In this document: positions 1-64,000 of the stretch, piece by piece
How the letters are laid out: every line of letters begins with the position of its first letter
How positions within the stretch are numbered: position 1 is the first letter of the stretch
Made by a program: the position numbers and the translations under genes
Assembly (NCBI GenBank): GCA_026387335.1
Contig: JAPLLX010000007.1
Location: 243-64,242 of the forward strand
Direction of reading: 5' to 3'
Length of the DNA stretch: 64,000 nt
Source of the DNA: Candidatus Omnitrophota bacterium
GTDB lineage: Bacteria > Omnitrophota > Gorgyraeia > Gygaellales > Profunditerraquicolaceae
The notes under the pieces: model-generated
What the model saw: only the letters and a program-made list of their open reading frames with translations
What the model was told of the DNA's origin: nothing
The model's database searches: none

Positions 1-2
1 CT

Positions 3-755
3 TATCCGGGGTTCCTGCAATCAATAGATCCCCGCGTCAAAACCGCTACCTTTTTATTACTTTGTATCGCGGTCTTAATCGCGCGCAATATATACCTGCT
101 GATTTTCCTGTATCTGTTCTGTCTATCTCTTGCCTGCGTTTCCAGGGTTAGCTTAAGATTTTTTATAAAAAGGACCTGGGTTTTTATACCGCTTTTTTCT
201 CTTCTTATCGCTATCCCGGCGTTGTTTAGTTTTATCAGCCCCGGTGAGCCGCTTTTTAGTTTTAAGCTATTCGGTTTAGGGCTGGTGATCACGCGTCCGG
301 GCCTTGCCGGCGCTGTTTTGTTTGTAGCCAGAGTCGCTACTTCAGTATCATTGGTAATTTTGCTTGGGCTAACTACCAGACACGCTACTCTGCTGAGGGT
401 TTTACGCGTTTTTAAGGTGCCGCAGATCTTTGTTATGGTCCTGGGGATGACTTACAGGTATATCTATCTCTTTACCGAGATTGTGGAGCATACGTATCTG
501 GCCATCAAAAGCCGCACCGGCGGGCTCATTCATTATAAAAAAGGCCAGTCAATAGTAGCCTGGAGTATCGCGAATCTCTGGCAAAGGTCTTTTAAGCTCA
601 ATGAAGATGTTTATGGCGCTATGCTTTCCCGCGGCTATACAGGAGAACCGGTTTTATTGGAGGGTTTTAGGAGCTCTCTTAAAGACTGGGTTTGGTTTTG
701 TTCAGTGGCAATAATATTTGTTTTCATAATTCTCTCTAAAATATGGATGAGTTGA
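3..755 (+). CDS. cbiQ: ECF/cobalt transporter transmembrane (T) component CbiQ/EcfT, 5' end cut by window edge
   Basis: Frame 3 is open from base 3 (YPGFLQSIDPRVKT...), so the listed TTG start at 222 is internal. Polytopic hydrophobic protein with a CbiQ-like C-terminal region (LRVFKVPQIFVMVLGMTYRYIYLF...AIKSR). Overlaps the downstream ATPase gene. Confidence 0.8.
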   Translation, partial: YPGFLQSIDPRVKTATFLLLCIAVLIARNIYLLIFLYLFCLSLACVSRVSLRFFIKRTWVFIPLFSLLIAIPALFSFISPGEPLFSFKLFGLGLVITRPGLAGAVLFVARVATSVSLVILLGLTTRHATLLRVLRVFKVPQIFVMVLGMTYRYIYLFTEIVEHTYLAIKSRTGGLIHYKKGQSIVAWSIANLWQRSFKLNEDVYGAMLSRGYTGEPVLLEGFRSSLKDWVWFCSVAIIFVFIILSKIWMS

Positions 756-1555
756 TTTTTAAGCTAAATAACGTGCATTTTTCCTATCTTCATAAATATC
801 CTGCTTTGTGCGGGATAGATATGGAGATCAGCAAGGGAGAGAAGATAGCGATTCTTGGCGCGAACGGCTCAGGAAAGTCCACACTTTTACAGCTTTTGGA
901 TGCCCTTATTTTCCCTCATAAAGGGAGGGTGGAGGCATTCGGCCGGGAATTAAATGAGACGGATTTTAACGCCGCTTCTTTTTGCCGGGATTTTAGGAGT
1001 AAAGTGGGCTTAGTCTTTCAAAATCCGGATATTCAACTTTTTTGTTCTACGGTAAAAGAGGATATTTTATTCGGGCCGCTGCAGCTTGGGTTGGATAGGC
1101 TCAGGATTAAGCAGAAGATGGATGCAATCGTTGAAGACCTAGGGATAGCGGATTTACTGGAGCGCTCTCCGCATCAGTTAAGCGTAGGCGAGAAACGCAA
1201 AGTTTCCATAGCAACTATTTTGATTATCGAGCCGGAGGTTATTCTTTTGGATGAGCCGACAGCCGGGCTTGATCCGCAGACCGCCAGGCACATTATGGAT
1301 ATTATTATCGAAGCTAATGCGTCCGGAAAAACCATAATTACCGCTACTCATGATTTGCATATTGTGGAAGAGATAGCCGATACCGCTTATATTTTAAACC
1401 GCCAAAAGCAGATAGCTAAGCGCGGTCCGGTGGGAGAGCTGTTATTAGATGAAGAATTACTGAAAAGCCATAATCTTACGCATATACATAAACACAGGCA
1501 TAAAGATGAAGTGCATATACATCCGCATCAGCATATAGACCATCATCAGCATTAA
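743..1555 (+). CDS. cbiO: ECF/cobalt transporter ATP-binding protein CbiO/EcfA with His-rich C-terminal tail
   Basis: Walker A GANGSGKST, ABC signature LSVGEKRKV, Walker B ILLDEPTAGLD, H-loop ATHD. C-terminus is HIHKHRHKDEVHIHPHQHIDHHQH. Confidence 0.9.
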   Translation: MDELIFKLNNVHFSYLHKYPALCGIDMEISKGEKIAILGANGSGKSTLLQLLDALIFPHKGRVEAFGRELNETDFNAASFCRDFRSKVGLVFQNPDIQLFCSTVKEDILFGPLQLGLDRLRIKQKMDAIVEDLGIADLLERSPHQLSVGEKRKVSIATILIIEPEVILLDEPTAGLDPQTARHIMDIIIEANASGKTIITATHDLHIVEEIADTAYILNRQKQIAKRGPVGELLLDEELLKSHNLTHIHKHRHKDEVHIHPHQHIDHHQH

Positions 1556-1598
1556 CTTGGTAATTTTAAGTTGAATTATTAAAACAAAGTGCTAAATT

Positions 1599-2780
1599 AT
1601 GGGTAATATGAAGAAAATAATATTTACAGTTACCATTCTTTTCTGTCTGCCTATATTTATAAATCTAAGTAAGGCATATGGCGATGACACACATACATTG
1701 ATGGTTTTTCATTCGCCAAGCTGTCACAGGTGTATTGAGGTTAAAAAGGATATTCTGCCTGCAATTGAAAAAGAATTTAAGGGTAGGATCCAGATAAAAT
1801 ATTACGATATTACGGATATTAATAATTACGCGTTAGTCTTCGGGCTTAAGGATAAATACAATAAGGATTTTGAGCTTACCCTGCCGGTATTTTTTATCAA
1901 TGGCCGCTTAATTAATGGCCAGGGCGATGTAAAAAGCAATCTTAAATTAGCTATTGACGTTTCTTTGGGAGAGGCCCGTAGGGAGGAAGGAGCGTTGAGA
2001 GTGGATTTAGCCAGTCGCTTCAGTAGTTTTAAACCTTTGGCTATTGCCGGCGCCGGCCTTACCGACGGGATTAATCCCTGCGCGTTTACGGTTATAGTGT
2101 TCTTTATTTCATATCTGGCGCTTCAGGGATACAAAAAGTTAGAACTTATTATCATAGGGCTTTCTTTTATATTCGCTGTTTTTTGCACGTATTTATTGAT
2201 CGGCCTGGGGATTTTTAATTTCCTTTACCAACTTGAGGGTTTTTGGATCCTGGCTAAAGTTTTTAATATTTCAATCGGGATATTCAGTTTAATATTAGGG
2301 GGACTGGCCCTTTACGATTTAATAAAGTTTAGCAAGACTAAAAGCTCGGATGGTCTGCTCCTGCAATTGCCGCAGGCCCTAAAGAATCAGATACATTCCA
2401 TAATCGGGATGCATTACCGTAAGCCTAAAGAGGCCGCTACAAAAAAGAACGCCTTGTTTAGGTTCGCCAGGTTAGTTTTAAGCGCGCTTATTACGGGATT
2501 TTTAGTTTCTATTTTAGAGGCAGTTTGCACCGGCCAGCTTTATCTGCCGACGATCACCTTTATTCTAAAGACTGACACATTTAAGCTAAAAGCGTTTACC
2601 TACCTGTTAATTTATAATATTATGTTTATTATACCGCTAGTCATAATATTTCTTTTGGCGCTCTGCGGAGTTACTTCGCAGCAGTTCGCTCAATTTATCA
2701 GGAAGCATATGGTGGGCATAAAATTGCTCATGGCGGTTGTATTTATCAGTTTAGGCGTATTATTAGTCTGGAGGGGATAG
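1599..2780 (+). CDS. Thioredoxin-fold domain (CxxC) fused to CcdA/DsbD-type thiol-disulfide transporter membrane domain
   Basis: Signal/TM segment, then SPSCHRC redox motif, then a multi-TM region with GINPCAFTV and a second Cys (EAVCTGQLYLP), typical of the DsbD/CcdA core. Confidence 0.7.
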   Translation: MGNMKKIIFTVTILFCLPIFINLSKAYGDDTHTLMVFHSPSCHRCIEVKKDILPAIEKEFKGRIQIKYYDITDINNYALVFGLKDKYNKDFELTLPVFFINGRLINGQGDVKSNLKLAIDVSLGEARREEGALRVDLASRFSSFKPLAIAGAGLTDGINPCAFTVIVFFISYLALQGYKKLELIIIGLSFIFAVFCTYLLIGLGIFNFLYQLEGFWILAKVFNISIGIFSLILGGLALYDLIKFSKTKSSDGLLLQLPQALKNQIHSIIGMHYRKPKEAATKKNALFRFARLVLSALITGFLVSILEAVCTGQLYLPTITFILKTDTFKLKAFTYLLIYNIMFIIPLVIIFLLALCGVTSQQFAQFIRKHMVGIKLLMAVVFISLGVLLVWRG

Positions 2781-3145
2781 TGCTTAAATCCTTCTTTATA
2801 TTTATTATTTTAGCGGCTGTTTTGTCTGTATGTCAGGCAGAAGATCCTTACGCCTGGGATTTTGGTCAGGTTAAGCCCGGGGAGGTTGTTACCCACGATT
2901 TTATATTCAAGAATGAGACAGGTAAGGAGCTGAAGATAAAAGATACAAATACATCCTGCGGCTGCACTGTTTCAGCGGTTGAAAAGAAAACTCTCCTGCC
3001 GGGGGAATCTACTAAGATCAGCGTTAAATTTAATTCCCAAGGCTATTCAGGCGCTGTGCAGCAGTTTATCTATGTCAACACGGATAATCTTGACAACCCA
3101 GTCATTAGGTTTATAATTAAAGCTAACGTAGCTAATAATAAATAA
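2780..3145 (+). CDS. DUF1573 domain secreted protein
   Basis: Signal peptide followed by a FxFxN..G...L.I....TSCGCT pattern (HDFIFKNETGKELKIKDTNTSCGCTV). GTG start overlaps the upstream stop. Confidence 0.7.
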   Translation: MLKSFFIFIILAAVLSVCQAEDPYAWDFGQVKPGEVVTHDFIFKNETGKELKIKDTNTSCGCTVSAVEKKTLLPGESTKISVKFNSQGYSGAVQQFIYVNTDNLDNPVIRFIIKANVANNK

Positions 3146-3159
3146 AACTTTAACATAAA

Positions 3160-3276
3160 AATACCAATTACCAAATCCCAATGACGAATGAATGATTTAA
3201 ATCCCAATTCCCAATTGGGACATTGGATAATTGTGATTTCATTTGACATTGGAACTTGGACATTGGGAATTAATAT
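3160..3276 (+). promoter_or_regulatory. Candidate operator/promoter region upstream of htpX: array of CCAAT and ATTGG half-sites around palindrome CCCAATTGGG
   Basis: CCAAT at 3164, 3179, 3204 and 3211. Palindrome CCCAATTGGG at 3210-3219. GACATTGG repeated at 3219, 3245 and 3259. Possible TTGGAA-N16-TAATAT promoter at 3249-3276. Confidence 0.4.
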
Positions 3277-3298
3277 GTTTATGAGGAGGTAAATTACA

Positions 3299-4261
3299 AT
3301 GTGGTCCTTACAATTAAGGATGTGGTTATTAGTGACAATTCTTTTCGGTTTTATCTACGCGCTTATTGTTGTCGTCGGAAGAACATTCCTGCACGTAGGG
3401 GATTTCAGTTTCTACCTGATTATTTCTCTTGTCCTTATGTTTGTGCAGTATATGATCGGGCCAAAGATCGTGGAATGGACGATGCGCGTTAAGTATATTA
3501 AAAGGCAGGACAACCCCAGATTATTCCAGATGGTAGAGAATTTAGCCAACCGGGCAAATATCCCCACGCCTAAAATCGGAATAGCCCAGATAGAAATCCC
3601 TAATGCTTTTGCTTTTGGCAGGAGTATAGGCGATGGAAGGGTTTGCGTTACGCAGGGTATTTTAGGTTTATTAAGCGATGAAGAATTAAGGGCGGTCTTG
3701 GGTCATGAGCTAAGCCATTTAAAGAACAGGGATGTTTTAACCATAACCCTGCTTTCGGTGATTCCTATGATTATGTACAGGATTGCCTGGCAATTTCTTT
3801 TTTACGGCCGCCGGCGCGACGAAAGGGGAGGAAATACCGTATTAATCGGTTTGGCAGCTTTCGTTTTTTATTTTATTACCAACCTTTTAGTGCTTTATGC
3901 TTCGCGTATCCGCGAATATTTCGCGGATAGGGGCTCTGTGGCTTTAGGTAATCGGCCCTCGGCGCTGGCCTCTAGCCTTTATAAGCTTGTTTACGGGTCT
4001 GCCCGTATGAGTCCGGAGGCGCTCAAGGAATCAGAAGGCCTGAAGGCATTTTTTGTAAATGATCCTTCGCAGGCAAGGAATGAAATCAGGGAATTGGCCC
4101 AACTAGACCTTGATAAAAGCGGGACTATTGACCCTGCGGAGTTAGATATATTAAGAAATAAGGATATACGCTTAAGTTTAGGGGATAAATTAATGGAATT
4201 GCTAAGTACGCATCCTAATATGCTTAAGCGCATCAAGAGGCTTTCGGAGCACAAGGCGTAA
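3299..4261 (+). CDS. htpX: M48 zinc metalloprotease HtpX homolog
   Basis: HELSHLKNRD zinc motif (HExxH), four TM segments, C-terminal STHP..RI motif. Strong RBS GAGGAGG upstream. Confidence 0.9.
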   Translation: MWSLQLRMWLLVTILFGFIYALIVVVGRTFLHVGDFSFYLIISLVLMFVQYMIGPKIVEWTMRVKYIKRQDNPRLFQMVENLANRANIPTPKIGIAQIEIPNAFAFGRSIGDGRVCVTQGILGLLSDEELRAVLGHELSHLKNRDVLTITLLSVIPMIMYRIAWQFLFYGRRRDERGGNTVLIGLAAFVFYFITNLLVLYASRIREYFADRGSVALGNRPSALASSLYKLVYGSARMSPEALKESEGLKAFFVNDPSQARNEIRELAQLDLDKSGTIDPAELDILRNKDIRLSLGDKLMELLSTHPNMLKRIKRLSEHKA

Positions 4262-4273
4262 CTTTCTAACGTT

Positions 4274-4318
4274 AGGGACGGTTCTATTCGTATAGCCTAA
4301 AGCAATAGAACCGTCCCT
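4274..4318 (+). repeat. Perfect 15-bp-stem palindromic element (AGGGACGGTTCTATT / AATAGAACCGTCCCT), probable terminator of htpX
   Basis: Arms at 4274-4288 and 4304-4318 are exact reverse complements. The same GGGACGGTTCT arm recurs at 26160-26234. Confidence 0.7.
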
Positions 4319-4361
4319 TTCTATTGACATAACCCCAATTCCACTATATAATTATAAAACT

Positions 4362-5813
4362 ATGGAGTTGAACGAACTTATCCAACAAAGAAAGGCTAAA
4401 GCCGAAGCGCTTAAAGCCAAAGGGGTTGTTTTATACCCTAGCCAAAGCTCTAAATATGTGAGCATAGGCCAGGTTTTGGTTGATTTTAAGGAAGGCCAGA
4501 AATTAGCCTTTTGCGGCCGCATTACTGCCAAACGTTCGCACGGAAAAGCCGCGTTTTTAGACTTAAGGGATTCAACCGGAAAGATTCAGCTTTATATCAA
4601 AAAGGATATCGTAGGAGAAGATAACTTTTTTATCTTCGAGAATATCGATATTGCTGATTTTGTCGAGGTAACCGGCGAACTTTTTAAGACGCATACCGGT
4701 GAGCCTACGCTTAAAGTAGAAGCAATGAAGGTTCTGGCCAAAGCTTTAAGGCCGCTTCCTGAAAAATGGCATGGCCTGCGGGATGTCGATATCCGCTACC
4801 GGCAGCGTTATCTGGATTTGATTGCGAATGAAGATGTAGCTAAAGTATTCCAGCAGCGTTCAAAAATAATTAAAGCGATCCGGGATTTTCTCGACGCCAA
4901 AGGCTTTCTAGAGGTAGAGACTCCGATGATGCATTCTATTCCGGGGGGTGCCGCCGGCAGGCCGTTTAAGACCTATCACAATGAATATAGTATGGATTTA
5001 TTCTTGAGGATTGCTCCGGAGCTCTATTTAAAACGGCTTTTAGTTGGAGGCTTGGACCGGGTTTACGAGATCAACCGCTCTTTCCGCAATGAAGGCGTAT
5101 CTACCCGGCATAACCCTGAGTTTACGATGTTGGAAGTTTACCAGGCTTATTCTGATTACGCCGGGATGATGCATTTAGCTGAAAGTTTAATAGTAACTTT
5201 AGCGCAAGGCATTTGCGGTAAAACGATTATCAATTATCAGGGTAAGGAGCTGGATTTTACTCCTCCCTGGAAGCGGATTTCTTTTAAAGAATTGGTCAAG
5301 AATGAATTTGGCATTGTTCCTGAGGATGACGCAGCCCAAATGCTCAAAAAGCTTAAAGCCAAAGGTTTTGCCAAAGAGGTAAATAAGCTTTCGCGCACGC
5401 AGATCGCCAAGATCATCGAGGAGGTTCTCGAAGGGCAGATGAGTTTAAATCCTACTTTCGTTACGGATTATTTCAGCAGCATGTGCCCGTTAGCTAAGAG
5501 TAAGTTGGACGAACCCCTAGTCTCGGAGAGGTTTGAATTATATATAGCCGGAATGGAAGTCGGCAATGCCTACTCCGAGTTAAATGATCCCCTTGAGCAG
5601 AGGGCTCGCTTTGAAGATGAGATTAAAGAGCTTGTAACTGCTGAACAGAAGAATATTGACGATGATTATTGCCTGGCGCTTGAGCACGGTATGCCTCCGG
5701 CAGGCGGGTTGGGTATCGGCATAGACCGGCTGGTAATGCTTTTAACCGATCAACCTTCAATCAGGGATGTAATTTTGTTCCCTCTTTTACGTTCGGAGCA
5801 AGAAGATAAATAG
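4362..5813 (+). CDS. lysS: Lysine--tRNA ligase (class II)
   Basis: OB-fold N-terminus and class II motifs (FRNEG, GGLGIGIDRLVMLL). The length of 483 aa is typical. Confidence 0.95.
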   Translation: MELNELIQQRKAKAEALKAKGVVLYPSQSSKYVSIGQVLVDFKEGQKLAFCGRITAKRSHGKAAFLDLRDSTGKIQLYIKKDIVGEDNFFIFENIDIADFVEVTGELFKTHTGEPTLKVEAMKVLAKALRPLPEKWHGLRDVDIRYRQRYLDLIANEDVAKVFQQRSKIIKAIRDFLDAKGFLEVETPMMHSIPGGAAGRPFKTYHNEYSMDLFLRIAPELYLKRLLVGGLDRVYEINRSFRNEGVSTRHNPEFTMLEVYQAYSDYAGMMHLAESLIVTLAQGICGKTIINYQGKELDFTPPWKRISFKELVKNEFGIVPEDDAAQMLKKLKAKGFAKEVNKLSRTQIAKIIEEVLEGQMSLNPTFVTDYFSSMCPLAKSKLDEPLVSERFELYIAGMEVGNAYSELNDPLEQRARFEDEIKELVTAEQKNIDDDYCLALEHGMPPAGGLGIGIDRLVMLLTDQPSIRDVILFPLLRSEQEDK

Positions 5814-5814
5814 A

Positions 5815-7005
5815 ATGAACTCAGAGTTAATGATAAGCTGGCGGTATTTGACCACTAAGAGAAAAGAAAAATTCATCTCTCTTATCAGTATCATCTCAAT
5901 TTTGGGGATAGCTATAGGAGTGATGGCTTTAATCATAGTTATCGCGGTTATGTCGGGTTTTGATAAGGACCTGCACGATAAGATAATCGGAAATTATTCA
6001 CACATTAATTTGACCGCTTTTAAGGCGATAGGGGATAGTGAATACGCGGTTATCGCCAAAAGCGTTTCCGCTAATCCGCACGTTATCGGAATAAGCCCTT
6101 ATATACAGGGACAGGTCTTATTGAAAGATAATAACCGCTATTTTGCCGTAGGATTAAAAGGGATCAACCCCGCGGCGGAAAGCAAAGTCACTAAAGTCAG
6201 GGAATATATAAAGCAGGGCAGTATTGATAATTTAGCGGAAGGCTCGATTATCGTCGGTAAAGAGTTAGCCGGATATTTAGGTTTAGAATTAAATTCTAAC
6301 CTTTCTCTGCAGTCGCCTTTAGGCAAACAATATACCCTGAAGGTCGCCGGGATCTTCAGTTCCGGGATGTATGATTACGACCTTAACCTGGTGTTTACGA
6401 ACTTAAAAACCGCGCAGGATATTTTTGGGCTGAATAACCAGATAACCAGCGTGGCCCTGAAACTGGATAATCCGGATTTAGCGGCTCAAATCAGGCAGGA
6501 ACTGGCTTTGGCATTAGGTTATAATTATAACCTAAAGACCTGGATGGAGGCGAACCAGAATTTCTTTGCGGCCTTAAAATTAGAAAAACTGACTATGTTT
6601 ATAATCTTGACTCTAATCATATTAGTCGCTTCATTTAATATCATCAGTACTCTCATAGTCATGGTGGTCGAGAAAACAAAAGATATCGGCGTATTAAGGG
6701 CGCTGGGGATGAGCGCTTTGAGCATAAGAAAGATATTTACTTATCAGGGTTTAATAATCGGGTCATTAGGGACATTGCTGGGGTCTTTTAGCGGAATACT
6801 TATATGTTTTTTGCTTAAAAAGTACCAATTTATAAAATTACCGCAGGATATATATTATATTGACCGCTTGCCTGTGATCATCCAGATTTGGCCGGATATG
6901 GTTTTAATCGTTGTGTCGGCTTTAGTCATAATTTTAGTGGCGACCATATATCCGGCGTCCCGGGCCAGCCGTTTAAAACCGGTAGAGGCATTAAGGTACG
7001 AATAG
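5815..7005 (+). CDS. lolC: Lipoprotein-releasing system permease LolC/LolE (FtsX-like)
   Basis: MacB/FtsX-type topology with a large periplasmic loop. C-terminus is ATIYPASRASRLKPVEALRYE. Followed by lolD. Confidence 0.85.
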   Translation: MNSELMISWRYLTTKRKEKFISLISIISILGIAIGVMALIIVIAVMSGFDKDLHDKIIGNYSHINLTAFKAIGDSEYAVIAKSVSANPHVIGISPYIQGQVLLKDNNRYFAVGLKGINPAAESKVTKVREYIKQGSIDNLAEGSIIVGKELAGYLGLELNSNLSLQSPLGKQYTLKVAGIFSSGMYDYDLNLVFTNLKTAQDIFGLNNQITSVALKLDNPDLAAQIRQELALALGYNYNLKTWMEANQNFFAALKLEKLTMFIILTLIILVASFNIISTLIVMVVEKTKDIGVLRALGMSALSIRKIFTYQGLIIGSLGTLLGSFSGILICFLLKKYQFIKLPQDIYYIDRLPVIIQIWPDMVLIVVSALVIILVATIYPASRASRLKPVEALRYE

Positions 7006-7013
7006 GGATAGAT

Positions 7014-7676
7014 TTGTTAGAAGCTAAAAATATACATAAAGTTTATAATGACGGCAAGCGCGATCTTCCGGTCTTAAAAGGCGTAAACTTAAAGATTGAA
7101 GAAGGCGCCTTTATTGCCATTGTCGGCCCGTCAGGCGCAGGTAAGTCCACTTTATTGCATATATTGGGCGGCCTGGATTCTCCTACGCAGGGAGAAGTCG
7201 TTTTGGGCCAAGAAGATATTTATAAGCTTAGCGATGTAGAGCTTTCACGCATAAGAAATGAAAGAATAGGGTTTGTCTTTCAATTTTATCACCTGTTGGG
7301 CGAATTGTCGGTTTTAGAAAATGTCCTTATGCCTGCCTGGATAAGGGCAAAAGCCTCAGGTGATATAAACGCAAGGGCGCTTAAACTTATTGCTCAGGTA
7401 AATTTAACTGAAAGGCTAACGCATTTACCCGCGCAATTATCCGGCGGAGAAAAACAGAGAGTGGCTATCGCGCGCGGCTTGATGAATAAACCCAGCCTGC
7501 TTTTCTGCGATGAGCCGACAGGTAATCTTGATTCCAAGACGGGTACGGAGATCATTGCTTTAATAAAGAAAGCCAGCTTGGAAGATAAAATGACGGTGGT
7601 TTTAGTAACGCATAACGTGGAATTGACTAAAATTGCGGACAAGGTCTATAATTTAAAAGACGGAGTGTTAATTTAG
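7014..7676 (+). CDS. lolD: Lipoprotein-releasing system ATP-binding protein LolD
   Basis: Walker A GPSGAGKST, signature LSGGEKQRVAIARG, Walker B LLFCDEPTGNLD. The track ORF start at 6888 overlaps lolC. TTG at 7014, just after the lolC stop, fits the conserved N-terminus (LLEAKNIHKVY). Confidence 0.85.
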   Translation: MLEAKNIHKVYNDGKRDLPVLKGVNLKIEEGAFIAIVGPSGAGKSTLLHILGGLDSPTQGEVVLGQEDIYKLSDVELSRIRNERIGFVFQFYHLLGELSVLENVLMPAWIRAKASGDINARALKLIAQVNLTERLTHLPAQLSGGEKQRVAIARGLMNKPSLLFCDEPTGNLDSKTGTEIIALIKKASLEDKMTVVLVTHNVELTKIADKVYNLKDGVLI

Positions 7677-7684
7677 GAGGTAAA

Positions 7685-8554
7685 ATGAAAATTTATATCA
7701 ACGGGAAATTTTACGAAAAGAACGAAGCAAAAGTATCTGTGTTTGACCATGGCCTGCTTTACGGTGACGGAGTATTTGAAGGGATCCGTTCGTATAACCG
7801 CCTGGTTTTTAAATTAAGGGAGCATATTGACCGGTTATTTGAGTCAGCCAAGAGTATTATGCTTAATATCCCTCTTTCTAAAGAAGAATTGATCAAGGCA
7901 ACCGTTCTTACGCTAAAGAAGAATAACCTTAAGGATTCCTATATCCGCCTGGTGGTTACGCGCGGAGAAGGGGACTTAGGACTTGACCCGCGTAAATGCA
8001 ACGGTAACGCGACAATTATTATCATTACCGATAAAATCAACTTATATCCGGATAAATTTTATAAACAAGGCCTAAAGATTATTACTGTGCCGACGATCCG
8101 GAATCTGCCGGAGGCGTTAAACCCCCAGATCAAGTCTTTAAATTACCTCAATAATATTTTAGCCAAGATTGAGGCGACCAACGCCGGCTGCGATGAAGCG
8201 ATCATGCTGGATTCTTTAGGTTATGTGGCTGAATGCACCGGGGACAATATTTTTATTGTGAAAGATAAACATCTTTATACGCCTCCGCAATGCATGGGCA
8301 CGCTTAGAGGCATTACTCGCGACGCGGTTTTAGAAATCGCCCGCAAGGAGAAAACTCCGGCGCACGAACATGTGATTACGCGCCATGAAGTTTATATCTC
8401 CGATGAGTGTTTTCTTACCGGAACAGCCGCGGAGATCGTCCCCGTGGTCATGGTAGACGGAAGGGTGATTGGCGATGGTAAACCCGGAAAAGTGACCTCA
8501 GCGCTTTTAAAGAAATTCCGGGAACTCACTAAGAAAGAAGGGGTTAAATATTAA
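7685..8554 (+). CDS. ilvE: Branched-chain amino acid aminotransferase (fold-type IV PLP enzyme)
   Basis: N-terminal VSVFDHGLLYGDGVFEGIR, EGDLGLDP and LNYLNNILAK motifs typical of the class IV aminotransferase IlvE. Confidence 0.85.
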   Translation: MKIYINGKFYEKNEAKVSVFDHGLLYGDGVFEGIRSYNRLVFKLREHIDRLFESAKSIMLNIPLSKEELIKATVLTLKKNNLKDSYIRLVVTRGEGDLGLDPRKCNGNATIIIITDKINLYPDKFYKQGLKIITVPTIRNLPEALNPQIKSLNYLNNILAKIEATNAGCDEAIMLDSLGYVAECTGDNIFIVKDKHLYTPPQCMGTLRGITRDAVLEIARKEKTPAHEHVITRHEVYISDECFLTGTAAEIVPVVMVDGRVIGDGKPGKVTSALLKKFRELTKKEGVKY

Positions 8555-8555
8555 T

Positions 8556-9056
8556 ATGCTTTGCGATATTTGCGGTAAGAATCCGGCAACCGTGCATCTG
8601 ACCGAGATCCTTAATGACCAGATGACTGAGCTGCACCTGTGTGAAGAATGCGCCAAGCAAAAGAGTATGGCGATGGAGCAGCAGTTTGGCTTAAGCGACC
8701 TTTTGGCCGGTATGGCTGATTCTGATAAACAGGGCAACGAATCCGAGGCCCTGAAAAACCTTAAGTGCCCTAACTGCGGCCTGACCTACGCTGACTTTAA
8801 GAAAATAGGCAGGCTGGGTTGCAGCGCCTGTTACAATACTTTCAGCAGATATCTTGGACCTTTATTGAAACGGATCCATGGCTCAACGCAGCACACAGGA
8901 AAATCTCCGCTTAAAGTGACCAAGGCCTTGAAGAAAGAGATAGGCGTACAGGTATTACGTAACCAACTGCAAAAAGCGATCCAGGCCGAGGCGTTTGAAG
9001 AAGCAGCCAAGTTACGCGACCAGATAAAGGAAGCCGAGAAGAAAGAAGAGAAATAA
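8556..9056 (+). CDS. mcsA: McsA-like activator of protein arginine kinase (zinc-finger plus UVR motif)
   Basis: Paired CxxC zinc-finger motifs (CDICG..CEEC; CPNCG..CSAC) and a C-terminal UVR motif (FEEAAKLRDQIK). Immediately upstream of mcsB-clpC. Confidence 0.85.
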   Translation: MLCDICGKNPATVHLTEILNDQMTELHLCEECAKQKSMAMEQQFGLSDLLAGMADSDKQGNESEALKNLKCPNCGLTYADFKKIGRLGCSACYNTFSRYLGPLLKRIHGSTQHTGKSPLKVTKALKKEIGVQVLRNQLQKAIQAEAFEEAAKLRDQIKEAEKKEEK

Positions 9057-9058
9057 AT

Positions 9059-10111
9059 ATGCAGTTAAACGATTTATTAAATCACACTAGCGAATGGCTT
9101 AAGGGAAGCGGGCCAAATTCGGATATTGTGATTTCCAGCCGCATACGCCTGGCGCGTAACCTGGATAAAGAGAATTTTCCGCATTGGGCCAACAAGTCTC
9201 AAGGCGCGACTGTTTTAAATATCATTAAAGAAGGCGTAGCTAAGGTGGATTATCTAAAACGCACGACATTTTTTAATTTGGCGGATATTGACAGCGTGGA
9301 TAAACAGTTTTTGGTCGAGCGGCATCTTATGTCGCTTGAGCAGGCCCAGAAGAGCGATAGCAAGGCGTTGGTAGTGGACGATGAAGAGATAGTCTCAATT
9401 ATGATTAATGAAGAAGACCATATCCGCATGCAGGTCATGCAATCCGGGTTTAATCTTTTTGAGGCCTGGAACATTATTAACGCGATTGATGATAATTTGG
9501 CTAGGGAGTTGAATTTCGCGTTTCTCTCTAATTGGGGCTACCTGACAGCCTGCCCTACCAATGCCGGGACAGGTATGCGCGGTTCAGTCATGCTACATCT
9601 TCCGGCGCTGGTCATGACCCGTTCAATTGAAAGGGTGATGGCCGCCATTGCCAAGCTTAGTTTTACCACCCGCGGGCTTTACGGCGAAGGAACGCAGGCA
9701 ATGGGGAACTTCTTTCAAATTTCTAACCAGATATCCTTGGGGCCAAGCGAAGGCGAGATTATTGAAAGCATAAACGGCCTGATCCGCCAGATCATTGAGC
9801 AGGAGAAACAAGCCAGAGAAAGCCTGCTTGCTAAAAACAGTCCGCTTCTGGAAGACAGGATCAACCGCAGCCTCGGTATCTTAAAGAGCGCCCGGATCAT
9901 CTCAAGCCAGGAGACAATAGAATTACTTTCAATGGTCAGGTTAGGATGCGACGCAGGAATTATTAAAGATATAGACCGTCGGGTCATCAACGAGTTATTT
10001 ATTATTACTCAGCCGGCGCACTTACAGAAATTAGAGAATAAAAAGATTTCCGCGCAGGAGCGGGATTTAAAGCGGGCGGAATTAATCCGGGACAAACTAA
10101 ATATTCATTAA
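9059..10111 (+). CDS. mcsB: Protein arginine kinase McsB
   Basis: Phosphagen-kinase-type catalytic core (EEDHIRMQ, CPTNAGTGMR). Sits between mcsA and clpC. Confidence 0.9.
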   Translation: MQLNDLLNHTSEWLKGSGPNSDIVISSRIRLARNLDKENFPHWANKSQGATVLNIIKEGVAKVDYLKRTTFFNLADIDSVDKQFLVERHLMSLEQAQKSDSKALVVDDEEIVSIMINEEDHIRMQVMQSGFNLFEAWNIINAIDDNLARELNFAFLSNWGYLTACPTNAGTGMRGSVMLHLPALVMTRSIERVMAAIAKLSFTTRGLYGEGTQAMGNFFQISNQISLGPSEGEIIESINGLIRQIIEQEKQARESLLAKNSPLLEDRINRSLGILKSARIISSQETIELLSMVRLGCDAGIIKDIDRRVINELFIITQPAHLQKLENKKISAQERDLKRAELIRDKLNIH

Positions 10112-10122
10112 GGGAGGGTTGC

Positions 10123-12543
10123 ATGTTCAATCGTTTTACGGAAAGGGCGCGGAAAGTAATCATCTTAGCTAAAGAAGAGGCCAGGCGTTTTAATCATGAC
10201 TATATCGGGACCGAGCATATACTTTTAGGCCTCATCCGTGAGGGAGAAGGTGTAGCCAGCACGGTATTGCAGAAACTCGGGCTTTCGTTAGAAAATATAC
10301 GGATTGAGGTTGAGAAATTAGTCCAGCCGGGGCCGACCACCCAGATTATCGGAGATATTCCTTTTACTCCGCGGGCAAAAAAATCATTAGAGCTGGCAGC
10401 TGAAGAAGCGCGTTCGCTGGGGCATAATTATATCGGCACCGAGCATCTTTTATTGGGCCTAATACGTGAGGGAGAAGGTATAGCTTCGCAGGTATTATTA
10501 AATTTGGGGCTGGATTTGAATTCTGTGCGTAACGAAGTCATGGAGTTGTTGGGTTCGGCTCTTCCCGGAGGCCAGGGCATCCCGGGACAGCAGGCAAAAA
10601 GCAAGACTCCGGCATTAGATGCTTTTGGCCGCGATCTTACCGCTTTAGCCAAAGAGAATAAATTGGATCCGGTTATTGACCGCGTCCAGGAGATTGAAAG
10701 GGTCATCCAGATTTTAAGCCGCAGGACCAAGAATAACCCCGTTCTTTTAGGCGAGGCAGGAGTCGGAAAGACCGCGATTGTCGAAGGCCTGGCTCAGTTG
10801 ATTGTTGCGGGTAATGTCCCGGAGTTATTGCGCGGTAAACGGCTTATTTCTTTAGATCTAGCCTTAATGGTCGCCGGGACCAAATACCGCGGCCAGTTTG
10901 AAGAGAGAATAAAAGCGGTCATGGAAGAGATTAAGCGTTCGCAGGATGTAGTTATTTTTATTGATGAGCTGCATACTTTAGTCGGGGCGGGCGCCGCGGA
11001 AGGCGCGATTGACGCTTCCAATATCTTAAAACCCGCTCTTTCGCGCGGAGAGATGCAGTGTATAGGCGCGACCACCATGGATGAATACAGGAAATATATA
11101 GAGAAGGACGCGGCTTTAGAGCGCAGGTTCCAGACGATTATGGTTGAGCCTCCTTCAGTCGACCAGACTGTGGAAATATTAAAAGGCCTGCGAGATAAAT
11201 ACGAGGCGCATCATCGGGTAACTTTTAAAGACGACGCGTTGGAAGCGGCGGTAAAATTATCCGACCGTTATATTTCCGGGAGATTTCTTCCGGATAAGGC
11301 GATTGATTTAATGGATGAAGCAGGCTCACGGGCCAGGCTTAATGTCCTGATTGTCCCGCCTGACATTAAAAAATTAGAGGAAAAGGTCGAGGGCTTAAGG
11401 AAAGAAAAAGAGTCGTTTATTAAGAGCCAGGATTTTGAAAAAGCCGCGTCTTTACGCGACCAGGAAAGGCAGACGCGCCAGGAATTAGAGCAATTGAATA
11501 AAGAATGGTCGCAGGCCAAAGATAAGATGCGGCCGGAAGTAAACGAAGAAGATATAGCTAAGATCGTGGCTCAATGGACAGGCATTCCCATATTTAGATT
11601 AGAAGAAAAAGAGAGCGAAAAATTACTTAAGATTGAAGAGGAATTACATAAGCGGGTAGTCGGCCAGAACGAAGCGATTGAAGCGATAGCCCACGCGGTC
11701 AGGCGTTCGCGCGCCGGTATTAAGGATCCCCGCAGGCCGATAGGTTCATTTGTATTCTTAGGCCCGACGGGCGTAGGGAAATCCCTGCTGGCCCGGGCAT
11801 TAGCGGAATTTATGTTTGGCGATGAAGACGCTCTAATCCAACTGGATATGTCCGAGTATATGGAGAAATTCAATGTTTCGCGTTTAATCGGCGCTCCTCC
11901 TGGATATGTCGGTTATGAAGAGGGCGGGCAGCTTACCGAAAGGATCCGCCGGCGGCCGTATTCGGTCATTCTTTTGGATGAAATTGAAAAAGCTCACCCG
12001 GATGTATTTAATTTACTGCTGCAGGTTTTTGAAGAAGGCCGCCTGACCGATAGTTTCGGCAGAAAGGTTGATTTCCGCAATACCGTGATCATTATGACTT
12101 CTAATGTCGGAGCGGACTTGATCCGTAAGGCCGGCTCACTGGGTTTTAAGACCCAAAAAGAAGAGGTTACTTACCAGGATATGAAAGATAAGCTGCTGGA
12201 GGAAGTGAAACATACTTTTAAACCGGAATTCTTAAACCGGATTGATGATATTATCGTCTTTAGGCAACTTCTCAAAGAAGACCTTACCCGCATTATTGAT
12301 ATTGAGATAGGGCATGTTGCCGCCAGATTAAAGGAGCAGAATATTTCCTTGGAAGTCAGCCCCGAGGCCAAAGAATTCCTTATTGATAAGGGGTTTGACC
12401 TGGTGTTTGGGGCCCGGCCCTTAAAGAGGACGATCCAGAGATACCTGGAGGACCCATTAGCTTCGGAGATAATATCCAAGAAATTTAAGGATGGCTCGGC
12501 GGTTAAGGTAACGCGTAAAAACGAGGAACTAATCTTTTCCTAA
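10123..12543 (+). CDS. clpC: ATP-dependent Clp protease ATP-binding subunit ClpC
   Basis: Duplicated Clp_N repeats, two AAA+ modules (GEAGVGKT, GPTGVGKS) and a UVR motif in the M-domain (FEKAASLRDQE). Confidence 0.95.
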   Translation: MFNRFTERARKVIILAKEEARRFNHDYIGTEHILLGLIREGEGVASTVLQKLGLSLENIRIEVEKLVQPGPTTQIIGDIPFTPRAKKSLELAAEEARSLGHNYIGTEHLLLGLIREGEGIASQVLLNLGLDLNSVRNEVMELLGSALPGGQGIPGQQAKSKTPALDAFGRDLTALAKENKLDPVIDRVQEIERVIQILSRRTKNNPVLLGEAGVGKTAIVEGLAQLIVAGNVPELLRGKRLISLDLALMVAGTKYRGQFEERIKAVMEEIKRSQDVVIFIDELHTLVGAGAAEGAIDASNILKPALSRGEMQCIGATTMDEYRKYIEKDAALERRFQTIMVEPPSVDQTVEILKGLRDKYEAHHRVTFKDDALEAAVKLSDRYISGRFLPDKAIDLMDEAGSRARLNVLIVPPDIKKLEEKVEGLRKEKESFIKSQDFEKAASLRDQERQTRQELEQLNKEWSQAKDKMRPEVNEEDIAKIVAQWTGIPIFRLEEKESEKLLKIEEELHKRVVGQNEAIEAIAHAVRRSRAGIKDPRRPIGSFVFLGPTGVGKSLLARALAEFMFGDEDALIQLDMSEYMEKFNVSRLIGAPPGYVGYEEGGQLTERIRRRPYSVILLDEIEKAHPDVFNLLLQVFEEGRLTDSFGRKVDFRNTVIIMTSNVGADLIRKAGSLGFKTQKEEVTYQDMKDKLLEEVKHTFKPEFLNRIDDIIVFRQLLKEDLTRIIDIEIGHVAARLKEQNISLEVSPEAKEFLIDKGFDLVFGARPLKRTIQRYLEDPLASEIISKKFKDGSAVKVTRKNEELIFS

Positions 12544-13328
12544 TGCTATATGAATTTTTTATTACTCTAGGCTCCCGCGTCATCTCCTTCATGTACTTTA
12601 TGGGAGGGATAAGCAACTTAGGTATTCAGACTGTTTGTTCCATTTTTGTCCCGCCGTTTAAAAAAGACCGCATATTTGAACAGATGAAGAAGGCCGGGTT
12701 TGATAGCCTCCCGATAGTCTCGCTGATCTCTTTATTTATCGGTTTTATATTTGCCCTGCAGTCCGCTTATTTTATGCAACGTATGGGCTCGGAGATCTAT
12801 ATCGCGAGTTTAGTCGCGCTAGCTATTGTGCGCGAACTTGGTCCCGTAATCACCGCTTTGATCGTAGCCGGCAGGGTAGGCGCTTCCATTACCGCGGAAC
12901 TGGGTTCAATGCAGGTCACTGAACAAATTGACGCTTTGGAGACTCTAGCGACTAATCCTATAAAATACCTGGTCATGCCGCGCTTCCTGGCTTTAAGCCT
13001 GATGCTGCCTTTATTGACCCTCTATTCTGACGCGATAGGTATCCTGGGAAGCTATATGATTTGCGTATTTAAGCTGGGCATATCTTCCAGTATGTATCTG
13101 CGGGTTACGGCTGAAGCCCTGTTTTATAAGGACCTCTTTACCGGTTTATTTAAGACTATATTCTTCGGAATGATTATTGCCCTGGTCTCCTGTTACGAAG
13201 GATTTAATGTCGTGGGAGGAGCGGAGGGAGTAGGCAGGGCGACTACCCGCTCGGTGGTTTTTAGTTTTATCATGATTATTATCGCCGACTGTTTCTTTAC
13301 GGCTATGTTTTATTTTATATTCCCTTAA
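12543..13328 (+). CDS. mlaE: Phospholipid/lipid ABC transporter permease MlaE
   Basis: MlaE-type polytopic permease (RELGPVITALIVAGRVGASITAELGSMQVTEQIDAL). Confidence 0.9.
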   Translation: MLYEFFITLGSRVISFMYFMGGISNLGIQTVCSIFVPPFKKDRIFEQMKKAGFDSLPIVSLISLFIGFIFALQSAYFMQRMGSEIYIASLVALAIVRELGPVITALIVAGRVGASITAELGSMQVTEQIDALETLATNPIKYLVMPRFLALSLMLPLLTLYSDAIGILGSYMICVFKLGISSSMYLRVTAEALFYKDLFTGLFKTIFFGMIIALVSCYEGFNVVGGAEGVGRATTRSVVFSFIMIIIADCFFTAMFYFIFP

Positions 13329-13333
13329 AAAAG

Positions 13334-14095
13334 ATGATTGAAATAACCGGATTGCATAAATCGTTAGGAGCGCATAGGGTCCTAAACGGGGTGCACCTAA
13401 GAATCGAAAAAGGAAAGACCTGCGTAATCATCGGCCGCTCCGGCTGCGGCAAATCTGTCCTGCTTAAACATATTGTAGGTATCTTAAAAGCCGATAAAGG
13501 AAAGATCTTAATTGATAATCAGGATGTCGGGGTATTAAGCGAAAAGGAATTGAATGCGTTGCGCCTTAAGATGGGCATGGTTTTTCAGGGAGGCGCGTTA
13601 TTTGATTCGATGACCGTAGGAGAGAACGTCGGTTTCGGGCTTATTGAATTTGACCACCTTACGCATAGGAAACTTTTAGAAAGAATAGAGTCGTCGTTAG
13701 CCATGGTGGGGCTGCATGGGATAGGCAGTCTTATGCCTTCGGAGTTAAGCGGCGGGATGCGTAAGCGCGTGGCTTTGGCCCGGGCAATCTGCATAAAGCC
13801 CGAGATTATATTGTATGATGAACCGACTACCGGCGTGGATCCGATCACGGCCGACAGTATAAATGAATTAATCAAAAGCATGCATGATAAGTTAAATGTT
13901 ACCTCTATCGTAGTCACTCATGATATAACCAGCGCCTATAAAGTTGCGGATAAAATAGCCATGCTTTATCAGGGCAGGATTATTGCCGAGGGCACTCCTG
14001 AAGAAATCCAGAAAACAAAAAATCCTGTTGTTCATCAATTTATTAACGGCTTAAGCACCGGCCCGATAACCGAAACGCTTGATCGTTCCAGATAA
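13334..14095 (+). CDS. mlaF: Mla system ATP-binding protein MlaF
   Basis: Walker A GRSGCGKS, signature LSGGMRKRVALARA, Walker B ILYDEPTTGVDP. Confidence 0.9.
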   Translation: MIEITGLHKSLGAHRVLNGVHLRIEKGKTCVIIGRSGCGKSVLLKHIVGILKADKGKILIDNQDVGVLSEKELNALRLKMGMVFQGGALFDSMTVGENVGFGLIEFDHLTHRKLLERIESSLAMVGLHGIGSLMPSELSGGMRKRVALARAICIKPEIILYDEPTTGVDPITADSINELIKSMHDKLNVTSIVVTHDITSAYKVADKIAMLYQGRIIAEGTPEEIQKTKNPVVHQFINGLSTGPITETLDRSR

Positions 14096-14109
14096 CCGGA
14101 GGAATTAAA

Positions 14110-14724
14110 ATGATATTTGGAAAGACAAAATTGGAATTAAAAGTGGGGATTTTTGTTTTTATAGGTTTGATTATACTTATGATTTTTGTCCTTTCTATAG
14201 GCGGGGTGAAGACCTGGGCTTCGGGTTACCGGGTAAATTTCATTTTTGGTTTTATAAATGGCGTCAAGACCGGCGCGCCGGTCAGGTTTGCCGGAGTGGA
14301 TTCCGGAGTGGTCAAAGCAATAAAATTCTATTACGACCCCGAGGCGTTAAAAACCAGAGTGCGTATAACCTGCTGGGTGCATAAGAATGTAAATATACCT
14401 CTGGATTCTAAGATCTGGGTGAATACCTTGGGTCTTTTAGGCGAGAAATATGTTGAGATCATGCCGGGTGAAAATTATAACAATCTGCTTTTGGCTAATC
14501 AGGAGATGTTCGGAGAAGACCCGCTTCCGATGAACGAGATCATGAAAGATGCCAAGCATATTACGGATAACCTGAATACGGGATTAGAGAAGATAATGAA
14601 TAAAGAAGGGACAGTAGGCAAGCTCTTATTTGATGACAAGGTCTATAATGAACTGGACGGTTTAGTCACTGACTTACGTAAGAATCCCTGGAAATTATTC
14701 TGGAAGGCTAAGGAAAAGAAGTAA
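14110..14724 (+). CDS. mlaD: MCE-domain protein MlaD
   Basis: N-terminal TM anchor followed by an MCE fold (GAPVRFAGVDSGVV). Third gene of the mlaEFD operon. Confidence 0.85.
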   Translation: MIFGKTKLELKVGIFVFIGLIILMIFVLSIGGVKTWASGYRVNFIFGFINGVKTGAPVRFAGVDSGVVKAIKFYYDPEALKTRVRITCWVHKNVNIPLDSKIWVNTLGLLGEKYVEIMPGENYNNLLLANQEMFGEDPLPMNEIMKDAKHITDNLNTGLEKIMNKEGTVGKLLFDDKVYNELDGLVTDLRKNPWKLFWKAKEKK

Positions 14725-16130
14725 TGGCCAAACTCAGAACTATATTTACCTGCCAGAGTTGCGGGTATCAATCTCCTAAATGGCTGGGCAGATGCCCGGA
14801 TTGCTCAAGCTGGAATTCTTTTGTGGAGGAGGATTATAGCGCTCCGTCTTCTAAAGGAAAAGAACGGGCCTCTTTATATAAAGATGAGCCGGTATTACTT
14901 AAGGACGTCGAGGCCAGGGAAGAGGAGCGGCTTAAAACAGGCATATCCGAATTAGACAGGGTTTTAGGAGGAGGGATAGTTGCCGGTTCGGTAATTTTAA
15001 TCGGCGGAGACCCGGGAGTAGGTAAATCCACGATATCCTTGCAAGTATCTAACCAGTTGACCAAGCAGGGAATAAAAGTCCTTTATGTAAGCGGGGAGGA
15101 GAGCGTTCATCAGACTAAGCTTAGGGCTAAGCGCCTGGGTTCGCATGAATCCGATTGTCTTTATATTGTCAATCAGACGGATCTATCCTTAATCGTTGAA
15201 TATATTAAGAAGCTTAAGCCGGGCGCTGTAATTATTGATTCTATTCAGGTTGTTTTTGACCCCGGGATCAGCTCTTCCGCCGGAAGTGTGAGTCAAGTAA
15301 GGGAATGCGCCGGGATCCTTACCCAATTAGCCAAAACAACCGGCACGCCGATTTTTATTATAGGCCATGTGACTAAAGAAGGCACAATCGCCGGCCCAAG
15401 AGTCTTAGAGCATATTGTAGATACGGTTTTATATTTTGAAGGTGATCGCTTCTCCCTTTACCGTATTTTACGGGCGGTAAAGAACAGGTTTGGTTCGACT
15501 AATGAGATAGGCGTTTTTGAAATGAACGCTCAAGGGTTAGCCGAAGTAAAAAATCCGTCGGAAATATTTTTATCCGAAAGGCCGCAGGATGTAGCGGGTT
15601 CAGTAGTTACTTCCATAATGGAGGGCTCTAGGCCGCTTTTAGTGGAAATGCAATCTCTGGTCAGTCGGTCAAGTTTTGGTTATGCCCGCAGGCGGGCCCA
15701 GGGATTTGATTCTAACCGGCTCAGCCTCTTGACCGCTGTTTTAGAAAAAAGGATTGGCTTAGCGCTTGAGGCCGAAGACATCTTTGTCAATGTCGCCGGC
15801 GGAATAAAAGTGGAAGACCCGGCGGCAGATCTGGGTTTGGCAGTAGCTATAGCTTCTGCGTTCCGTGAGCAATTAGTCCTGCCGGCTACGTTGATTTTGG
15901 GTGAAGTGGGCTTAAGCGGAGAAGTCAGGAGTGTTTCCCAGATTATGCTGCGGATAAACGAAGCCGAGAAGCTGGGTTTTAAACATTGCATTTTGCCTAA
16001 AAATAATCATAAAAATCTTAAATATTATAAGGGCGCTATTGAATTAATCCCGGTAGCGAATTTAAAGGAAGGATTAGATATCGCCTTAGGCAGACAGGCT
16101 GCGCCTTGCGGCAGCCAAGGAGGGAAATAA
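14724..16130 (+). CDS. radA: DNA repair protein RadA/Sms
   Basis: N-terminal zinc finger CQSCG..CPDC, Walker [15 protein letters not shown] motif and a Lon-like C-terminal domain. Confidence 0.95.
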
Positions 16131-17095
16131 TGAATTTATTCTTCGCGCGGGTTTTATTCTTGGTCGGTAGCATGACAGTGGGTTATCAGTCAGGAGATAT
16201 GCTCGGCATTCTTATCGGAGGCGGGTTAGGTTTATTAATTATTATTTTAGAAGTAGGTTTACGTAAGGTTTCGGTGAGCGGGCTCTCCAGCAGCGTTTTC
16301 GGGTTGATTCTAGGTTTAATTATGGCAAAACTTGTAGGGGATGCTTTCAGTGTTACTCCGCTTTCCCCCAGCGCGCTCTCTTCGGTCAGGGTGATACTGA
16401 CCCTGGTATTTTGTTATCTGGGTATGGTCATGGCGCTACGCGGTAAAGACGAATTCAGCGTTATTATTCCTTATGTCCGTTTGCGCCGGCAGGATAGCGC
16501 GGGGGATATCGTGATCTTAGATACAAGCGTAATTATTGACGGAAGGATCGTGGATATATGCAAGACCAAGTTCTTAAGCGGTAAAATTATTATTCCTAAA
16601 TTTGTTTTAAGGGAGCTTCAGCAGATCGCGGATTCAACCGACCCGATTAAACGCCAAAGAGGCAGGCGCGGATTAGAAATTCTGCATACAATACAAAAAG
16701 AATCCGGGTTGGATATTGTTATCCATGACGGGGATTTTGCGGAGACTTCGGAAGTGGACGCCAAACTGGTAAAGTTAGCCAAGCTCCTGGAGGCTAAGAT
16801 CCTGACTGTTGATTTTAACTTAAACCGCGTAGCCACCATCCAGGGGATAAAGGTTTTAAATATCAATGAACTGGCTAACGCGCTTAAGCCGGTAGTTTTT
16901 CCCGGTGAAGTGATGCAGCTTAAAATAATTAAAGAAGGGAAAGAGCATAATCAAGCGATAGGTTATCTTGATGACGGGACAATGGTAGTGGTGGAGGATG
17001 CCCGCCGCTTAATCGGACAGGAAGTCAAAGTCGCGGTTACCTCTGTCCTGCAGACGCAGGCAGGCAGGATGATTTTTACTAAGCTAGAACGATAA
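16130..17095 (+). CDS. PIN/TRAM domain membrane protein (YacL-like)
   Basis: N-terminal TM helices, a PIN domain ([12 protein letters not shown]) and a C-terminal TRAM-like domain. ATG at 16130 overlaps the radA stop, so the 16106 start in the track is probably an upstream extension. Confidence 0.8.
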
Positions 17096-17096
17096 A

Positions 17097-17783
17097 ATGT
17101 TTGTAAGCGCTATAATTGTTGCAGCCGGAAACAGCCGAAGATTCGGGAATAAGTTTTCTAAAGCTGTCTTAAGGATAAATTCTAAGCCGGTAATCGCTTA
17201 TTCGCTGGATGTTTTAAGCGAGCATCATAAGATAAAAGAGATTATTGTTGTAGGTAACCTTAAAAATATTGAGAGCCTGCGTGAGATTATCAGAAAAAAT
17301 AAGATACACAAAGCCGTTAAGGTAATTTTGGGCGGAAAAGAGCGCCAGGATTCCGTAGGTAATGGCCTAAAAGTAATAAATCCTAAAGCGGATTTTGTCT
17401 TGATTCACGACGCGGCGCGGCCTTTTATCACTAAAGGACTGGTAACTTTGGTCATCAAAGAGGCTCTGGAATCAAAAGCAGCCATAACGGGGGTACCGGT
17501 AAAGGCAACCATAAAAAAAGCCGATAATAAGGGTTGCGTAAAACGGACGATTGACAGGAATAACCTGTGGGAGATACAAACTCCGCAGGTTTTCTCAAAA
17601 AAGTTGATTTTAAATGCCTATAAAAAATTTGGGCGGTTTAAGGTTACGGATGACGCGATGCTGGTAGAGCGAACAGGGAGAAAAGTGAAGATGGTTTTAG
17701 GGGCGTATCACAATATCAAGATTACTACACCTGAAGATTTGATAATCGCTAAAGGAATAGCTCGATTATGGAAACCCGCATAG
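17097..17783 (+). CDS. ispD: 2-C-methyl-D-erythritol 4-phosphate cytidylyltransferase
   Basis: IIVAAGNSRRFG N-terminus and VLIHDAARPF motif. Adjacent to ispF. Confidence 0.9.
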   Translation: MFVSAIIVAAGNSRRFGNKFSKAVLRINSKPVIAYSLDVLSEHHKIKEIIVVGNLKNIESLREIIRKNKIHKAVKVILGGKERQDSVGNGLKVINPKADFVLIHDAARPFITKGLVTLVIKEALESKAAITGVPVKATIKKADNKGCVKRTIDRNNLWEIQTPQVFSKKLILNAYKKFGRFKVTDDAMLVERTGRKVKMVLGAYHNIKITTPEDLIIAKGIARLWKPA

Positions 17784-18250
17784 GCGTAGGTTATGATATT
17801 CATCGTCTAGTCTCCGAGCGTAAATTATTTATCGGAGGCGTAGAGATACCTTACATCAAAGGCCTGTTGGGCCACTCCGACGCGGATGTTTTAATCCATG
17901 CGATATGCGACGCTCTCTTAGGCGCTATAGCCGAAAAAGATATCGGCGAGCTCTTCCCGGACACTGACCCAAAATACCAGGGAATTTCCAGCTCGGAATT
18001 ATTAAAAGTAGTTTTAGAATTGGTGCGTAAAAAAGGCTATCAAGTTTCTAACTTGGACACGGTTATAATCGCCGAAGAGCCGAAGTTCGCGCCGTTTAAG
18101 AATAGGATCCAGGAATCTTTAAGCAAGATCATGAATATTGATAAAGACCGCGTGGGCCTAAAGGCTAAGACAAATGAGGGTTTGGGAGAGTTGGGGAGGA
18201 AAGAGGGGATTGCTTGTTACGCCACTGTTCTAATTAAGAAGGAGAGCTAA
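17768..18250 (+). CDS. ispF: 2-C-methyl-D-erythritol 2,4-cyclodiphosphate synthase
   Basis: RIGVGYDIHRL, GHSDADVLIHAICDALLGA motifs. Confidence 0.95.
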   Translation: METRIGVGYDIHRLVSERKLFIGGVEIPYIKGLLGHSDADVLIHAICDALLGAIAEKDIGELFPDTDPKYQGISSSELLKVVLELVRKKGYQVSNLDTVIIAEEPKFAPFKNRIQESLSKIMNIDKDRVGLKAKTNEGLGELGRKEGIACYATVLIKKES

Positions 18251-18928
18251 ATGGTTTGCCTTACACAGATATTATTATTTATTTTAGGGTTAATTATTCT
18301 TAAAAATATCGTGATTGCGATTTTTTTCTATTCCGAGATAAAAACAGCTCAGAAAAAGGATCCTGCCGCCAAGAGCTTTATTGAAATCTTACTTTTGTAT
18401 CAGGGTTTACACGCTTTAGTAGCTTATCGGACGGCAAATTTCTTCTATAGAATAAGATTTTTCTTTTTAGCCCGCTTTATTTCGCAGCTGGCGCGTTGGG
18501 CTACCGGTATTGAAATACACCCCGGAGCCAAAATCGGTAAAAGCCTTTTTATCGACCACGGTATGGGTGTGGTAATAGGCGAAACCGCGATAATCGGCGA
18601 TGGTGTGTTATTGTATCAGGGGGTTACTTTAGGCGGCACAGGCCTGGAGCACGGTAAACGGCATCCTACAATAGGAAATAATGTAGTTATCGGCGCGGGC
18701 GCCAAAGTTTTAGGAAATATAACCATTGGAGATAGTTCTTATATAGGTTCTAATGCCGTAGTCATAAAAGATGTCCCGGCAAATTCTACGGTTGTGGGGG
18801 TCCCGGGAAGAATAACCAAACAGGAAGGCAAGAAAATTGATATCAGCCTTGACCATATCCATGTGTTGGATCCCGTAATGCAGTTGATTGAAGAGTTGGA
18901 GCAGCGGATTAAAAAGTTAGAAAAATAA
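18251..18928 (+). CDS. cysE: Serine O-acetyltransferase (hexapeptide repeat)
   Basis: [14 protein letters not shown], then [26 protein letters not shown] hexapeptide repeats. The first ~20 aa are very hydrophobic, so an in-frame GTG at 18311 may be the real start. Confidence 0.85.
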
Positions 18929-18943
18929 ACTGCCTATCTTTTG

Positions 18944-20338
18944 ATGCCTATTTATATATATAATTCCCTAACCCGAAAAAAAGAAGAATTCATCCCTTTA
19001 AGCCCTCAAGAAATCCGGATGTATGTTTGCGGGCCTACGGTTTATGATGAGCCGCACATAGGCCATGCCCGCAGCGCCTACATCTTTGATGTCATCAGGC
19101 GCTACCTCACCTATAAAGGATACAAGGTAAAATTTGTCCGTAATATTACCGATGTGGACGATAAAATCATTAATAAGGCTAAGGAAGAATTCCCGGGCGA
19201 AGATTTAAATTCCAGCTTTAAGAAAGTAGCGCAAAAATACCTTAACTCTTATCACGAAGCCCTAAAAAGTTTAGGTATAGAGGCAAGCGGGATCATTGAA
19301 CCTAAAGCCAGCGAATATATTCCTAAAATGCTCTCCTTTATCCAGAAGTTAATTGATAGAGGAGCTGCCTATGTTGCGGACGGGGATGTCTATTTTGATA
19401 TTACGAAAGCCAAGAATTACGGGAAGTTATCCAACCAGTCATTAGCTAAAATGGAGTCGGGTGCCAGGGTTGTGGTGACGGAGAATAAACATAATCCTTT
19501 GGATTTTGCTCTCTGGAAGTCGGCTAAGGAAAATGAGCCGTCTTGGATGAGTCCCTGGGGAAAGGGCAGGCCCGGTTGGCATATTGAATGTTCCGTAATG
19601 AGCTCGGATATTTTAGGTAATGAATTTGATATCCACGGAGGAGGAATAGACCTGATTTTCCCGCACCATGAAAATGAAATCGCTCAATCCGAAGCCGCCG
19701 GAGAAAAATTCGCTAAATACTGGATGCATCACGGCCTACTTACCATCAACGGTCAAAAAATGTCCAAGTCCCTGGGAAATTTTGTAACGGTAAATAGTTT
19801 TCTGGAGAAATATAAAAACGCCGACTTATTAAAATTGTTATTTTTAGCTACTCATTATTCTCACCCCGTTGATTATACCGATGATAAAATTCAGGAAGCC
19901 AAGCAGGCGTTAGAGAGAATTGTTATCTTACTGGAAAAGACAGACGACAAGAAACCTTGTTCTAAGGCGAAAGATACCGGCTTAGCCGCTCTAAAAAATA
20001 AATTTATGGAAGCAATGGATGATGATTTTAATTCCCCGCAGGCGTTAGCTTCTATCTTTGAATTAGCCAACGCTATGAATAAAAATATCAATGATTCTGT
20101 TTTTATATGCGAGGCTAAGGCTTTGTTGTTGGAATTGAGCGGAATATTAGGTTTGCAATGGGATAAAACAAGCGATAAAGATATATCAAAGGAAGAGCAG
20201 TCCTTAATCAATAAGCGTAATGAAGCTAAGAAGCAGCGCAATTTCGCTGAAGCTGATAAGATAAGAAAAGAATTAGAAGAAAAAGGTATTATCTTAGAGG
20301 ATACTAAAGACGGCACAACTTGGCGTCGTAAGTTATAG
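18944..20338 (+). CDS. cysS: Cysteine--tRNA ligase
   Basis: HIGHARS (HIGH) and KMSKS motifs. CGPTVYD N-terminus. Confidence 0.95.
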   Translation: MPIYIYNSLTRKKEEFIPLSPQEIRMYVCGPTVYDEPHIGHARSAYIFDVIRRYLTYKGYKVKFVRNITDVDDKIINKAKEEFPGEDLNSSFKKVAQKYLNSYHEALKSLGIEASGIIEPKASEYIPKMLSFIQKLIDRGAAYVADGDVYFDITKAKNYGKLSNQSLAKMESGARVVVTENKHNPLDFALWKSAKENEPSWMSPWGKGRPGWHIECSVMSSDILGNEFDIHGGGIDLIFPHHENEIAQSEAAGEKFAKYWMHHGLLTINGQKMSKSLGNFVTVNSFLEKYKNADLLKLLFLATHYSHPVDYTDDKIQEAKQALERIVILLEKTDDKKPCSKAKDTGLAALKNKFMEAMDDDFNSPQALASIFELANAMNKNINDSVFICEAKALLLELSGILGLQWDKTSDKDISKEEQSLINKRNEAKKQRNFAEADKIRKELEEKGIILEDTKDGTTWRRKL

Positions 20339-20343
20339 TTTAT

Positions 20344-20430
20344 AGCGTATGGCTTGGCTTGTTTCTAAGCAGGGCATGTGAAGTCCAGTAGGCAAGTGTC
20401 CCTGCGGGAAACAAGACAAGGCCAGACGCT
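20344..20430 (+). repeat. Long imperfect extended hairpin in the cysS-tmk spacer (possible terminator, REP-like element or structured RNA)
   Basis: Outer arms at 20344-20365 and 20408-20430 pair over ~20 bp with a few mismatches and one bulge. Inner GCAGGG/CCCTGC stem. GC-richer than its surroundings. Confidence 0.45.
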
Positions 20431-20446
20431 AAGGATATAAGATACC

Positions 20447-21061
20447 ATGAGGGGTAAATTCATTACATTTGAAGGTTCGGAAGGCTGCGGCAAGAGCACG
20501 CAGTCGCGTATGCTTTATGATTATCTTAAGGCCAAAGGCAAGCGCGTCATTTATCTACGCGAGCCGGGCGCAACCAAAATAAGCGAGAAGATCCGGGATA
20601 TTTTGCTGGATGCCAAAAATCAGGCGATAATCCCAGAATGTGAAATGCTCCTTTATATGGCTGCCCGGGCGCAAATCGTAGGCGAAGTAATCTTGCCCGC
20701 GCTTAAAGACGGTAAAGTTGTTATCTGCGACAGGTTTCTGGATTCAACCCTGGCTTATCAGGGCTATGGCTTAGGTATGGATATTGATTTAATCAAGAAA
20801 GTCGGGAAATTTACCACTCGCGGCATAACCCCGGATCTAACTTTGTTTTTAGACCTGGCGGTCAAACGCGGGCTTAAGCACCGGCAAGCCAATCTGGATC
20901 GTATTGAGATGCGCTCGGTTAATTATCATTTACGCGTGCGCAAGGGGTATTTAAAATTAGCCAGGCAGGAGCCGGAAAGAATTAAAGTCGTTAAAGTAGA
21001 GAAAGATAAATTCCAAACTCAATCCAAGATAAGAGAGTTGGCTGAAGATTATGTCTTTTAG
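20447..21061 (+). CDS. tmk: Thymidylate kinase
   Basis: FITFEGSEGCGKST P-loop, DRF..S..AYQG motif. Confidence 0.95.
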   Translation: MRGKFITFEGSEGCGKSTQSRMLYDYLKAKGKRVIYLREPGATKISEKIRDILLDAKNQAIIPECEMLLYMAARAQIVGEVILPALKDGKVVICDRFLDSTLAYQGYGLGMDIDLIKKVGKFTTRGITPDLTLFLDLAVKRGLKHRQANLDRIEMRSVNYHLRVRKGYLKLARQEPERIKVVKVEKDKFQTQSKIRELAEDYVF

Positions 21062-21956
21062 CGCGATAAAAGGGCAGGATAAGCCGATAGGGATGCTTAA
21101 AACTTATATCGAGAATTCCTGCCTTGAGGGCGGGTATTTATTTGCCGGGCCTGAAGGGATAGGTAAGAAAATGACAGCCCTGGCTTTGGCCGAAGAACTA
21201 GTCGGAAGCAGCCAGCATCCGGATGTGCATGTGATTTCCAATGAAGATACGCAGATAAAGATAGATGTAATCCGCCAGCTGCAAAAAGATATAAACTTAA
21301 AAGCCTATGCAGGCCCTTATAAGGTTTTTATTATTGATAATGCCCATACCTTAACGCCTGAAGCGTCAAATTCTTTATTAAAGATATTGGAAGAGCCGCC
21401 TAAAAAAAGCCTGATTATCCTCATTAGCGACAAACCGAATCTGCTTTTTAAAACGGTTATCTCGCGCTGCAAGATTTTAAAATTCTTACCTCTTAAGAGA
21501 ACGGTGTTAGAGGATATTTTAAGAAAAGATTATAAATTAGATAACGCTTTAGCGCATTTCCTGGCATATTTCTCCGAAGGCAGGCTGGGGGGAGCGTTAA
21601 AATCAATGGACGAGGATATAATTAACAAAAAGAACAGCCTTATTGATAAATTTGTTCTAGCCGCTCGTCCGGCCCTGGATAGTTTCGCCGGGCAAAGCCG
21701 GCCGGAAGTGCGTAATGGTTTAAATTTACTGGTTACCTGGTTTCGGGATATTTATTTACTTAAGTCAGGCATGCCACTGGATGAGGCTATAAATTACGAC
21801 CGGGGGACAGAATTAACACAAGGCGCCCGCCGCCTTTCATTTTCGGATTTAGATATGATATTCGGGAATATAACAGCCGCGATAGCGTATCTAGAGATGA
21901 ATGTAAATACGAGATTATTAATATATAATCTGGGGATGGAGTTATGGAAGGTTTAA
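21051..21956 (+). CDS. holB: DNA polymerase III delta-prime subunit
   Basis: AAA+-like GPEGIGK, IIDNAH..T.EA.N.LLK.LEEPP, SRC motif. Conserved tmk-holB-yaaT order. Confidence 0.85.
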   Translation: MSFSAIKGQDKPIGMLKTYIENSCLEGGYLFAGPEGIGKKMTALALAEELVGSSQHPDVHVISNEDTQIKIDVIRQLQKDINLKAYAGPYKVFIIDNAHTLTPEASNSLLKILEEPPKKSLIILISDKPNLLFKTVISRCKILKFLPLKRTVLEDILRKDYKLDNALAHFLAYFSEGRLGGALKSMDEDIINKKNSLIDKFVLAARPALDSFAGQSRPEVRNGLNLLVTWFRDIYLLKSGMPLDEAINYDRGTELTQGARRLSFSDLDMIFGNITAAIAYLEMNVNTRLLIYNLGMELWKV

Positions 21957-22786
21957 TTTTTGTGCGCTTAAGGGATTCCGGCCAGGTCTATGCCTATAAT
22001 GCTTTAGGGTTTGCGGTTAAAGAGGGGGATTATGTAATAGTGGAGCATGACCGCGGCCAGGATTACGGCCAGGTAGTGCCGTCCTGCGATGCCAGTCATT
22101 GTAAAGTTAAGGATTCAGCTCCACAAGCAGCCGCGGGAAGCGCTGAAGCAGCTAAAGAGCAGCCTAAGAAAATATTACGCCTAGCCAGAGAAGCGGATAT
22201 AAAGCAGATCGAGGATAATCGGGTAAAAGCAAAAGAGGTGTTTAATTCTTGCGTTAAAAAAATAGAAGAGCATAAATTGGATATGAAACTGGTCCAGGCC
22301 GAGTATTCTTTTGACCGTTCAAAGATCGTATTTTATTTTACAGCTAACGGCAGAGTGGATTTCAGGAATTTAGTAAAGGACCTGGCCAAGATCTTTAAAG
22401 CCAGGATCGAATTGAGGCAGATAGGTGTGCGCGACGAAGCCCGGCTTTTCGGCGGATTTGGCCCCTGCGGAAGAGAGCTCTGCTGCGCGCGGTTCTTAAA
22501 AGATTTTGAACCGGTCACTATTAAGATGGCCAAGGAAGAGGGGCTTCCGTTAAATCCTCCCAAGATTTCAGGTATTTGCGGAAGGCTTATGTGCTGCCTT
22601 TCTTTTGAATATGAAAGTTATAAATTGCTCTCTAAGGGCCTTCCCCGCGAAGGAGAGCATGTGAATACCGCCCAGGGTAAAGGTAAGATCATGAGTGTAA
22701 ATGTATTTAAGCGTTCCGCTTCAGTGCAACTGGAAGACGGGACCTGGATAACGGTAAGTTATAGGGAAAAAGAGTATGGGAAATAA
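21944..22786 (+). CDS. PSP1 domain protein (YaaT/RicT-like)
   Basis: PSP1 C-terminal signature with a Cys cluster (GPCGRELCCARFL, GICGRLMCCLSFE). Confidence 0.85.
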   Translation: MEGLIFVRLRDSGQVYAYNALGFAVKEGDYVIVEHDRGQDYGQVVPSCDASHCKVKDSAPQAAAGSAEAAKEQPKKILRLAREADIKQIEDNRVKAKEVFNSCVKKIEEHKLDMKLVQAEYSFDRSKIVFYFTANGRVDFRNLVKDLAKIFKARIELRQIGVRDEARLFGGFGPCGRELCCARFLKDFEPVTIKMAKEEGLPLNPPKISGICGRLMCCLSFEYESYKLLSKGLPREGEHVNTAQGKGKIMSVNVFKRSASVQLEDGTWITVSYREKEYGK

Positions 22787-24278
22787 GTTTTATATAACTA
22801 CTCCTCTTTACTACGTAAACGCCTCTCCGCATATCGGCCACTCCTATACTACGATTGCCGCCGATACTCTCAGCCGCTATTTGCGTAAAGTAATAGGAGA
22901 GGATAAGGTTTGGTTTCTTACCGGTACTGATGAACACGGCCAGAAGATCCAGCGCGCCGCGGATGAAGCGAAACTAAACCCGCAGGATTTTGCGGATAAG
23001 ACGAGCTTGCAGTTTAAAAGCCTCTGGAAGGCGTTGGATATTTCCTATAACGATTTCATCCGTACTACTGAAGAGCGGCACATTAAAACCGTGCAAAAAG
23101 TTTTAGCTATCCTCTATAAGAAGGGGGATATTTATGAAGGAAAATACGTTGGCTTGTATTGCACACCCTGTGAAACCTTCTGGCTGGAATCGCAAGCTAT
23201 AGGGGGAGTATGTCCTGATTGTAAAAGGCCGGTAGATAAAATTACTGAGACAAATTATTTCTTTAAATTAACCAAATACCAGGACTGGCTGGTTAAATAT
23301 ATCGAGGCTCCGGCGAATAGTAAATTTATTTTACCGGCAATGAGACATAATGAAGTCTTAAGTTTCCTAAAATTAAATAAGTTGACCGACCTGTGTATCT
23401 CCCGGCCCAAGGAAAGATTAAACTGGGGTATCCCTTTGCCGTTTGCTCCCAGTCACGTTACTTATGTCTGGTTTGACGCGTTGATAAATTATATCAGCGC
23501 GGTCGGAGAGTTTGACGCTAAAGATAAGTATCATTCCAAATGGTGGCCGGCTGACCTGCATTTAATCGGTAAGGATATTTTAAGGCAACATGCGGTATAT
23601 TGGCCGATAATCCTGCAGGCTTTAGGGATAGAGCAGCCTAAGACAATATTCGCCCACGGCTGGTGGATGATCAATCAGGATAAGATGTCTAAATCCAAAG
23701 GCAACGTAATCAATCCGGTTGATATGGTAAATAAATTTGGCCTGGACGTTTACCGGTATTTTATATTACGCGATGTGCCTTTTGGTCTGGATGGAAATTT
23801 TTCGCCAGACGCGATTATTAAAAGATTTAATGGCGATTTAGCGAATGATTTAGGAAATTTAGTTTATCGCACGCTTACGATGGTTGAGAAATATTACGCG
23901 GGGAATATCCCTCCTTTGGATATCTACGGTCTTAAACTTAATGAGCGCGAGGAATTGATCAAGAAGTCTATCCAGGGCCTGCAGCAGGCAGTTTATGCGC
24001 CATTAAGTTCTGATTTTGATTTTAGTTTGGCCCTTGAGAAAATTTGGGAATTGATAAATATGGCGAATAAATACGTTGAAGAGACCAAGCCCTGGAATTT
24101 AGCAAAAGAAAAGAAGGACGCGGAGCTTAAAATATTTATCCGTCTCTTAGTGGAAGTAATCAGAAAAGTCAGCGTTGAGCTCGGCGCGTTTATGCCGCAG
24201 ACAGCCGCTTTGATCAATGAGCAGATCGGTAATGATTCAATCAAGAAAGGCGCTCCGTTATTCCCCCGCATATGTTAG
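22776..24278 (+). CDS. metG: Methionine--tRNA ligase (short form with zinc knuckle)
   Basis: PHIGHSYT (HIGH), KMSKSKGN (KMSKS), CxxC...CPDC knuckle. Confidence 0.95.
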   Translation: MGNKFYITTPLYYVNASPHIGHSYTTIAADTLSRYLRKVIGEDKVWFLTGTDEHGQKIQRAADEAKLNPQDFADKTSLQFKSLWKALDISYNDFIRTTEERHIKTVQKVLAILYKKGDIYEGKYVGLYCTPCETFWLESQAIGGVCPDCKRPVDKITETNYFFKLTKYQDWLVKYIEAPANSKFILPAMRHNEVLSFLKLNKLTDLCISRPKERLNWGIPLPFAPSHVTYVWFDALINYISAVGEFDAKDKYHSKWWPADLHLIGKDILRQHAVYWPIILQALGIEQPKTIFAHGWWMINQDKMSKSKGNVINPVDMVNKFGLDVYRYFILRDVPFGLDGNFSPDAIIKRFNGDLANDLGNLVYRTLTMVEKYYAGNIPPLDIYGLKLNEREELIKKSIQGLQQAVYAPLSSDFDFSLALEKIWELINMANKYVEETKPWNLAKEKKDAELKIFIRLLVEVIRKVSVELGAFMPQTAALINEQIGNDSIKKGAPLFPRIC

Positions 24279-25030
24279 TTGAAACGCATTGCCATTTAGA
24301 CTTTCCGGAATTTGACCACGATAGAGATGAAGTCATTCAGCGCGCCAAAGACCAGGGTATTGATTATATCGTCAATATCGGCTCAAGCCTGAAGGGTTCT
24401 CTGGCCTCCGTAGAATTATCCCGGAAATATGAATCCATATACGCTACAGTGGGTATCCATCCTCACGAAGCAGACACATTTGATCTAGAAACGGGAGAAA
24501 CTATTAAAGGTCTGGCTAAAAATAAAAAAGTTGTCGCTATAGGAGAAATAGGCCTGGATTATTTCAAGCGCTATTCTAAGAAGGAAAACCAGCTCCCGTT
24601 ATTTCTTGCCCAGTTAAATTTGGCAAAAGAACTAAATCTTCCGTTGGTTATACATACCAGGGATGCTCAAGCTGACACCTTAAAGATTTTAAAAGAAGCA
24701 ATGCCGGTAAGGGCGGTAGTGCATTGTTTCTCGGGTGATAACCTTTTTTTAAAAGAATGCCTGGACTTAGGTTTTCTAATTTCATTTACCTGCAATATTA
24801 CTTATAAAAAAGCGCAAGATTTAAGGGAAATAGTTAAATTTACCCCCCTTGATAGATTGATGCTTGAGACAGACGCGCCTTATTTGTCGCCGGAAGGTTT
24901 CCGGGGAAAAAGAAATGAACCTGCTCAGATAAGGTTGTTAGCTGAAGCTGTCGCGGCTCTTAAGGGTTTAAAATTAGATGAAGTAGAACGCGCTACTACA
25001 GAAAACGCCCGGAGGTTCTTTAGTTTTTAA
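24272..25030 (+). CDS. tatD: TatD family metal-dependent hydrolase
   Basis: VETHCHLD N-terminus, IGEIGLDY, HCFSG, ETDAPYL motifs. Confidence 0.9.
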   Translation: MLVETHCHLDFPEFDHDRDEVIQRAKDQGIDYIVNIGSSLKGSLASVELSRKYESIYATVGIHPHEADTFDLETGETIKGLAKNKKVVAIGEIGLDYFKRYSKKENQLPLFLAQLNLAKELNLPLVIHTRDAQADTLKILKEAMPVRAVVHCFSGDNLFLKECLDLGFLISFTCNITYKKAQDLREIVKFTPLDRLMLETDAPYLSPEGFRGKRNEPAQIRLLAEAVAALKGLKLDEVERATTENARRFFSF

Positions 25031-26152
25031 ATGAGCTCACAGGTAAGCATTATAAAATGCGCTAGTTACAACCCGGTATTGGTGGAAGTAGCGTTAAGGA
25101 AAGCTATAAATGCAATCGGCGGGATAACCCATTACGTTAAATCGCAGTCAAAAGTATTGGTTAAGCCCAATTTGCTTATGGCGAAGCCGCCGGAGTGCGG
25201 GATTGATACGCATCCGGAGGTGCTGCGGGCGGTGATCAGGGTTTTAAAAGATATTAATTGCCATATCTTTGTCGGAGACTCTCCCAGCGTCTGGGGGAAT
25301 GAAATCGAGAACGTGGATGAGGTTTACCGCAGGTCAGGCATTACGGATGTTTGTGGGCAAGAAAAAGTGGAGCTGGTTAAGTTTGATAAGAGGCGTATGC
25401 GGGCCAAGTTCCCTTTAACTACCTGGCTTGACCATTGCGATTATTTAATCAGTATACCGAAGTTTAAGACTCACGAGCTTACACTATTAACCGGCGCCAT
25501 TAAAAACCTGTTTGGTTTGGTCTCGGGGACTTTTAAGACAGAGCTGCACAAAAATTATTTTCAGCTAGAAGATTTTTCCAGGATTTTAGTGGATATTTAC
25601 GCCGAGGCTAAGCCGGCCCTGACTATTGTAGATGGTATTGTGGCCATGGAAGGCGATGGCCCGGCAACCAGCGGAAAATTGCGGGACTTAGGGATTCTCT
25701 TAGTGGGAGATGACTGTGTGGCGCTAGATAGTATTATGGCTAAGATAATGGGAGTTGAGCCTTTGGATGTATTAAGCACTAAAGAAGCAGCCAGAAGGGG
25801 CTTGGGAGTAGCCGATATAAATGATATAAAGATCTGTGGAGAAACACTCAAGGGTTTAAATACCCGGCCGTTTCTGCTTCCTTGCGCGTCGCGCTTACAA
25901 AGGAGAATCCCTCAGCCGATAATCAAGCTGGCTAAATTATTAATTAAATATTATCCTCATCCTGTGCCTAAGAATTGCACCAGGTGCACAGCTTGTATTA
26001 AGATCTGTCCGGGTAATTGTATAAGTATGGCTAAGCAAGGGATTGTTTTTAATTATAGGAAATGTATCTCCTGTTTTTGTTGCCAGGAGGCCTGTCCGGC
26101 TAAAGCCATTAGAGTGAAGAAGAGCTTATTTGCCAAAATCATCGGCCTTTAA
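25031..26152 (+). CDS. DUF362 domain protein with C-terminal 2x[4Fe-4S] ferredoxin domain
   Basis: DUF362-like core (VLVKPNL, KTHELT, DGIVAMEGDGP) and two Cys clusters (CTRCTACIKICP; CISCFCCQEACP). Confidence 0.75.
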   Translation: MSSQVSIIKCASYNPVLVEVALRKAINAIGGITHYVKSQSKVLVKPNLLMAKPPECGIDTHPEVLRAVIRVLKDINCHIFVGDSPSVWGNEIENVDEVYRRSGITDVCGQEKVELVKFDKRRMRAKFPLTTWLDHCDYLISIPKFKTHELTLLTGAIKNLFGLVSGTFKTELHKNYFQLEDFSRILVDIYAEAKPALTIVDGIVAMEGDGPATSGKLRDLGILLVGDDCVALDSIMAKIMGVEPLDVLSTKEAARRGLGVADINDIKICGETLKGLNTRPFLLPCASRLQRRIPQPIIKLAKLLIKYYPHPVPKNCTRCTACIKICPGNCISMAKQGIVFNYRKCISCFCCQEACPAKAIRVKKSLFAKIIGL

Positions 26153-26159
26153 TTAAAAT

Positions 26160-26234
26160 AGGGACGGTTCTCAACTCAAAGCAAAAGTGTCCCCTAGATG
26201 GGGACAGTTTAAGATTGGCTTGAGAACCGTCCCT
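26160..26234 (+). repeat. Nested palindromic element sharing the GGGACGGTTCT arm (probable terminator or structured repeat)
   Basis: Outer arms AGGGACGGTTCTCAA (26160-26174) and TTGAGAACCGTCCCT (26220-26234) are exact complements. Inner stem TGTCCCC/GGGGACA at 26188-26206. Confidence 0.7.
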
Positions 26235-26244
26235 GGAGAAAACT

Positions 26245-27285
26245 ATGAAAATAATTACTATCGAATGGAGAAATAATAAAATCAAGCTGATTGACCAGAC
26301 TAAGCTTCCGCATAAGCTGGAATACCTATATATAGATAAGTTAGAAGATTTGTGGCAGGCGATCAAACAGTTAAAAGTCCGTGGCGCCCCCGCGTTAGGG
26401 GCGGCAGCCGCGTTAGGGATGTATCTGGGGATCAAGGATGCAAAAGCAAAAGATTTTAAGCTTTTTACTAAAGAGCTGGAGAGGGTCAGCCGTTATATTG
26501 GCAGTTCCCGCCCGACGGCCAGAAATCTTTTTTGGGGGATAGAAAGAGTACGCCGGGTGTTAAAGGTAAACAAAAACAAAAGTGTGCCTACGCTTAAAAG
26601 ACTTATACTGGAAGAAGCTCATAAAGTTATTGCCAGCGATATGGCCAGCTGCCGAAAGATCGCTCAATACGCAAGTAATTTAATCAAAGATAATGACACA
26701 GTGTTAACTATTTGTAACGCCGGGATCCTGGCTACAATTGATTATGGCACAGCCTTAGGCGTGCTTTACCGGGCTAAGGAAGAAGGGAAAAGAATAAAAG
26801 TTTTTGCCTGCGAGACCCGGCCGCTTCTTCAGGGTTCCCGGCTTACTGCCTGGGAGCTTAAGCAGCGCGGTATTGATGTAACTGTAATCTGCGATAATAT
26901 GGCGGCTACGCTTATGCGCCAGGGTAAAATTAATAAAGTAATTACCGGAGCTGACCGGATTGCCGCCAACGGGGATACCGCCAATAAAATCGGCACCTTT
27001 AATCTGGCAGTCTTAAGCAAGTACCATAACATTCCTTTTTATATTGCCGCTCCCGTATCCACCTTTGATTTAAATACGCAATCCGGCGCTGGTATACCGG
27101 TTGAAGAACGCGGAGCCCGTGAGGTGAGGGAGTTATTATTTAAGAAAATAGTCGCGCCCAAGGGGATTAAGGTATTTAACCCGGCGTTTGACATAACGCC
27201 GCATAATTTAATCAGCGCGATCATTACGGATAAGGGAGTTATCCGGCAGCCGTCCAGAAAGAAGATTAAAAAGATATTAGGTTAG
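26245..27285 (+). CDS. mtnA: S-methyl-5-thioribose-1-phosphate isomerase (eIF-2B family)
   Basis: IDQTKLP, VRGAPALG, CETRPLLQG..LTAWEL, GADRIAANGDTANKIGT motifs. Confidence 0.9.
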   Translation: MKIITIEWRNNKIKLIDQTKLPHKLEYLYIDKLEDLWQAIKQLKVRGAPALGAAAALGMYLGIKDAKAKDFKLFTKELERVSRYIGSSRPTARNLFWGIERVRRVLKVNKNKSVPTLKRLILEEAHKVIASDMASCRKIAQYASNLIKDNDTVLTICNAGILATIDYGTALGVLYRAKEEGKRIKVFACETRPLLQGSRLTAWELKQRGIDVTVICDNMAATLMRQGKINKVITGADRIAANGDTANKIGTFNLAVLSKYHNIPFYIAAPVSTFDLNTQSGAGIPVEERGAREVRELLFKKIVAPKGIKVFNPAFDITPHNLISAIITDKGVIRQPSRKKIKKILG

Positions 27286-27301
27286 TATTGGGGGAGAATA
27301 A

Positions 27302-28198
27302 ATGCAGGCAAAAGATATAGGCGAATTCAGGCTCATTCAGAGGTTTAAGCGGGAAATCCGGGTAGATTCCTCGGTAATTACAGGAAGCGGCGATGACTGC
27401 GCTGTTTTGAAGTTGGATAAACAAAACTACCAGCTTTTAACCTGCGATATGCTTATTGAAGGGGTGGATTTTACCCTTAAAGATAACCCTTATCTTATCG
27501 GAAGAAAAGCTATCGCGGTCTCGCTTAGCGATATAGCTGCCTGTTCCGGCCAGCCCCGTTATTGCGTTATTTCTTTGGGGCTACCCGGGAATACAGCTAT
27601 AAAGTTTATAGATAAACTTTTTCAAGGTATGTTAGATATTTCTAGGAAGTATAAAGTAAATATTGTAGGCGGTGATTTAAGTCGCAGTAAAAAAATTATT
27701 ATTGATGTAAGTATGCTCGGGCAGGTAGAGAAGAAGCGCCTTACCTTAAGGAGTAAGGCTTTACAGGGAGACATAATTTTTGTCAGCGGGCCCCTCGGAG
27801 GGTCTATTTTGGGCAAGCATCTTAAGTTTACGCCGCGCCTGAATGAAGCCAGGTTCTTGAGCCGCAATTTTAAGATTAACGCCATGATTGACATATCCGA
27901 CGGATTAGCCCAGGATTTGGGCCATATTTTAAATCAGAGTAATTGCGGAGCCGTAATATACGAGGATTTGATCCCTTTAAGCAAGGAAGCGGATGGTTTA
28001 TCCGCTGCCTTAAATGGGGGAGAGGATTTTGAGCTGCTCTTTACTCTCTCCAGGAAAGAAGCCGGGAAACTCTTAAAAGTGAAGCGTCCTCACTTTAGGC
28101 CTATCGGGGAAATAATGGCTAAAGATTACGGTTTTAAATTAATAGATAAGCAAAAAAGAGCGCTAAATGTCCGGCCAAAAGGATTCCAACATTTCTAA
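27302..28198 (+). CDS. thiL: Thiamine-monophosphate kinase
   Basis: GEF..I, GDDCAV, VGGDLS, DISDGL motifs of the AIR-synthase-related ThiL family. Confidence 0.9.
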   Translation: MQAKDIGEFRLIQRFKREIRVDSSVITGSGDDCAVLKLDKQNYQLLTCDMLIEGVDFTLKDNPYLIGRKAIAVSLSDIAACSGQPRYCVISLGLPGNTAIKFIDKLFQGMLDISRKYKVNIVGGDLSRSKKIIIDVSMLGQVEKKRLTLRSKALQGDIIFVSGPLGGSILGKHLKFTPRLNEARFLSRNFKINAMIDISDGLAQDLGHILNQSNCGAVIYEDLIPLSKEADGLSAALNGGEDFELLFTLSRKEAGKLLKVKRPHFRPIGEIMAKDYGFKLIDKQKRALNVRPKGFQHF

Positions 28199-28668
28199 TG
28201 AAGATAATCTCTAATTCCGTTAAAGAGACTTTAAATTTGGGAGCGCTTTTAGCTAGGCATCTTCAGGCAGGGGATATAATCTGTTTACAGGGAGATTTGG
28301 GAACAGGTAAAACTACCTTAACCAAAGGAATTGCCGAAGGGCTGGGCGTAAGTCGAGCCGAAGTCACCAGCTCTTCGTTTATACTTATCCGTCAGCATTT
28401 AGAAGGCAGAGTCCCGTTATTTCATTTCGACCTTTACCGCCTTAAAGAAGCGTGTAATATAGCTGTTTTAGGTTACGAGGAGTATTTTTACGGTGAGGGG
28501 GTATCAGTGATTGAATGGGCCGAGAATTTAAAATACCTTATGCCTAAAGAGCGGCTTATGGTAGAATTATCATATCATGCGGGGAACAAGAGGGCGTTTA
28601 ATTTCGCTGCGATAGGCGCTCGTTATAAAGAATTGCTTGGGAGGCTACGTGAAGATACTGGCCATTGA
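28198..28668 (+). CDS. tsaE: tRNA t6A37 biosynthesis ATPase TsaE
   Basis: GDLGTGKTTLTKG P-loop, HFDLYRL motif. Adjacent to tsaB. Confidence 0.9.
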   Translation: MKIISNSVKETLNLGALLARHLQAGDIICLQGDLGTGKTTLTKGIAEGLGVSRAEVTSSSFILIRQHLEGRVPLFHFDLYRLKEACNIAVLGYEEYFYGEGVSVIEWAENLKYLMPKERLMVELSYHAGNKRAFNFAAIGARYKELLGRLREDTGH

Positions 28669-29332
28669 TACCGCGACTAAATATTTATCTCTGGGAATTT
28701 ATGACGGTGATAAAACCTATGAATATAATCTGGAGGTAGGTCCGAAACTCTCCTCGCTTCTGGCGTTGACTATAAAGAGAACGCTTGAGGCAATAGGTTT
28801 AGGCATAGGCGATTTGGATTATTTTGCCTGCGGCCTGGGTCCGGGTTCTTTTACCGGGATGCGGGTCGGCTTAAGCACAATGAAAGGATTAAGTTGGGCA
28901 GCCGCTAAGCCGCTTATCGGGATATCTACCCTGGATATACTGGCGATGAACGCGCTTGCTTATGGCAATAAGATGATTATTCCGGTAATTGACGCCAGAA
29001 GAAATCTTATATATTCTTGTTTTTATAAGAACCAAAACAACCTGCCTAAAAAAATATCTCCATACCTGCTTGTTACCAAGGGAGAATTATTTAAGAAGCT
29101 TAAACAGCCAGCCGCGATATTCGGGGACGCCCTTATTTTATACAAAGAGGATATTTTAAAAAGTATGCCCGCCGCTACACTATTAGATAAAGACGCATGG
29201 TATCCTAAGGCGCACAATATTATTCAGCTTGCGCTCCTGCGTATAAAAAATAAAAAGTTTGACGATTTGTTAAAAATAAATCCTATTTATATCTATCCTA
29301 AAGAGTGCCAGATCAAAAATGCTCATAAATAA
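28649..29332 (+). CDS. tsaB: tRNA t6A37 biosynthesis protein TsaB
   Basis: ILAIDTAT..., GPGSFTGMRVG motif. GTG at 28649 fits the conserved N-terminus better than the upstream TTG at 28637. Confidence 0.85.
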   Translation: MKILAIDTATKYLSLGIYDGDKTYEYNLEVGPKLSSLLALTIKRTLEAIGLGIGDLDYFACGLGPGSFTGMRVGLSTMKGLSWAAAKPLIGISTLDILAMNALAYGNKMIIPVIDARRNLIYSCFYKNQNNLPKKISPYLLVTKGELFKKLKQPAAIFGDALILYKEDILKSMPAATLLDKDAWYPKAHNIIQLALLRIKNKKFDDLLKINPIYIYPKECQIKNAHK

Positions 29333-30437
29333 TAATAAAATAGGCTACCGGCCGACCTGGGCCCAGATTGATTTGAATAACCTGGAGCATAATTTTCTTG
29401 AAATAAAGAAAAGGCTTGCTCCCGGGACAAAAATCCTGGTCACGGTTAAGGCGGATGCTTACGGCCACGGTTTGATTCCTGTCTCTAAAAGGCTGGTGGC
29501 TTGTAAAGTAGATTTCTTAGGAGTCGCTTCAATAGATGAGGGGATAACTTTAAGAAAGGCGGGGATCAAGGTCCCTATCCTGATATTAGGTTTAATACTC
29601 AAAGATGATATTCTTCCTCTCTTTGAGTATAATCTTTCTACTTCTGTCTGCGACGTAGGGCTAAGCCGGGCCTTGAATAAGAAAGCCGCTTTAAAACGTA
29701 AGAAACTTAACGTGCATATTAAAGTGGATACCGGAATGGGCCGTATAGGTGTGTCTCATTATGACGCGCATAAGCTGGTCAAGAATATTCATAATCTTAA
29801 ACACCTAAGGATTGAGGGGTTATTTACGCATTTTGCCTTCGCTGATCTGAACCGGGAGTTTACTTTTCATCAGATAGATTTATTTAATAAACTTATCCGG
29901 AAATTGAGTAAGGATAACATTAATATTCCTCTGGTGCATGCCGCCAACAGCATCGGCCTGCTTGATTATAAATATAGCCATTTTAATATGGTCAGGCCGG
30001 GCCTGATAATTTACGGCCTGCATCCCAAGGAAGAATTAAAGATAAACCTTAAACCGGTTTTAAGCCTAAAGACTAAAGTTATCTTCGTTAAAAAAGTTCC
30101 CGCCGGCAGCGGCATAAGCTACGGGCACGATTATATTACGAGTAGAGCCACCAAAATAGCCACTTTGCCTATCGGTTATGGCGACGGTTATCCGCGTAAC
30201 CTCTCCAATAAGGCCCCTGTTTTAATAAGAGGGAAGCGTTTTAAGATCTGCGGCAGGATTTGTATGGACCAGATCATGGTTGATGTAGGAAATGCTCCGG
30301 TAAAAGTAGGCGATGAGGTAGTCTTGATCGGTTCGCAGGGAAAAAATAAGATTACCGTCGAGGAATTAGCTGAGCTCTCCAATACTATTCCCTACGAAAT
30401 TGTCTGTGGCTTAGGCAGCCGGATCCCGCGAATCTGA
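29319..30437 (+). CDS. alr: Alanine racemase
   Basis: VKADAYGHG PLP-lysine motif, HFA.AD, GYGDGYPR, CMDQ motifs. Confidence 0.95.
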   Translation: MLINNNKIGYRPTWAQIDLNNLEHNFLEIKKRLAPGTKILVTVKADAYGHGLIPVSKRLVACKVDFLGVASIDEGITLRKAGIKVPILILGLILKDDILPLFEYNLSTSVCDVGLSRALNKKAALKRKKLNVHIKVDTGMGRIGVSHYDAHKLVKNIHNLKHLRIEGLFTHFAFADLNREFTFHQIDLFNKLIRKLSKDNINIPLVHAANSIGLLDYKYSHFNMVRPGLIIYGLHPKEELKINLKPVLSLKTKVIFVKKVPAGSGISYGHDYITSRATKIATLPIGYGDGYPRNLSNKAPVLIRGKRFKICGRICMDQIMVDVGNAPVKVGDEVVLIGSQGKNKITVEELAELSNTIPYEIVCGLGSRIPRI

Positions 30438-30439
30438 TT

Positions 30440-31537
30440 TTAAGGCAGCCGGTTGATTAAAGAGATACTGAAGGCAAGAGCGATTATATGGGCCAGAGAA
30501 GCAGCCAGAAACGGCGGGAGGACCCCCCCGCGGCCTATAGCGATACACACCGCATCGACTATATAATATAAAAATCCCACGATAATTGAAATCCCGATAG
30601 AAGAAATGCCGGTGGCGCGTTTTTGGATCATCAGGGAAAAAGGTATTCCCAGTAGGATTATCACTAAGCTAGCGAAGGGCGCGGTAAATTTCTGATAGAG
30701 GTCTATTTTTAAGTTGCGGATAACCGTTGTTGCTCCGCTGCGGGATAGTTTCCAGATATAATTATCCAATTGATTAATGGTCATATATTCCGGACGCTGC
30801 CTTTGGGCCAGAAAATCATTCGGCGTCTCCGGTATCGTCATTATTTCTTCATCCAGGTATTGCGGTTCTTCAATGATTTGGCCGTTACGGTCAAAGTTGT
30901 AAGTGATTGACTGGTAAAATTTCCACAGCCCATCCTCATAGACGCCCTTGTTGGCCACCACCTTACGGGTCAGGTTCTGCTCTTCGTCCTGCTCAAGTAT
31001 GATTATCCCGTCCATTGTTTTAGTCGAGGGGTAAAACTTGTTGACAAAGAAAAGCCTGTTTTTTGAGCCGTACATGGAAAGGTTGATCAGCGACTCGGTT
31101 TTTTCTTTCTTGCCTATTTTGCCTTCGGCCATTTTGGCCTGTATTCTTTTGGTTTCCAGCATTGCCTGTGGCGCAAAACGGTCGTTGATCCAGAAAACAA
31201 GCAGGCTTATCATAATACCAAAGAGGATAACTGTTTTGGCAATATAAAAGATACTTAAGCCGGACGCGCGCATAGCTATGATTTCGTTATTATGGTTGAG
31301 TTTGCTGAAAGTATAGAGCGTGCTTAAAAGGCAGGCAAAAGGAGCCACCTGAACAAACATGATCGGCAGGTAGGTTAAATAATATTTGATCAGGAGCGTG
31401 TAATGGGTCTGCTGCCTTAGGATATCATCCAGATGCGAAAGCACGTCGATTACTACGTACATAAAGAGGAAGACGAATATGCAGGAGACAAAAATAGAGA
31501 CGACCGATTTTAAGATATATCTGTCTAGGATACGCAT
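30440..31537 (-). CDS. lptG: LPS export ABC permease, LptF/LptG family (second gene)
   Basis: MRILDRYILK N-terminus typical of YjgP/YjgQ permeases. Six TM segments and a periplasmic beta-jellyroll insert. Confidence 0.8.
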   Translation of the reverse strand: MRILDRYILKSVVSIFVSCIFVFLFMYVVIDVLSHLDDILRQQTHYTLLIKYYLTYLPIMFVQVAPFACLLSTLYTFSKLNHNNEIIAMRASGLSIFYIAKTVILFGIMISLLVFWINDRFAPQAMLETKRIQAKMAEGKIGKKEKTESLINLSMYGSKNRLFFVNKFYPSTKTMDGIIILEQDEEQNLTRKVVANKGVYEDGLWKFYQSITYNFDRNGQIIEEPQYLDEEIMTIPETPNDFLAQRQRPEYMTINQLDNYIWKLSRSGATTVIRNLKIDLYQKFTAPFASLVIILLGIPFSLMIQKRATGISSIGISIIVGFLYYIVDAVCIAIGRGGVLPPFLAASLAHIIALAFSISLINRLP

Positions 31538-32631
31538 AATCTAAAGGTTAGGATTGAGCCGAGTGTCCCGAATATTATATTGGGGATCCAAATGGCCAGG
31601 GCCGGGTTGATAGCGCCTTGTATCCCTAAGGATTCGCATCCGATAAGCAGCGGATAATAGACCACGATAATGAGTATGGCAATACCGATATTAATGGATT
31701 TTTCCCTGCGCCGGGTAATTATGGCCAGGGGTATACCCATAAGTATAAAGACAAGGCAGGAGAAGGCGAGGGTCAATTTCTCGTGGATCTCATTGATGAG
31801 CGGAGCGGGGTTTATGCCTTCTTTTCTTAATTTCTTTACTTCTTTACTTAATTCCTGGATGGTCATCTCTTTATATTTTTTTTCTATATTAGTGTTTTTT
31901 TGCGCGTCAGCCATGTTTAAATTCATAAAGTAGGTCTTAAAATTGAGCTTATAAAAATTAGTCGGGTTATTCGGGTCAGGCTCATCGCTTGTGCCGTCCA
32001 TAAGTTTTAATTTTACGTTATTTTTCTCCGGGACGCTTATAAACTCACCGCTTCTGGCAACGATTGTGCGCGTAGGCTTATCTTCTCCCTGGGGCTCATA
32101 TATGCGCACATTAAGCAGCCGGTTACGTTTTTGGTCCACCTTATAGATAAAAAGCACGTATTTCTGGAAGGAATTAATAAAAACCCCTTCTTCAAACGCG
32201 GCTGTCGGGTTTTTTACGCCTATTTCAATCAAGGTCTTGCGGTATTCATAATGCGCGTAGGATGCTGCCCGGTCATTGAACAAGACCAGGCCCAGGCTTA
32301 GGATCAACCCCAACGTAAGCACGGGGAGTATGAGTTTAAAAATATTTATGCCGCTGGCCCTTATGGCGATAATCTCATTATCGCTGGAGAGCCTTCCCAG
32401 GGACATAAGCACGGCGACGAGGATAGAGATAGGCAGGGCATAGGTGATTATATAAGGAGTCATCAGCAGAAATACTTTGATCACGCTGATTATATCCACG
32501 CCTTTATTGATGACCAGGTCAGCGATCTTTTTTAAGTTGCCTACTACGACCATAACGAAGCTTAAAACCCCCAGGGTCAGGAAGAAGGGGCCGATAAATT
32601 CTTTTAACAGGTAATTACGCAGTATTCGCAT
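31525..32631 (-). CDS. lptF: LPS export ABC permease, LptF/LptG family (first gene)
   Basis: MRILRNYLLKEF N-terminus and the same architecture as its neighbour. 13-nt overlap with the downstream gene. Confidence 0.8.
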   Translation of the reverse strand: MRILRNYLLKEFIGPFFLTLGVLSFVMVVVGNLKKIADLVINKGVDIISVIKVFLLMTPYIITYALPISILVAVLMSLGRLSSDNEIIAIRASGINIFKLILPVLTLGLILSLGLVLFNDRAASYAHYEYRKTLIEIGVKNPTAAFEEGVFINSFQKYVLFIYKVDQKRNRLLNVRIYEPQGEDKPTRTIVARSGEFISVPEKNNVKLKLMDGTSDEPDPNNPTNFYKLNFKTYFMNLNMADAQKNTNIEKKYKEMTIQELSKEVKKLRKEGINPAPLINEIHEKLTLAFSCLVFILMGIPLAIITRRREKSINIGIAILIIVVYYPLLIGCESLGIQGAINPALAIWIPNIIFGTLGSILTFRLCVS

Positions 32632-32634
32632 ATT

Positions 32635-33360
32635 TTAATTGGCTAAAGTCAATACAAAGACTATATTTGCTCCGGCATTTTTCATTGTGTGGGCCGCTTC
32701 GGAAGAGGTGGCGCCGGTAGTCAGGACATCATCAACTAACAATACATTCTTATTCCTTAAATCATAACTAGCCGCGACGGAAAAGCTCTCTTTTACATTC
32801 AGGAAGCGTTTATTTATAGGCAGTTCTGTCTGGGTCCGCGTCAGCCGATGCCGGATAAGGGCCTGGGGTGCTAAGTTTTTATTAAACTCAGTCGCGATAT
32901 GCCTGCTTAAGGCTTCCGCCTGGTTAAACTCTCTTTCGCGCAAACGCGTTTTATGTAACGGCATAGGGATTATAAAGTCCAGGTAATCAATAGGCAGGTC
33001 ATATTCCCTGATAAATTCAGTCATTAGCTTACTTAAAGGCTTAGCCAGATGCGCCTTGCCTTTATATTTAAATTCATGGATCAATTCTTTTATCACTCCT
33101 TCATATAAGCAGGGGCTAAAGGCGCGGTCAAAACTTAAAGCCTTTTTTAAGCAACCCAGGCAGATATTTTTATGCAGGCTATCTTTCTCCAGGTGCCTTC
33201 CGCAGCTTGAGCAGAAAGGAGGGATATTCCTCTTAATTTTGAGCCGGCATGAGCCGCAGATGTATTCTTCTGTTGCTTGAGCCGTAAGCTTGTGTTTACA
33301 GCTCAAGCACGTTTTTGGATACGCGATATCCGTTAATCCCCGGATAAAACGACGCAACAT
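32635..33360 (-). CDS. comF: ComF family protein (phosphoribosyltransferase domain with N-terminal zinc ribbon)
   Basis: CLSC...CGSC / CSSCG...CLGC zinc ribbons. C-terminal PRT motif VLLVDDVLTTGAT. Confidence 0.85.
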   Translation of the reverse strand: MLRRFIRGLTDIAYPKTCLSCKHKLTAQATEEYICGSCRLKIKRNIPPFCSSCGRHLEKDSLHKNICLGCLKKALSFDRAFSPCLYEGVIKELIHEFKYKGKAHLAKPLSKLMTEFIREYDLPIDYLDFIIPMPLHKTRLREREFNQAEALSRHIATEFNKNLAPQALIRHRLTRTQTELPINKRFLNVKESFSVAASYDLRNKNVLLVDDVLTTGATSSEAAHTMKNAGANIVFVLTLAN

Positions 33361-33405
33361 AAAGATATGATAACAGCTAATTTACTAAAAGTCAAAAGTA
33401 AAAAG

Positions 33406-33434
33406 TTGACACAGGCAGTTAAGGATAGTAGAAT
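33406..33434 (+). promoter_or_regulatory. Sigma-70-type promoter for pyrE (TTGACA-N17-TAGAAT)
   Basis: TTGACA at 33406-33411, a 17-nt spacer and TAGAAT at 33429-33434, in the divergent comF/pyrE spacer. Confidence 0.5.
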
Positions 33435-33443
33435 AAATAAACT

Positions 33444-34001
33444 ATGGGCAACGGTATAAAAGAATTAAAAACCCAGCTACTAGCGCTCCTGGATAAAGAG
33501 GCGTTAAAAAGGGGTAATTTTGTCCTCTCTAGCGGTAAAACCAGCAATTATTATCTTGATGGCCGCGTAATCACCCTGACTCCCGAAGGCGCGTATCTGG
33601 TGGCGAGTATTATACTGGAGCTGCTTAAGGATAAAAAAATAGACGCGCTGGGCGGCCCGACTTTAGGGGCAGACCCTATAGTGGGAGCGGTTGCCTGCCT
33701 TAGCCACATGAAAAATATTCCTTTAAAGACGTTTATTGTAAGAAAAGCGACTAAAGAGCATGGTATGACCCGTCAGATTGAGGGCCCGGAGATAAAAAAA
33801 GGGAGCCGGGTAATTTTGGTTGATGATGTGGCGACAACCGGAAAAGCCCTCCTGGAAGCAAAACATGCCCTGGATAAGATCGGCGTCATTGCCGATACTG
33901 CCCTGGTCATTGTAGATAGATGCGCAGGCGCCACAGAGAACTTAAGTAAAGAAGGTTTGCAGCTGGAATCTATATTTACTATAAAGGATTTCGGTCTCTA
34001 G
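33444..34001 (+). CDS. pyrE: Orotate phosphoribosyltransferase
   Basis: F.LSSGK.S.YY.D N-terminus and PRT motif VILVDDVATTGKA. Confidence 0.9.
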   Translation: MGNGIKELKTQLLALLDKEALKRGNFVLSSGKTSNYYLDGRVITLTPEGAYLVASIILELLKDKKIDALGGPTLGADPIVGAVACLSHMKNIPLKTFIVRKATKEHGMTRQIEGPEIKKGSRVILVDDVATTGKALLEAKHALDKIGVIADTALVIVDRCAGATENLSKEGLQLESIFTIKDFGL

Positions 34002-34016
34002 GGGCCTCTAAACAAA

Positions 34017-35258
34017 GTGTTAAAAAAAAAGATAATAGTAGTCGGCGCAGGCCCAGCCGGAATGATGGCTGCGATAAAAGCGGGCTCACTAGCTCAAGAA
34101 GTAATCCTCGTTGATAAAAATCCATCCTTAGGCAAGAAACTCCTCCTTAGCGGTAAAGGCCGCTGTAATTTAACCAACGCCAGCGATCTAGACTCATTCT
34201 TAAAAAGATTCTCCAAAAACGGGGAATTCTTAAGGGATGCCTTTAAGAAATTCTTTAACCAGGAGCTGATGGATTTTTTCCAGGAGAGAGGGCTGCCCCT
34301 AAAAGTAGAGAGGCAGTTACGCGTTTTTCCGGTTACGGATAGTTCAAACAGCATCGTAAATACGCTGGAGAAAGAATTGCTTAAGCAGAATGTAAAGATC
34401 AAGCTTAATTCCAAAGCAACAGATGTGTTGGTAGAAAATAATCAGATCAAGGGGCTGTATTTAGAGGAGGAAGAGTTTATTCCTTGTGACAAAATAATTT
34501 TAGCCACCGGAGGCGTCTCTTATAGTTTTACCGGCTCAACCGGCGAGGGTTTGGAATTGGCCAAAAAAACAGGCCATAATATTGTAGCCTTACGGCCGGG
34601 CCTGGTCCCGTTAGTCGTGAGTGAAAAATATATTAAAACATTAGAAGGCCTGACCTTAAAAAACATCCGCCTTAAATTTGGCGCGGGCAGAAAGGAGATT
34701 ATCTCCGAGGTCGGGGAGTTGTTATTTACAAGTTTTGGGATATCCGGACCGTTAGTCCTTACTCTCAGCGCTAAGATAGCGAATTGGTTGGCTGACAAGA
34801 AGGAAGTCTTTGCCGATATAGATTTAAAACCGGGGTTAACGGTTGAGCAACTCTCTGCCCGTTTTTTGCGGGAATTTAAGACTAACGCCAAGAAGGGGAT
34901 TAAAAATGTTATGAAGAGTTTATTGCCTATAAAGTTGATTGATTTGTTTATGGAGTTGGCAAAAATAAATCCGCATAAAAAGGCCAATCAGGTTACGCAA
35001 AAGGAACGCGAGACGCTTGTCACTTTGCTTAAGGGCTGGCGTTTAAATATCTCCGGCACAAGGCCGATAGAAGAGGGGATGGTCACCCAGGGCGGAGTTT
35101 CTTTAAAAAACATCAACCCGCGTACTATGGAATCGCGGATAATTAAGGGGTTGTATTTTTGCGGAGAGATGATTGATGTGGACGCGGATACCGGAGGATT
35201 TAACCTTCAGGCGGCATTCTCTACCGGATACTTAGCAGGAGAAAGCGCGGCATTATGA
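34017..35258 (+). CDS. FAD-dependent oxidoreductase, HI0933/BaiN family
   Basis: GAGPAGMMAA dinucleotide motif, GKGRCNLTN, ATGG.SY..TGSTG.G, GG.NLQ.AFSTG C-terminus. Confidence 0.85.
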   Translation: MLKKKIIVVGAGPAGMMAAIKAGSLAQEVILVDKNPSLGKKLLLSGKGRCNLTNASDLDSFLKRFSKNGEFLRDAFKKFFNQELMDFFQERGLPLKVERQLRVFPVTDSSNSIVNTLEKELLKQNVKIKLNSKATDVLVENNQIKGLYLEEEEFIPCDKIILATGGVSYSFTGSTGEGLELAKKTGHNIVALRPGLVPLVVSEKYIKTLEGLTLKNIRLKFGAGRKEIISEVGELLFTSFGISGPLVLTLSAKIANWLADKKEVFADIDLKPGLTVEQLSARFLREFKTNAKKGIKNVMKSLLPIKLIDLFMELAKINPHKKANQVTQKERETLVTLLKGWRLNISGTRPIEEGMVTQGGVSLKNINPRTMESRIIKGLYFCGEMIDVDADTGGFNLQAAFSTGYLAGESAAL

Positions 35259-36601
35259 AAAATATATATTTAGCTTCTCACTCTAAGGCTCGCCAAAAAT
35301 TATTAAAATCACTGGGCCTGAAATTTAAAGTCCTTCCCGCTAGAATTAAAGAGAGAAGGAGCGCAAAAGGGATATCCTATGCTGACCTTGTAAAGCTAAA
35401 CGCGCGCCAGAAAGCCGAAACTGCTTCCCGAAAAGTAAAGTCCGGGATTATTATTGCCGCGGATACGATTCTGGTCCAGGACGGCAAAATATATGGTAAG
35501 CCCAAAGACTTAAAAAGCGCCCGGCGCATGCTTAAAACAATATCCGCCAAACCGCAAACTGTCTATACCGGTATTGCCGTAATAAAAAAGGGAGAGGGCA
35601 GGGAAAAAATACTGCTGGATTACGAAAAGACCGATGTTTATATGGATAAGTTAAGCGATAAAGATATAGATGCTTATTTTAAGAAAGTTTCTCCTTTAGA
35701 TAAAGCCGGAAGTTTTGACATCCAGGCCAAAGGCGCTCTTTTTATCCGGGGGGTGAGGGGCTGTTTCTATAATGTGGTAGGTCTGCCTTTAAGAAAACTT
35801 TATACGATGTTTAAAAAACTGGATATAAGGTTATATTTGTTTTTTCTGGCTCTGGTTTTCTTAGCCGGTTGTTCTACGGAATATAATATCGTTACCGGAG
35901 AACAGGAGGTCTACTACTATAGCACGGATAAAGAAGTCCAGATGGGCCAGGCTGTTGCCCGGGAAGTGGCCAAGCAATATAAATACACCGATGACCCGCT
36001 GTTACAAAAGCGGGTTGAGGATATCGGTAAGAAAATAGTCGCGGTGAGCGATAGGAAAGAAATAGATTACCATTTTTTTGTATTAGACGAGGATGAGGTA
36101 AATGCCGTTTCCCTGCCCGGAGGTTATGTTTATATATTTAAGGGGTTAGTGGATAAAGTAGCTAACGATGATGAGCTGGCCGGAGTCATAGCCCACGAAG
36201 TCGGCCATATAGTCGCTCGCCACAGCATCAAGAAACTGCAGGCCCTTCAGGGTTATTCCATATTAAGAATACTTGTAGCGGCAGCCCCGTCTTCGGGCGA
36301 AGTAGGAAATGCCGCGGATGTCGCTTTTACCGAGCTGCTTCTAGGCTATTCCCGGGAAGATGAACTGCTGGCTGATCAGTTAGGCGCTCGGTACATAAAA
36401 TCAGCCGGGTATGACCCGCATGCTATGATTTCATTTTTACAGAAACTTCAGGAGGTCAATCGCCGAAGGCCTCTTCAGCCAAAATCATATTATAAAACTC
36501 ACCCCTATACTCCGGACAGGATCAGGGTAGTCAAGGAAGAATTGGGAGAGCGGATTGATTTTGACGATTACATTAATATTGAACAAAATAAACATAAGTA
36601 G
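35255..36601 (+). CDS. maf: In-frame fusion: Maf nucleoside-triphosphate pyrophosphatase (aa 1-~190) plus M48 metalloprotease lipoprotein (BepA/YfgC-like). An internal ATG at 35807 precedes a lipoprotein signal peptide.
   Basis: Maf motifs (LASHSKARQKLL, IIAADT, AGSFDIQ). Then MFKKLDIRLYLFFLALVFLAGC (lipobox LAGC) and HEVGHIVARH (HExxH). No stop codon separates the two parts. Confidence 0.8.
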   Translation: MKNIYLASHSKARQKLLKSLGLKFKVLPARIKERRSAKGISYADLVKLNARQKAETASRKVKSGIIIAADTILVQDGKIYGKPKDLKSARRMLKTISAKPQTVYTGIAVIKKGEGREKILLDYEKTDVYMDKLSDKDIDAYFKKVSPLDKAGSFDIQAKGALFIRGVRGCFYNVVGLPLRKLYTMFKKLDIRLYLFFLALVFLAGCSTEYNIVTGEQEVYYYSTDKEVQMGQAVAREVAKQYKYTDDPLLQKRVEDIGKKIVAVSDRKEIDYHFFVLDEDEVNAVSLPGGYVYIFKGLVDKVANDDELAGVIAHEVGHIVARHSIKKLQALQGYSILRILVAAAPSSGEVGNAADVAFTELLLGYSREDELLADQLGARYIKSAGYDPHAMISFLQKLQEVNRRRPLQPKSYYKTHPYTPDRIRVVKEELGERIDFDDYINIEQNKHK

Positions 36602-36612
36602 GCTAAATTTAT

Positions 36613-37602
36613 ATGAATAATCCTTTCGGGGTATTGGAATTTTTGCACTGGAACCATCCCTGGAATAATTATAAGTATTCCAGCCCGGCGCACTGGCAAA
36701 AGGTAATAAAGCTGATGAAAGAAGCGGGAGTCGGCTGGGTGAGGATGGATTTCTTGTGGCAGGATATTGAACCCAAGGAAGGTAAGAGCGTATTTGATAA
36801 ATATGATCAGGTCGTAGATTTATTAAATAAGAATAAGATACATATTCTGGGTATTCTTAATTATGGCGTTGAATGGGCTGGGGACTCTAAAAAATGGAAC
36901 TGCCCGCCGAAAGATAACAATCTTTTTGTTAAATACGCTGTCAGGGTAATCCGGCGTTATAAGGATAAAATAAAACATTGGGAGGTTTGGAATGAGCCTG
37001 ACTCCGGAGTTTACTGGTCAGCTCAGGACGGATTAAAGAGCTATTGCGCTTTGCTCAAGTCTGTCTATATCGCCGCTAAAAAGGTTGATCCGGATTGTAA
37101 AATCTTAAACGGCGGTTTAGCCAACGGCTCAAACAGCATTAACAACCTTTATGCTAATGGCGCCAGGAAATATTTTGATATCCTGAACCTGCATTTTTTT
37201 GAAACTCCTTTGCATAAAGGGGGAATAAAGGGGGTAAGCGCTTATACAAAATTGGCCCGTAAGATAATGGTCCGCAACGGCGATGGAAATAAGAAGATAT
37301 GGCTTACTGAAACCGGCTGCCCCGGAGTTAAGCGGGGCCTGAAGACCGGTAATTGGTGGATAGGTAAGAACCCCAGTGAAAGAGAGCAGGCTTCCTGGGT
37401 CAGAAAAGTTTATACTGAATTGCTTAAGAATAAGAATGTAGAGAAGGTCTTTTGGGCATTTTTCCGCGATTGTTCAGGCCATTGGGATAATGGCGTGGAT
37501 TATTTTGGCCTGGTCCGTTGGGATTATTCCCGTAAACCCGCGTTTAAAGCCTATAAAGAATGTTTTAATAAATGGAAAAAAGGAAAAAATGCGAAAAATT
37601 AA
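36613..37602 (+). CDS. Clan GH-A (GH5/GH39-like) TIM-barrel glycoside hydrolase, no signal peptide
   Basis: Acid/base motif HWEVWNEPD and nucleophile motif WLTETGCP. Family assignment is not resolvable by eye. Confidence 0.6.
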   Translation: MNNPFGVLEFLHWNHPWNNYKYSSPAHWQKVIKLMKEAGVGWVRMDFLWQDIEPKEGKSVFDKYDQVVDLLNKNKIHILGILNYGVEWAGDSKKWNCPPKDNNLFVKYAVRVIRRYKDKIKHWEVWNEPDSGVYWSAQDGLKSYCALLKSVYIAAKKVDPDCKILNGGLANGSNSINNLYANGARKYFDILNLHFFETPLHKGGIKGVSAYTKLARKIMVRNGDGNKKIWLTETGCPGVKRGLKTGNWWIGKNPSEREQASWVRKVYTELLKNKNVEKVFWAFFRDCSGHWDNGVDYFGLVRWDYSRKPAFKAYKECFNKWKKGKNAKN

Positions 37603-39166
37603 AGAATTCATCCGCGCCTGCGAAGAGAGCCGCTTAGGTTTTGGTTTATGGATAACATCAGCTTTGTTTATAATCCTTATTCGCGATTCCATTGAGAGCC
37701 TGGTCAGCACGAATTCCTTCCCGCCGCTAAATGCCTTCCATTTTCTGCATGTCCCGGTATTCTTTCTAACGGCGCTTTTGTCAATAATTATCCTGCTGCG
37801 TTTGTTCACCAAAGAAGATATTCTAAAAGTCTCAAAAATATGCCTTTTCTTTTTTGCGGTGATAATCTTTCCGGCTGGCCTGGATTTAATAGTCTCTTTA
37901 ATAACTAAGACCAATATATCGTACGGTTATATTGACCAGAATGTTATAAGGTCAGTTACGAATTTCTTTAATCCGATTTATAAGATTCCCGCTGTTCCCT
38001 ACAGCCTGCGCCTGGAAATCTTATTTATTTGTATTTTCTCTTTTCTATATATACAGATCAAGACTAATAAAATATTTCTTTCTATCCTGGGGGCATTCTT
38101 AGTTTTTTGTTTGTGCACTCTTTACGGAGCCTTACCCGGATTATTGGTAAGCGCTTTCGTAAAGGTAATCGCTTTCCTGTTTCACATTTTTCATCCTTTG
38201 TTCTTTGGAAAGGAAGTCAGGGGTGTGGTGGATGAAAATATTATAGTCATAGTCGAACTGATTTTGGCTTCTTTAGCAGCCGGGTTATGGTTTTGGCTTT
38301 ATGACCCCAAAAAATTCCAGGTTGTCCTGAAAGATTTCAGGTTCAACCGCTACTTTTGCTGCTTTATATTACTGACAATAGGCGTGGGATTGTATCTATA
38401 CTCAGCTAAAGGCTTAGATGTCTTTATCGGGCTTAAGATTTTAGCCATGTTCTTAGCTTTATTCTTCGCTGTGCGTTTTTCGGCGCTGCTCAACGATATA
38501 TTTGACGTAGATTGCGACAGGGTCTCCAATAAGGAGAGGCCGTTAGTAAGCGGAATAATCAGCGCCGGCGAATATCTAAAGGTCGGTTTAGTTTATTTAA
38601 CTTTTTCTTTATTTTTTAGCATCTGGGTAAGTCAGAATTGCTTTGTGCTTAATCTGCTTTTTATAGGAGTATATTTCTTATATTCTGTCCCGCCTTTTAG
38701 GCTCAAGCGTTTTTTTGTCTTCTCTTCTTTGATTACCGGGCTACAGGCATTATTGATCCTGTTAATGGGTCAGGTCTCATTAGCCAAGGATGATACCACT
38801 GTATTATTGTATCCGCCTTTATTATGGTTGGCCTTCCTGATTTTCTTCTTAGGTTCCAATATAAAAGACTTAAAAGATATAGAAGGGGATAGGCTTTGCG
38901 GAGTTTATTCTCTGCCGGTTATCTTCGGAGAGAGGAAAGCCAGGAAAATAATAGGCTTTTTGGTATTTTTAAGCTATCTTTTGTTCCCGGTATTCCTGGC
39001 GGATGTCATCTGGGATATTAAAATAACCGCGCTCTCTTTAATTTTCGCTTTCTTGAGCTATTTTTATATCCGTAAGCCGGATTCAAATGAGCGGATAATA
39101 TTTCTACTCTATTTTCTCTATGTATTTATCGCCGCCTGCTTTTTTATTTTTCCTATTGGAGGATAA
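37589..39166 (+). CDS. Large polytopic membrane protein with C-terminal UbiA-family prenyltransferase domain
   Basis: UbiA Asp-rich motifs NDIFDVDCDRVSNKERPLVSG and KDLKDIEGDRLCGVYSLPVIFG in the C-terminal half. The N-terminal ~300 aa are extra TM helices. ATG at 37589 has an AAAGGA RBS, and the track start at 37490 overlaps the GH gene. Confidence 0.7.
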   Translation: MRKIKEFIRACEESRLGFGLWITSALFIILIRDSIESLVSTNSFPPLNAFHFLHVPVFFLTALLSIIILLRLFTKEDILKVSKICLFFFAVIIFPAGLDLIVSLITKTNISYGYIDQNVIRSVTNFFNPIYKIPAVPYSLRLEILFICIFSFLYIQIKTNKIFLSILGAFLVFCLCTLYGALPGLLVSAFVKVIAFLFHIFHPLFFGKEVRGVVDENIIVIVELILASLAAGLWFWLYDPKKFQVVLKDFRFNRYFCCFILLTIGVGLYLYSAKGLDVFIGLKILAMFLALFFAVRFSALLNDIFDVDCDRVSNKERPLVSGIISAGEYLKVGLVYLTFSLFFSIWVSQNCFVLNLLFIGVYFLYSVPPFRLKRFFVFSSLITGLQALLILLMGQVSLAKDDTTVLLYPPLLWLAFLIFFLGSNIKDLKDIEGDRLCGVYSLPVIFGERKARKIIGFLVFLSYLLFPVFLADVIWDIKITALSLIFAFLSYFYIRKPDSNERIIFLLYFLYVFIAACFFIFPIGG

Positions 39167-39169
39167 GGT

Positions 39170-40120
39170 ATGCTTAAGCCGATAATTAACTGGCTGGTAT
39201 TTGATGTTCTTAAAATGCGGCAAGGGTCTTTGTTTTCCGAAGCCCTGAACTTTTTCCTCTATGACACGATTAAGATATTCTTTTTGTTGACCGGCATTAT
39301 CTTTGTTGTCGCCATCATCAGGACGTTTTTCTCGCCAGAGAAAACCCGGGCGATTTTAAGCAAAAGCCAAGGCTATTGGGGCAACGTGTTGGCGGCGCTT
39401 TTAGGAATCGTGACGCCTTTTTGCTCGTGTAGCGCAGTCCCCTTATTCTTGGGTTTTTTAGAGGCAGGGGTTTCATTGGGAGTAACGTTTTCTTTTTTAG
39501 TGGCTTCGCCTATGATTAATGAAGTGGCGCTGGTTATGCTATGGGGGCTTTTTGGTTGGAAAATATCCTTTATCTATATCGGTAGCGGGCTGGCTATAGC
39601 TATTTTTTCAGGAATAGTCATCGGTAAACTTAAAGTTGAAGGATTAGTTGAACAACTCGCTCATGTCAAGCAGGGGTGCTGTGCTCAATCAATCAGTATG
39701 GCGTTTAAAGATAGGATTGCTTACGCTAAGGAATATACGGGGAATATTTTGAAGAGTATATGGCTGTTTGTAATTATTGGCATTGGTTTGGGGGCGTGGA
39801 TTCATGGATATGTGCCGGCAGATTTTCTGGCGAGGTATGCAGGCAGGGAAAATTGGTTTGCCGTGCCTTTGGCGACGCTTATCGGCATTCCTCTTTATTC
39901 TAACGCAGCCGGGGTTATCCCTCTGGTCAGCGCATTAACCGAAAAAGGCGTAGCTATGGGAACGGCGCTTTCTTTTATGATGGCAGTAACTGCGCTTTCG
40001 CTGCCAGAATTTATAATACTGCGAAAAGCTATGAAATTGAAGTTGCTTGTAATTTTTGCTTCGGTCGTGGGTATAGGAATTATATTTACGGGATATATGT
40101 TTAATTTTATTCTCAAATAA
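39170..40120 (+). CDS. COG0701/ArsP-like permease
   Basis: Polytopic protein with the vicinal-Cys motif TPFCSCSAVPLF characteristic of this permease family. Adjacent to an ACR3 gene. Confidence 0.7.
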   Translation: MLKPIINWLVFDVLKMRQGSLFSEALNFFLYDTIKIFFLLTGIIFVVAIIRTFFSPEKTRAILSKSQGYWGNVLAALLGIVTPFCSCSAVPLFLGFLEAGVSLGVTFSFLVASPMINEVALVMLWGLFGWKISFIYIGSGLAIAIFSGIVIGKLKVEGLVEQLAHVKQGCCAQSISMAFKDRIAYAKEYTGNILKSIWLFVIIGIGLGAWIHGYVPADFLARYAGRENWFAVPLATLIGIPLYSNAAGVIPLVSALTEKGVAMGTALSFMMAVTALSLPEFIILRKAMKLKLLVIFASVVGIGIIFTGYMFNFILK

Positions 40121-40142
40121 AAAAGTATAAGGAGAGATAGCG

Positions 40143-41186
40143 ATGGCGGAATGTAACGTGAAACAGTTATCTTTTTTAGACAGGTTTCTGACGCTCTGGA
40201 TATTCCTGGCGATGGCCTTGGGAGTTCTGCTTGGCTATTTATACCCGCCGATAGTCAGTTTTTGGAATAGATTTCAGGTAGGAACGACCAATATCCCTAT
40301 TGCCGTAGGCCTTATTTTAATGATGTATCCGCCGCTGGCCAAGGTTAAATACGAAGAAATGGGGGATGTCTTCCGCAATACCAAAATACTAACGCTTTCA
40401 CTTATTCAAAACTGGATAATCGGGCCTGTCCTGATGTTTATTCTGGCCGTGGTATTTTTGAGGGGGTATCCTGAATACATGGCAGGCTTGATTATGATCG
40501 GCCTGGCGCGTTGTATCGCTATGGTCATTGTGTGGAATGAACTGGCCAAAGGTGACACTGAATATTGCGCTGGTCTGGTGGCTTTTAATTCCGTGTTTCA
40601 GGTGCTTTTTTATTCCGTATATGCCTGGATTTTTATTACAGTATTACCGAGCTGGCTGGGACTTAAAGGGTCAATAGTGCGGGTTACTATCGGACAGATC
40701 GCCTGGAGTGTTTTTATTTATCTGGGGATACCGTTTCTGGCCGGGATTATCAGCCGTTTCAGCTTGATTAAACTTAAAGGCCAAGATTGGTATGAACAGA
40801 AGTTTATTCCCCGGATCAGCCCCTTGACGCTTATCGCGCTTCTTTTTACCATAGTGGTTATGTTTTCTTTGAAAGGCGAATATATCGTCAAGATTCCGCT
40901 GGATGTGGTGCGTATAGCGATTCCGCTGGTCATCTATTTCATAGTTATGTTTTTGGTCTCTTTTTATATGGGCAAGAAAGCAGGAGCGGATTATTCCAAG
41001 ACAGCCACGCTTTCTTTTACCGCAGCCAGTAATAATTTTGAGTTAGCGATTGCGGTGGCAGTCGCTGTTTTCGGGATTAATTCCGGCGCTGCGTTTGCCG
41101 CGGTGATAGGGCCGTTAGTAGAAGTTCCTGTCCTGATAAGCCTGGTGAATGTCGCGCTCTACTTTAAAAAGAGGCATTTCGCATGA
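40143..41186 (+). CDS. acr3: ACR3 family arsenite efflux transporter
   Basis: [14 protein letters not shown]-terminus, GLARCIAMV (conserved Cys), 10-TM BART-superfamily pattern, [10 protein letters not shown] motif. Confidence 0.85.
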
Positions 41187-41203
41187 AGGGGTGTTTTTAA
41201 AAC

Positions 41204-41231
41204 TTGACAAATATAGAAAGAATGGTATATT
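41204..41231 (+). promoter_or_regulatory. Sigma-70-type promoter (TTGACA-N16-TATATT) upstream of the riboswitch leader
   Basis: TTGACA at 41204-41209 and TATATT at 41226-41231. The flanking ACTTGACAAATA is identical to the promoter at 62032. Confidence 0.5.
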
Positions 41232-41309
41232 TAATCCAATAAGGCACAAAGAAGTGTCAAAGATAATACAAAGGCGTTCTTTAATGGGAGCGTCTTTTTG
41301 TTTTATATA

Positions 41310-41452
41310 CACGCTTAATCCTCTTTAATGTTAATTAAATAGAATTAAAGGGGAGCGGGGGAACCAAGTTTTTGGGGCGAATATCTAGAGTTCTAGATTA
41401 GGGATTCTCAATCCGAGCCCGGCAGCTAACCTCGTCAGCATATTTTTGAGGA
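41310..41452 (+). promoter_or_regulatory. c-di-AMP riboswitch (ydaO/kimA class)
   Basis: Contains the conserved blocks ACGCUUAAUC, GGAGCGGGGGAACCAA, GGGGCGAAU and CCGAGCCCGGCAGCUAACCUCGUCAGC, in the order and spacing of the ydaO motif as I recall its consensus (...CCGAACCCGNCAGCUAACCUCGUAAGCG). Confidence 0.8.
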
Positions 41453-41456
41453 ATGT

Positions 41457-41488
41457 AACCAGAGAAAACATTCTCTGGTTTTTTATTT
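41457..41488 (+). terminator. Intrinsic terminator (expression platform of the riboswitch)
   Basis: Perfect 10-bp stem AACCAGAGAA/TTCTCTGGTT (41457-41466 / 41471-41480), loop AACA, then TTTTATTT. Confidence 0.85.
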
Positions 41489-41543
41489 CAGAAGGAAATA
41501 CACCCGCCACTCCGATATGGCGGGGTGTAATCAGGGGGCTTAT

Positions 41544-44500
41544 ATGAAAATATCAGAATTAGTTTCTAAGGACTCGGTCAATATTAATTTAAAATCCCGG
41601 ACTAAAAAAGCGGCTATAGCTGAAATTATTGACCAGCTATATAAAACCCGCAAGATCAAGAATAAAGAAGAAGTCTTAAAAGCCATCTTAAAAAGAGAAA
41701 GCGAGAATTCTACCGGTATAGGGCATGGCCTTGCTATACCGCATGCCAGGATTGAGAATTTAAGAGAGGCAATGGTTTTTATAGGCATTTCCAAACATGG
41801 CATAGATTTTTCTTCCTTGGATGCGAAGCCAGTGTATATAGTTGTGCTTTTCCTTACTCCACTTTTCGATACCGCTACTCATCTAAAGATTCTATCCAGG
41901 CTTGGCGTAATGTTTAACGATGGGCTGCTCTTGGGAGAACTGAGGAGCGCTTCATCCAGCAATGAACTATACTTTATTCTTAAACAGGGAGATCTTGAAA
42001 GAGATGATTTTCGCGCCTTAAATAAAGAAGAGATATTTCTTGAATTAGAAACCAGCGCTGATGGGCTTACTGAGACAGAAGCAAAAAGTCGCTTAGGAGA
42101 ATATGGTTCCAATAGGTTAAAAAGAATAAAAAAGACTCCCCTTCTAGTGCGTTTTGTCTCTCATTTTACGAATCTTCTCGCTATTTTAATGTGGCTTGGT
42201 AGCGGTTTATCTTTTTGGGCTCAGATGCCGGAAGCCGGATGGGCATGCATAGCGGTAATTTTTATTAATGCGATTTTTAGCTTTTGGCAGGAATTTAAAG
42301 CAGAAAAAGCGATAGAGGCATTAAAGGGACTGCTACCTTCATATGCTCGTGTAATCAGGGGAGGGGAAGAGAAGAAGGTGCTTTTAAGCGACCTGGTGCC
42401 GGGAGATATTATATTTATTGAAGAAGGGGATAGTATTCCAGCAGATGCCAGGATTATCGAGGCTCAGGAGTTAAGAGTTAACAATAGCGCATTTTCCGGA
42501 GAATCTAAGCTTTCGCATAAAATAGCCGAAGGATTTGAAACAAAAGGTGATTTTCTATGGTTAGAAATACCAAATCTTGTATTTGCAGGTACTAGCGTTG
42601 CCTCAGGTATGGGTAAAGCCGTAGTCATTGCTACCGGCATGGGCACAGAAATAGGCAAGATCGCCTATTTGACCCAAACCATTAAAGAAGAATTGAGCCC
42701 TTTGCAGAGAGAGGTAAATCGTATTAGTAAATTGATTGCCGCAATTTCGGTTATTATGGGTTTCGCCTTCTTTTTTGTAGGCTTAGCATTTACTAAGATG
42801 ACCCTTATCGCTTCAACAATGTTTGCCATAGGAATTATCTTAGCCAATGTTCCGCAAGGATTGATGCCTACGCTTACTTTGGCGCTTTCCATGGCTGTGC
42901 AGAGGATGGCAAGGAAACATGCGCTTATTAAGAAGCTTTCTTCAGTAGAAACTCTAGGTTGCACTAGCGTCATCTGTACCGATAAAACAGGTACGCTTAC
43001 TACTAATCAGATGAGTGTCAGGAAAATCTGGATTAATCAGAAGGTGATTGAGATTTCCGGGACCGGTTATGAACCAGTCGGTTCATTTAATTTTGAAGGA
43101 AAAGAGCTTCCTCCAGATTCATTTACAGAGGATAATCTTGAGCTTCTATTGAGGATAGGAAGTTTATGTAATACGGCAAAGTTAGTTGTGCCTTCAGAAT
43201 CTCAAAACTATTGGAGTATTATTGGGGATCCTACAGAAGGGGCTTTATTGACCTTAGCCCAGAAAGCAGGCTTCAATAGTGAGCAAGAACGCAAGGCGCA
43301 TATTCTAGAAAAACGTTTTCCTTTTGATTCGGTCCGTAAAAGAATGAGTTGTATAAATAAGCTCGCTAACGGGGAGTTAAATATCTTTGTTAAAGGAGCG
43401 CCTAAAGAACTCCTGGATCTTTCTACCAAAATAATTCTTGGTCATAAGATTGTTGAATTAACAGCCGAGATAAGGACAGAAATTATTTCCAGAATAAATA
43501 ATTTTGCAGAAGATGGCCTGCGCGTTCTCGGATTTGCTTATCGTAAATTTGAGGGCGAGAATGTTGCAGAGGTTACCGTTCAAACAGTAGAAAATGATTT
43601 AATCTTTATCGGAATAACGGCTATGTATGATCCTCCTCGCCCGGAAGTTAAAGATGCTGTTGCTATTTGCAAAAGAGCGGGCATACGGGTAGTTATGATT
43701 ACAGGCGATTATCAAGTCACAGCTTTGTCCATTGCTAAACAGGTTGGTATTGTTAACTCTGAAGATGCAATTGTTATTACCGGAGCGGAGTTTTCTGATA
43801 TAGATGACGATCAGCTAAAAGAAAGGTTACTTAAGCAAGAGGTTGTATTTGCTCGAGTCAATCCCGAACATAAATTGAGAGTTGTGAATATATTCAAAGA
43901 TTTGGGTAATATCGTAGCTGTTACCGGAGACGGAGTTAACGATGCCCCGGCACTTAAGCGAGCAGATATCGGAGTAGCTATGGGTTTACGCGGGACAGAC
44001 GTGGCTAAAGAATCGGCAGAAATGATACTAACTGACGACAATTTTGCCAGCATTGTTTCGGCTATTGAGGAAGGCCGTGCCGTATTTGACAATATCAAGA
44101 AATTCATTACTTATATTTTTGCGCATCTTGTCCCTGAGGCAATACCGTATATTTTCTATGCCTTGCTTAAAATCCCTGTACCTATTACGGTAATGCAAAT
44201 ATTGGCAATTGATTTGGGTACAGAAACTATTCCCGCGCTTGCATTAGGCGTTGAAAAGCCTGAGCCGGGTATTATGGAACTTGCGCCAAGGCCGAGAAAA
44301 AAGGGGGTTATTGATAAGATAGTGCTTTTCCGCGGTTACATAGTCTTGGGGCTACTTAATACAGCCGCGGTGTTAAGCGCTTATTATTTTGTTCTTTTTC
44401 AAGGAGGATGGAAGCCGGGAATGCAGCTTGAGCCTAATGACACGACATTTACAAATCCTCTGCATCTTAAGGCGATGACTATTGTTTTTGTCGGTATAGT

Positions 44501-44765
44501 GGTTATGCAAATTGCCAACATTTTTGCCTGCCGTAGCGAAAAATACTCAGCATTTAAATTAGGTTTCTTCAATAACAAGCTTATTCTTTGGGGAATTCTC
44601 TTTGAGCTTGTTTTTGCTTCCGTAATAATATATACGCCCTTTGCTCAAAAGATATTTAATACGATTGGCTTGGGATGGCAGGATTGGGGGATATTGTTTG
44701 CATTTATGATTGTTGTATTCTTCCTAGAAGAATTACGAAAAAAGATGTCTGTATTAAAAAGGTAG
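41544..44765 (+). CDS. PTS EIIA(Ntr)-like domain fused to a type-II (Na,K/Ca-like) cation-translocating P-type ATPase
   Basis: N-terminal ~150 aa carry the PTS_EIIA type-2 pattern (RESENSTGIGHGLAIPHAR; His codon at 41742-41744). ATPase motifs are DKTGTLT (Asp codon 42981), TGDGVNDAPAL and TGES-like SGES. TM4 reads ANVPQGL instead of PEGL. ATG at 41544 has an AGGGGG RBS. Confidence 0.85.
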   Translation: MKISELVSKDSVNINLKSRTKKAAIAEIIDQLYKTRKIKNKEEVLKAILKRESENSTGIGHGLAIPHARIENLREAMVFIGISKHGIDFSSLDAKPVYIVVLFLTPLFDTATHLKILSRLGVMFNDGLLLGELRSASSSNELYFILKQGDLERDDFRALNKEEIFLELETSADGLTETEAKSRLGEYGSNRLKRIKKTPLLVRFVSHFTNLLAILMWLGSGLSFWAQMPEAGWACIAVIFINAIFSFWQEFKAEKAIEALKGLLPSYARVIRGGEEKKVLLSDLVPGDIIFIEEGDSIPADARIIEAQELRVNNSAFSGESKLSHKIAEGFETKGDFLWLEIPNLVFAGTSVASGMGKAVVIATGMGTEIGKIAYLTQTIKEELSPLQREVNRISKLIAAISVIMGFAFFFVGLAFTKMTLIASTMFAIGIILANVPQGLMPTLTLALSMAVQRMARKHALIKKLSSVETLGCTSVICTDKTGTLTTNQMSVRKIWINQKVIEISGTGYEPVGSFNFEGKELPPDSFTEDNLELLLRIGSLCNTAKLVVPSESQNYWSIIGDPTEGALLTLAQKAGFNSEQERKAHILEKRFPFDSVRKRMSCINKLANGELNIFVKGAPKELLDLSTKIILGHKIVELTAEIRTEIISRINNFAEDGLRVLGFAYRKFEGENVAEVTVQTVENDLIFIGITAMYDPPRPEVKDAVAICKRAGIRVVMITGDYQVTALSIAKQVGIVNSEDAIVITGAEFSDIDDDQLKERLLKQEVVFARVNPEHKLRVVNIFKDLGNIVAVTGDGVNDAPALKRADIGVAMGLRGTDVAKESAEMILTDDNFASIVSAIEEGRAVFDNIKKFITYIFAHLVPEAIPYIFYALLKIPVPITVMQILAIDLGTETIPALALGVEKPEPGIMELAPRPRKKGVIDKIVLFRGYIVLGLLNTAAVLSAYYFVLFQGGWKPGMQLEPNDTTFTNPLHLKAMTIVFVGIVVMQIANIFACRSEKYSAFKLGFFNNKLILWGILFELVFASVIIYTPFAQKIFNTIGLGWQDWGILFAFMIVVFFLEELRKKMSVLKR

Positions 44766-44796
44766 AATTGATGCGATGATAAAAAGGAGGGGAAAG

Positions 44797-45162
44797 ATGA
44801 AAAAGACTATTTATGTTTTGTTCGTGTTTGGCTTTGTTTGTTCTCTCTCTCTCGTTAAATCGACTCTAGCGGTCGTGCCTGCCCCGATTTCCCCGCAAGA
44901 CTTGGGAATTGTGACTGTTACCGGGAAAATCGAATCCATATCCAAGGAATGTTCTTCAGAAGGGGTGATGGCAGCGATCACTATTGTTGATAAGATTGGG
45001 AAAAGGGTGGTCGTAGAAGTCAAGGCGGATACGGTGATTTATGACGAAGGCGGGAAAACTATCGCTTTGGATAAGGTTCAAAAAGGCGATAAAGTCATCA
45101 TTGAATACCGAGAAGCGAGAAAGACGGTAGAGAAAGCAGAATCCATCAAATTGACAAGATAG
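44797..45162 (+). CDS. Small secreted protein of unknown function
   Basis: AAGGAGG RBS and signal peptide MKKTIYVLFVFGFVCSLSLVKSTLA. ~95-aa mature part with no recognisable motif. Starts 32 nt after the ATPase stop. Confidence 0.6.
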   Translation: MKKTIYVLFVFGFVCSLSLVKSTLAVVPAPISPQDLGIVTVTGKIESISKECSSEGVMAAITIVDKIGKRVVVEVKADTVIYDEGGKTIALDKVQKGDKVIIEYREARKTVEKAESIKLTR

Positions 45163-45182
45163 GGGTTAACCGTACAATTTAG

Positions 45183-45263
45183 TGCGGAAGGAGGGAGTTG
45201 AACCCTCAAGGGTTTCCCCACATGCTTCTGAGACATGCGCGTATGCCATTCCGCCACTTCCGC
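45183..45263 (-). tRNA. tRNA-Leu (anticodon CAG), class II with long variable arm
   Basis: The reverse complement folds as GCGGAAG / D-arm / CATGT-CTCAGAA-GCATG / long variable arm / GAGGG-TTCAACT-CCCTC / CTTCCGC-A. Confidence 0.9.
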
Positions 45264-45383
45264 ATTGTGAGCCATTTAAGTATAGCCTAGCCCGCCTCTC
45301 CTGTCAAACATAAAAGCATTGCCTGCCCATTGTTTTATTGTTATAATATTAATCTTAAACTATTCACAATAAGAGGGTAAATT

Positions 45384-46340
45384 ATGCCTTTAGAGCACTT
45401 TAAGATTACCGGGATTGCTGTATCCCAGATCTTCCTTCTGGCGGCCATGGGCTTTTTTTTGGTTAAAAGGAAGTTTCTGGAGGGCGCGGGGCTGGATGCT
45501 GTCAGTAATTTGGTTTTGGACGTTACCCTGCCGGTGCTTATTTTCTGCCAACTAATCAAGGATTTCTCTTTTCAGGCGTATCCGGACTGGTGGATTTTTC
45601 CCTTACTGAGTATTGGCGTTACGGTCATAGGTTTGGTTGTTGGGTTCTTGCTCCTGCCTTTGATAAAAGGAGAGCAGCATAAATTACAATTTTTAAGCCT
45701 GGTCGGGTTTCAGAATTCCGGATATTTACCTTTGGCGCTGGCAGCGGCTTTGCTTGCGCAAGGGGAATTAAACGCGATGTTTATCTATCTGTTTTTATTT
45801 CTCTGCGGGTTTAACCTGGTGATGTTTTCCGTCGGTGTGTACATATTGAATTTCCATAAAGAGAGAAAATTCGATTGGCAAAACTTTTTGAGTATGCCGG
45901 TTACGGTCACCTTATTTAGCCTGTTAATTATATTTTTTGGTTTAAATAAATTTGTTCCGGATGCCGTTATTAAGCCGTTAAGGATGCTGGGGGATAGCAC
46001 TCTGCCTTTAGCTATGCTGGTAGTGGGAGGAAACCTGGCTGAATTAAATCTTAAGAATATTAATAAGAGAGCGATTTCGCTGTTGATATTGGCAAAAATG
46101 ATTATTCTGCCTGCTATAGGCTTAGGCCTGATTATTGTTTTGGGCATCCCGAAGCTGATAGGTTTACTGATTCTTATCCAGCTGGCTATGCCATCGGCAG
46201 TGACTTTATCGGTAATCTTAAGAAACTATAAAAAAGAGGACCTTTTGGTGAGCCAGGGCATACTCCTTACGCATTTAGCCAGCGTAATCACTATACCCCT
46301 ATTTTTGATTTTATATTTTAGCCGGATTATGCTAAAATGA
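45384..46340 (+). CDS. AEC (auxin efflux carrier) family transporter
   Basis: ~10 TM segments with a two-repeat architecture typical of AEC/membrane transport family permeases. Assigned from overall pattern only. Confidence 0.65.
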   Translation: MPLEHFKITGIAVSQIFLLAAMGFFLVKRKFLEGAGLDAVSNLVLDVTLPVLIFCQLIKDFSFQAYPDWWIFPLLSIGVTVIGLVVGFLLLPLIKGEQHKLQFLSLVGFQNSGYLPLALAAALLAQGELNAMFIYLFLFLCGFNLVMFSVGVYILNFHKERKFDWQNFLSMPVTVTLFSLLIIFFGLNKFVPDAVIKPLRMLGDSTLPLAMLVVGGNLAELNLKNINKRAISLLILAKMIILPAIGLGLIIVLGIPKLIGLLILIQLAMPSAVTLSVILRNYKKEDLLVSQGILLTHLASVITIPLFLILYFSRIMLK

Positions 46341-46792
46341 GTAAAATTATCGCTTCTAATCATAAGGGTTACCGGGATTACGCGGTTATCGAATCTTTAG
46401 AGTGCGGTATAGAGCTAAAAGGAAGCGAAGTAAAATCCATCCGCCAGGGTTATATCAACTTGAATGATAGTTTTGCCCGCGTTGAAGAAGGCGAATTGAT
46501 TTTATATAACACGCATATAAATCCTTATACTGAAGCAAGTTATATGAATGTTGAGCCGACAAGAAAACGGCGGCTGCTTCTGCATAAGAACCAAATAGAT
46601 AAAATAGAGGGTAAGCTGACCCAAAAAGGGCTTACCTTGATTCCCTTAAAGGTATATTTTAATGCCAGAGGGTTTGTGAAACTGGAACTCGCTCTGTGTA
46701 AAGGAAAAAAACTCTACGACAAAAGAGATGATATCAAGCGCCGCGAATCGGATCTAACGCTGCGCAGGATCTTGAAAAACAGAAGGAAATAG
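46337..46792 (+). CDS. smpB: SsrA-binding protein SmpB
   Basis: NRKA-like start (NHKGYRDY), GIELKGSEVKS, LLLHK.QI motifs. tmRNA lies immediately downstream. Confidence 0.95.
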   Translation: MSKIIASNHKGYRDYAVIESLECGIELKGSEVKSIRQGYINLNDSFARVEEGELILYNTHINPYTEASYMNVEPTRKRRLLLHKNQIDKIEGKLTQKGLTLIPLKVYFNARGFVKLELALCKGKKLYDKRDDIKRRESDLTLRRILKNRRK

Positions 46793-47222
46793 GGGGTGAA
46801 TTGGGCTCGACTTAGGCCGTCGGGTAAGAGCAGCATGTCGCGGACGCATGGTTAGCCGCGTTAATAACCCGTGCACAATATAAACGCAAGAACAGTATCA
46901 AGTTCTATAGCAAACGAGAGATATAGTGTTGTTCCGCAAATCGGAATGCCTATGTCTTTTCCTGCTATGGCGTTAAAAGCCATTCCTTAATAAAATAAGG
47001 AATGCCTCAATCTGATCTGCCTAAGGGTTGGAATTGAGCGCTAATTTAGGCTGGTCTTCTGCTAGTTGCCTTGCGGCAGGGGATAAGAGCGGTAAAAGGC
47101 TGCGCTTTGCAAATCCTGCCCCGCAGGAGTTGCAAGAGCAAGTTTAAAATGCGGGGCTAAACATGTAGCGGCTTTTATTCGTTTGTTTAAGGACGCCGGT
47201 TCGATTCCGGCCACCTCCACCA
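46792..47222 (+). ncRNA. ssrA: tmRNA (ssrA)
   Basis: 5' GGGGGUGA..GGCUCGAC and a 3' tRNA-like end GGACGCCGGUUCGAUUCCGGCCACCUCCACCA. Internal tag frame ends in UAAUAA (46988-46993) at the top of a 9-bp hairpin. Confidence 0.9.
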
Positions 47223-47250
47223 AATTTTTGCGACAAGCAAAAATTTGGTG
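47218..47250 (+). terminator. Perfect 12-bp hairpin overlapping the tmRNA 3' CCA end (terminator or processing signal)
   Basis: CACCAAATTTTT (47218-47229) and AAAAATTTGGTG (47239-47250) are exact complements. No U-tract follows. Confidence 0.5.
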
Positions 47251-47263
47251 GCACTCAATAAAT

Positions 47264-48355
47264 ATGAAACCTAAAAACCAGATAATCTTAGCCTTTATTT
47301 TCTGCGCGGTTATTACTTTCTCCGGCTGCGCCACAGCTCCGCTTAAAGAAGCTCTTCCTGTTTACAATATAAAGGGAGCGACTTATTATCCGCTTATTCC
47401 GCTCTGTGAACTAAGAGGAGTAAACTGGCAATACGATACATTCACCAGGATTGTCAGCCTAAGCAAGGGCGCGCATAGGGTAAGCCTTAAGGCCGGGGAT
47501 GATCTAGTCTTGGTAAACCAGAGAGCTTTAATACTTAATCATCCGGTGGATATCTATGAAGGTACAATAGTTGTCCCGGCTAAATTTAAAGAACAGGTTA
47601 TAGATGTATTATTCAAAACGTTAAAATCCACTCCTGCGAAACCCGTAGGTTTTAACATCTCCGCTAAAATCCGGAAGGTGATTATTGACGCCGGCCACGG
47701 CGGTAACGACCCCGGGGCAATAGGCAGGACCGGCTTAAGAGAAAAGGATGTTAACCTGGATATCGCCAAGAGGCTGGCTATACTCCTAAGGTCGGAAGGA
47801 GTCAATGTGGTGATGACCCGCAGCACCGATAGGTTTATCCCTTTGGATATGCGGGTGCAGATCACCAATAACGCCAAGGTGGATTTATTTATAAGTATTC
47901 ATTCCAACGCCAATCATGCAAGAAGCATGAATGGTTTTGAAGTTTATTATGTAGCTACAAGTTTGAATGACGCCAAACGCGCGCTTTTAGCTGCCCGCAG
48001 CGCCAACCTCAATTTAGAGAGCGCGTCTTTTGCCAGTAATTCCCTGGAGCTAAGAGCTATACTTTGGGATATGCTTTATGCTTATGACCGCGCGGAGTCA
48101 ATACAATTGGCCCGCAATATTTGTAAATCGGTCGGCAGTAATATGGATGTCCGGGTCATCGGAGTAAAAGACGCGCGTTACGAAGTTTTGCGCGGGGCGC
48201 GTGTGCCGGCGGTTTTAGTCGAAACCGGATTTTTATCTAATTATAAAGAAGAGCGTATGCTTAAAAATGGATATTACCGCCAGAAGGTCGCGGAAAGTAT
48301 AATGGAAGGCCTGCGCGATTACGCTCAAGGATTAGCATCAACGGAGGGCGTTTAA
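47264..48355 (+). CDS. N-acetylmuramoyl-L-alanine amidase (Amidase_3) lipoprotein
   Basis: Lipoprotein signal (FSGC), IDAGHGGNDPGA, SIHSNA, ETGFLSN motifs. The listed ORF start at 47183 lies inside the tmRNA, so ATG 47264 was chosen. Confidence 0.9.
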   Translation: MKPKNQIILAFIFCAVITFSGCATAPLKEALPVYNIKGATYYPLIPLCELRGVNWQYDTFTRIVSLSKGAHRVSLKAGDDLVLVNQRALILNHPVDIYEGTIVVPAKFKEQVIDVLFKTLKSTPAKPVGFNISAKIRKVIIDAGHGGNDPGAIGRTGLREKDVNLDIAKRLAILLRSEGVNVVMTRSTDRFIPLDMRVQITNNAKVDLFISIHSNANHARSMNGFEVYYVATSLNDAKRALLAARSANLNLESASFASNSLELRAILWDMLYAYDRAESIQLARNICKSVGSNMDVRVIGVKDARYEVLRGARVPAVLVETGFLSNYKEERMLKNGYYRQKVAESIMEGLRDYAQGLASTEGV

Positions 48356-48358
48356 GAG

Positions 48359-49150
48359 ATGAGACCTATAGGAGTTTTTGATTCCGGTGTCGGGGGATTG
48401 ACCGTGGTCAAGGAATTGATCCGTCAGCTTCCGCACGAAAATATAGTCTACTTTGGCGATACCGCGCGTGTGCCTTACGGCATTAAGTCCAAGGAAACAG
48501 TGATCCGTTTTTCTATTGAAAATATCCTTTTTCTTCTAAAGCGCGACGTTAAATTTATCTGCGTTGCCTGTAATACCGTATCTAGCTTTGCGCTCCCGGA
48601 GATTAAAAATCATTTTAGGGTCCCTATCGTCGGCGTGATCACCCCCGGCGCGAGAGAAGCGGTTTATGCCACGCGCAATAAACGCGTAGGAGTTATCGGC
48701 ACTAAGGGCACGGTTAAGAGCCGGGCTTATGAAAAAGAGATCAAACAATTTGATCCTCAGGTCAAAGTCACGGCAGTCGCCTGTCCGTTATTCGTCCCGT
48801 TTGCCGAAGAGGGATGGACCAGCGGCGCAGTTGTTACCACGGTAGCCAAGCATTATTTAAAGCCCCTAAAAGTTGCGGGGGTGGATACAGTCATCCTGGG
48901 GTGCACGCATTATCCGCTGCTTAGAAAAATAATCCAAGATGTACTTGGTAGTAATGTTACTTTGATAGATTCCGCCAAACAAGTGGCTATTGAGGTAAAT
49001 GAAATCTTATCCAACGAAGGCCTGCTGAATAAAAAAGGAAAAGGTAAACAGGATTTTTTTGTCAGTGATAATCCGGAATGGTTTAGCAACCTGGCCCAGC
49101 GTTTTTTAGGCAAGCCGGTAAGAAACGTGAAGAAGGTGAATAATGTATAA
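48359..49150 (+). CDS. murI: Glutamate racemase
   Basis: GVFDSGVGGLTV, ACNT, GCTHYPLL motifs. Confidence 0.95.
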   Translation: MRPIGVFDSGVGGLTVVKELIRQLPHENIVYFGDTARVPYGIKSKETVIRFSIENILFLLKRDVKFICVACNTVSSFALPEIKNHFRVPIVGVITPGAREAVYATRNKRVGVIGTKGTVKSRAYEKEIKQFDPQVKVTAVACPLFVPFAEEGWTSGAVVTTVAKHYLKPLKVAGVDTVILGCTHYPLLRKIIQDVLGSNVTLIDSAKQVAIEVNEILSNEGLLNKKGKGKQDFFVSDNPEWFSNLAQRFLGKPVRNVKKVNNV

Positions 49151-49502
49151 AATAAAAATAGAGGGGGATTTTAGCTCCGCGCATAACTTAAGGGGTTACA
49201 AAGGCAAATGCGAAGAGCTGCACGGCCATAATTGGAAGGTAGAAGTCATAGTCGCCAGCAATAAGCTAGATAAGATCGGCATGGTTATGGATTTTAAATT
49301 CTTAAAACAAAAACTCCATAGTCTTTTGGAGAAATTAGACCATAAGTACTTAAATAAACTAGCCTATTTTAAGAAGGTGAATCCTACTTCCGAAAATATC
49401 GCCAAATATTTATATGACCGGCTGAAAACCGAAGCCGCGAATCTTTACTCCGTGACTGTTTGGGAGTCGGATAAGGCCAGCGCCACTTATTATGTTGAAT
49501 AA
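49143..49502 (+). CDS. queD: 6-carboxy-5,6,7,8-tetrahydropterin synthase
   Basis: FSSAH.L......C..LHGHNW motif. First gene of the queDCEF cluster. Confidence 0.9.
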   Translation: MYKIKIEGDFSSAHNLRGYKGKCEELHGHNWKVEVIVASNKLDKIGMVMDFKFLKQKLHSLLEKLDHKYLNKLAYFKKVNPTSENIAKYLYDRLKTEAANLYSVTVWESDKASATYYVE

Positions 49503-50142
49503 AAAAGCAGTCGTTCTTTTATCCGGCGGCTTGGATTCAGCCACGGCTTTATATGTAGCTAAAGCAAAAGGGTATAAGTGCCAGTGTTTGATCTTTGATT
49601 ACGGCCAGCGCCACCGTCGGGAAATCAACGCGGCTGTAAAGATAGCCAAGAAGTGCGGTTGCGCCTACCGGATTATAAAAATAAGTTTACCCTGGAAAGG
49701 TTCCAGCCTTTTAGATAAGAAAAAAAAGATTGCGCGTAGCTTTGGGTCGATTATCCCCAATACCTATGTTCCGGGCCGCAATATTATTTTCTTAAGTTTT
49801 GCTCTTTCTTTTGCCGAAAGCATCGGCGCCGCGGCGATATTTATCGGAGCGCACGCGCATGACTATTCAGGGTATCCTGATTGCCGTCCGGAGTTTTTCC
49901 GGGCGTTTAGAAAAGTAGTTTTAACCGGCACAAAAGCGGGAGCGGGCAATAGCGGAATTAAGATTATTACGCCCTTGCTCCATAAGGGTAAAGCGGATAT
50001 CATCAGGTTAGGTTCGCGCCTAAAGGTTCCTTTTGCATTGACCTGGTCCTGTTATCTGGGAGGAAAGAAGCCCTGTGGCAGATGCGATAGCTGTTATTAC
50101 CGCAACAAAGGATTTAAGGAAGCAGGAATAAAGCAAATATGA
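49492..50142 (+). CDS. queC: 7-cyano-7-deazaguanine synthase
   Basis: LLSGGLDS PP-loop and a C-terminal zinc Cys cluster (CGRCDSC). Confidence 0.95.
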   Translation: MLNKKAVVLLSGGLDSATALYVAKAKGYKCQCLIFDYGQRHRREINAAVKIAKKCGCAYRIIKISLPWKGSSLLDKKKKIARSFGSIIPNTYVPGRNIIFLSFALSFAESIGAAAIFIGAHAHDYSGYPDCRPEFFRAFRKVVLTGTKAGAGNSGIKIITPLLHKGKADIIRLGSRLKVPFALTWSCYLGGKKPCGRCDSCYYRNKGFKEAGIKQI

Positions 50143-50810
50143 AAGGAAGAATAGCCGAGGTTTTTGACAGTATTCAGGGCGAAGGCCTGTATCTGGGCGA
50201 AAAACAGATCTTCGTGCGTTTCTACGGTTGTAACCTGGAATGCCGATACTGCGATACAAAATTAAGCAGTTTTATGGAATATGAACCGGAGGAATTATTT
50301 AATGAACTGAAGCTTTACCGCGATAAGTATCATTCAGTATCGTTTACCGGCGGAGAACCGCTTTTACAAAAAGATTTCTTAAGAGAAATATTAAAGTTGA
50401 CCGGGAAGGGCAATTTTAAGAATTATCTTGAGACTAACGGCACCCTGCATAAAGAATTAAAAGAGGTCATAGATTATATTGATATCGTAGCCATGGATCT
50501 AAAACTTCCCAGTTCAACAGGTTTAAGTGATATGTGGGAAGAGCACCGCTTGTTTTTAGAAATCGCCTCTCAGCGGGAAGTTTTTGTCAAGACGGTTATT
50601 TGTACTTATACCAAAGAGGAAGATTTTATAAGGGGCTTACGGCTGATCCGGGAAGCCGCGCAGGAAGCGATTTTGATACTTCAGCTTAACAGCAACGAAG
50701 ACCGGGCTTACTTGCACGATAAATTAGAGACTTTTAAAGACCTCTGCAGAAGAGAGAGGGTTACCTGCTGCGCTGTGGAGCAGATCCATAAGGTGATAGG
50801 AGTAAAATGA
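50139..50810 (+). CDS. queE: 7-carboxy-7-deazaguanine synthase (radical SAM)
   Basis: EVFDSIQGEG, modified radical-SAM cluster CNLECRYCDT. Confidence 0.9.
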   Translation: MKGRIAEVFDSIQGEGLYLGEKQIFVRFYGCNLECRYCDTKLSSFMEYEPEELFNELKLYRDKYHSVSFTGGEPLLQKDFLREILKLTGKGNFKNYLETNGTLHKELKEVIDYIDIVAMDLKLPSSTGLSDMWEEHRLFLEIASQREVFVKTVICTYTKEEDFIRGLRLIREAAQEAILILQLNSNEDRAYLHDKLETFKDLCRRERVTCCAVEQIHKVIGVK

Positions 50811-51208
50811 AAAATAAATCCGCTTATGAAGGGTTACAGTCAAATATAAGAAAGCTTAAAACGCCGAAGATTGAAAGCTGGAAGAATCAGTATCCGGATA
50901 AAGAATATACAATTGTTTTGGATATTCCGGAATTTACCTGTATTTGCCCGAAGACCGGCTTACCGGATTTCGCTACCATAAAAATAGAGTATGCGCCGAG
51001 GATTTATTGCGTTGAACTTAAATCTTTTAAGATGTACACGATATTTTACCGCAATATCGGCATATTCCACGAGCACCTGACCAATAAAATGCTGGAAGAT
51101 TTTGTGAATGCCTGTAAACCCCGTTGGGCAAAGATAACCAGCGAATTTAATCCCCGCGGCGGGATAAAGACTACGGTTACGAGGGAATATAAAAATGAAG
51201 ATTATTAA
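50807..51208 (+). CDS. queF: NADPH-dependent 7-cyano-7-deazaguanine reductase (unimodular type)
   Basis: EFTCICPKTGLPDFA catalytic Cys motif, E(S/L)KS.K.Y and IFHE motifs. Confidence 0.9.
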   Translation: MKNKSAYEGLQSNIRKLKTPKIESWKNQYPDKEYTIVLDIPEFTCICPKTGLPDFATIKIEYAPRIYCVELKSFKMYTIFYRNIGIFHEHLTNKMLEDFVNACKPRWAKITSEFNPRGGIKTTVTREYKNEDY

Positions 51209-52016
51209 AGCTGAAAAAATTACCAAAACTGTGGCGGATTTATGCCTGAAGGCTAATTGCGTCTTGAGGAAGGACATATTACGTAAACTTAAATCAGCTT
51301 ATAAGCAGGAAAAAAATAGCCGGGCCAAGAAGGCGTTGGGAGCGATTATCGAGAATGCCCGGATAGCGCGCGAAGAAAAACTGGCGATTTGCCAGGATAC
51401 GGGCTTGCCGATTGTTTTTGTTAAATTAGGACAGGACGTGAGGATTACCGGTGATTTTAAAAAAGCAGTGCTTAAAGGGATTGCGCTCGGTTACCAGAGG
51501 GGTAATTTCAGAGAATCCATTATTCAGGATCCGCTAAAAAGGGGAAAGTCCTCATATAAGGGAGCGATCATTCATATAGATATAGTCCGGGGGAATAAGT
51601 TAGGACTTACTGTTTTGCCAAAAGGTTTTGGCTGTGAAAATAAATCTCAAATGAAGATGTTTAATCCTACTGCCGGTATAGAAGAAGTGAAAAAGTTCAT
51701 AGTCAATACGGTTAAATCCAGCGGAGCGGATGCCTGCCCGCCTTATGTAGTCGGAGTTGGTATTGGGGGGAGCGCGGATTATGCCGGATTTCTGGCTAAG
51801 GTAGCGTTGTTAAAGAAGATTGATACTAAAAGGTCAAGCCTTGAGCGGGACTTGGAGAAGGAAATCGGAAAATTAGGCATCGGGCCGATGGGCTTGGGCG
51901 GGAAAGTGACTTGTTTAGCGATTAAAATTGAGAGCTATCCGACCCATATCGCCGGGCTTCCCGTAGCCGTCAATATAAGTTGCCACGCTTTGCGCAGCGC
52001 CAGCGCCACATTATGA
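51195..52016 (+). CDS. Class I (Fe-S) fumarate hydratase / L(+)-tartrate dehydratase, alpha subunit
   Basis: CQDTGLP motif, GIGGS, GPMGLGG patterns of the two-subunit class I hydro-lyase family. Confidence 0.85.
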   Translation: MKIIKAEKITKTVADLCLKANCVLRKDILRKLKSAYKQEKNSRAKKALGAIIENARIAREEKLAICQDTGLPIVFVKLGQDVRITGDFKKAVLKGIALGYQRGNFRESIIQDPLKRGKSSYKGAIIHIDIVRGNKLGLTVLPKGFGCENKSQMKMFNPTAGIEEVKKFIVNTVKSSGADACPPYVVGVGIGGSADYAGFLAKVALLKKIDTKRSSLERDLEKEIGKLGIGPMGLGGKVTCLAIKIESYPTHIAGLPVAVNISCHALRSASATL

Positions 52017-52534
52017 AGAAGATAAATACTCCATTAAGCGAAAATGATATTTTAAATTTACGCGCCGGAGATGAGATCTTATTAAGCGGTGAAATCTATA
52101 CTGCCCGGGATCAGGCGCATAGAAGGGTGGTTGATGCAATAAAAAAAGGCAGCCGACTGCCTTTTGCGCTAAAAAATGCGGTTATCTATTATTGCGGCCC
52201 GGCCAAAACTCCTAAAGGAAAAATCATCGGTTCCTGCGGTCCGACAACCAGTTCGCGGATGGACGCGTTTACCCCTTTATTGCTGAGTAAAGGCTTAAAA
52301 GGGATGATCGGTAAGGGCGCTCGCTCAAAAGAGGTAAGGTCAGCAATTAAAAAGAACAAAGCAATATATTTATTGGCTCCCGCCGGCTGCGGGGCGCTTA
52401 TATCAAAATATGTCAAAAGCGCAAAACCAATCGCGTATCAGGATTTAGGGCCGGAGAGGATTACGAAGTTGGAAGTAAAGGACTTTCCGTTAATCGTAGG
52501 AATAGACGCTAAAGGAAGGAGTATTTATGCTTAG
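52013..52534 (+). CDS. Class I fumarate hydratase / tartrate dehydratase, beta subunit
   Basis: [32 protein letters not shown] motifs. ATG at 52013 overlaps the alpha-subunit stop (ATGA), so the track start at 51980 is an upstream extension. Confidence 0.85.
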
Positions 52535-53240
52535 GCTGGATGGCCGCGGAGCGGATAAAATCCGCAAAGTAAATATTACCCGTAATTATATTAAGTATCC
52601 GGAAGGTTCATGTCTTATTGAACTCGGAAATACCAAAGTTATATGCACTGCTTCAGTTGAAGAAAGCGTGCCTCCTTTTCTAAGAGGATCGGGTACTGGC
52701 TGGGTCACTGCTGAATACGGGATGCTTCCGCGTTCCTGCAATACGCGTATTCCCCGCGGTAAAGATTCCGGCCGCACTTATGAAATACAGCGGCTCGTAG
52801 GAAGGTCTTTGCGCACGGTCACTGAAATGAAATCTTTAGGCGAACGCTGCATCTGGTTGGATTGCGACGTGATTCAGGGAGACGGCGGAACGCGCACTGC
52901 CGCGATTACCGGAAGTTTTATCGCTCTGGTTGACGCGTTGAGTAAAATAAAAAAAGCCGGGTTAATCAAGGATATTCCGATTAAAGATTATGTCGCCGCC
53001 ACCAGTGTCGGCATAGTTAACGGAGAACTGCTTTTAGATCTATGTTATGAGGAAGATTCAAAAGCCGAAGTGGATATGAATATAGTTATGACCGGCTCAG
53101 GCGAATTTATTGAAATTCAGGGCACAGCCGAACGCAACCCTTTTCCAAAAGAGAAGATGGATAAGATGCTCGTGGCTGCTCAAAAAGGAATTGAAGATTT
53201 ATTCAGCATCCAACGTAAATTAGTCGGCGACCTCATCTAA
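52527..53240 (+). CDS. rph: Ribonuclease PH
   Basis: R.DGR..D.IR, GWVTAEY.MLP, DCDVIQ.DGGTRTA motifs. Confidence 0.95.
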
Positions 53241-53253
53241 GGTTATCTCGATA

Positions 53254-53853
53254 ATGGAATTAATCGTAGCCACGAAGAATAAGAAGAAGCTTAAAGAAAT
53301 AAAAACAATCCTCAAGGGTTTTGGATTAAAAATAAGTTCTTTAGCAGATTATGGCGCTCTCCCTAGAGTAATTGAAAACGGAAAGACCTTTAAGGAAAAT
53401 TCCATAAAAAAAGCGGTTAAAATCGCTCAGGCCACCGGAAAACTTACTCTGGGCGAAGATTCCGGTCTCTGTGTAGAGGCGTTAAATGGCGGTCCCGGGG
53501 TTTACTCGGCGCGTTTTTCAGGAAAAGGCAAGAGCGACAGCCAAAACAATTTAAAATTGCTCAAGCTTCTTAAAGGAATGTCTCTCAGTAAAAGAAAAGC
53601 ACATTATGTTTGCGCTGTTGCTTTAGCGGATAAGGGTGGTTTAGTTGGTGTAGTAGAAGGAAAATGTAACGGCCTGATTGGTTTTAAGTTAAAAGGCAGA
53701 AGCGGCTTTGGCTATGACCCGTTATTTGTCATTCCTAAATACCAAAAGACTTTCGCCCAGTTAGGCGAGAAGATAAAGCATACGCTGAGCCATCGTTACC
53801 ACGCTCTCAAAAGAGCCAAAATAATTATCAAGAAATATATTGAGAAGCGCTGA
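53254..53853 (+). CDS. rdgB: dITP/XTP pyrophosphatase (RdgB/HAM1 family)
   Basis: ATKNKKKLKE, EDSGL.V.AL.G.PGVYSAR, GFGYDP.F, SHR motifs. Confidence 0.9.
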   Translation: MELIVATKNKKKLKEIKTILKGFGLKISSLADYGALPRVIENGKTFKENSIKKAVKIAQATGKLTLGEDSGLCVEALNGGPGVYSARFSGKGKSDSQNNLKLLKLLKGMSLSKRKAHYVCAVALADKGGLVGVVEGKCNGLIGFKLKGRSGFGYDPLFVIPKYQKTFAQLGEKIKHTLSHRYHALKRAKIIIKKYIEKR

Positions 53854-53876
53854 CGGGTTGATATAATAAAATTTCG

Positions 53877-53954
53877 CGGGGGATGGCTCAGTTTGGCTAG
53901 AGCGCTTGCTTTGGGAGCAAGAGGTCGAGAGTTCAAATCTCTCTCCCCCGACCA
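53877..53954 (+). tRNA. tRNA-Pro (anticodon TGG), CCA encoded
   Basis: CGGGGGA / GCTC-AGTTTGGCTA-GAGC / CTTGC-TTTGGGA-GCAAG / GAGAG-TTCAAAT-CTCTC / TCCCCCG-A-CCA. Confidence 0.95.
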
Positions 53955-53979
53955 TATTTGACAATTTGAATAAAGAAAT

Positions 53980-54053
53980 GCGCCTGTAGCTCAAATGGAT
54001 AGAGCAATTGCCTTCTAAGCAATAGGTTGGCCGTTCGATTCGGCCCAGGCGCA
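53980..54053 (+). tRNA. tRNA-Arg (anticodon TCT)
   Basis: GCGCCTG / GCTC-AAATGGATA-GAGC / ATTGC-CTTCTAA-GCAAT / GGCCG-TTCGATT-CGGCC / CAGGCGC-A. Confidence 0.95.
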
Positions 54054-54066
54054 TAAAAATAAAGTT

Positions 54067-55242
54067 ATGAATAAGACTGAAAAAATCTTAGGACTAAGTA
54101 TCATAAGCCTAGCCATTATATTTGGGGCAATATATATATTCTTAAGCGTAGCCGGCAAGTCAATTATCGCTAAAACCCTTGAGTCCTTGACCCATAAGAA
54201 AACGACCGTAGGTTATTTTAACCTTAGCCCGACGCTGGATTTAGAAATCAAGAAGCTGGATATTGACGGCCTGGCTAAAATAGATTCAATTTATATTTCG
54301 CCCAACCTCTTAAGTCTTTTTAGCGGAAAAGTTATCGTTAACAGTTTTAAACTTGTTTCTCCGGAGTTTACTATTACTAAAGCTCCTCCCGCGGTAGTGA
54401 ATGAGCAAAAAACCAGCGTTGACCTTATTTCGGCGGCGCCGCCTACACCGCCTGAGTCTATCCAGCCTAAAGAATTAAAACTCCTGCCGTTTGGTTTTAA
54501 GCGTATCAGGATTGAAAACGGCATAGTTAATTACATTGATCAAAGTATAAGCGCCAACGGAATAAAAATAGTTTTAAAGGATATAAGTTGTAAAATATCC
54601 AACCTTTATTTTTTCCCGCGGCGCGGAATCACTAATTTTGAGTTAAAAGGGAAGATCCCCTGGAGAGAAGGACAGGTAAACGGCCAGTTGGATATTGAAG
54701 GATGGCTTAATTTCTTTAAGAAGGATATGCAGGCAGCTTTAAAGATCAAGGATATTGACGCTATTTATCTATATCCTTATTATTCTAATTGGGTAAATTT
54801 GGAAAAAGCGCGCATAGAAAGGGCCAAGCTCAATTTTTCAGTCGATATTAACGGTTTAAACAATAATATTATCGCGGAATGCCATTTGGCTCTGACCGAT
54901 ATGGTGCGCAAGCCGCTGGAAGCCGGAGAAGCCGAAGAAAAGGCGTCTAAGCTTACGAATAAAGTTTTAGATATGTTTAAAGCTGTTGATCAGGGCAAGG
55001 TGGAATTGAATTTTAGCGTAAAGACTAAAATGGATAATCCGCAATTTGGATTTGGTAATTTCAAAATGGCTTTTGAGGATAAGATTACCAAAGGTATGAG
55101 TTTGGGCTTTAAGCCGGAGAATGCTTTAGTTTTTCCGCTTAAGGTTATGGAAGGCGGAGTCAGAAGTTTCGCGGATTTGACCCGGGCGGCGATTGACGGG
55201 ATCTTTGCCATCGGTAACGGAGTTATCCAATCCGCTAAATAA
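54067..55242 (+). CDS. Membrane-anchored protein, DUF748/AsmA-like (tentative)
   Basis: Single N-terminal TM helix, then a long beta-rich periplasmic region with repeated (I/V)x(I/V)xNG(x)(I/V)x(Y/F)xD-type strands. Family call is tentative. Confidence 0.45.
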   Translation: MNKTEKILGLSIISLAIIFGAIYIFLSVAGKSIIAKTLESLTHKKTTVGYFNLSPTLDLEIKKLDIDGLAKIDSIYISPNLLSLFSGKVIVNSFKLVSPEFTITKAPPAVVNEQKTSVDLISAAPPTPPESIQPKELKLLPFGFKRIRIENGIVNYIDQSISANGIKIVLKDISCKISNLYFFPRRGITNFELKGKIPWREGQVNGQLDIEGWLNFFKKDMQAALKIKDIDAIYLYPYYSNWVNLEKARIERAKLNFSVDINGLNNNIIAECHLALTDMVRKPLEAGEAEEKASKLTNKVLDMFKAVDQGKVELNFSVKTKMDNPQFGFGNFKMAFEDKITKGMSLGFKPENALVFPLKVMEGGVRSFADLTRAAIDGIFAIGNGVIQSAK

Positions 55243-55304
55243 CGGGGCAATAATTTATTAGTAAGATTGCTCTATTTGTGTTAGGCTTTATTTGATAATT
55301 TAAT

Positions 55305-55379
55305 GGTGGCTATAGCTCAATTGGTTAGAGCGTTAGACTGTGGCTCTAAAGGTTGCGGGTTCGATCCCCGTTAGCCACC
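55305..55379 (+). tRNA. tRNA-His (anticodon GTG) with encoded G-1
   Basis: G-GTGGCTA / GCTC-AATTGGTTA-GAGC / TTAGA-CTGTGGC-TCTAA / GCGGG-TTCGATC-CCCGT / TAGCCAC-C. Confidence 0.95.
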
Positions 55380-55434
55380 CATAACTTATTGTGCCACAAC
55401 GATTTACAACATTATTTGAAAATTATAAGAATCC

Positions 55435-55467
55435 AGAGCGTTAGACTGTGGCTCTAAAGGTTGCGGG
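55435..55467 (+). pseudogene. Partial duplicate of tRNA-His (D-stem 3' strand through T-stem 5' strand), non-functional
   Basis: 33 nt, AGAGCGTTAGACTGTGGCTCTAAAGGTTGCGGG, identical to 55327-55359 at an offset of 108 nt. The flanks diverge: no acceptor stem and a degenerate T-arm. Confidence 0.8.
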
Positions 55468-55496
55468 ATCGTTCTCCTCGCATAACGGGATAGTTT

Positions 55497-55533
55497 AAGG
55501 CCTATGGTCTGAATTTAGATCATAGGCCTTTTT
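55497..55533 (+). terminator. Intrinsic terminator after the tRNA-His locus
   Basis: 14-bp stem AAGGCCTATGGTCT/AGATCATAGGCCTT with one G-U pair, followed by TTTTT. Confidence 0.8.
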
Positions 55534-55550
55534 AAAAGGACAACTTTTAT

Positions 55551-57362
55551 ATGCTTAGATTGGGAAAACAGGTAGACCTCAAGATAATCATTACAATTGC
55601 CTCCATTTTAATTATAACTTTCTTTTCTTTTTATCCCTGCCTTAAAAATAATTTTACGAACTGGGACGACAATTCATATGTAACAAACAATACAAGCGTG
55701 CGTAATTTATCAACAGGCAATATAAGACGTATTTTTTCCTCTTTTTCTGTGGGCAATTATCAGCCCGCGGTTATCTTGTCCTATTTATTTGAATACCGCT
55801 TCTTTAAGTTGAAACCATTCGGGTATCATTTAACTAACCTTATACTGCACTTACTTAATTGTCTATTTGTGTTTTGGCTGTTTTATCTGCTTACCCGCAA
55901 GATCTCGGTTTCTTGGCTAACAGCCGTCCTCTTTGGCCTACACCCTTTACATGTGGAATCAGTCGCCTGGATCAGTGAGAGAAAAGACGTGCTTTACGCG
56001 TGTTTCTTCTTAGCTGCGCTTATTTGCTATTGTTATTACCTGCGGAAGGAAAAAATAGGAAAATATTATTATTCTTCTTTAATTTTATTTATTTTCTCTC
56101 TTCTATCAAAAGCAATGGCCATCACTTTGCCCGCCGTGCTGTTGCTTATAGATTATTTTTTGCATAGAAAGCGCAGTAAAACCGCGCTCCTGGATAAAAT
56201 TCCCTTCTTTATTCTCTCTTTTATATTCGGGATAATCGCTGCTATCGGCCAATACTCAAGCGGAGCCGTAAGGCAAGAGAGTTTACTTAATTTTGTGAAT
56301 AAAATCGCGGTTTCTAGCTACGGCATAATTTTTTATCTTAATAAAATATTAGTCCCGATCAAGCTTTCTTGTTTTTATCCTTATGCGGGAACAAAAGAAA
56401 TTTCCTTATTTCCCTATACTTTTATCACAGTTGTTATCCTGTTGGCCGCTGTAATTATTTCAAGTAAGCGCACAAGGAAAATTATTTTTGGCAGTTTTTT
56501 ATTTTTAATTACTATTTTACCCGTTTTACAATTTATACCAATAGGCAATATCATCGTTGCCGATCGTTATATTTATATCTCATCGTTAGGAATATTTTAT
56601 CTTATTTCCGAGGGGTTTATCTGGTTATGCGCTTTGAAAACAAAACACCTTTATTTTTTACAAAGTTTGATGATGTTGATAATTTTAACCGGCGCGCTAG
56701 GCATTTTGGCCACATTAACCTGGAAAAGATGCCAGGTCTGGAATAATAGTATAGTTTTGTGGAGTGATGTTTTGAAGAATTATCCTAATGAAGCGACTGC
56801 TTACAAAAACCGGGGAGTGGCCTACCGGGATCAAGGTAACTTTACGCAGGCCATCTCTGATTATAATCGGGCGATAGAACTTAATCCTAATGATGCCGAT
56901 CCTTACAACAACCGCGGAGTGGTCTACCGGGACCAGGGTAACTTTACGCAGGCAATCTCTGATTATAATAGGGCGATAGAACTTAAACCTAACTATGCCG
57001 ATGCTTACTACAACCGTGCCCTTGCTTATCAAGCCCAGGGTAGCCCCGCCCAGGCTATTTCTAATTTCAGTAAGGCCATTAAAATTGATTCCCATCTTGT
57101 TAAAGCTTACAACAACCGCGCGACAGCCTATGTTCAAGAAAAAAATTATGAACTGGCTTTATCCGATCTTAATAAGGCTATTGAAATTACCCCTAATGAT
57201 GGAGAGGTATTTTACAACCGGGCGGTAGTGCGTTTTTTAATGAAAGAATATGATAAGGCCTGGATGGATATTCATCGAGCAGAAGAATTGGGAGAAAAAG
57301 TAGACCCTAAGCTTATTGAATTGCTCCGGAAAGCCTCTAAAAACAAGGAATTGCCTCTCTAA
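55551..57362 (+). CDS. TMTC-like membrane protein: polytopic N-terminal domain (DUF1736-type motif) plus C-terminal TPR repeats
   Basis: ~11 TM helices with HPLHVESVAWISERKDVLY (DUF1736-like). The C-terminus has about six 34-aa TPR units (A..Y.NRG.AY...G....AI.DY..AIEL.P). Confidence 0.75.
   Translation: MLRLGKQVDLKIIITIASILIITFFSFYPCLKNNFTNWDDNSYVTNNTSVRNLSTGNIRRIFSSFSVGNYQPAVILSYLFEYRFFKLKPFGYHLTNLILHLLNCLFVFWLFYLLTRKISVSWLTAVLFGLHPLHVESVAWISERKDVLYACFFLAALICYCYYLRKEKIGKYYYSSLILFIFSLLSKAMAITLPAVLLLIDYFLHRKRSKTALLDKIPFFILSFIFGIIAAIGQYSSGAVRQESLLNFVNKIAVSSYGIIFYLNKILVPIKLSCFYPYAGTKEISLFPYTFITVVILLAAVIISSKRTRKIIFGSFLFLITILPVLQFIPIGNIIVADRYIYISSLGIFYLISEGFIWLCALKTKHLYFLQSLMMLIILTGALGILATLTWKRCQVWNNSIVLWSDVLKNYPNEATAYKNRGVAYRDQGNFTQAISDYNRAIELNPNDADPYNNRGVVYRDQGNFTQAISDYNRAIELKPNYADAYYNRALAYQAQGSPAQAISNFSKAIKIDSHLVKAYNNRATAYVQEKNYELALSDLNKAIEITPNDGEVFYNRAVVRFLMKEYDKAWMDIHRAEELGEKVDPKLIELLRKASKNKELPL
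56808..57011 (+). repeat. Two near-identical 102-bp tandem units encoding adjacent TPR repeats
   Basis: Units 56808-56909 and 56910-57011 align with roughly 90% identity by eye (NRGVAYRDQGNFTQAISDYNRAIELNPNDADPYN / NRGVVYRDQGNFTQAISDYNRAIELKPNYADAYY). Confidence 0.85.
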
Positions 57363-57443
57363 ACCCAGAATATTCTTGATATGAGGTATTGCGCATATAA
57401 TTAGGTTAATAAATTGAGAGAGACCCCAAAATTTTTTTAGATT

Positions 57444-57689
57444 ATGCCTTGGTCACTTTACATAGTTAAATGCCAAGATACATCCCTTTACACCGGCATC
57501 ACAACCGATATCCCCCGTCGGCTCAAAGAGCATAATGCCAAGAAGGGCGCGTTTTATACCAAGAATAAGATTCCGGTTGAGCTTGTGTACCAAGAGCCAA
57601 TGCGGAATCGCTCCGAAGCCCTTAAACGCGAATCCGCCATTAAGAAGCTGACAAGGAAACAAAAGCTGCAATTGTTACCCACTAAATAA
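57444..57689 (+). CDS. Small stand-alone GIY-YIG nuclease-domain protein (UPF0213-like)
   Basis: SLYIVKC.D.SLYTGITTD..RRL.EHN motif (GIY-YIG) and a conserved downstream Glu (EALKRE). Confidence 0.85.
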   Translation: MPWSLYIVKCQDTSLYTGITTDIPRRLKEHNAKKGAFYTKNKIPVELVYQEPMRNRSEALKRESAIKKLTRKQKLQLLPTK

Positions 57690-57738
57690 AATTCTGCGTT
57701 AGATTTTGCCACCTCCTCCGTCTATTTAAGTAGGGTAT

Positions 57739-58026
57739 ATGACTAATGCAATTTCGGTTGAAGTTATAGCTACAAAGATCTTAGAGATAAGAGGTAAAAA
57801 GGTTATGCTGGATAGCGATCTGGCTAAGCTTTATGGCGTAGAAACCAAAGTATTAATTCAGGCTGTAAGAAGAAATAAGGCGCGCTTCCCGCTCGACTTC
57901 ATGTATATACTCACAAGACAAGAGGTTATGAACTTGAGGTCACAAATTGTGACCTCAAGTTGGAGCGGGAGAAGAATTGAGTTATCTTCTTCGTTGTCAA
58001 GCCTACCCAAAAGTGCTATAATTTAA
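57739..58026 (+). pseudogene. ORF6N (KilA-N-related) domain gene, apparently truncated after the conserved LRSQ.VTSSW.GRR segment
   Basis: KVMLDSDLAKLYGVETKVLIQAVRRNKARFPLDFMY.LT..E..NLRSQIVTSSWSGRR matches the ORF6N pattern. The usual continuation (YLPYAFTE...) is absent in all frames. Confidence 0.6.
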
Positions 58027-58090
58027 CAACTTAGGAGAAAATATGTCTTTAGCTGAGTTTGCGATCACCTTATATTTATAACTATATTTA

Positions 58091-58117
58091 ACCCAGCCAC
58101 GTAGACTGGGTTTTTTT
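58091..58117 (+). terminator. Intrinsic terminator separating the ORF6N remnant from the MazG/DUF2075/HNH module
   Basis: Stem ACCCAG/CTGGGT (58091-58096 / 58106-58111) followed by a T7 tract. Confidence 0.7.
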
Positions 58118-58142
58118 GTTTCACTTTAGAAAAGGAGTTTTG

Positions 58143-58490
58143 ATGAACGAAATGAAAGAAATTACTGAAAAAATCAAGAAATTTAGAGATGAGCGTGACT
58201 GGATGCAATTTCATGATCCTAAGAATATGGCTGTTTCAATAATACTCGAAGCTTCTGAGCTGCTTGAGCATTTTCAATGGAAAACTACCGAAGAAGTAGA
58301 AAGATATTCAAGGAAAAATCTCGCTGAGATTAAGGATGAAATTGCAGACATAGCCTTATATCTTTTTGAATTAGCCGATAATCTCGGTATCAATTTAATT
58401 GATGCGATGGATCAAAAACTTAAAAAAAATGAAATGAAATATCCGGTGGAAAAAGCTAAAGGAAAGCATACAAAATACAATAAGCTATGA
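58143..58490 (+). CDS. MazG-like all-alpha nucleoside-triphosphate pyrophosphohydrolase (DCTPP1/YpjD-like)
   Basis: F...RDW.QFH.PKN....I..EA.EL.E.FQW......E...EIADI..YL..LA pattern with EExxE/D metal motifs. AAGGAG RBS before ATG 58143. Its stop overlaps the next start (ATGA at 58487-58490). Confidence 0.8.
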   Translation: MNEMKEITEKIKKFRDERDWMQFHDPKNMAVSIILEASELLEHFQWKTTEEVERYSRKNLAEIKDEIADIALYLFELADNLGINLIDAMDQKLKKNEMKYPVEKAKGKHTKYNKL

Positions 58491-60865
58491 GACTCTATGA
58501 GGGGTCAATCAAGGAATTTTCGGAAGACGTAATACATAATCGTATCGCAGATATATTAAAAGATAACTTTCTCGCCTACTATAGAAGACCACCCTCAGAA
58601 CCAGAATATCGTTCCTGGCAGCAGTCACTAAATTTCCTAAATAACGCATTCACGTATTCAGATTTATTGAATAATAAAATAATAGTGGAGTATGAATTAC
58701 CATATTCAACTCGGCGCATCGATGTGTTGGTGTTTGGGAAGAATAATTCAAATAAGGATAGTGTTGTTTTAATGGAGTTAAAGCAATGGTCTAATGAACA
58801 TGTCTATGATTGTGAAAATGAAGGTAATGTAATAATAGATTTTCTTGGTAAGAGAGAGGTAGCTCATCCTTGTTTACAAGTTGAAGGATATCATTTTGAT
58901 TTATTAGATTTTCTGTTGATTTTTAATAGTGATGACGCAGTGCAGCTAAATTCTTGCACATATTGTCACAATTATACTAAGCAAAAAGAAAACATACTCT
59001 CGCTCCCCAAATTCCATAAATTCACCAAGGCTTTTCCTCTGTTTCTCAAAGAAGATGTCAGAGAATTGGGCCTTTATTTGCAGGAGAGATTAAAGAATAG
59101 TGACGGGCTAGAAGTCTTTAGTCGTTTTTTAAATAGCCCTGTTCGACCTTCGAAAAGATTACTAGATCACACTGGCGATATGATTCATAAGCAGCAAATA
59201 TTTACGCTTATTGATGATCAAATCGCTGCTTATAATGCGATTATTAGCAAAGCTAAGCAGTTAACTAAGACAAGTACAAAGTCTATTATTGTTGTAAAGG
59301 GTGGTCCTGGAACAGGCAAGTCAGTAATTGCATTAGAAGTTATGGGCGAGCTGATGCGTCAGGGTAAGGTTGTATATCATGCTACCGGTTCATCCGCATT
59401 TACAAATACATTGAGAAAAATTGTTGGACGTAGAGCATCAAATCTCTTCAAATTCTTTTTTAACTTTACGCAGCACAAGGAGAACGAAATCGATGTTCTG
59501 ATATGCGATGAGGCCCATAGGATTAGGTCGGATAGCAATGATTATGGGGTGCCTTCTAAATTTAAATCAAAAAACCCTCAAATAGATGATCTTATAAGGC
59601 CCGCAAAGTTATCGATATTTTTTATAGATGAATTCCAGATTGTCCGTCCAAAGGAGATTGGTAGTGCTGAATTAATAAAAAGTTCAGCCGCTAAATTTGG
59701 CGTAAATGATAAAGACATTGTAGAATTCGAACTTAGGACGCAGTTCCGTTGTTCCGGGTCAGATGCATATTTACAGTGGTTAGACAAGCTACTGGAGATT
59801 AGAGAGTCTGATATAGATATTTTTGATGCAAAAATGGAGTTTAGAATTTTTGAAACTCCAGTAGATTTAAAAAGAGCAATTGATGAGAAAAATAGACACA
59901 AGGAGAATTTAGCTAGAATTGTTGCTGGTTTCTGTTGGAAATGGAGTGAACCGAATCCAGACGGTTCATTAGTAAAAGATGTTCAAATAGGTGACTTTCA
60001 AATGCCCTGGGAGAAGAAGGATGAATTTTGGAAGTGGGCTACTGATAAGAGTGGTATGGAGCAGGTTGGGACAGTCTATACAGCTCAAGGTTTTGAATTT
60101 GACTATATAGGTGTAATCTTTGGAGACGACCTCGTTTGGCGCAAAGATAAAGGTTGGATTAGTATTCCTGAGAATTCTTTTGATAAACAGGTTTTAAGAG
60201 GGAATCAAAAGCTAACTGATCATCTTAAACATGTTTATAGAGTGTTGATGTCGCGCGCTCATAAGGGAGTTTATTTGTATTTCATGGACAAAGAAACAGA
60301 AATGTTTTTTAGGACTAAGATTGAAAGCAGGGATGGCGCTTTGATGTTTTCTGATATTGTTAAAGAGGATGAAAAGCAGTCTAAAGAGCCAGTGCCGACG
60401 ATCCCGGAAAATCTGCAGTTTAGAGATTATCTCCCTATTTTATCACTTGAAGCGGTTGCAACGTCATTCGGTAAAGAAACACAGGTTGAACAAGAACCGA
60501 TTGGTTGGATCAAGGCCGATATCCCTAGAACTTTGAATAAAGACATGTTTGTTGCGAAAGTGGTAGGTAAGTCAATGGAACCGACTATTCCTGATGGAAG
60601 CTATTGCGTATTTCGCTTTGACAAAGGAGGGACCAGGAATGGATTAGCTGTCCTTGTGGAGTGTCATTTAATTTCTGACCCTGAAACGACGAGGCAGTTT
60701 ACAATAAAGCGGTATAAAAGCGAGAAAGAATATTTTGACGATGGGACATGGAGACATAAGAAAATAATTCTTTCTCCTGATAATAATGATTTTAAAGATA
60801 TCGTTTTGGAAGATGTGCCCGCTATCGAATTTCGAGTTGTAGCGGAGTTTATGTGTGTTTTATAA
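58487..60865 (+). CDS. DUF2075-type protein (N-terminal PD-(D/E)xK-like nuclease plus P-loop SF1-like helicase/ATPase) with C-terminal S24 LexA/UmuD-type peptidase domain
   Basis: N-terminus has SE.E.RSWQQSL and RRIDVLVFG...VLMELKQW (D...ELK). Walker A GGPGTGKS (aa 272-279), Walker B/DEAH ICDEAHR, helicase C-terminal motif TVYTAQGFEFDY. C-terminal aa ~645-792 have VVGKSMEPTIPDGSY (Ser codon 60572-60574) and FTIKRY (general-base Lys). Confidence 0.8.
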   Translation: MRLYEGSIKEFSEDVIHNRIADILKDNFLAYYRRPPSEPEYRSWQQSLNFLNNAFTYSDLLNNKIIVEYELPYSTRRIDVLVFGKNNSNKDSVVLMELKQWSNEHVYDCENEGNVIIDFLGKREVAHPCLQVEGYHFDLLDFLLIFNSDDAVQLNSCTYCHNYTKQKENILSLPKFHKFTKAFPLFLKEDVRELGLYLQERLKNSDGLEVFSRFLNSPVRPSKRLLDHTGDMIHKQQIFTLIDDQIAAYNAIISKAKQLTKTSTKSIIVVKGGPGTGKSVIALEVMGELMRQGKVVYHATGSSAFTNTLRKIVGRRASNLFKFFFNFTQHKENEIDVLICDEAHRIRSDSNDYGVPSKFKSKNPQIDDLIRPAKLSIFFIDEFQIVRPKEIGSAELIKSSAAKFGVNDKDIVEFELRTQFRCSGSDAYLQWLDKLLEIRESDIDIFDAKMEFRIFETPVDLKRAIDEKNRHKENLARIVAGFCWKWSEPNPDGSLVKDVQIGDFQMPWEKKDEFWKWATDKSGMEQVGTVYTAQGFEFDYIGVIFGDDLVWRKDKGWISIPENSFDKQVLRGNQKLTDHLKHVYRVLMSRAHKGVYLYFMDKETEMFFRTKIESRDGALMFSDIVKEDEKQSKEPVPTIPENLQFRDYLPILSLEAVATSFGKETQVEQEPIGWIKADIPRTLNKDMFVAKVVGKSMEPTIPDGSYCVFRFDKGGTRNGLAVLVECHLISDPETTRQFTIKRYKSEKEYFDDGTWRHKKIILSPDNNDFKDIVLEDVPAIEFRVVAEFMCVL

Positions 60866-60875
60866 TTTCTAAATA

Positions 60876-61571
60876 ATGTTTAAAGCCGGTGATGTAATTT
60901 CATACATTGAAATGTGCCAAGAAGAAGGTATAAGTCTTCAAAGAGGAATGAACTTTCGACTTAAAGGAAGACACAGTGTAATATTGATGAGTCTCAGACG
61001 CAATGCTCCATATGCTGATAAGGTTGAAGATAATGGCAAGACATTAATATACGAAGGTCATGATATCCCTCGGTTTAATAGAGCTCAAGATTCAAAGCTG
61101 GTTTCTCAACAAATGCAGAATCCCGGAGGTAGTTTAACTCAGAATGGGTTTTTTTATAAAGCAGCGCATGATTACAAAAATAAGAAGTCTGATGCAGAGC
61201 TAGTCAAGGTATATGAAAAAATTCATTCAGGAATATGGGCTTATAACGGTTTATTTAAACTAGTTGATTCGTGGCAAGAAGAATCGAATAAAAGAAAAGT
61301 ATTTAAATTCAGACTTGAAATAGATAAAATAAATTCTAAGGGCAAACAGCCAGAAAATTTTGATTTGGATCGTAACAGATTAATACCTGCATCTGTAAAG
61401 CTAGCGGTTTGGAAGAGGGATAAGGGGAAGTGTACTAAATGCGGCAGCCCTGATAATTTACATTTCGACCACATAATTCCTTATTCAAAAGGCGGGTCTT
61501 CTTTAGTTGCAGAAAACATTCAGTTGTTATGCGCAAGACATAATATTGAAAAGCGAGATAGGATTGAATAA
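60876..61571 (+). CDS. SRA (YDG)-like domain fused to HNH nuclease: type IV (modification-dependent) restriction endonuclease candidate
   Basis: N-terminus GMNFRLKGRHSVILMSLRRNAPYADKVEDNGKTLIYEGHD and VKVYEKI..GIWAYNGLFKLVDSWQEE..KRKVFKFRLE parallel the SRA blocks (GIHG..GAYSLVL.GGY.DD.D.G....YTGSGG; VRV.R.....YDGIYKVV.YW.E.G..G..V.RY.L.R). C-terminus CTKCG..DNLHFDHIIPYSKGG......NIQLLCARHN is an HNH motif. Confidence 0.75.
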   Translation: MFKAGDVISYIEMCQEEGISLQRGMNFRLKGRHSVILMSLRRNAPYADKVEDNGKTLIYEGHDIPRFNRAQDSKLVSQQMQNPGGSLTQNGFFYKAAHDYKNKKSDAELVKVYEKIHSGIWAYNGLFKLVDSWQEESNKRKVFKFRLEIDKINSKGKQPENFDLDRNRLIPASVKLAVWKRDKGKCTKCGSPDNLHFDHIIPYSKGGSSLVAENIQLLCARHNIEKRDRIE

Positions 61572-61657
61572 AGGTTATGAGATGGATAGCGCCGCTTCTA
61601 ATTTTTAGGAAGTAGAAATGCCAATAAAACTAGGGGATGCTTCGGGGGTTTTAAGAT

Positions 61658-62017
61658 ATGTTTGAACAGAAACATCAAAAAATAGCTCCGGTTTCGGTAT
61701 TCATAAGAAGAGTGGCTGTATATATTGGAATCGCCATTCTGGTGATTTTAATCGCCCTGTTCATTGGGGTTGCCGGATATCATTGGATAGCTGGTTTTAG
61801 TTGGGTTGATTCATTGCTAAATGCGTCTATGATCCTGGGTGGCATGGGTCCGGTAAACCTGTTGAGTAATGCAAGCGCAAAAGTATTCGCCTCCCTGTAC
61901 GCGCTTTTCAGCGGTCTTGTATTTATTGCCGTAATGGGAATAGTTTTTACGCCAATCGTGCATAGAATGCTCCATAAATTTCATATGGATGAAAAAGATT
62001 TAAAGGGTTCGATATAA
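61658..62017 (+). CDS. Small 2-TM membrane protein with K+-channel-like pore architecture (degenerate filter)
   Basis: TM1 (VAVYIGIAILVILIALFIGVAGY), pore-helix-like SWVDSLLNASMIL, loop GGMGP where channels have T(V/I)GYG, then TM2 (VFASLYALFSGLVFIAVMGIVF). Confidence 0.45.
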   Translation: MFEQKHQKIAPVSVFIRRVAVYIGIAILVILIALFIGVAGYHWIAGFSWVDSLLNASMILGGMGPVNLLSNASAKVFASLYALFSGLVFIAVMGIVFTPIVHRMLHKFHMDEKDLKGSI

Positions 62018-62033
62018 AGAGGGGAAATAATAC

Positions 62034-62061
62034 TTGACAAATAGAGAACAAGTGTTATACT
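62034..62061 (+). promoter_or_regulatory. Sigma-70-type promoter (TTGACA-N16-TATACT) upstream of the porin-amt genes
   Basis: TTGACA at 62034-62039 and TATACT at 62056-62061. Confidence 0.5.
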
Positions 62062-62094
62062 TTTAATAACAGCGATGTTAAAGAGGCACAGAAG

Positions 62095-62119
62095 CCCCAA
62101 AAATGTTTTGGGGTTTTTT
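62095..62119 (+). terminator. Intrinsic terminator-like hairpin ~35 nt downstream of the promoter (leader attenuator or tiny RNA)
   Basis: Perfect 8-bp stem CCCCAAAA/TTTTGGGG (62095-62102 / 62106-62113), loop ATG, then T6. Confidence 0.6.
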
Positions 62120-62253
62120 CATTTTTAAGGACAAGGACGCCCTTTTTAAGGCAAAAACGCTTTGAAAGGGGCTTATTTTTTATAGACGATGGCGTCTTAA
62201 ATCCAGCGATGGATCAACGACGCCTTTTTTGTTTAGGCGGGAAAAGGGGATAA

Positions 62254-63051
62254 ATGAAAAAGTTGGGGATTCTCTTAATGGTTTTGTTAATGAGTACGCT
62301 AAGTTTTAGCGCGCTTTATGCTACCCCCACAACGCTTATCTGGGCGCCATCTACAGACGTAAAGCCGTTGGGGGTCTTCCATCTGGATGTAGATAATTAC
62401 ACTCCGGTAAGAAGCAGGGACCATAATGATAATAAATTATTTGTTCTGCAGGATTACGGTCTAATGGCCGGGTTGTTGCCGGATAATCCGCAAGAAAATC
62501 CTCTTGGTAAACTTTGGTCTCCTTTAGGCAAGATTTTGGCGGAAACAGGTTTTGACTATAAAAAAGGTTTAGGTTCAACATTAGACAAGTGGCCGGTGTA
62601 TTTCCATTTTAAACTCGGGATTCCCGAGGATGCCTATTTTAGAAATATGCCCGCGTTTGCCGTTGGTTGTTATGATATGGGTTATAAGCATAATTATACC
62701 AACTATAATGTCTGGTATTTAAGGGGGGCAAAGACTATTAATATAGGTAAGATTAATTTAGGCAGGTTCTCCGCCGGTTATTTTAACGGTAATGCCAGGT
62801 TATTGCGCGATAAAAACAGCGAGCGTGATAACGCCGGCGCGATGGTTGCCTGGGAACGGGTTATGACGGAGATAAGCGACAGGCTTTGGATATGCGTGGA
62901 TTATCAGGGTACCCAGTCAACATATGGAGCGCTCAACTACGGTTTATCCTGGAAATTCACCAATAATATTGCGGCTATCCTGGCTTACGATGTATATAAC
63001 AACCCGAATTCGAAGAATACTGTGACATTTCAACTAGACGTTGACTTTTAG
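62254..63051 (+). CDS. Secreted beta-barrel outer-membrane protein (porin-like), unknown family
   Basis: Signal peptide, alternating-hydrophobicity strands rich in Y/G/N, and a C-terminal ...FQLDVDF ending in Phe as in OMP beta-signals. Directly upstream of amt. Confidence 0.6.
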   Translation: MKKLGILLMVLLMSTLSFSALYATPTTLIWAPSTDVKPLGVFHLDVDNYTPVRSRDHNDNKLFVLQDYGLMAGLLPDNPQENPLGKLWSPLGKILAETGFDYKKGLGSTLDKWPVYFHFKLGIPEDAYFRNMPAFAVGCYDMGYKHNYTNYNVWYLRGAKTINIGKINLGRFSAGYFNGNARLLRDKNSERDNAGAMVAWERVMTEISDRLWICVDYQGTQSTYGALNYGLSWKFTNNIAAILAYDVYNNPNSKNTVTFQLDVDF

Positions 63052-63074
63052 CTAAAAATAAAGGAGAAGAAAAA

Positions 63075-64000
63075 ATGATTAATTCAGGAGATACGGCGTG
63101 GGTTTTAATTTCATCGGCCCTGGTTTTATTAATGACGCCCGGCCTGGCTTTTTTCTACGGAGGTATGGTCAGAAAAAAGAATATTCTGAGCGTGCTGATG
63201 CAATGTTTCATTATTATGTGTGTTTTAAGCCTTCAGTGGGTCCTCTTCGGCTATAGTCTTTCTTTCGCGCCGAATCAAGGTTTTTGGGGCGGTTTTAACT
63301 GGGTTGGTTTAAAGAATGTCGGTTTTACGCCGTATCCGGATTACGCGGCAACGATTCCGCATCAGGCATTTATGATTTTTCAGGCAATGTTCGCGATTAT
63401 CACCCCAGCTTTGATTATCGGCGCCTTTGCGGAGAGGATGAAATTTTCCGCCTTCCTTTTATTTACGCTTCTTTGGGCTACATTTGTATATGATCCGCTC
63501 TGTCACTGGGTTTGGGGTATGGGAGGCTGGTTAAGGAATTTAGGAGCGCTGGATTTTGCCGGTGGAACAGTGGTGCATATCAATGCCGGGATTGCCGCGC
63601 TGGTTACCGCTCTAATATTAGGTAAGAGGGTTAATCTAGATAAGAATGTCCCTACTCCGCATAATATGCCTTTTGTGGTTTTAGGCACGGGCCTCTTATG
63701 GTTTGGTTGGTTTGGATTTAATGCGGGTAGCGCCTTAGCGGCAAATGGCTTGGCGGTCAACGCTTTTGTGGTGACTAATACTGCCGCCGCCGCAGCAGGT
63801 TTGAGTTGGGCGTTTGTTGAATGGATACATAATGGCAAGCCGACAATATTCGGTGTTTGTTCCGGAGCTGTCGCCGGTCTAGTCGCGATTACTCCGGCTG
63901 CTGGTTTTGTTAGCGTGATCCCGGCGATCATTATAGGATTGTTAGTCAGTGTATTTTCTTTTATCGCGGTTACCGTGATTAAGCCAAAATTAGGCTACGA
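63075..64000 (+). CDS. amt: Ammonium transporter Amt, 3' end cut by window edge (absent from the ORF track because there is no stop)
   Basis: AAGGAGAAG RBS. MINSGDTAWVLISSALVLLMTPGLAFFYGGMVRKKN, DFAGGTVVHINAG, GWFGFNAGSA motifs. The frame is open to base 64000. Confidence 0.9.
   Translation, partial: MINSGDTAWVLISSALVLLMTPGLAFFYGGMVRKKNILSVLMQCFIIMCVLSLQWVLFGYSLSFAPNQGFWGGFNWVGLKNVGFTPYPDYAATIPHQAFMIFQAMFAIITPALIIGAFAERMKFSAFLLFTLLWATFVYDPLCHWVWGMGGWLRNLGALDFAGGTVVHINAGIAALVTALILGKRVNLDKNVPTPHNMPFVVLGTGLLWFGWFGFNAGSALAANGLAVNAFVVTNTAAAAAGLSWAFVEWIHNGKPTIFGVCSGAVAGLVAITPAAGFVSVIPAIIIGLLVSVFSFIAVTVIKPKLGY

Follow-up and report, generated by a model that had tools for sequence, protein, structure and literature searches.

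Lgt and LspA (i.e., signal peptidase II), the maturation enzymes of bacterial lipoproteins, normally meet signal peptides at the N-terminus of their substrates. Bacteria also contain N-in/C-out membrane proteins with a large cytoplasmic N-terminal domain, such as ToxR, RodZ, and RseA. A single precursor that gives rise to two proteins at an internal signal peptide is reportedly known from Bradyrhizobium japonicum, in which the cytochrome b/c1 precursor FbcH (Thony-Meyer et al. 1991) is said to be cut by signal peptidase I, with a polytopic membrane protein as its upstream part. Maf proteins are cytoplasmic house-cleaning nucleotide pyrophosphatases. They share the signature S-R-E-K-D-K (i.e., Ser10, Arg13, Glu33, Lys52, Asp70, and Lys82), and their YhdE subfamily is marked by the motif R12-T71-Q153; in the Maf fusions known from eukaryotes (i.e., ASMTL), the C-terminal partner is a methyltransferase domain (PMC3899018). 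Here, we describe an open reading frame (ORF) of an Omnitrophota bacterium in which a complete Maf domain is followed by a lipoprotein-type signal peptide and an M48 metalloprotease. On the basis of sequence comparisons, we consider how its product may be processed and how the fusion may have arisen.

Results

One reading frame encodes Maf, a signal peptide, and an M48 protease

The features of the locus within the 64-kb window (i.e., the whole stretch of DNA analysed) are as follows.

33444..34001, + strand: pyrE, orotate phosphoribosyltransferase (TIGR00336, 147.7 bits, cut-off 106.8; synteny)
34017..35258, + strand: aminoacetone-oxidase-family (HI0933-like) flavoprotein gene (profile match, ORF call)
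35255..36601, + strand: whole fused ORF, Maf plus signal peptide plus M48 preprotein (448 codons plus stop)
35255..35830, + strand: Maf nucleotide pyrophosphatase domain, aa 1-192 (Pfam, NCBIfam, PDB alignments, invariant columns)
35807..35809, + strand: in-frame ATG, Met185 (codon 185), candidate internal start (sequence and homolog comparison)
35807..35869, + strand: internal lipoprotein-type signal peptide, aa 185-205 (n-region MFKKLDIR, h-region LYLFFLALVFLAG)
35861..35872, + strand: lipobox L203-A204-G205-C206 (homolog conservation)
35870-35872, + strand: Cys206 codon TGT, predicted lipidation site and position +1 of the predicted LspA cut
35870..36598, + strand: predicted mature M48 zinc metalloprotease lipoprotein, aa 206-448 (PF01435, PDB alignments)
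36194..36208, + strand: HEVGH zinc-binding/catalytic motif, aa 314-318 (H314, E315, and H318; invariant columns, BepA alignment)
36362-36364, + strand: E370, candidate third zinc ligand (invariant column)

The initial annotation of this DNA had described a full-length Maf domain that runs without a stop codon into a lipoprotein signal peptide, a lipobox, and a protease. Each of these elements was recovered. According to the ORF call and the translation of the window, positions 35255 to 36601 form a single stop-free frame of 448 aa, and the LAGC lipobox occupies aa 203 to 206.

The same fusion is present in at least 120 protein clusters (437 to 469 aa; 68 to 100% identity) and in 29 species-representative Omnitrophota genomes (64 to 81% identity). 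More distant fused forms share 43 to 50% identity (e.g., P0121, at 43%, whose locus keeps the lptFG-comF-pyrE synteny), and a second fused group comprises proteins of ~440 aa. P0123 is likewise a fused protein. Maf-M48 is a real gene fusion that is conserved across one Omnitrophota lineage. In an alignment of 64 fused sequences, which includes 16 second-group proteins, the Maf residues S-R-E-K-D, the M48 residues H314, E315, H318, and E370, and the junction residues G205 and C206 are all invariant. Since the lipobox residues and the active-site residues of Maf and M48 are kept throughout, the alignment indicates that both halves of the fusion are under selection.

The Maf domain is complete up to the signal peptide. 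The PF02545 profile matched aa 3 to 188 (176 bits; cut-off 27) over profile positions 1 to 186 of 187, and TIGR00172 scored 161 bits (cut-off 117). Of the structures aligned to the domain (i.e., PDB 1EX2, 4P0E, and 4P0U), Bacillus subtilis Maf (1EX2; 189 aa) pairs with aa 2 to 192 of the window protein and extends to its own residue 188. On the basis of this extent, the last Maf helix (KLYTMFKKLDIR) also serves as the basic n-region of the signal peptide, with no linker in between. The window protein carries the Maf signature, including the catalytic Asp70; S10, R13, E33, K53, and D70 are invariant in the 64 fused sequences, and K82 is at least 90% conserved. At the specificity positions, the window protein has A12-T71-Q157, two of three residues being YhdE-like. 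A, T, and Q are found in 114, 117, and 118, respectively, of the 120 proteins of its clade (the window clade), while the residues are Q-T-E in the second fused group and in standalone Mafs of Omnitrophota. In the AF2 model, a low-confidence stretch (aa 197 to 218) connects two separately folded domains, an arrangement in favour of cleavage between them, and a short low-confidence helix lies at aa 194 to 201; the pLDDT of the Maf block is mostly 76 to 95 and falls to 63 to 68 at aa 151 to 180.

The C-terminal part was assigned to the M48 family because of a PF01435 (Peptidase_M48) match above the cut-off (aa 249 to 429; 120 bits; cut-off 20.3), the HEXXH motif, and the downstream Glu. Its H416, in a THP motif, aligns with the His of BepA LTHP; E370 and H416 are putative ligands. 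The protease had been called BepA/YfgC-like, a description that suits the catalytic domain and does not extend to the whole protein, which ends 24 residues past the protease-domain match and has no TPR domain. The closest solved relative is a 253-aa Geobacter M48 peptidase (3C37; 137.6 bits), while the BepA protease domain scored ~93 bits and BepA structures align only over residues 45 to 254. Against the NF052400 BepA equivalog, the protein scored 134 bits (cut-off 570) and matched only profile positions 41 to 251 of 483; against the LoiP profile NF052399, it scored 66 bits, below the cut-off of 365.

The junction of the window protein consists of a KK..R n-region, a 13-residue core, and L-A-G-C. 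It matches the lipobox pattern [LVI][ASTVI][GAS]C preceded by a hydrophobic core and a basic n-region; the signal peptide (aa 185 to 205) is located behind a complete Maf and not at the N-terminus. All 120 close fused homologs, as well as the 16 second-group proteins, have Gly at -1 and Cys at +1, and Leu occupies position -3 in 79% of the 120. The lipobox is homologous to the one that unfused orthologues, with their ordinary lipoprotein signal peptides, carry at the N-terminus, and the mature N-terminus C[ST][TS]EYN is common to fused and unfused forms (CSTEYN in the predicted mature M48 of the window). No other convincing internal lipobox was found within the 64-kb window.

Proposed cleavage of the precursor at the internal lipobox

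Three outcomes had been proposed for this frame (i.e., internal initiation at 35807, a fusion held by its internal signal sequence as a membrane anchor, and a fusion split by signal peptidase II), and leaving the choice among them open was appropriate at that stage. Since no stop codon intervenes, translation from 35255 always gives a full-length 448-aa precursor, which narrows the choice to anchoring or cleavage. We consider it on balance probable that the precursor of this real fusion is exported, lipidated on Cys206, and cut by LspA into two proteins. The internal hydrophobic segment would act as a type II signal-anchor, so that Maf stays in the cytoplasm while the M48 part is translocated via SRP/Sec. 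Lgt would then add diacylglycerol to Cys206, and LspA would cut before this residue. The two products of this one gene would thereby end up on either side of the inner membrane, one being a mature M48 lipoprotein of the periplasm or outer membrane and the other a Maf bearing the ~13- to 20-residue signal peptide as a C-terminal membrane tail. This tail would either tether Maf or be trimmed by signal-peptide peptidases. That the signal peptide, once cut from the protease, finds a second use as a membrane tail of Maf, which would make the fusion a natural trans-membrane polyprotein split by Lgt/LspA at an internal lipobox, is a more tentative proposal, whose chances we place slightly short of even.

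The best-surviving alternative is an uncleaved bitopic protein, with a permanent type II anchor, a cytoplasmic Maf, a periplasmic M48, and a Cys that is either unmodified or lipidated without cleavage. The N-in/C-out topology with a large cytoplasmic N-terminal domain is common in bacteria, and the fusion has been stable over deep divergence. Cores of at least 19 residues are found in 44% of the window clade versus 11% of unfused orthologues, and these longer cores could represent a drift towards a stable membrane anchor. With no linker present, the Maf fold might also hinder the processing enzymes. However, a plain anchor needs neither the Gly at -1 nor the Cys at +1, both of which are invariant in the close homologs and in the second group. 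The uncharged cores of fused proteins span 10 to 24 residues (median, 17; the median of unfused cleavable signal peptides is 15), and 28% of them have 15 residues or fewer, too short for a stable bilayer span. The cores of the second fused group (16 to 17 residues) resemble those of cleavable signal peptides, and across the fused homologs the core drifts in sequence and length as it does in signal peptides. Permanent anchoring is thus unlikely; given the invariant Gly/Cys pair and the signal-peptide-sized cores, we favour cleavage by signal peptidase II. A phmmer search of the 64-kb window with Escherichia coli Lgt and LspA sequences gave no match, which is uninformative for such a small piece of a genome.

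Met185 is a Maf residue

A second alternative, which we rate as somewhat less probable than permanent anchoring, is that the M48 pre-lipoprotein is made mainly from the ATG at 35807, the fusion being a minor or unproductive by-product. From this ATG, MFKKLDIR, the h-region, and LAGC would form a textbook lipoprotein signal peptide, and Met185 is present in 101 of 120 fused clusters (84%). The same Met is carried, however, by 114 of 120 standalone Omnitrophota Mafs (95%), in which it cannot be an M48 start. The tail of standalone Mafs (MLKKVGVSIL, followed by the stop codon) is kept and read through in the fused forms. A relic of the M48 start codon is thereby ruled out as the origin of this residue, and the comparison indicates that Met185 was inherited from Maf, in whose last helix it is conserved. 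Among the 29 fused species, codon 185 is ATG in 21, ATT in 5, ATC in 2, and AGC in 1; Gly at -1 and Cys at +1 are kept in the eight species without the ATG, two of which (L002 and L003) lack any ATG, GTG, or TTG codon across the junction.

An internal ribosome-binding site, the presence of which had been suggested as a check, received no support. Upstream of 35807, the anti-Shine-Dalgarno duplex energy is -1.4 kcal/mol, compared with a median of -5.3 kcal/mol at gene starts of the window. Across the 29 loci, no Shine-Dalgarno enrichment was detected before codon 185 (-1.95 kcal/mol versus -2.72 kcal/mol at other internal ATGs). These energies rule out a conserved internal ribosome-binding site, although ~40% of the window genes have no clear Shine-Dalgarno signal anyway. 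Synonymous codons upstream of the junction ATG vary freely among the fused species, and with no stop codon each Maf molecule still bears the signal peptide and M48, so that the cell has to deal with the fusion in any case. Initiation at 35807 is therefore not a conserved route, though in species with the ATG it may give rise to some free pre-lipoprotein.

Origin of the fusion from a conserved gene pair

An independent Logan assembly (SRR20698650) is identical to the window DNA over 3287 bp, including the junction, and an identical fused protein (P0001) is present in both NCBI and Logan. The possibility that a stop codon was lost through an assembly or sequencing error, or that the fusion is a recent, neutral, pseudogene-like one with an unexported M48, is negligible: the source sequence is MAG-derived and one relative (L029) has a broken M48 part, but the independent assembly is identical, the in-frame junction is shared by at least 120 clusters and 29 species, and neither the lipobox nor the catalytic residues of Maf and M48 vary. 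The initial annotation had reasoned that a stop codon between the domains in related genomes would point to an assembly error; separate maf and M48 genes do occur in distant Omnitrophota, where they show how the fusion arose and do not point to a faulty assembly.

Among orthologous loci, the comparison of which had also been recommended, the two genes are fused in the 29 species genomes and separate in five more distant Omnitrophota loci. The latter (L045, L047, L041, L044, and L048) are independent pyrE-maf-M48 strings in which maf lies directly upstream of the M48 lipoprotein gene, the arrangement expected for a Rosetta-stone-type gene fusion. The called gaps between maf and M48 are -8, +62, -4, -4, and +25 nt, and the unfused genes are often joined by an ATGA or GTGA stop/start overlap. 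These separate, adjacent genes indicate that the fusion arose from a conserved neighbouring pair of maf and M48 genes by loss of the stop/start overlap. In neighbor-joining trees of the M48 and Maf domains, the second group has fused forms intermixed with unfused ones, at bootstraps mostly below 50%; the trees suggest at least two state changes, in either direction, and within the phylum the gene pair appears to alternate between the fused and the separate state.

In Omnitrophota with fused and with separate genes alike, pyrE is conserved upstream of maf-M48, so an expression link between Maf and the protease, which had been thought unusual, is not unusual in this phylum. Nearly all window-clade loci of sufficient length have the flavoprotein gene between pyrE and maf; it is absent in one (L025). 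The stop codon TGA of this gene overlaps the start codon of maf (ATGA at 35255-35258), an arrangement suggestive of co-transcription and translational coupling of the two genes. Among the loci sampled, the maf-M48 pairing is restricted to Omnitrophota: three non-Omnitrophota maf loci (L031-L033) had no M48 among the ORFs scored. Three distant unfused M48 lipoproteins (P0125, P0126, and P0128) have no adjoining maf, and the contig of the closest standalone window-type Maf (P0193; locus L035) ends 80 bp past the stop codon.

Discussion

The Maf-M48 architecture has already been named by NCBI. Our literature search found no study of Maf-M48 fusions, no relevant report on internal lipoboxes, signal peptidase II polyproteins, or N-terminally extended lipoprotein signal peptides, and no documented natural Lgt/LspA substrate with a ~185-aa folded domain in front; the Omnitrophota survey paper makes no mention of Maf, M48, lipoprotein, or septum. 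If cleavage takes place as proposed, the fusion would be, as far as our search shows, the first case in nature of signal peptidase II acting on a protein with a large folded domain at its N-terminus. Lgt and LspA would then accept a signal peptide placed internally, after a folded domain of 185 residues, and the fusion would serve as a test case for whether lipoprotein maturation enzymes sense what precedes the signal peptide. Such processing would also let one gene supply the cytoplasm and the envelope with one protein each at a fixed 1:1 ratio, and the membrane tethering of Maf in this lineage would bear on the cell biology of Maf proteins, which is poorly understood. If uncleaved, the protein would still be an unusual bitopic enzyme pair, with limited general consequence. 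Prediction tools and annotators that expect N-terminal signals would label such a protein as cytoplasmic or simply as "Maf." The locus also bears on how membrane-crossing gene fusions can arise out of overlapping stop and start codons.

Compared with known systems, the fused protein shares the full fold and the S-R-E-K-D-K signature with Maf/YhdE proteins (i.e., 1EX2/4HEB of B. subtilis and 4P0E, YhdE of E. coli). Its T71 and Q157 match the YhdE specificity motif (dTTP/UTP/m5UTP/pseudo-UTP), while position 12 is Ala (A-T-Q) instead of the Arg of YhdE (R-T-Q), and, unlike in Maf/YhdE, its Maf C-terminal helix runs directly into a signal peptide. The fusion partner is a predicted exported protease, whereas that of ASMTL is a methyltransferase domain. 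The M48 part shares HEXXH and the downstream Glu with 3C37, the BepA (YfgC) protease domain, and LoiP/YcaL, and, as in LoiP and YcaL, a lipobox precedes a mature domain of ~240 aa. It has no TPR domain, differs from BepA and LoiP in scores far below the equivalog cut-offs, and differs from small M48 lipoproteins and periplasmic proteases in that its signal peptide is internal and not N-terminal. The unfused pyrE-maf-M48 string is orthologous, with the same gene order, the same Maf tail (MLKKVGVSIL), and the same mature M48 start (GC[ST]TEYNLAT); it differs in having two ORFs separated by a stop/start overlap or a short gap, the M48 gene having its own start and n-region, sometimes with a basic extension of 40 to 60 aa. 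As in FbcH, one ORF would give two mature proteins, with an internal Sec-type signal peptide as both the export signal and the cleavage site, which is a prediction in the present case. In contrast to FbcH, the enzymes predicted to process Maf-M48 are Lgt and LspA, and what precedes the signal peptide is a soluble enzyme of the cytoplasm.

Structure and conservation of the fused ORF

The initial annotation described a Maf domain, a lipoprotein signal peptide with its lipobox, and an M48 protease in one continuous frame, and this anatomy is borne out by the ORF and its Pfam domains. The features are as follows.

35255 to 36601, + strand: Maf-M48 fused ORF, a single ORF of 448 codons
35288 to 35290, 35465 to 35467, and 35723 to 35725: Maf specificity triplet (aa 12, 71, and 157), A-T-Q in the window clade (i.e., close fused relatives of the window protein)
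35807, + strand: ATG of the candidate internal start Met185 (codon 185 of the fused ORF)
35870 to 35872, + strand: Cys codon of the lipobox L203-A204-G205-C206, from the fused ORF sequence

Pfam and NCBIfam agree on a complete Maf domain (aa 3 to 188; profile positions 1 to 186 of 187; 176 bits) and a Peptidase_M48 domain (aa 249 to 429; 120 bits; HEVGH at aa 314 to 318, with Glu370 downstream). The inter-domain segment is MFKKLDIRLYLFFLALVFLAG followed by C. Since the penultimate residue of Bacillus subtilis Maf (189 aa) aligns with query residue 192, no linker separates Maf from the signal peptide, whose n-region is at the same time the final basic helix of Maf. In the AlphaFold2 model, the two domains fold separately (block pLDDT mostly 76 to 95 for Maf and mostly 70 to 97 for M48), joined by a low-confidence segment (residues 197 to 218) that contains a short helix.

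The best database homologs (at least 120) are all fused (437 to 469 aa; both Pfam domains; 68 to 100% identity). Their source names, where given, are all Omnitrophota MAGs, and for some the NCBI name is already "Maf and M48 domain-containing protein." The intact fused ORF and the same neighborhood occur in 29 species-representative genomes. Distant fused forms are present in a library clustered at 50% identity; a second fused group (approximately 440 aa) is 43 to 50% identical to the window protein, and P0121, a distant fused form (43% identity), has the window context (lptF/lptG-comF, then pyrE-maf::M48). Invariant residues in 64 aligned fused sequences include S10, R13, E33, K53, and D70 of Maf and H314, E315, H318, and E370 of M48.

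In one related genome, the fused ORF (L029, 4001 to 5378) is broken within the M48 part (338 aa, with a second piece from about 4983) by a frameshift, pseudogenization, or an assembly error. Five fusion-carrying loci (L015, L016, L020, L023, and L024) are titled "uncultured Planctomycetales bacterium" in TPA records; because they are syntenic with and 64 to 69% identical to Omnitrophota loci, these titles are probably taxonomic mislabels.

Internal lipobox and fate of the precursor

Both G-1 and C+1 of the lipobox are invariant in 120/120 close fused homologs and are kept in species without an ATG at codon 185, while position -3 is Leu in 79% of the 120. G205 and C206 remain invariant in the 64-sequence alignment, which adds 16 second-group proteins. 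The mature N-terminus C[ST][TS]EYN is conserved in close fused homologs and is also that of unfused orthologues with ordinary N-terminal lipoprotein signal peptides. These alignments show the lipobox to be under strict selection. The hydrophobic core of the fused proteins varies freely in sequence and length (uncharged length, 10 to 24 residues, median 17, in the window clade; medians of 15 in unfused orthologues and 16 in the second fused group).

Given the lipobox conservation, the motif shared with unfused orthologues, and the length and variation of the core, the simplest reading is a working internal lipoprotein signal peptide with cleavage by signal peptidase II (LspA). This putative cleavage is the best-supported outcome, and we consider it somewhat probable. 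The internal segment would still act as a lipoprotein signal peptide, and the precursor would insert N-in/C-out, a topology that is ordinary where a large cytoplasmic domain lies at the N-terminus. Cys206 would be lipidated and LspA would then cleave, leaving the M48 part as a mature lipoprotein and Maf with a C-terminal tail formed by the signal peptide.

The main rival, in which the fusion stays uncleaved and membrane anchored, seems to us unlikely. Cores of at least 19 residues make up 44% of the window clade versus 11% of unfused orthologues, a shift that may be due to selection, either for SRP targeting or for a permanent anchor; however, 28% of cores have 15 residues or fewer, which is not enough to cross a membrane stably.

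In many unfused Omnitrophota M48 lipoproteins, a conserved and strongly basic N-terminal extension (40 to 60 aa; MKIRN[TP]K[HS]EIRNKF...) precedes the core and lipobox (P0297, P0335, P0360, P0363, P0368, P0377, and P0386; L044, 2435 to 2501; L047, from 2501). The called M48 start of L044 (2501) is probably too late, since an ATG overlapping the maf stop opens the extension. The lipoprotein pathway of Omnitrophota seems to accept long n-regions. Another ORF, with a predicted signal peptide, indicates that this genome also encodes lipoproteins of the ordinary kind.

47096 to 48355, + strand: ORF with a canonical N-terminal lipoprotein signal peptide, MKPKNQIILAFIFCAVITFSGC (putative start)

Internal initiation and assembly error

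Internal initiation at 35807, another proposed outcome, should be accompanied by selection on both a start codon and a ribosome-binding site, and neither is seen. Codon 185 is ATG in 21 of the 29 species (ATT in 5, ATC in 2, and AGC in 1), and in two loci (L002 and L003) the stretch from the Maf core to the hydrophobic core lacks ATG, GTG, and TTG altogether. Synonymous variation is seen in the codons 5' of codon 185. Upstream of the ATG, the anti-SD duplex energy is -1.4 kcal/mol (window medians, -5.3 at first starts of long ORFs and -2.4 at internal ATGs), and across the 29 loci it is not better than at other internal ATGs. The decisive observation is that Met occupies position 185 in 114/120 standalone Omnitrophota Mafs versus 101/120 fused proteins, so Met185 is a Maf heritage. 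Internal initiation is therefore not the conserved mechanism. Without a stop codon between the domains, translation joins the signal peptide and M48 to every Maf molecule.

An assembly error (i.e., a lost stop or frameshift) is excluded by an independent assembly (Logan, run SRR20698650) that matches the window exactly along 3287 bp spanning the junction, and by the fused homologs and 29 genomes.

Origin from neighboring genes

After the fused proteins, the C-terminal half is most closely related to ordinary lipoproteins (250 to 300 aa), and the alignment of their N-terminal signal peptide starts near query residue 185 to 200. In unfused Omnitrophota, an M48 lipoprotein gene lies directly 3' of maf in five independent loci (pyrE upstream in 4/5; called gaps of -8, +62, -4, -4, and +25 nt), the usual junction being a stop/start overlap (ATGA or GTGA). 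More distant unfused M48 lipoproteins did not adjoin maf in the loci examined, and three non-Omnitrophota maf loci had no M48 ORF among the ORFs scored. Standalone Omnitrophota Mafs end in a conserved MLKKVGVSIL* (10-residue tail in 113/120), and the corresponding sequence of the second fused group is ...MLKK[VIFM]GVS[IL]LS..., then the h-region, then GC. The maf stop was lost, the Maf tail becoming the start of the signal peptide. A conserved pair of overlapping genes gave rise to the fusion by a trivial step. In single-domain trees, fused and unfused forms interleave in the second group; at least two state changes are needed, and the trees, weakly supported, give no direction.

Gene neighborhood

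The divergent order lptG-lptF-comF-like (-) and pyrE-(flavoprotein)-maf-M48 (+) (window positions 30440 to 36601) is kept in the window clade and, as lptG-lptF-comF-like and pyrE-maf-M48, in a 43%-identity fused clade (L037). The unfused L044 has one LptF/LptG-family gene before the locus end. A BepA-like protease adjoining LPS-export permease genes may hint at a role in outer-membrane biogenesis.

34017 to 35258, + strand: aminoacetone-oxidase-family (HI0933-like) FAD protein, between pyrE and maf
37490 to 39166, + strand: UbiA-like prenyltransferase (longest ORF, 558 aa; putative start)

The FAD protein gene, whose TGA overlaps the maf ATG (ATGA at 35255 to 35258), is present in nearly all window-clade loci reaching that far (L025 lacks it) and absent from the other clades examined. 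The UbiA-like ORF overlaps the 3' end of a glycosyl-hydrolase-like gene (36613 to 37602) by about 110 nt, and its UbiA match covers only aa 290 to 554.

Comparison with known systems

The Maf signature S-R-E-K-D-K defined by Tchigvintsev et al. (PMC3899018) is intact in the window Maf; the Maf fusion in that study is to a methyltransferase domain (ASMTL). The window-clade triplet A-T-Q is YhdE-like (R-T-Q) except at position 12, while the second fused group and standalone Omnitrophota Mafs have Q-T-E. Since neither matches the canonical YhdE or YceF (W-Q-E) motif, Maf substrate preference may differ between clades. The protease had been called BepA-like: HEVGH is present and its THP-motif His aligns with that of the BepA LTHP motif, but it lacks the TPR domain of BepA and, although a member of peptidase family M48, falls below the BepA and LoiP equivalog thresholds (NCBIfam). 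Closest to it is the Geobacter M48 peptidase 3C37 (253 aa).

The architecture is already recognized by annotation pipelines, which, together with its origin from an overlapping gene pair, makes it less surprising. Our literature search found no report of a Maf-M48 fusion or of an internal signal peptidase II site. By lipoprotein criteria, the fused protein has the lipobox but not the N-terminal signal position. It is a possible natural internal Lgt/LspA substrate, for which the nearest functional precedent appears to be Bradyrhizobium japonicum FbcH, a cytochrome b/c1 precursor that signal peptidase I reportedly cuts at an internal signal peptide.

Follow-up and report, generated by a model that had tools for sequence, protein, structure and literature searches.

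Which signal controls the gene for an EIIA-fused P-type ATPase that follows acr3 in a Candidatus Omnitrophota MAG? We addressed this question in a window of 64,000 nucleotides, by which we mean the whole stretch of DNA that was analysed. A first-pass annotation had placed a c-di-AMP riboswitch of the ydaO class, followed by a terminator, between acr3 and this gene. We consider it very probable that a c-di-AMP OFF riboswitch acting through a terminator controls an EIIA-fused pump, most likely one for K+ uptake or exchange. The features on which this reading is built are listed in Table 1.

Table 1. Features of the pump locus and its leader, in positions of the window.
Feature	Position	Strand	Details
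Sigma-70-type promoter-like site (TTGACA, 16 nt, TG-TATATT)	41204..41231	(+)	11/12 consensus positions, extended -10 TG
Lineage-specific leader between promoter and aptamer	41243..41307	(+)	two hairpins
Leader hairpin 1	41243-41258	(+)	
Leader hairpin 2, terminator-like	41270-41297	(+)	12 pairs, then TTGTTTTATA
c-di-AMP (ydaO/RF00379) aptamer	41302..41455	(+)	Rfam full-length match and covariation in 17 sequences
Aptamer P1	41312-15/41437-40	(+)	
Aptamer P2	41319-41354	(+)	
Aptamer P3	41355-60/41430-35	(+)	
Aptamer P4	41365-66/41373-74	(+)	
Aptamer P5	41375-77/41418-20	(+)	
Aptamer P6	41383-41398	(+)	
Aptamer P7	41401-41414	(+)	
Pseudoknot, P7 loop UUCUCAA (41405-41411) with 3' tail UUGAGGA (41446-41452)	41405..41452	(+)	7 complementary pairs
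Candidate antiterminator, tail GAG(G)AAUGU (41448-41456) with terminator loop and 3' arm ACAUUCUC (41468-41475)	41448..41475	(+)	
Intrinsic terminator	41457..41488	(+)	10-bp perfect stem, loop AACA, U-tract; fold and conservation
GC-rich 5'-UTR hairpin ACACCCGCC...GGCGGGGTGT	41500..41528	(+)	between terminator and RBS
RBS AGGGGG and start codon ATG	41533-41538, 41544-41546	(+)	start agrees with 1073-aa protein P0001 and all homologues
Cargo gene, 1073 aa	41544..44765	(+)	Pfam PF00359, PF00690, PF00122, PF13246, PF00702, PF00689
PTS_EIIA_2 domain, aa 6-148	41559-41987	(+)	PF00359
P2-type cation ATPase, aa 158-1067	42015-44744	(+)	Pfam
128-aa ORF, signal-peptide-like N-terminus	44776..45162	(+)	starts 10 nt past pump gene

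A full-length c-di-AMP aptamer precedes the pump gene

An Rfam cmscan of the whole window returned a match to RF00379 (c-di-AMP/ydaO) on the (+) strand at 41302-41455, with 83.6 bits (E 5.6e-18) against a gathering score of 38 bits. The match covered positions 1-134 of the 134 in the model without truncation, and recurred at E 4.4e-20 when a 500-nt region was scanned alone. All four conserved blocks from which the first-pass annotation had recognized the ydaO class were found where they had been placed, namely ACGCTTAATC (41311-41320), GGAGCGGGGGAACCAA (41352-41367), GGGGCGAAT (41374-41382) and CCGAGCCCGGCAGCTAACCTCGTCAGC (41413-41439), and the scan bears out the class.

Comparison of 17 related sequences showed that 87.9% of the cells in the helices were paired, against 41-53% when the partners were slid. 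Both sides had changed in 21 of the 34 aptamer pairs, and the observed values were reached by none of 500 shuffles. P3, P4 and P5 were uninformative for covariation because they are nearly invariant, and P7 was partly misaligned between clades in this alignment; compensatory changes were seen in P1, P2, P6 and the pseudoknot of aptamers from Omnitrophota and Planctomycetota. A significant RF00379 match and a covariation-consistent fold, the lack of which had been named as grounds for rejecting the riboswitch, were thus both present. Binding of two c-di-AMP molecules is a further criterion for the ydaO/yuaA class. The window aptamer resembles members of the class in lying in a 5' UTR, on the strand of its gene, with an expression platform and in a K+/osmolyte gene context, the other cargos in this lineage including trkH, kdpFA and an APC permease. 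Judged from its sequence, 41302-41455 is a genuine ydaO-class riboswitch aptamer of ordinary appearance, predicted to bind c-di-AMP.

The aptamer departs from the Rfam consensus at two normally conserved positions (GGGGCGAAU for GGGGUGAAU and CCGAGCCCG for CCGAACCCG), and neither the 64-kb window nor the 795 kb of related loci yielded a DAC-domain cyclase by motif scan or by tblastn with a validated CdaA DAC domain. Both observations would suit a decaying relic that does not bind c-di-AMP, or an aptamer for another ligand. We regard this as extremely improbable, since the full-length, high-scoring match has been kept in both phyla along with its compensatory changes, and aptamers of this variant kind control the canonical c-di-AMP regulon, namely kdp, trkH and a KimA-like permease. 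A Bacillus-like radA neighbourhood lacking disA had also been described in the window. disA was indeed absent, the ORF after radA (14724-16130) encoding a TRAM protein, but the likeness to Bacillus is one of gene order only (clpC-like, mlaEFD, radA, TRAM protein, ispD, ispF, cysS), and the organism is no relative of Bacillus.

Terminator, pseudoknot and candidate antiterminator

The first-pass annotation had described a perfect 10-bp terminator and U-tract directly after the aptamer. Its arms, AACCAGAGAA and TTCTCTGGTT, do form 10 perfect pairs (41457-41480), followed by TTTTATTT up to 41488, and the hairpin alone was worth -12.6 kcal/mol. Of 13 relatives, 12 had an equivalent hairpin and U-run directly 3' of the aptamer, with a differing stem sequence (ACCAGAGAA type or AACUGCCG type); L004 had no obvious U-run after the aptamer.

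Pairing of the P7 loop with the 3' tail is a class feature of the published crystal structures of c-di-AMP riboswitches. Each of the 21 aptamers examined had the corresponding complementarity, which fell into three covarying types (UUCUCAA/UUGAGGA, CUUUCAA/UUGAAAG and CUUCUUCG/CGAAGGAG). The same tail could also pair with the terminator loop and 3' arm, so that this candidate antiterminator overlaps the pseudoknot strand, and tail and terminator-loop sequences changed together between leader types. Bulges put the leader types out of register with one another, which made a column-wise covariation count unfeasible for both elements, and we used the energies of cognate and non-cognate duplexes in its place. 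The separation was modest, with -6.0 against -4.75 kcal/mol for the pseudoknot, a small gap overall, and means of -7.2 against -5.9 kcal/mol for the candidate antiterminator.

Folding with and without the terminator gave no strong thermodynamic alternative to it. The minimum-free-energy structure of aptamer plus terminator reached -53.2 kcal/mol, against -43.9 kcal/mol for the best terminator-free structure. The latter, from constrained folding, is thus 9 kcal/mol less stable and depends on G-U pairing of GGGGGAACC with the U-tract. The candidate antiterminator helix, at -4.9 kcal/mol, was much weaker than the terminator. These observations hint, weakly, at an antiterminator at 41448-41475. 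A different pairing, in which the P7 loop (UUCUC) would sequester the 5' arm of the terminator (GAGAA), was dropped; leaders of the L001, L027 and L095 type have no such complementarity.

A real aptamer acting by translational control or as an ON switch, and not by termination, could account for the lack of a strong antiterminator and for the leader of L004, and in Phycisphaerae relatives an extra hairpin can sequester the RBS. In the window, however, the RBS lies 78 nt past the aptamer and past a canonical terminator, and in nearly all relatives the terminator follows the aptamer immediately. Characterised members with such a layout are all OFF switches (PMC9337991, PMC6488665), and we consider translational or ON control very unlikely here.

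The promoter and an additional structured leader

Promoter, aptamer, terminator and start codon follow one another 5' to 3' on the (+) strand. The stop codon of acr3 is at 41186, which makes the spacer to the ATG 357 nt long and not 330 nt as estimated before; the RBS and the ATG at 41544 were where they had been annotated. We preferred this start over an upstream in-frame ATG at 41517 because the NCBI protein of identical sequence has 1073 aa. The -35 hexamer and its position were kept in L081, L083 and L108, and an equivalent TTGACA promoter abuts the aptamer in relatives such as L001, L011, L095 and L085. The GC-rich hairpin before the RBS was missing in L081 and L083; in the syntenic contig L108 a homologue of it directly precedes the RBS of kdpF.

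L081, L083 and L108 share the leader between promoter and aptamer, and the changes in it keep the stems intact. L083 carries an upstream tRNA gene with its own terminator, and hairpin 2 is therefore not simply the terminator of acr3. No Rfam family, the Na+ riboswitch family included, matched the 75-nt leader and the surroundings of the terminator up to E 10; the sub-threshold matches there (GibS, Phe leader, lncRNA fragments) lay far below gathering scores and were noise.

It is conceivable, though we think it unlikely, that the two hairpins form a second attenuator or sensor in series with the c-di-AMP switch. The succession of promoter, two hairpins (the second with a U-run), aptamer and terminator is kept in four loci with stems preserved, one of them with a different upstream gene, and there is a natural precedent in a Na+/c-di-AMP tandem whose aptamers each have a terminator (PMC9337991). 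Yet these four examples are closely related, the promoter abuts the aptamer in most relatives, and the roughly 30 nt before hairpin 2 are short for an aptamer, in addition to the lack of an Rfam match. Four of the pairs in hairpin 2 are G-U, and its role may be weak termination, pausing or RNA stability.

The downstream gene encodes an EIIA domain fused to a P2-type ATPase

The downstream gene had been read as an EIIA::P-type ATPase fusion, and we found PF00359 and the P-type ATPase Pfam domains in a single protein of 1073 aa. The EIIA domain scored 108 bits with PF00359 (cut-off 27) and retains the phosphorylatable His in GHGLAIPH, the AIPH motif being conserved in most homologues. Scores with narrower models were 76 bits for PtsN (TIGR01419, cut-off 139) and 93 bits for FruA-IIA (cut-off 103.5). 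By these scores, the domain is a member of the PTS_EIIA_2 (PF00359) superfamily. Neither HPr nor Enzyme I was found in the window or in related loci.

The ATPase passed no NCBIfam cut-off for a P-type ATPase subfamily. Its best models were type IIC X,K (TIGR01106, Na,K/H,K alpha; 611 bits, cut-off 946) and PMR1-type Ca (608 bits), the SERCA/PMR1 Ca2+ models TIGR01116 and TIGR01522 giving 608 against 798 and 570 against 703 bits. The KdpB equivalog gave 102 bits against a cut-off of 528, and neither kdpA nor kdpC was adjacent. Among solved structures, alpha subunits of Na,K-ATPase and H,K-ATPase came nearest, the match to residues 160-1067 scoring about 519 bits. With these (PDB 8d3u, 3b8e, 5ylu) the pump shares the DKTGT, TM5 PE and TM6 DLGT motifs, whereas the Glu of TM4 is Gln, the TSN of TM5 is AHL, D808 of TM6 is Glu and D926 of TM8 is Asn; the beta-subunit-binding M7-M8 loop is shorter, and the EIIA domain is added at the N-terminus. 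The ion site accordingly reads PQGL in TM4, AHLVPE in TM5, DLGTE in TM6 and Q..N in TM8, and PQGL recurs across the whole riboswitch-bearing clade. By sequence comparison the pump resembles type IIC most closely, yet is not a member of it.

EIIA-fused P2-type ATPases form a family of more than 100 clusters at 68-100% identity. The 128-aa ORF downstream of the pump gene may be co-transcribed with it; the ORF had no Pfam or NCBIfam match, and, with L081 the sole locus to yield a homologue, it is not a conserved partner. Among relatives, a search for genes that regularly accompany the pump showed varying neighbours (yidC/mnmE, ABC transporter, H+-PPase, acr3).

Conservation of the leader and the K+ context of the pump

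Within the clade of pumps with PQGL in TM4, an aptamer-terminator leader preceded the orthologous gene in 17 of the 18 loci with upstream DNA at hand. RF00379 matched upstream of the gene in L001, L002, L004-L012 and L027 at 67-94 bits, and a purpose-built model, R1, found the aptamer in L081, L082, L083 and L109. No riboswitch was found upstream of EIIA-fused pumps with Glu in this motif (PEGL), or of unfused homologues from Firmicutes, Actinomycetota and Chloroflexota.

Sister riboswitches of the same lineage precede kdpF and kdpA (KdpA 543 and 427 bits; KdpF 36 and 33 bits), and another precedes a KimA-like APC permease. In L008 the order was riboswitch, trkH (PF02386, 189 bits) and pump, and one pump of 91% identity adjoins a pair resembling KdpD/E, made up of a DUF4118-HisKA kinase and a response regulator. 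From acr3 to the end of the aptamer, contig L108 and the window share about 95% identity. The position occupied by the pump in the window belongs to kdpF-kdpA in L108, and the two sequences are alike again at the 5'-UTR hairpin and RBS just before the start codon. The presence of kdpF-kdpA at the same position in this syntenic contig suggests that the pump is probably a K+ or cation homeostasis pump. It is not a Kdp, though this locus swap suggests that it may work like one.

The same riboswitch and OFF logic could instead serve a pump that exports Na+ (or Ca2+, H+ or NH4+) under salt or osmotic stress, which we consider a serious possibility but somewhat doubtful. Low c-di-AMP also accompanies hyperosmotic stress, so that induction of a Na+ extruder would be in keeping with the regulon (PMC9337991). 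Many homologues are annotated by JGI as 'potassium/sodium efflux P-type ATPase' or 'Ca2+-transporting ATPase', an H+/Na+-pyrophosphatase gene lies directly upstream in L003 and L009, and the score with the PMR1-type Ca model is only slightly below that with type IIC. The glutamate of TM4, however, is an essential site-II Ca2+ ligand in SERCA, and its replacement by Gln in the whole riboswitch clade speaks against Ca2+ export. Export of Na+ is disfavoured by Asn in place of the site-III aspartate of TM8 and by Ala/His/Leu in place of Thr/Ser/Asn in TM5, while the kdpFA locus swap and the trkH co-operon favour K+ uptake. We propose, tentatively and as a possibility that could well hold, that the pump with its Q/AHL/E/N site is an unrecognised bacterial K+-uptake or exchange pump that can replace Kdp under the control of c-di-AMP and EIIA.

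Relation to known systems

In one close known system, kdpFABC of B. thuringiensis, the 5' UTR of an operon for a cation pump based on a P-type ATPase carries an RF00379 aptamer and then an intrinsic terminator, which together switch transcription off until K+ limitation lowers c-di-AMP (PMC6488665). Sister leaders of the window riboswitch likewise precede kdpF-kdpA. The window cargo differs in being a single-polypeptide P2-type pump with a fused EIIA domain and no KdpFABC complex, in an Omnitrophota host; the kdp association of this riboswitch is reported to be essentially restricted to Bacillales (PMC6488665). With the founders of RF00379, B. subtilis ydaO (kimA) and yuaA (ktrAB), whose cargos serve K+ uptake (PMC7266159, PMC6488665), the window shares the core blocks, P1-P7 and a terminator-type platform. 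It differs in phylum and cargo class, in a longer P2 (a 28-nt insertion relative to the model) and in the extra 75-nt structured leader upstream.

The Na+/c-di-AMP tandem of Dehalobacter sp. CF also has a c-di-AMP aptamer apart from its terminator and an upstream element with a terminator of its own; its c-di-AMP switch is OFF, and pseudoknot and P1 nucleotides were proposed to pair alternatively with the terminator (PMC9337991). In the window, the upstream element matches neither the Na+ riboswitch nor another Rfam family, and the alternative pairing that we propose involves the 3' arm of the terminator and not the 5' arm. PtsN (EIIA-Ntr), a known regulator of K+ transport, acts on KdpD/KdpFABC, TrkA and YcgO in Proteobacteria (PMC9239096, PMC11808508) and shares with the window domain the Fru/Mtl/Ntr EIIA type, the phosphorylatable histidine and the link to K+ transport. 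PtsN is a free protein, whereas in the window, as in streptococcal LacS (PMC10710835), EIIA and transporter form one covalent fusion.

A P-type ATPase had been called an uncommon cargo. No report tying a c-di-AMP riboswitch to a P-type ATPase other than Kdp was found in our literature searches, whose scope lay outside the gene-association tables of Nelson 2013 and Block 2010, and yet the link is conserved across a clade. The searches also returned nothing relevant on EIIA-P-type ATPase fusions or on c-di-AMP in Planctomycetes or Omnitrophota, and neither Omnitrophota nor Phycisphaerae were among the phyla listed for this riboswitch in the literature searched, PMC6488665 included. The class is known; the cargo link and the lineage appear to be unreported.

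Proposed mechanism and implications

In the mechanism that we propose, a monocistronic or two-gene mRNA would start at the promoter and carry the aptamer in its 5' UTR. Bound c-di-AMP would lock P1, P3 and the pseudoknot between P7 loop and 3' tail, leaving the tail unavailable, so that the terminator hairpin would form, RNA polymerase would terminate in the U-tract and the downstream gene would be off. At low c-di-AMP, which in studied bacteria accompanies K+ shortage or hyperosmotic stress, the tail would pair with the terminator loop and 3' arm, allowing read-through and expression of the cargo. This OFF logic is suggested by the architecture and by validated OFF switches of the same aptamer-terminator layout in B. 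thuringiensis kdp (PMC6488665) and Dehalobacter (PMC9337991).

The Na,K-ATPase-like P2-type pump, with its N-terminal PtsN/fructose-type EIIA domain, would most likely carry out ATP-driven K+ uptake or K+-coupled cation exchange. It would be functionally interchangeable with KdpFABC, and its activity would be tuned further by phosphorylation of the EIIA histidine; both the ion that it carries and the part played by EIIA are what we infer. The upstream hairpins and their terminator might add a third input to the control of the pump.

The riboswitch itself is textbook and can be found by any Rfam-based annotation; its value lies in the functional label that it provides. It would place the uncharacterised but widespread EIIA-fused P2-type ATPases in the c-di-AMP osmotic and K+ regulon, and the exchange of kdpFA for the pump under one leader makes the role of the pump a concrete, testable prediction. 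The findings point to signalling by c-di-AMP riboswitches in Omnitrophota and also in Phycisphaerae (Planctomycetota), and would join c-di-AMP signalling with the PTS on one and the same transporter.

The aptamer belongs to the class of c-di-AMP riboswitches

Searched with cmscan against Rfam 15, the 64-kb window as a whole returned a single riboswitch match, to RF00379, the c-di-AMP aptamer of ydaO/yuaA leaders, which covered the full model at 83.6 bits (E 5.6e-18; gathering score 38 bits). The P2 hairpin, longer by 28 nt, was the only large departure from the model. The four conserved blocks named in the first-pass annotation were all found, and the spacer after acr3, estimated there at 330 nt, measured 357 nt. 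Since every testable RF00379 feature was present, the window RNA is a member of this known class; the earlier ydaO-class assignment was essentially right in both observation and interpretation.

We fetched 80 loci with homologues of the cargo and scanned them with Rfam. RF00379 was detected immediately upstream of the cargo homologue, and in the same orientation, in related loci L001, L002, L004-L012 and L027 (67-94 bits). A covariance model (R1) built from the RF00379-positive upstream sequences of related loci added L081, L083 and, at a contig edge, the aptamer 3' end in L082, and L109 came from searching metagenomes with an 18-nt pattern taken from P5-P6. Among loci of the pump clade with upstream DNA, the riboswitch was present in 17 of 18, the sole exception being L003, where the pump lies ∼85 nt after an H+-pyrophosphatase gene. 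A gene for a membrane H+/Na+-pyrophosphatase immediately precedes that of the EIIA pump in two relatives from Omnitrophota, L003 and L009.

Standard pairs occupied 87.9% of cells in a 17-sequence alignment, against 41-53% with the 3' partners slid by 1-3 columns. Fitting the sequences to the model biases this alignment toward the structure, but the sliding controls point the same way, as do the Rfam scores, which are independent of it. Both sides changed in 21 of 34 pairs, and none of 500 shuffles equalled the observed values. Covariation was located in P1, P2 and P6, with P3-P5 nearly invariant. In every sequence the P7 loop was complementary to the tail 3' of P1, a pairing that we take to be the class pseudoknot of published crystal structures. 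Three types, which covary, were seen: the window has UUCUCAA/UUGAGGA, Phycisphaerae have CUUUCAA/UUGAAAG, and L058, an Anaerolineales contig, has CUUCUUCG/CGAAGGAG. R1 scored the L058 aptamer at 55.7 bits; it is close to an unfused pump homologue but on the other strand, and presumably serves a divergent gene. In Thermoanaerobacterium butyriciformans (L034), the unfused pump homologue has as its neighbour a tandem glycine riboswitch that is directed away from it.

Positions of features in the window and in related loci
Feature	Sequence	Position	Strand
Gene run, clpC-like to cysS	window	10123-20338	
Maf-like/M48 ORF	window	35255-36601	
Small leader hairpin	window	41243-41258	+
12-pair terminator-like hairpin with U-run	window	41270-41297	+
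Two-hairpin leader	window	41243-41307	
RF00379 match, model 1-134/134	window	41302-41455	+
Conserved blocks	window	41311-41320, 41352-41367, 41374-41382, 41413-41439	
P7 loop/3' tail pairing	window	41405-41411 with 41446-41452	
Tail GAG(G)AAUGU	window	41448-41456	
Terminator hairpin	window	41457-41480	
Terminator loop/3' arm	window	41468-41475	
GC-rich 5'-UTR hairpin	window	41500-41528	
RBS AGGGGG, upstream of ATG 41544	window	41533-41538	+
Cargo ORF	window	41544-44765	+
smpB	window	46337-46792	
tmRNA	window	46792-47222	
tRNA-His	window	55306-55380	
MazG-like to SRA-HNH gene group	window	58116-61571	
Region compared with window 39650-41560	L108	1-2109	
26-aa hydrophobic ORF	L108	1863-1943	
26-aa hydrophobic ORF	L102	546-623	
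26-aa hydrophobic ORF	L095	about 1336-1413	-
Pyrophosphatase gene	L003	604-2871	
Pyrophosphatase gene	L009	102-2408	
Second hairpin	L008	1575-1642	
c-di-AMP aptamer	L058	1003-1136	-
Tandem glycine riboswitch	L034	2001-2173	-

Host genome and genomic context

The cargo was 100% identical to an NCBI protein from 'MAG: Candidatus Omnitrophica bacterium', whose length of 1073 aa fits the assigned ATG start, and its nearest relatives in species-representative genomes came from Omnitrophota and Phycisphaerae/Planctomycetota MAGs. The radA neighbourhood had been called Bacillus-like; its gene order does resemble that of Bacillus and lacks disA, but the likeness is one of synteny and not of taxonomy, the host being an Omnitrophota MAG. 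The order is clpC-like, mlaE/F/D (inserted), radA, TRAM protein, ispD, ispF, cysE-like hexapeptide transferase and cysS, the ORF after radA encoding the TRAM-domain protein. Neither the window nor 795 kb of DNA from related loci gave a DAC domain in a motif scan or in tblastn with a CdaA DAC domain; the query was validated against PDB CdaA entries (266 bits).

Elsewhere in the window, Rfam identified a 431-nt tmRNA (154 bits) with a ∼76-nt insertion relative to the model, its first base being the final one of the smpB stop codon; ARAGORN reported no tmRNA in this region. A possible defence island, coming after a tRNA-His gene and a TPR protein, encodes a MazG-like protein, a Schlafen-group-3-helicase protein of 792 aa that also carries an S24 peptidase domain, and an SRA-HNH endonuclease. 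A Maf-like nucleotide pyrophosphatase domain and an M48 peptidase domain are joined in one ORF.

Expression platform and upstream leader

The consensus scan recovered the proposed terminator, a AACCAGAGAA/TTCTCTGGTT stem of 10 perfect pairs with loop AACA followed by TTTTATTT; the hairpin alone folded at -12.6 kcal/mol. Of 13 full leaders, 12 carried a hairpin with a trailing U-run immediately 3' of the aptamer, and the stem varied by lineage (ACCAGAGAA... in Omnitrophota, AACUGCCG... in Phycisphaerae). The closest known system to the window riboswitch is that of Bacillus thuringiensis kdp, whose leader has the same layout and is an OFF switch (PMC6488665), as is a Dehalobacter c-di-AMP element of the same layout (PMC9337991). 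Because these characterised members are OFF switches, we infer that c-di-AMP binding would cause termination at about 41481-41488.

The region was folded with and without constraints. The unconstrained minimum (-53.2 kcal/mol) contained an aptamer-like fold and the terminator; a terminator-free fold cost 9 kcal/mol more and offered no convincing alternative. An alternative pairing nevertheless came up repeatedly: the stretch of tail that overlaps the pseudoknot strand and immediately follows it has complementarity to the terminator's loop and 3' arm, ACAUUCUC. Tail and loop co-varied across other leaders (AGAGAAC with GUUCUCU, AGAGAAUGC with GCAUCCUCU, AGAGAAUAC with GUGUUCUCU, and GAGAG(G)CC with GGCUCUC), and duplex energies averaged -7.2 kcal/mol for cognate against -5.9 kcal/mol for non-cognate combinations. 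This helix, far weaker than the terminator, is a plausible candidate antiterminator, and parallels the alternative pairing described for Dehalobacter (PMC9337991). Holding the tail in the pseudoknot would block it. In Phycisphaerae leaders L005-L012, a second hairpin past the terminator, CCUUUGCCC...AAAGG, takes in the RBS-like AAAGG, and its UUGCCC is complementary to GGGCAA in the aptamer tail; transcriptional and translational control could be combined here.

In the window and in L081, L083 and L108, ∼75 nt separated the promoter from the aptamer downstream; in other relatives the two abutted. Only in these four was the intervening two-hairpin element found, where it is conserved; it matched no Rfam family. 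As the upstream gene differs in L083, it is part of the leader and not an acr3 terminator; it might act as a second attenuator, in pausing or RNA stability, or as a terminator that leaks.

The cargo pump and its ion site

The cargo was, as annotated, an EIIA::P-type ATPase, with PTS_EIIA_2 (aa 6-148, 108 bits) followed by a complete P2-type ATPase (Cation_ATPase_N, E1-E2, Cation_ATPase, HAD and Cation_ATPase_C). The EIIA domain fell below the NCBIfam cut-offs for the PtsN and FruA-IIA subfamilies, and its histidine motif G.G.AIPH was kept in most homologues. LacS is a precedent for a transporter-fused EIIA (PMC10710835). The top NCBIfam models, type IIC (Na,H/K; 611 bits) and PMR1-type Ca (608 bits), both scored well under their cut-offs, and KdpB scored 102 bits against a cut-off of 528. 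The best solved relatives were Na,K- and H,K-ATPase alpha subunits (∼519 bits).

HMMER alignments to these chains showed, relative to the Na,K-ATPase, VPQGL for VPEGL in TM4, YIFAHLVPE for YTLTSNIPE in TM5, DLGTE for DLGTD in TM6 and Q..N for Q..D in TM8, with a shorter M7-M8 loop. The AHL/E/N signature was common to the 120 closest protein clusters and unfused Firmicute homologues; more distant homologues (archaea, Actinomycetota) retained the Na,K-like SN/D site. The TM4 E-to-Q change was restricted to L001-L013, L027 and L081-L083, the riboswitch-bearing clade, and no riboswitch was found with the PEGL EIIA-fused relatives (Fibrobacter, Syntrophorhabdales, spirochaetes and others). Ca2+ transport seems unlikely, as the TM4 Gln speaks against it. 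Export of Na+ or another cation under osmotic stress is a serious alternative to the K+ transport favoured below, and only somewhat less probable.

Proposed exchange of kdp and pump cargos

The riboswitch itself is ordinary; its interest lies in what it labels. Riboswitches with the window's P5-P6 sequence precede kdpF and kdpA in L095 and L102, kdpF in L108 and an APC-family permease in L085 (Pfam: KdpA 543 and 427 bits; KdpF 36 and 33 bits), and these cargos are the canonical c-di-AMP K+ set. A 26-aa hydrophobic ORF, MD(I/W)L...C(S/T/D)(K/R)V, without a Pfam match, is conserved between terminator and kdpF in three kdp operons. Contig Ga0247842_10000028 (L108) is syntenic with the window, sharing arsP-acr3, promoter, leader hairpins and aptamer at ∼95% identity up to the 3' strand of P1. 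Past the terminator, the place of the EIIA pump is taken by a small ORF, then kdpF and the beginning of kdpA, and similarity returns in the GC-rich 5'-UTR hairpin and the RBS before the start codon. This suggests a single leader with its coding region swapped, so that one regulatory leader would drive KdpFABC or the EIIA pump in close relatives.

In L008, the riboswitch is followed by a 450-aa TrkH-family gene (PF02386, 189 bits) and, 6 nt further, the pump. A DUF4118-HisKA kinase, together with a regulator of OmpR type, adjoins a 91%-identical pump; this is the architecture of KdpD/E. In the searchable literature we found neither an EIIA-fused Na,K-ATPase-like pump as c-di-AMP riboswitch cargo nor a c-di-AMP riboswitch in the host phyla, although primary gene-association lists may tabulate the association. 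PtsN-type EIIA proteins regulate K+ transporters of Proteobacteria (PMC9239096, PMC11808508). Given these precedents and the four context observations (trkH, the kdp and permease cargos, the L108 swap and the KdpD/E-like neighbours), we tentatively favour a role in K+ transport: the pump may perform ATP-driven K+ uptake or K+-coupled exchange, which would be induced at low c-di-AMP and further gated by EIIA phosphorylation.

Follow-up and report, generated by a model that had tools for sequence, protein, structure and literature searches.

The window, by which is meant the whole 64-kb stretch of DNA analysed, contains an operon of three co-directional genes on the + strand (58143-61571, by ORF calling). 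The first gene, g1 (58143-58490, +), encodes a product of 115 aa counted from an ATG with a GGAG ribosome-binding site (RBS). It is followed by g2 (58487-60865, +), which specifies a 792-aa nuclease-helicase::S24 fusion, and by g3 (60876-61571, +), which specifies an SRA-HNH endonuclease of 231 aa. The stop codon of g1 and the start codon of g2 share the ATGA at 58487-58490, and g2 and g3 are spaced by 10 nt, which bears out the tight three-gene unit of the preliminary description. The best promoter found 5' of the operon by a consensus scan is a putative sigma70-like one (57994..58022, +; TTGTCA-17-TATAAT with an extended TG), proposed from its consensus match alone (11/12). Between this candidate and a hairpin, reading of the sequence places a 12-codon mini-ORF (MSLAEFAITLYL; 58043..58081, +) with an AGGAG RBS, for which a search for conservation in relatives found none. 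The hairpin (58090-58117, +), 25 nt 5' of the g1 start, has the form AACCCAG-N9-CTGGGTT followed by T7, and its predicted folding (dG -9.2 kcal/mol, z -1.9) would suit a terminator or an attenuator. It was missed by the consensus terminator scan because its loop is 9 nt long; the intrinsic terminator reported earlier ahead of the operon is retained here as a modest one.

Upstream of the operon, Pfam agrees with the earlier assignment of a small GIY-YIG protein gene (57444-57689, +) and a truncated ORF6N or anti-repressor-like remnant (57739-58026, +), the former keeping its upstream position by synteny in none but close relatives (L002, L003). A tRNA-His gene (55306-55380) and a partial 43-nt copy of it with 93% identity (55435-55477) are also present as described, but the duplicate does not bracket the module. 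The GC content of the operon is 36.3% versus 42.5% for the whole window, which is among the three lowest values of 606 equal-length windows (sd 2.2%), and GC3 is 0.333 in g2 and 0.281 in g3 versus 0.464 +/- 0.053 in 55 long ORFs. The atypical composition first estimated from spot counts is therefore confirmed, and it extends to three other genomes, in which module and flank GC are 39 versus 50%, 37 versus 56% and 36 versus 46%.

The product of g1 (58143..58490, +) is a DCTPP1-like all-alpha NTP pyrophosphatase of the MazG-like type (Pfam PF12643, E 4e-20), with PDB matches to 4qgp (5e-25) and DCTPP1 (1e-18). Its metal-binding residues E36/E39/E66/D69 (ExxE...ExxD) are at least 95% conserved among 67 partners in the MazG-like/DUF2075 cassette discussed below. 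Its 'RDWxQFHxPxN...FQW' motifs align with those of DCTPP1, an enzyme whose preferred substrates are dCTP and 5-modified dCTP (PMC7162842), and the base-pocket motifs are retained.

The N-terminal part of g2 holds a candidate NERD-like PD-(D/E)xK nuclease core (aa 51-147; 58637..58927, +), recognized by residues D79 and E97-x-K99, which are invariant in the family alignment (A1), and by sub-threshold NERD matches in all three family members examined (16-19.6 bits versus a cut-off of 22.1, E 0.0014-0.017). The central part is a DUF2075 or Schlafen group-3 SF1B helicase (aa 265-601; 59279..60289, +; Pfam PF09848, E 1e-83) in which Walker A (GGPGTGKS, 272-279, with K278) and the DEAH box (341-344) are invariant in the alignment; Foldseek matches it to Dda, RecD2, SLFN11, Dna2 and Upf1. 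PADLOC matches g2 distantly to the validated defence proteins Nhi (1e-12), AbiO (2e-13) and PDC-S41 (3e-17), in no case over its full length. The curated Nhi and AbiO HMMs cover g2 over residues 155-470 only, and this partial cover (~315 residues) makes g2 a remote relative rather than a member of those models.

The C-terminal part of g2 is an S24 peptidase domain (aa 679-783; 60521..60835, +) that scores 28.5 bits against the Pfam Peptidase_S24 cut-off of 23.3 bits. When its profile is compared with the PDB, LexA and UmuD rank top (E ~0.01), and it also matches the phrog_4 repressor (1e-7). The catalytic dyad is formed by Ser696 and Lys741 (GKS696MEP and TIK741RY), and among long homologues the Ser motif GxSMxP is found in 109/115 and the Lys motif T[VI]K[RK]Y in 111/115. 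Alignment further places a LexA-like cleavage-site strand, 'LPILSLEAVATSFG', at aa 648-661 (60428..60469, +). The scissile position reads A-V-A658-T659-S in the window's clade and AAA-G or AAC-G in other clades, and this change from Ala-Gly to Ala-Thr makes RecA-gated cleavage of g2 doubtful. In a neighbourhood sample of 80 genomes with a homologue of the 792-aa protein, the S24 fusion occurs at 22 loci, in some bacterial clades only, and is missing from the other 58; in the S24-less clades a RadC-JAB gene often adjoins the cassette instead. Both results count against the original proposal of an S24 switch gated by RecA-ssDNA.

Pfam and AF2/Foldseek divide g3 (60876..61571, +) into an SRA domain (~aa 1-150) and an HNH domain (~aa 163-231). 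The HNH match is significant in Pfam (E 4.6e-9), the SAD_SRA match, at 29.6 bits, falls slightly below the cut-off of 30.7, and the top Foldseek matches of the AF2 model are the SRA domains of SUVH5 (E 1e-6, TM 0.62-0.67), TagI and UHRF1. A CCCH zinc site (C186/C189/C219/H222) accompanies the catalytic motif His199, and C186, C189, D198-H199, N214, C219 and H222 are invariant among 20 homologues. With this structural evidence for SRA and the Pfam matches, all five domain calls made at first (MazG-like, DUF2075, S24, SRA and HNH) hold, and the residues then named, Walker A K278 and S24 Ser696, are correct. PADLOC returns only weak REase_II/PDC matches for g3, and neither a C5 nor an N6 methyltransferase motif turned up in a crude scan of the 64-kb window, which covers only part of the genome. 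Relatives of g3 are solitary in ~31 of 33 informative loci (~94%), with the cassette present in 2 of ~33, which suggests that g3 is an autonomous type IV enzyme.

Linkage of g1 and g2 was evaluated in the 75 sampled loci that are informative for a MazG-like neighbour. Such a gene accompanies the g2 homologue in 66 of them (88%), lying directly upstream in 60 and no more than 3 kb away in 6 more, and the gaps between the two genes are mostly -4 to +7 nt. The pair is found in Omnitrophota, Nitrospirota, Proteobacteria, CPR and DPANN archaea. Halomonas, a Microcystis phage record and two contigs from IMG/VR still have it at 32-41% identity. The real unit is thus a two-gene MazG-like + DUF2075 cassette. 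Pairing at this rate, with stop and start codons that overlap, between lineages so far apart in evolution is a strong argument that at least these two proteins are functionally coupled, and the near-obligate MazG-like partner suggests that this DUF2075 nuclease-helicase is not a single-gene system. The pair is widely conserved and hitherto undescribed; a literature search found no paper linking DUF2075 with MazG. Homologues of g2 are patchy and rare, with 481 matches in 185,579 species genomes and only 2 relatives in 2.9 M viral contigs, and are 55-67% identical across domains of life. This rarity, the cross-domain identity and the low GC in four hosts indicate that the cassette is probably a mobile accessory element.

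Translational coupling and strict pairing would also be expected of a toxin-antidote or abortive-infection pair, in which a putatively toxic g2 is restrained by co-translated g1 until infection, for example through removal of an activating nucleotide by g1. A known phage MazG-like enzyme does block a death pathway by removing the (p)ppGpp signal, and AbiO is an abortive-infection gene. The DCTPP1-type base-pocket motifs of g1, however, suggest dNTPs rather than signalling nucleotides as substrates, and we regard this arrangement as very improbable.

The association of the cassette with SRA-HNH is looser. SRA-HNH genes adjoin it in ~12 of the 80 loci (~15%) and are absent from ~68, and those that do fall in at least five separate parts of the SRA-HNH tree, so that SRA-HNH appears from its phylogeny to have been recruited beside the cassette repeatedly in evolution. 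In one relative (L001) whose g2 is 90% identical, the SRA-HNH protein is 48% identical and its gene is placed upstream, not downstream. Elsewhere the same slot holds other modification-dependent nucleases, namely Mrr (Mrr_cat, 1 locus) and DpnI (1 locus), or, at up to 4 loci, HNH_2 proteins that may be of this kind. The link between the cassette and nucleases for modified DNA is real, and modification-dependent nucleases beside DUF2075 NTPases were recorded earlier by Lutz et al. 2019. About 80% of cassettes have no such nuclease nearby, so a reading centred on modified DNA may fit a subset only.

These counts bear on two further explanations. According to the preliminary description, the operon is an obligate three-layer machine with interdependent parts and a RecA-ssDNA trigger, a model that matches the operon packing in the window and the recurrence of the MazG-like/DUF2075/S24 + SRA-HNH triad in several contigs, from Omnitrophota and from elsewhere (L174, L012, L107, L130 and the P0123 context). 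Conservation, however, extends only to the MazG-like/DUF2075 pair; the triad is a minority arrangement given how often S24 or SRA-HNH is missing, the Ala-Gly site is lost in the window's clade and SRA-HNH is mostly free-standing, all of which leaves a fixed system of this kind quite improbable. Alternatively, the genes could form a mini defence islet of independent members that share nothing more than a promoter and the hot spot at which they integrated, with SRA-HNH acting as a solo type IV enzyme, the nuclease-helicase acting alone like Nhi, and the pyrophosphatase dispensable. The solitary SRA-HNH loci, the single-gene nature of Nhi, AbiO and Nhi-like, and the variation of the third position even between g2 orthologues at least 83% identical are in keeping with an islet. 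Against it stand the pairing of g1 and g2, with overlapping codons over such distances, and the adjacency of SRA-HNH, which is often at -4 to +15 nt, involves independent captures and is far more frequent than chance co-location would predict; we consider full independence unlikely.

The operon is probably an anti-virus module, as judged from its sequence and neighbourhoods. What is directly observed is the order of the genes, their domains and catalytic residues, the conserved linkage and the foreign composition; the MazG, putative nuclease, Walker A/B, S24 Ser/Lys and HNH active sites are all intact, which counts for defence. Several features count against it and would suit a module for repair and nucleotide-pool sanitation instead, with SRA-HNH as an unrelated neighbour. 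There, the pyrophosphatase would clear damaged or non-canonical dNTPs, the nuclease-helicase would handle damaged forks or ends, S24 would link the module to SOS, and the repair partners would be RadC and Cas4-like nucleases. MazG/DCTPP1 enzymes are classical house-cleaning enzymes, and g1, with 115 aa and no regulatory domain, could be a simple one; SOS components include S24 domains; one relative has LexA and a Y-family polymerase 3-4 kb off; and RadC and Cas4-like PDDEXK_1 genes are recurrent next to the cassette. Directly beside the module, in the window as in the relatives sampled, lie housekeeping genes instead of known defence systems, which makes the setting no classical defence island. 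The g2 family also has 67% mean column identity, unusually high for a defence gene. Against repair stand the patchy spread and cross-domain transfer, the foreign GC throughout the hosts compared, the repeated recruitment of different modification-dependent restriction nucleases, the restriction-modification-type neighbours at a Hymenobacter plasmid locus and the homology of g2 to Nhi and AbiO, and it is given a small probability.

The explanation we favour, with somewhat better than even confidence, is a horizontally acquired defence operon of two separable units. One would combine, by translational coupling, a DCTPP1-like dNTP pyrophosphatase and an Nhi-type nuclease-helicase, here in the bacterial S24-bearing variant, and the other an autonomous type IV SRA-HNH endonuclease. 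As to what the enzymes act on, how the parts cooperate and what S24 does, we infer the following scheme. SRA-HNH would bind flipped-out 5mC or 5hmC and nick or cut modified invading DNA. The nuclease-helicase would load at ends, nicks or replication intermediates and degrade the DNA processively, as in Nhi. The pyrophosphatase would hydrolyse 5-modified or other non-canonical pyrimidine dNTPs, thereby starving the phage of modified precursors or keeping salvaged modified nucleotides out of host DNA, which they would otherwise make a target. S24 may be a regulatory or auto-inhibitory module responsive to DNA damage or ssDNA, a role that the co-encoded RadC-JAB protein may fill in S24-less clades.

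More tentatively, and with less than even likelihood, MazG-like + DUF2075 could be a widespread two-gene immune family against hypermodified-DNA phages, with a protease-type switch and a nuclease slot. If so, the switch would be exchangeable, with S24 fused in cis or RadC-JAB supplied in trans, the docking slot would serve modification-dependent nucleases, and the DCTPP1-like enzyme would destroy phage-specific modified dNTPs or shield the host from salvaged ones. The pair, in Bacteria and Archaea, would then unite proteins whose human homologues are the SLFN11-type helicase and DCTPP1.

Among known systems, PADLOC-DB v2 contains no named multi-gene system that matches the operon, with no match for g1 and partial single-gene matches only for g2, in agreement with the earlier statement that no named system has this gene combination. 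Like DCTPP1/RS21-C6 and the 4QGP 'pyrophosphatase', g1 has the PF12643 family, catalytic-core size and ExxE...ExxD motif; unlike them, it is encoded as an obligate upstream partner of a nuclease-helicase. The type IV SRA-HNH enzymes TagI and ScoA3IV/Sco5333 have in common with g3 an N-terminal SRA fold and a C-terminal HNH with a zinc site, and the TagI structure (6ghs) is among the best structural matches of the g3 AF2 model, with sequence similarity below phmmer detection; g3 differs in being shorter (231 aa) and in sharing an operon with a helicase cassette. With LexA, UmuD and phage CI, g2 shares the S696, K741 dyad and an 'LPxNxxFxPI' strand. As in LexA/UmuD, the cleavage-site strand lies ~37 residues N-terminal of the Ser, and AA[A/C]-G is exactly matched in other clades, whereas the window's clade has Ala-Thr in place of their Ala/Cys-Gly scissile bond; the fusion partner of S24 here is an enzyme, not a DNA-binding or polymerase-accessory domain. 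The PUA-Calcineurin-CE/MazG-HAD nucleotide-sensing and dNTP-depletion systems, which use a MazG-like effector in rare variants, likewise combine a modified-base reader (PUA superfamily) with a nucleotide-triphosphate-targeting enzyme (bioRxiv 10.64898/2026.01.15.699771), but the operon here has no HAD or Calcineurin-CE, and its SRA is fused to HNH and facultative. In Nhi (S. epidermidis SERP2475), AbiO and 'Nhi-like', as in g2 with its candidate nuclease core, a single polypeptide carries a PD-(D/E)xK-type nuclease ahead of the DUF2075 SF1B helicase; the organisation of g2 corresponds to 'Nhi-like' of Millman et al. 2022, and by analogy the likely mode of action is common to all, with phage DNA or replication intermediates being unwound and degraded. 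They are single-gene systems, whereas the g2 family nearly always comes with a dedicated MazG-like gene and has an S24 domain in some clades and a RadC neighbour in others.

The module consists of three open reading frames (ORFs) on the forward strand that span 3.4 kb (window 58143-61571) and lie exactly where the preliminary description had placed them. The first gene, g1 (58143-58490), is preceded by a GGAG ribosome binding site and encodes a 115-aa MazG-like pyrophosphatase. The start of g2 (58487-60865), which encodes a 792-aa nuclease-helicase fused to an S24 peptidase domain, overlaps the g1 stop codon as ATGA, and g3 (60876-61571), encoding a 231-aa SRA-HNH endonuclease, starts 10 nt past the end of g2. 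All domain assignments first proposed for these proteins hold, as do the g2 residues K278 and S696, and the catalytic motifs of the module are all intact.

The g1 product matches the MazG-like all-alpha pyrophosphatase family PF12643 in Pfam (E = 4e-20). Its nearest solved structures are 4qgp, a 118-aa chain deposited as ‘pyrophosphatase’ (5e-25), and mammalian DCTPP1 (1e-18), with which it shares the RDWxQFHxPxN...FQW motifs. In g2, an N-terminal nuclease motif (D79...E97-x-K99) is invariant in the family alignment, and matches to NERD are sub-threshold in all three family members tested. This is followed by a DUF2075/Schlafen group-3 helicase domain (Pfam, E = 1e-83), and the AF2 model of the protein (pLDDT 75) structurally matches Dda, RecD2, SLFN11, Dna2 and Upf1. 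The C-terminal Peptidase S24 domain passes the Pfam cut-off with 28.5 bits and carries Ser696 and Lys741. A direct sequence search of g2 or its S24 tail against solved structures returned no match, and a profile of the S24 domain searched against the PDB recovers LexA and UmuD first, as weak matches. The g3 product combines an SRA fold, whose AF2 model matches the SUVH5 SRA domain, TagI and UHRF1, with an HNH nuclease domain that carries a CCCH zinc site.

The atypical composition originally suggested by spot counts is borne out by full computation. The module has a GC content of 36.3% versus 42.5% for the window, which places it among the three lowest of 606 segments of the same length, and GC3 is 0.33 in g2 and 0.28 in g3 versus 0.46 +/- 0.05 for 55 long ORFs. 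Counting this one, the module is markedly AT-rich against its flanks in four different hosts. In the window, low GC content (38%) extends to the gene for a 603-aa membrane protein (55551-57362) whose C-terminus carries TPR repeats; this gene is located between tRNA-His and the module and contains three tandem 102-nt repeat units (56782-57087). The AT-rich stretch therefore spans ~55.4 to 62.2 kb (37.5%).

The tRNA-His gene (55306-55380) and its duplicated fragment, both reported in the preliminary description, are confirmed. The partial copy (55435-55477; 43 nt, 93% identical to 55327-55369) is followed by a terminator-like hairpin (55497-55530) and probably remains from an old integration or excision event. 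An island bracketed by tRNA-His repeats is rejected, because this sole copy is found just 108 nt past the gene, with no match beyond it; it thus delimits no island holding the module.

Immediately upstream of g1, a hairpin (7-bp stem, 9-nt loop) followed by a T7 run (58090-58117; dG -9.2 kcal/mol, z -1.9) ends 25 nt before the start codon. The only strong promoter-like site in 57994-58143 (57994-58022) lies 5' of this hairpin, so operon transcripts must read through the apparent terminator, and a 12-codon ORF with a ribosome binding site (58043-58081) falls between the two. The hairpin may be an attenuator or a means of keeping expression low. A conserved regulatory leader or RNA was considered and rejected, since the sequences that precede the operon in six relatives fail to align; Rfam returns no match besides the tRNA. 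A perfect 15-nt inverted repeat (AACTTGAGGTCACAA/TTGTGACCTCAAGTT) occurs further upstream at 57931-57961, within a truncated ORF6N gene.

The conservation of the module was evaluated in 80 fetched genomic loci (L numbers) encoding relatives of g2, of which 75 have sufficient upstream sequence. A MazG-like gene is directly upstream of the g2 relative in 60 of these 75 loci and within 3 kb in six more, five of which have a RadC gene inserted between the two. The gap between the genes is usually -4 to +7 nt. This linkage is found across Omnitrophota, Nitrospirota, Syntrophaceae, Proteobacteria, CPR bacteria and DPANN archaea, and is still present at 32-41% identity. Among 67 sequences of MazG partners, at least 95% retain the residues that bind metal. 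Given its frequency and taxonomic breadth, the conserved unit is the two-gene cassette of MazG-like and DUF2075 genes.

Several variants of the cassette occur. A second DUF2075 paralogue of 658-664 aa, which has no S24 domain, lies directly 3' of the S24 form in L004, L005, L006, L008, L017 and L173; in L173 it is followed by a Macro-domain gene. Such a paralogue is also listed for L167, a Hymenobacter plasmid on which the cassette adjoins a DNA methyltransferase, a DUF4747 gene and the second DUF2075 gene. This arrangement looks like a tandem-helicase variant. One Omnitrophota genome (contig CAVYLG010000005.1; L012 and L013) holds two S24-type copies 17.7 kb apart, one with SRA-HNH and the other with MazG and a fragmented second DUF2075 gene. 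The cassette at L107 is mosaic relative to the window (MazG-like 84%, DUF2075::S24 only 43% and SRA-HNH 65% identical). Finally, an Acidobacteriota helicase subclade (L023, L029, L050, L055) has no MazG partner and sits instead with a ~1000-aa protein, a ParB-like protein and another conserved protein; it may represent a separate system that uses this helicase.

The third gene follows another pattern. SRA-HNH adjoins the cassette in ~12 of the 80 loci, usually directly downstream with a spacing of -14 to +15 nt and upstream in L001 and L052. The triad as found in the window recurs in L174, L012, L107, L130 and the context of P0123, a relative’s protein. Conversely, when 80 metagenomic loci were taken around relatives of SRA-HNH, ~33 had enough flank to be informative, and only two of these carry the cassette. 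The free genes in this sample have no dominant neighbour. A small XRE-type HTH gene, reminiscent of the controller proteins of restriction systems, precedes the free-standing SRA-HNH at L087 and five other loci. In the SRA-HNH tree, copies linked to the cassette occupy at least five positions, and the window’s copy groups among free-standing relatives. L001 and the window have g2 proteins that are 90% identical and different SRA-HNH proteins that are only 48% identical. Elsewhere the neighbouring slot is occupied by Mrr_cat or DpnI (one locus each) or by HNH_2 proteins of unspecified specificity (up to four). From these scattered placements and mostly free copies, SRA-HNH is predicted to act as a type IV enzyme in its own right, repeatedly recruited to the cassette. 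Neither chance co-location nor an obligate three-part machine explains this recruitment, and the single layered system originally proposed is not supported by the counts. The initial observation stands, and its interpretation does so in part: the pair is conserved and the triad is not fixed.

The S24 domain is also variable, and just 22 of the 80 loci encode it; a ~615-aa form of the g2 family lacks it. On a neighbor-joining tree, S24-bearing loci form two main groups plus a divergent pair (L071/L074), and its occurrence down to ~33% identity marks the fusion as old. A RadC-like JAB gene adjoins the cassette in 25 of 58 S24-less loci versus none of the 22 S24 loci, and is placed upstream, between MazG and DUF2075, or convergently with an 18-nt overlap. 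Cas4-like PDDEXK_1 genes are frequent neighbours as well. The exclusivity of S24 and RadC gives a Fisher p of 7e-5, a statistic that is not independent of clade. As an independent signal it is rejected: the tree resolves it into ~2-3 clades each, so the complementarity (L020-L070 versus L001-L019) is a clade-level pattern only, not a set of independent events.

Most plausibly, the S24 domain is a regulatory module. The stretch preceding it reads AA[A/C]-G in most clades, as in LexA and UmuD, whereas the window’s clade has AVA-T-S (Ala658-Thr659), which makes classical RecA-stimulated self-cleavage doubtful there. In the P0123 context, two ORFs (396 + 392 aa) together make up the DUF2075::S24 gene, with SIR2 upstream, SRA-HNH and a Cas4-like gene downstream, and then, after another 3-4 kb, LexA and a Y-family polymerase.

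The g2 family is rare and patchy, with 481 matches in 185,579 species genomes, and its bacterial and archaeal members are 55-67% identical. That the gene is phage-borne is rejected, as relatives number only two in IMG/VR and four weak matches in INPHARED. In the annotated neighbourhoods sampled, the module or cassette is typically a small islet amid housekeeping genes, and no classical defence-island context is seen.

The best reading of the module is a mobile defence operon in which SRA-HNH would recognize and cut 5mC/5hmC-type DNA, and the nuclease-helicase would degrade invading DNA starting at ends or replication intermediates, in the manner of Nhi. The DCTPP1-like enzyme would remove 5-modified or non-canonical pyrimidine dNTPs, which could deny the phage its precursors or prevent the incorporation of salvaged modified nucleotides into host DNA. 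We infer these roles, the immune function of the cassette and the cooperation among its parts. Phages that substitute modified bases for cytosine or thymine escape most restriction systems. If the cassette is immune, it would join a conserved nucleotide-pool enzyme to Nhi/Schlafen-type nuclease-helicase defences in a mechanism aimed at such phages, and the S24/RadC alternation suggests a way of gating the effector by DNA damage or single-stranded DNA. The cassette may also inform the prokaryotic ancestry of the helicase domain in human SLFN11-type restriction factors and why DCTPP1-like enzymes favour 5-modified dCTP. The module is small, its catalytic residues are clear targets for mutation, and the pairing is directly testable.

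Among known systems, PADLOC reports only partial single-gene matches for g2 (PDC-S41, AbiO, Nhi) and none for g1. An N-terminal nuclease joined to DUF2075 has been termed ‘Nhi-like’ (Millman et al.), and the mechanism of Nhi has been described (Bari et al.). Modification-dependent nucleases have been noted adjoining DUF2075 NTPases, with joint testing suggested (Lutz et al.). A phage MazG-like enzyme is known to remove (p)ppGpp, and MazG-like domains have been proposed to act in PUA-HAD systems as immune effectors directed at dNTPs (2026 preprint, bioRxiv 10.64898/2026.01.15.699771). The searchable literature holds nothing joining DUF2075 or Schlafen to MazG in such a context, and nothing relevant on S24, helicase and anti-phage function together; the MazG-like/DUF2075 pairing is thus strikingly conserved and unreported there. 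The locus is best described as an undescribed MazG-like/DUF2075 cassette of the S24-bearing kind, joined by a type IV SRA-HNH enzyme, that would belong with the Nhi-type nuclease-helicase defences.
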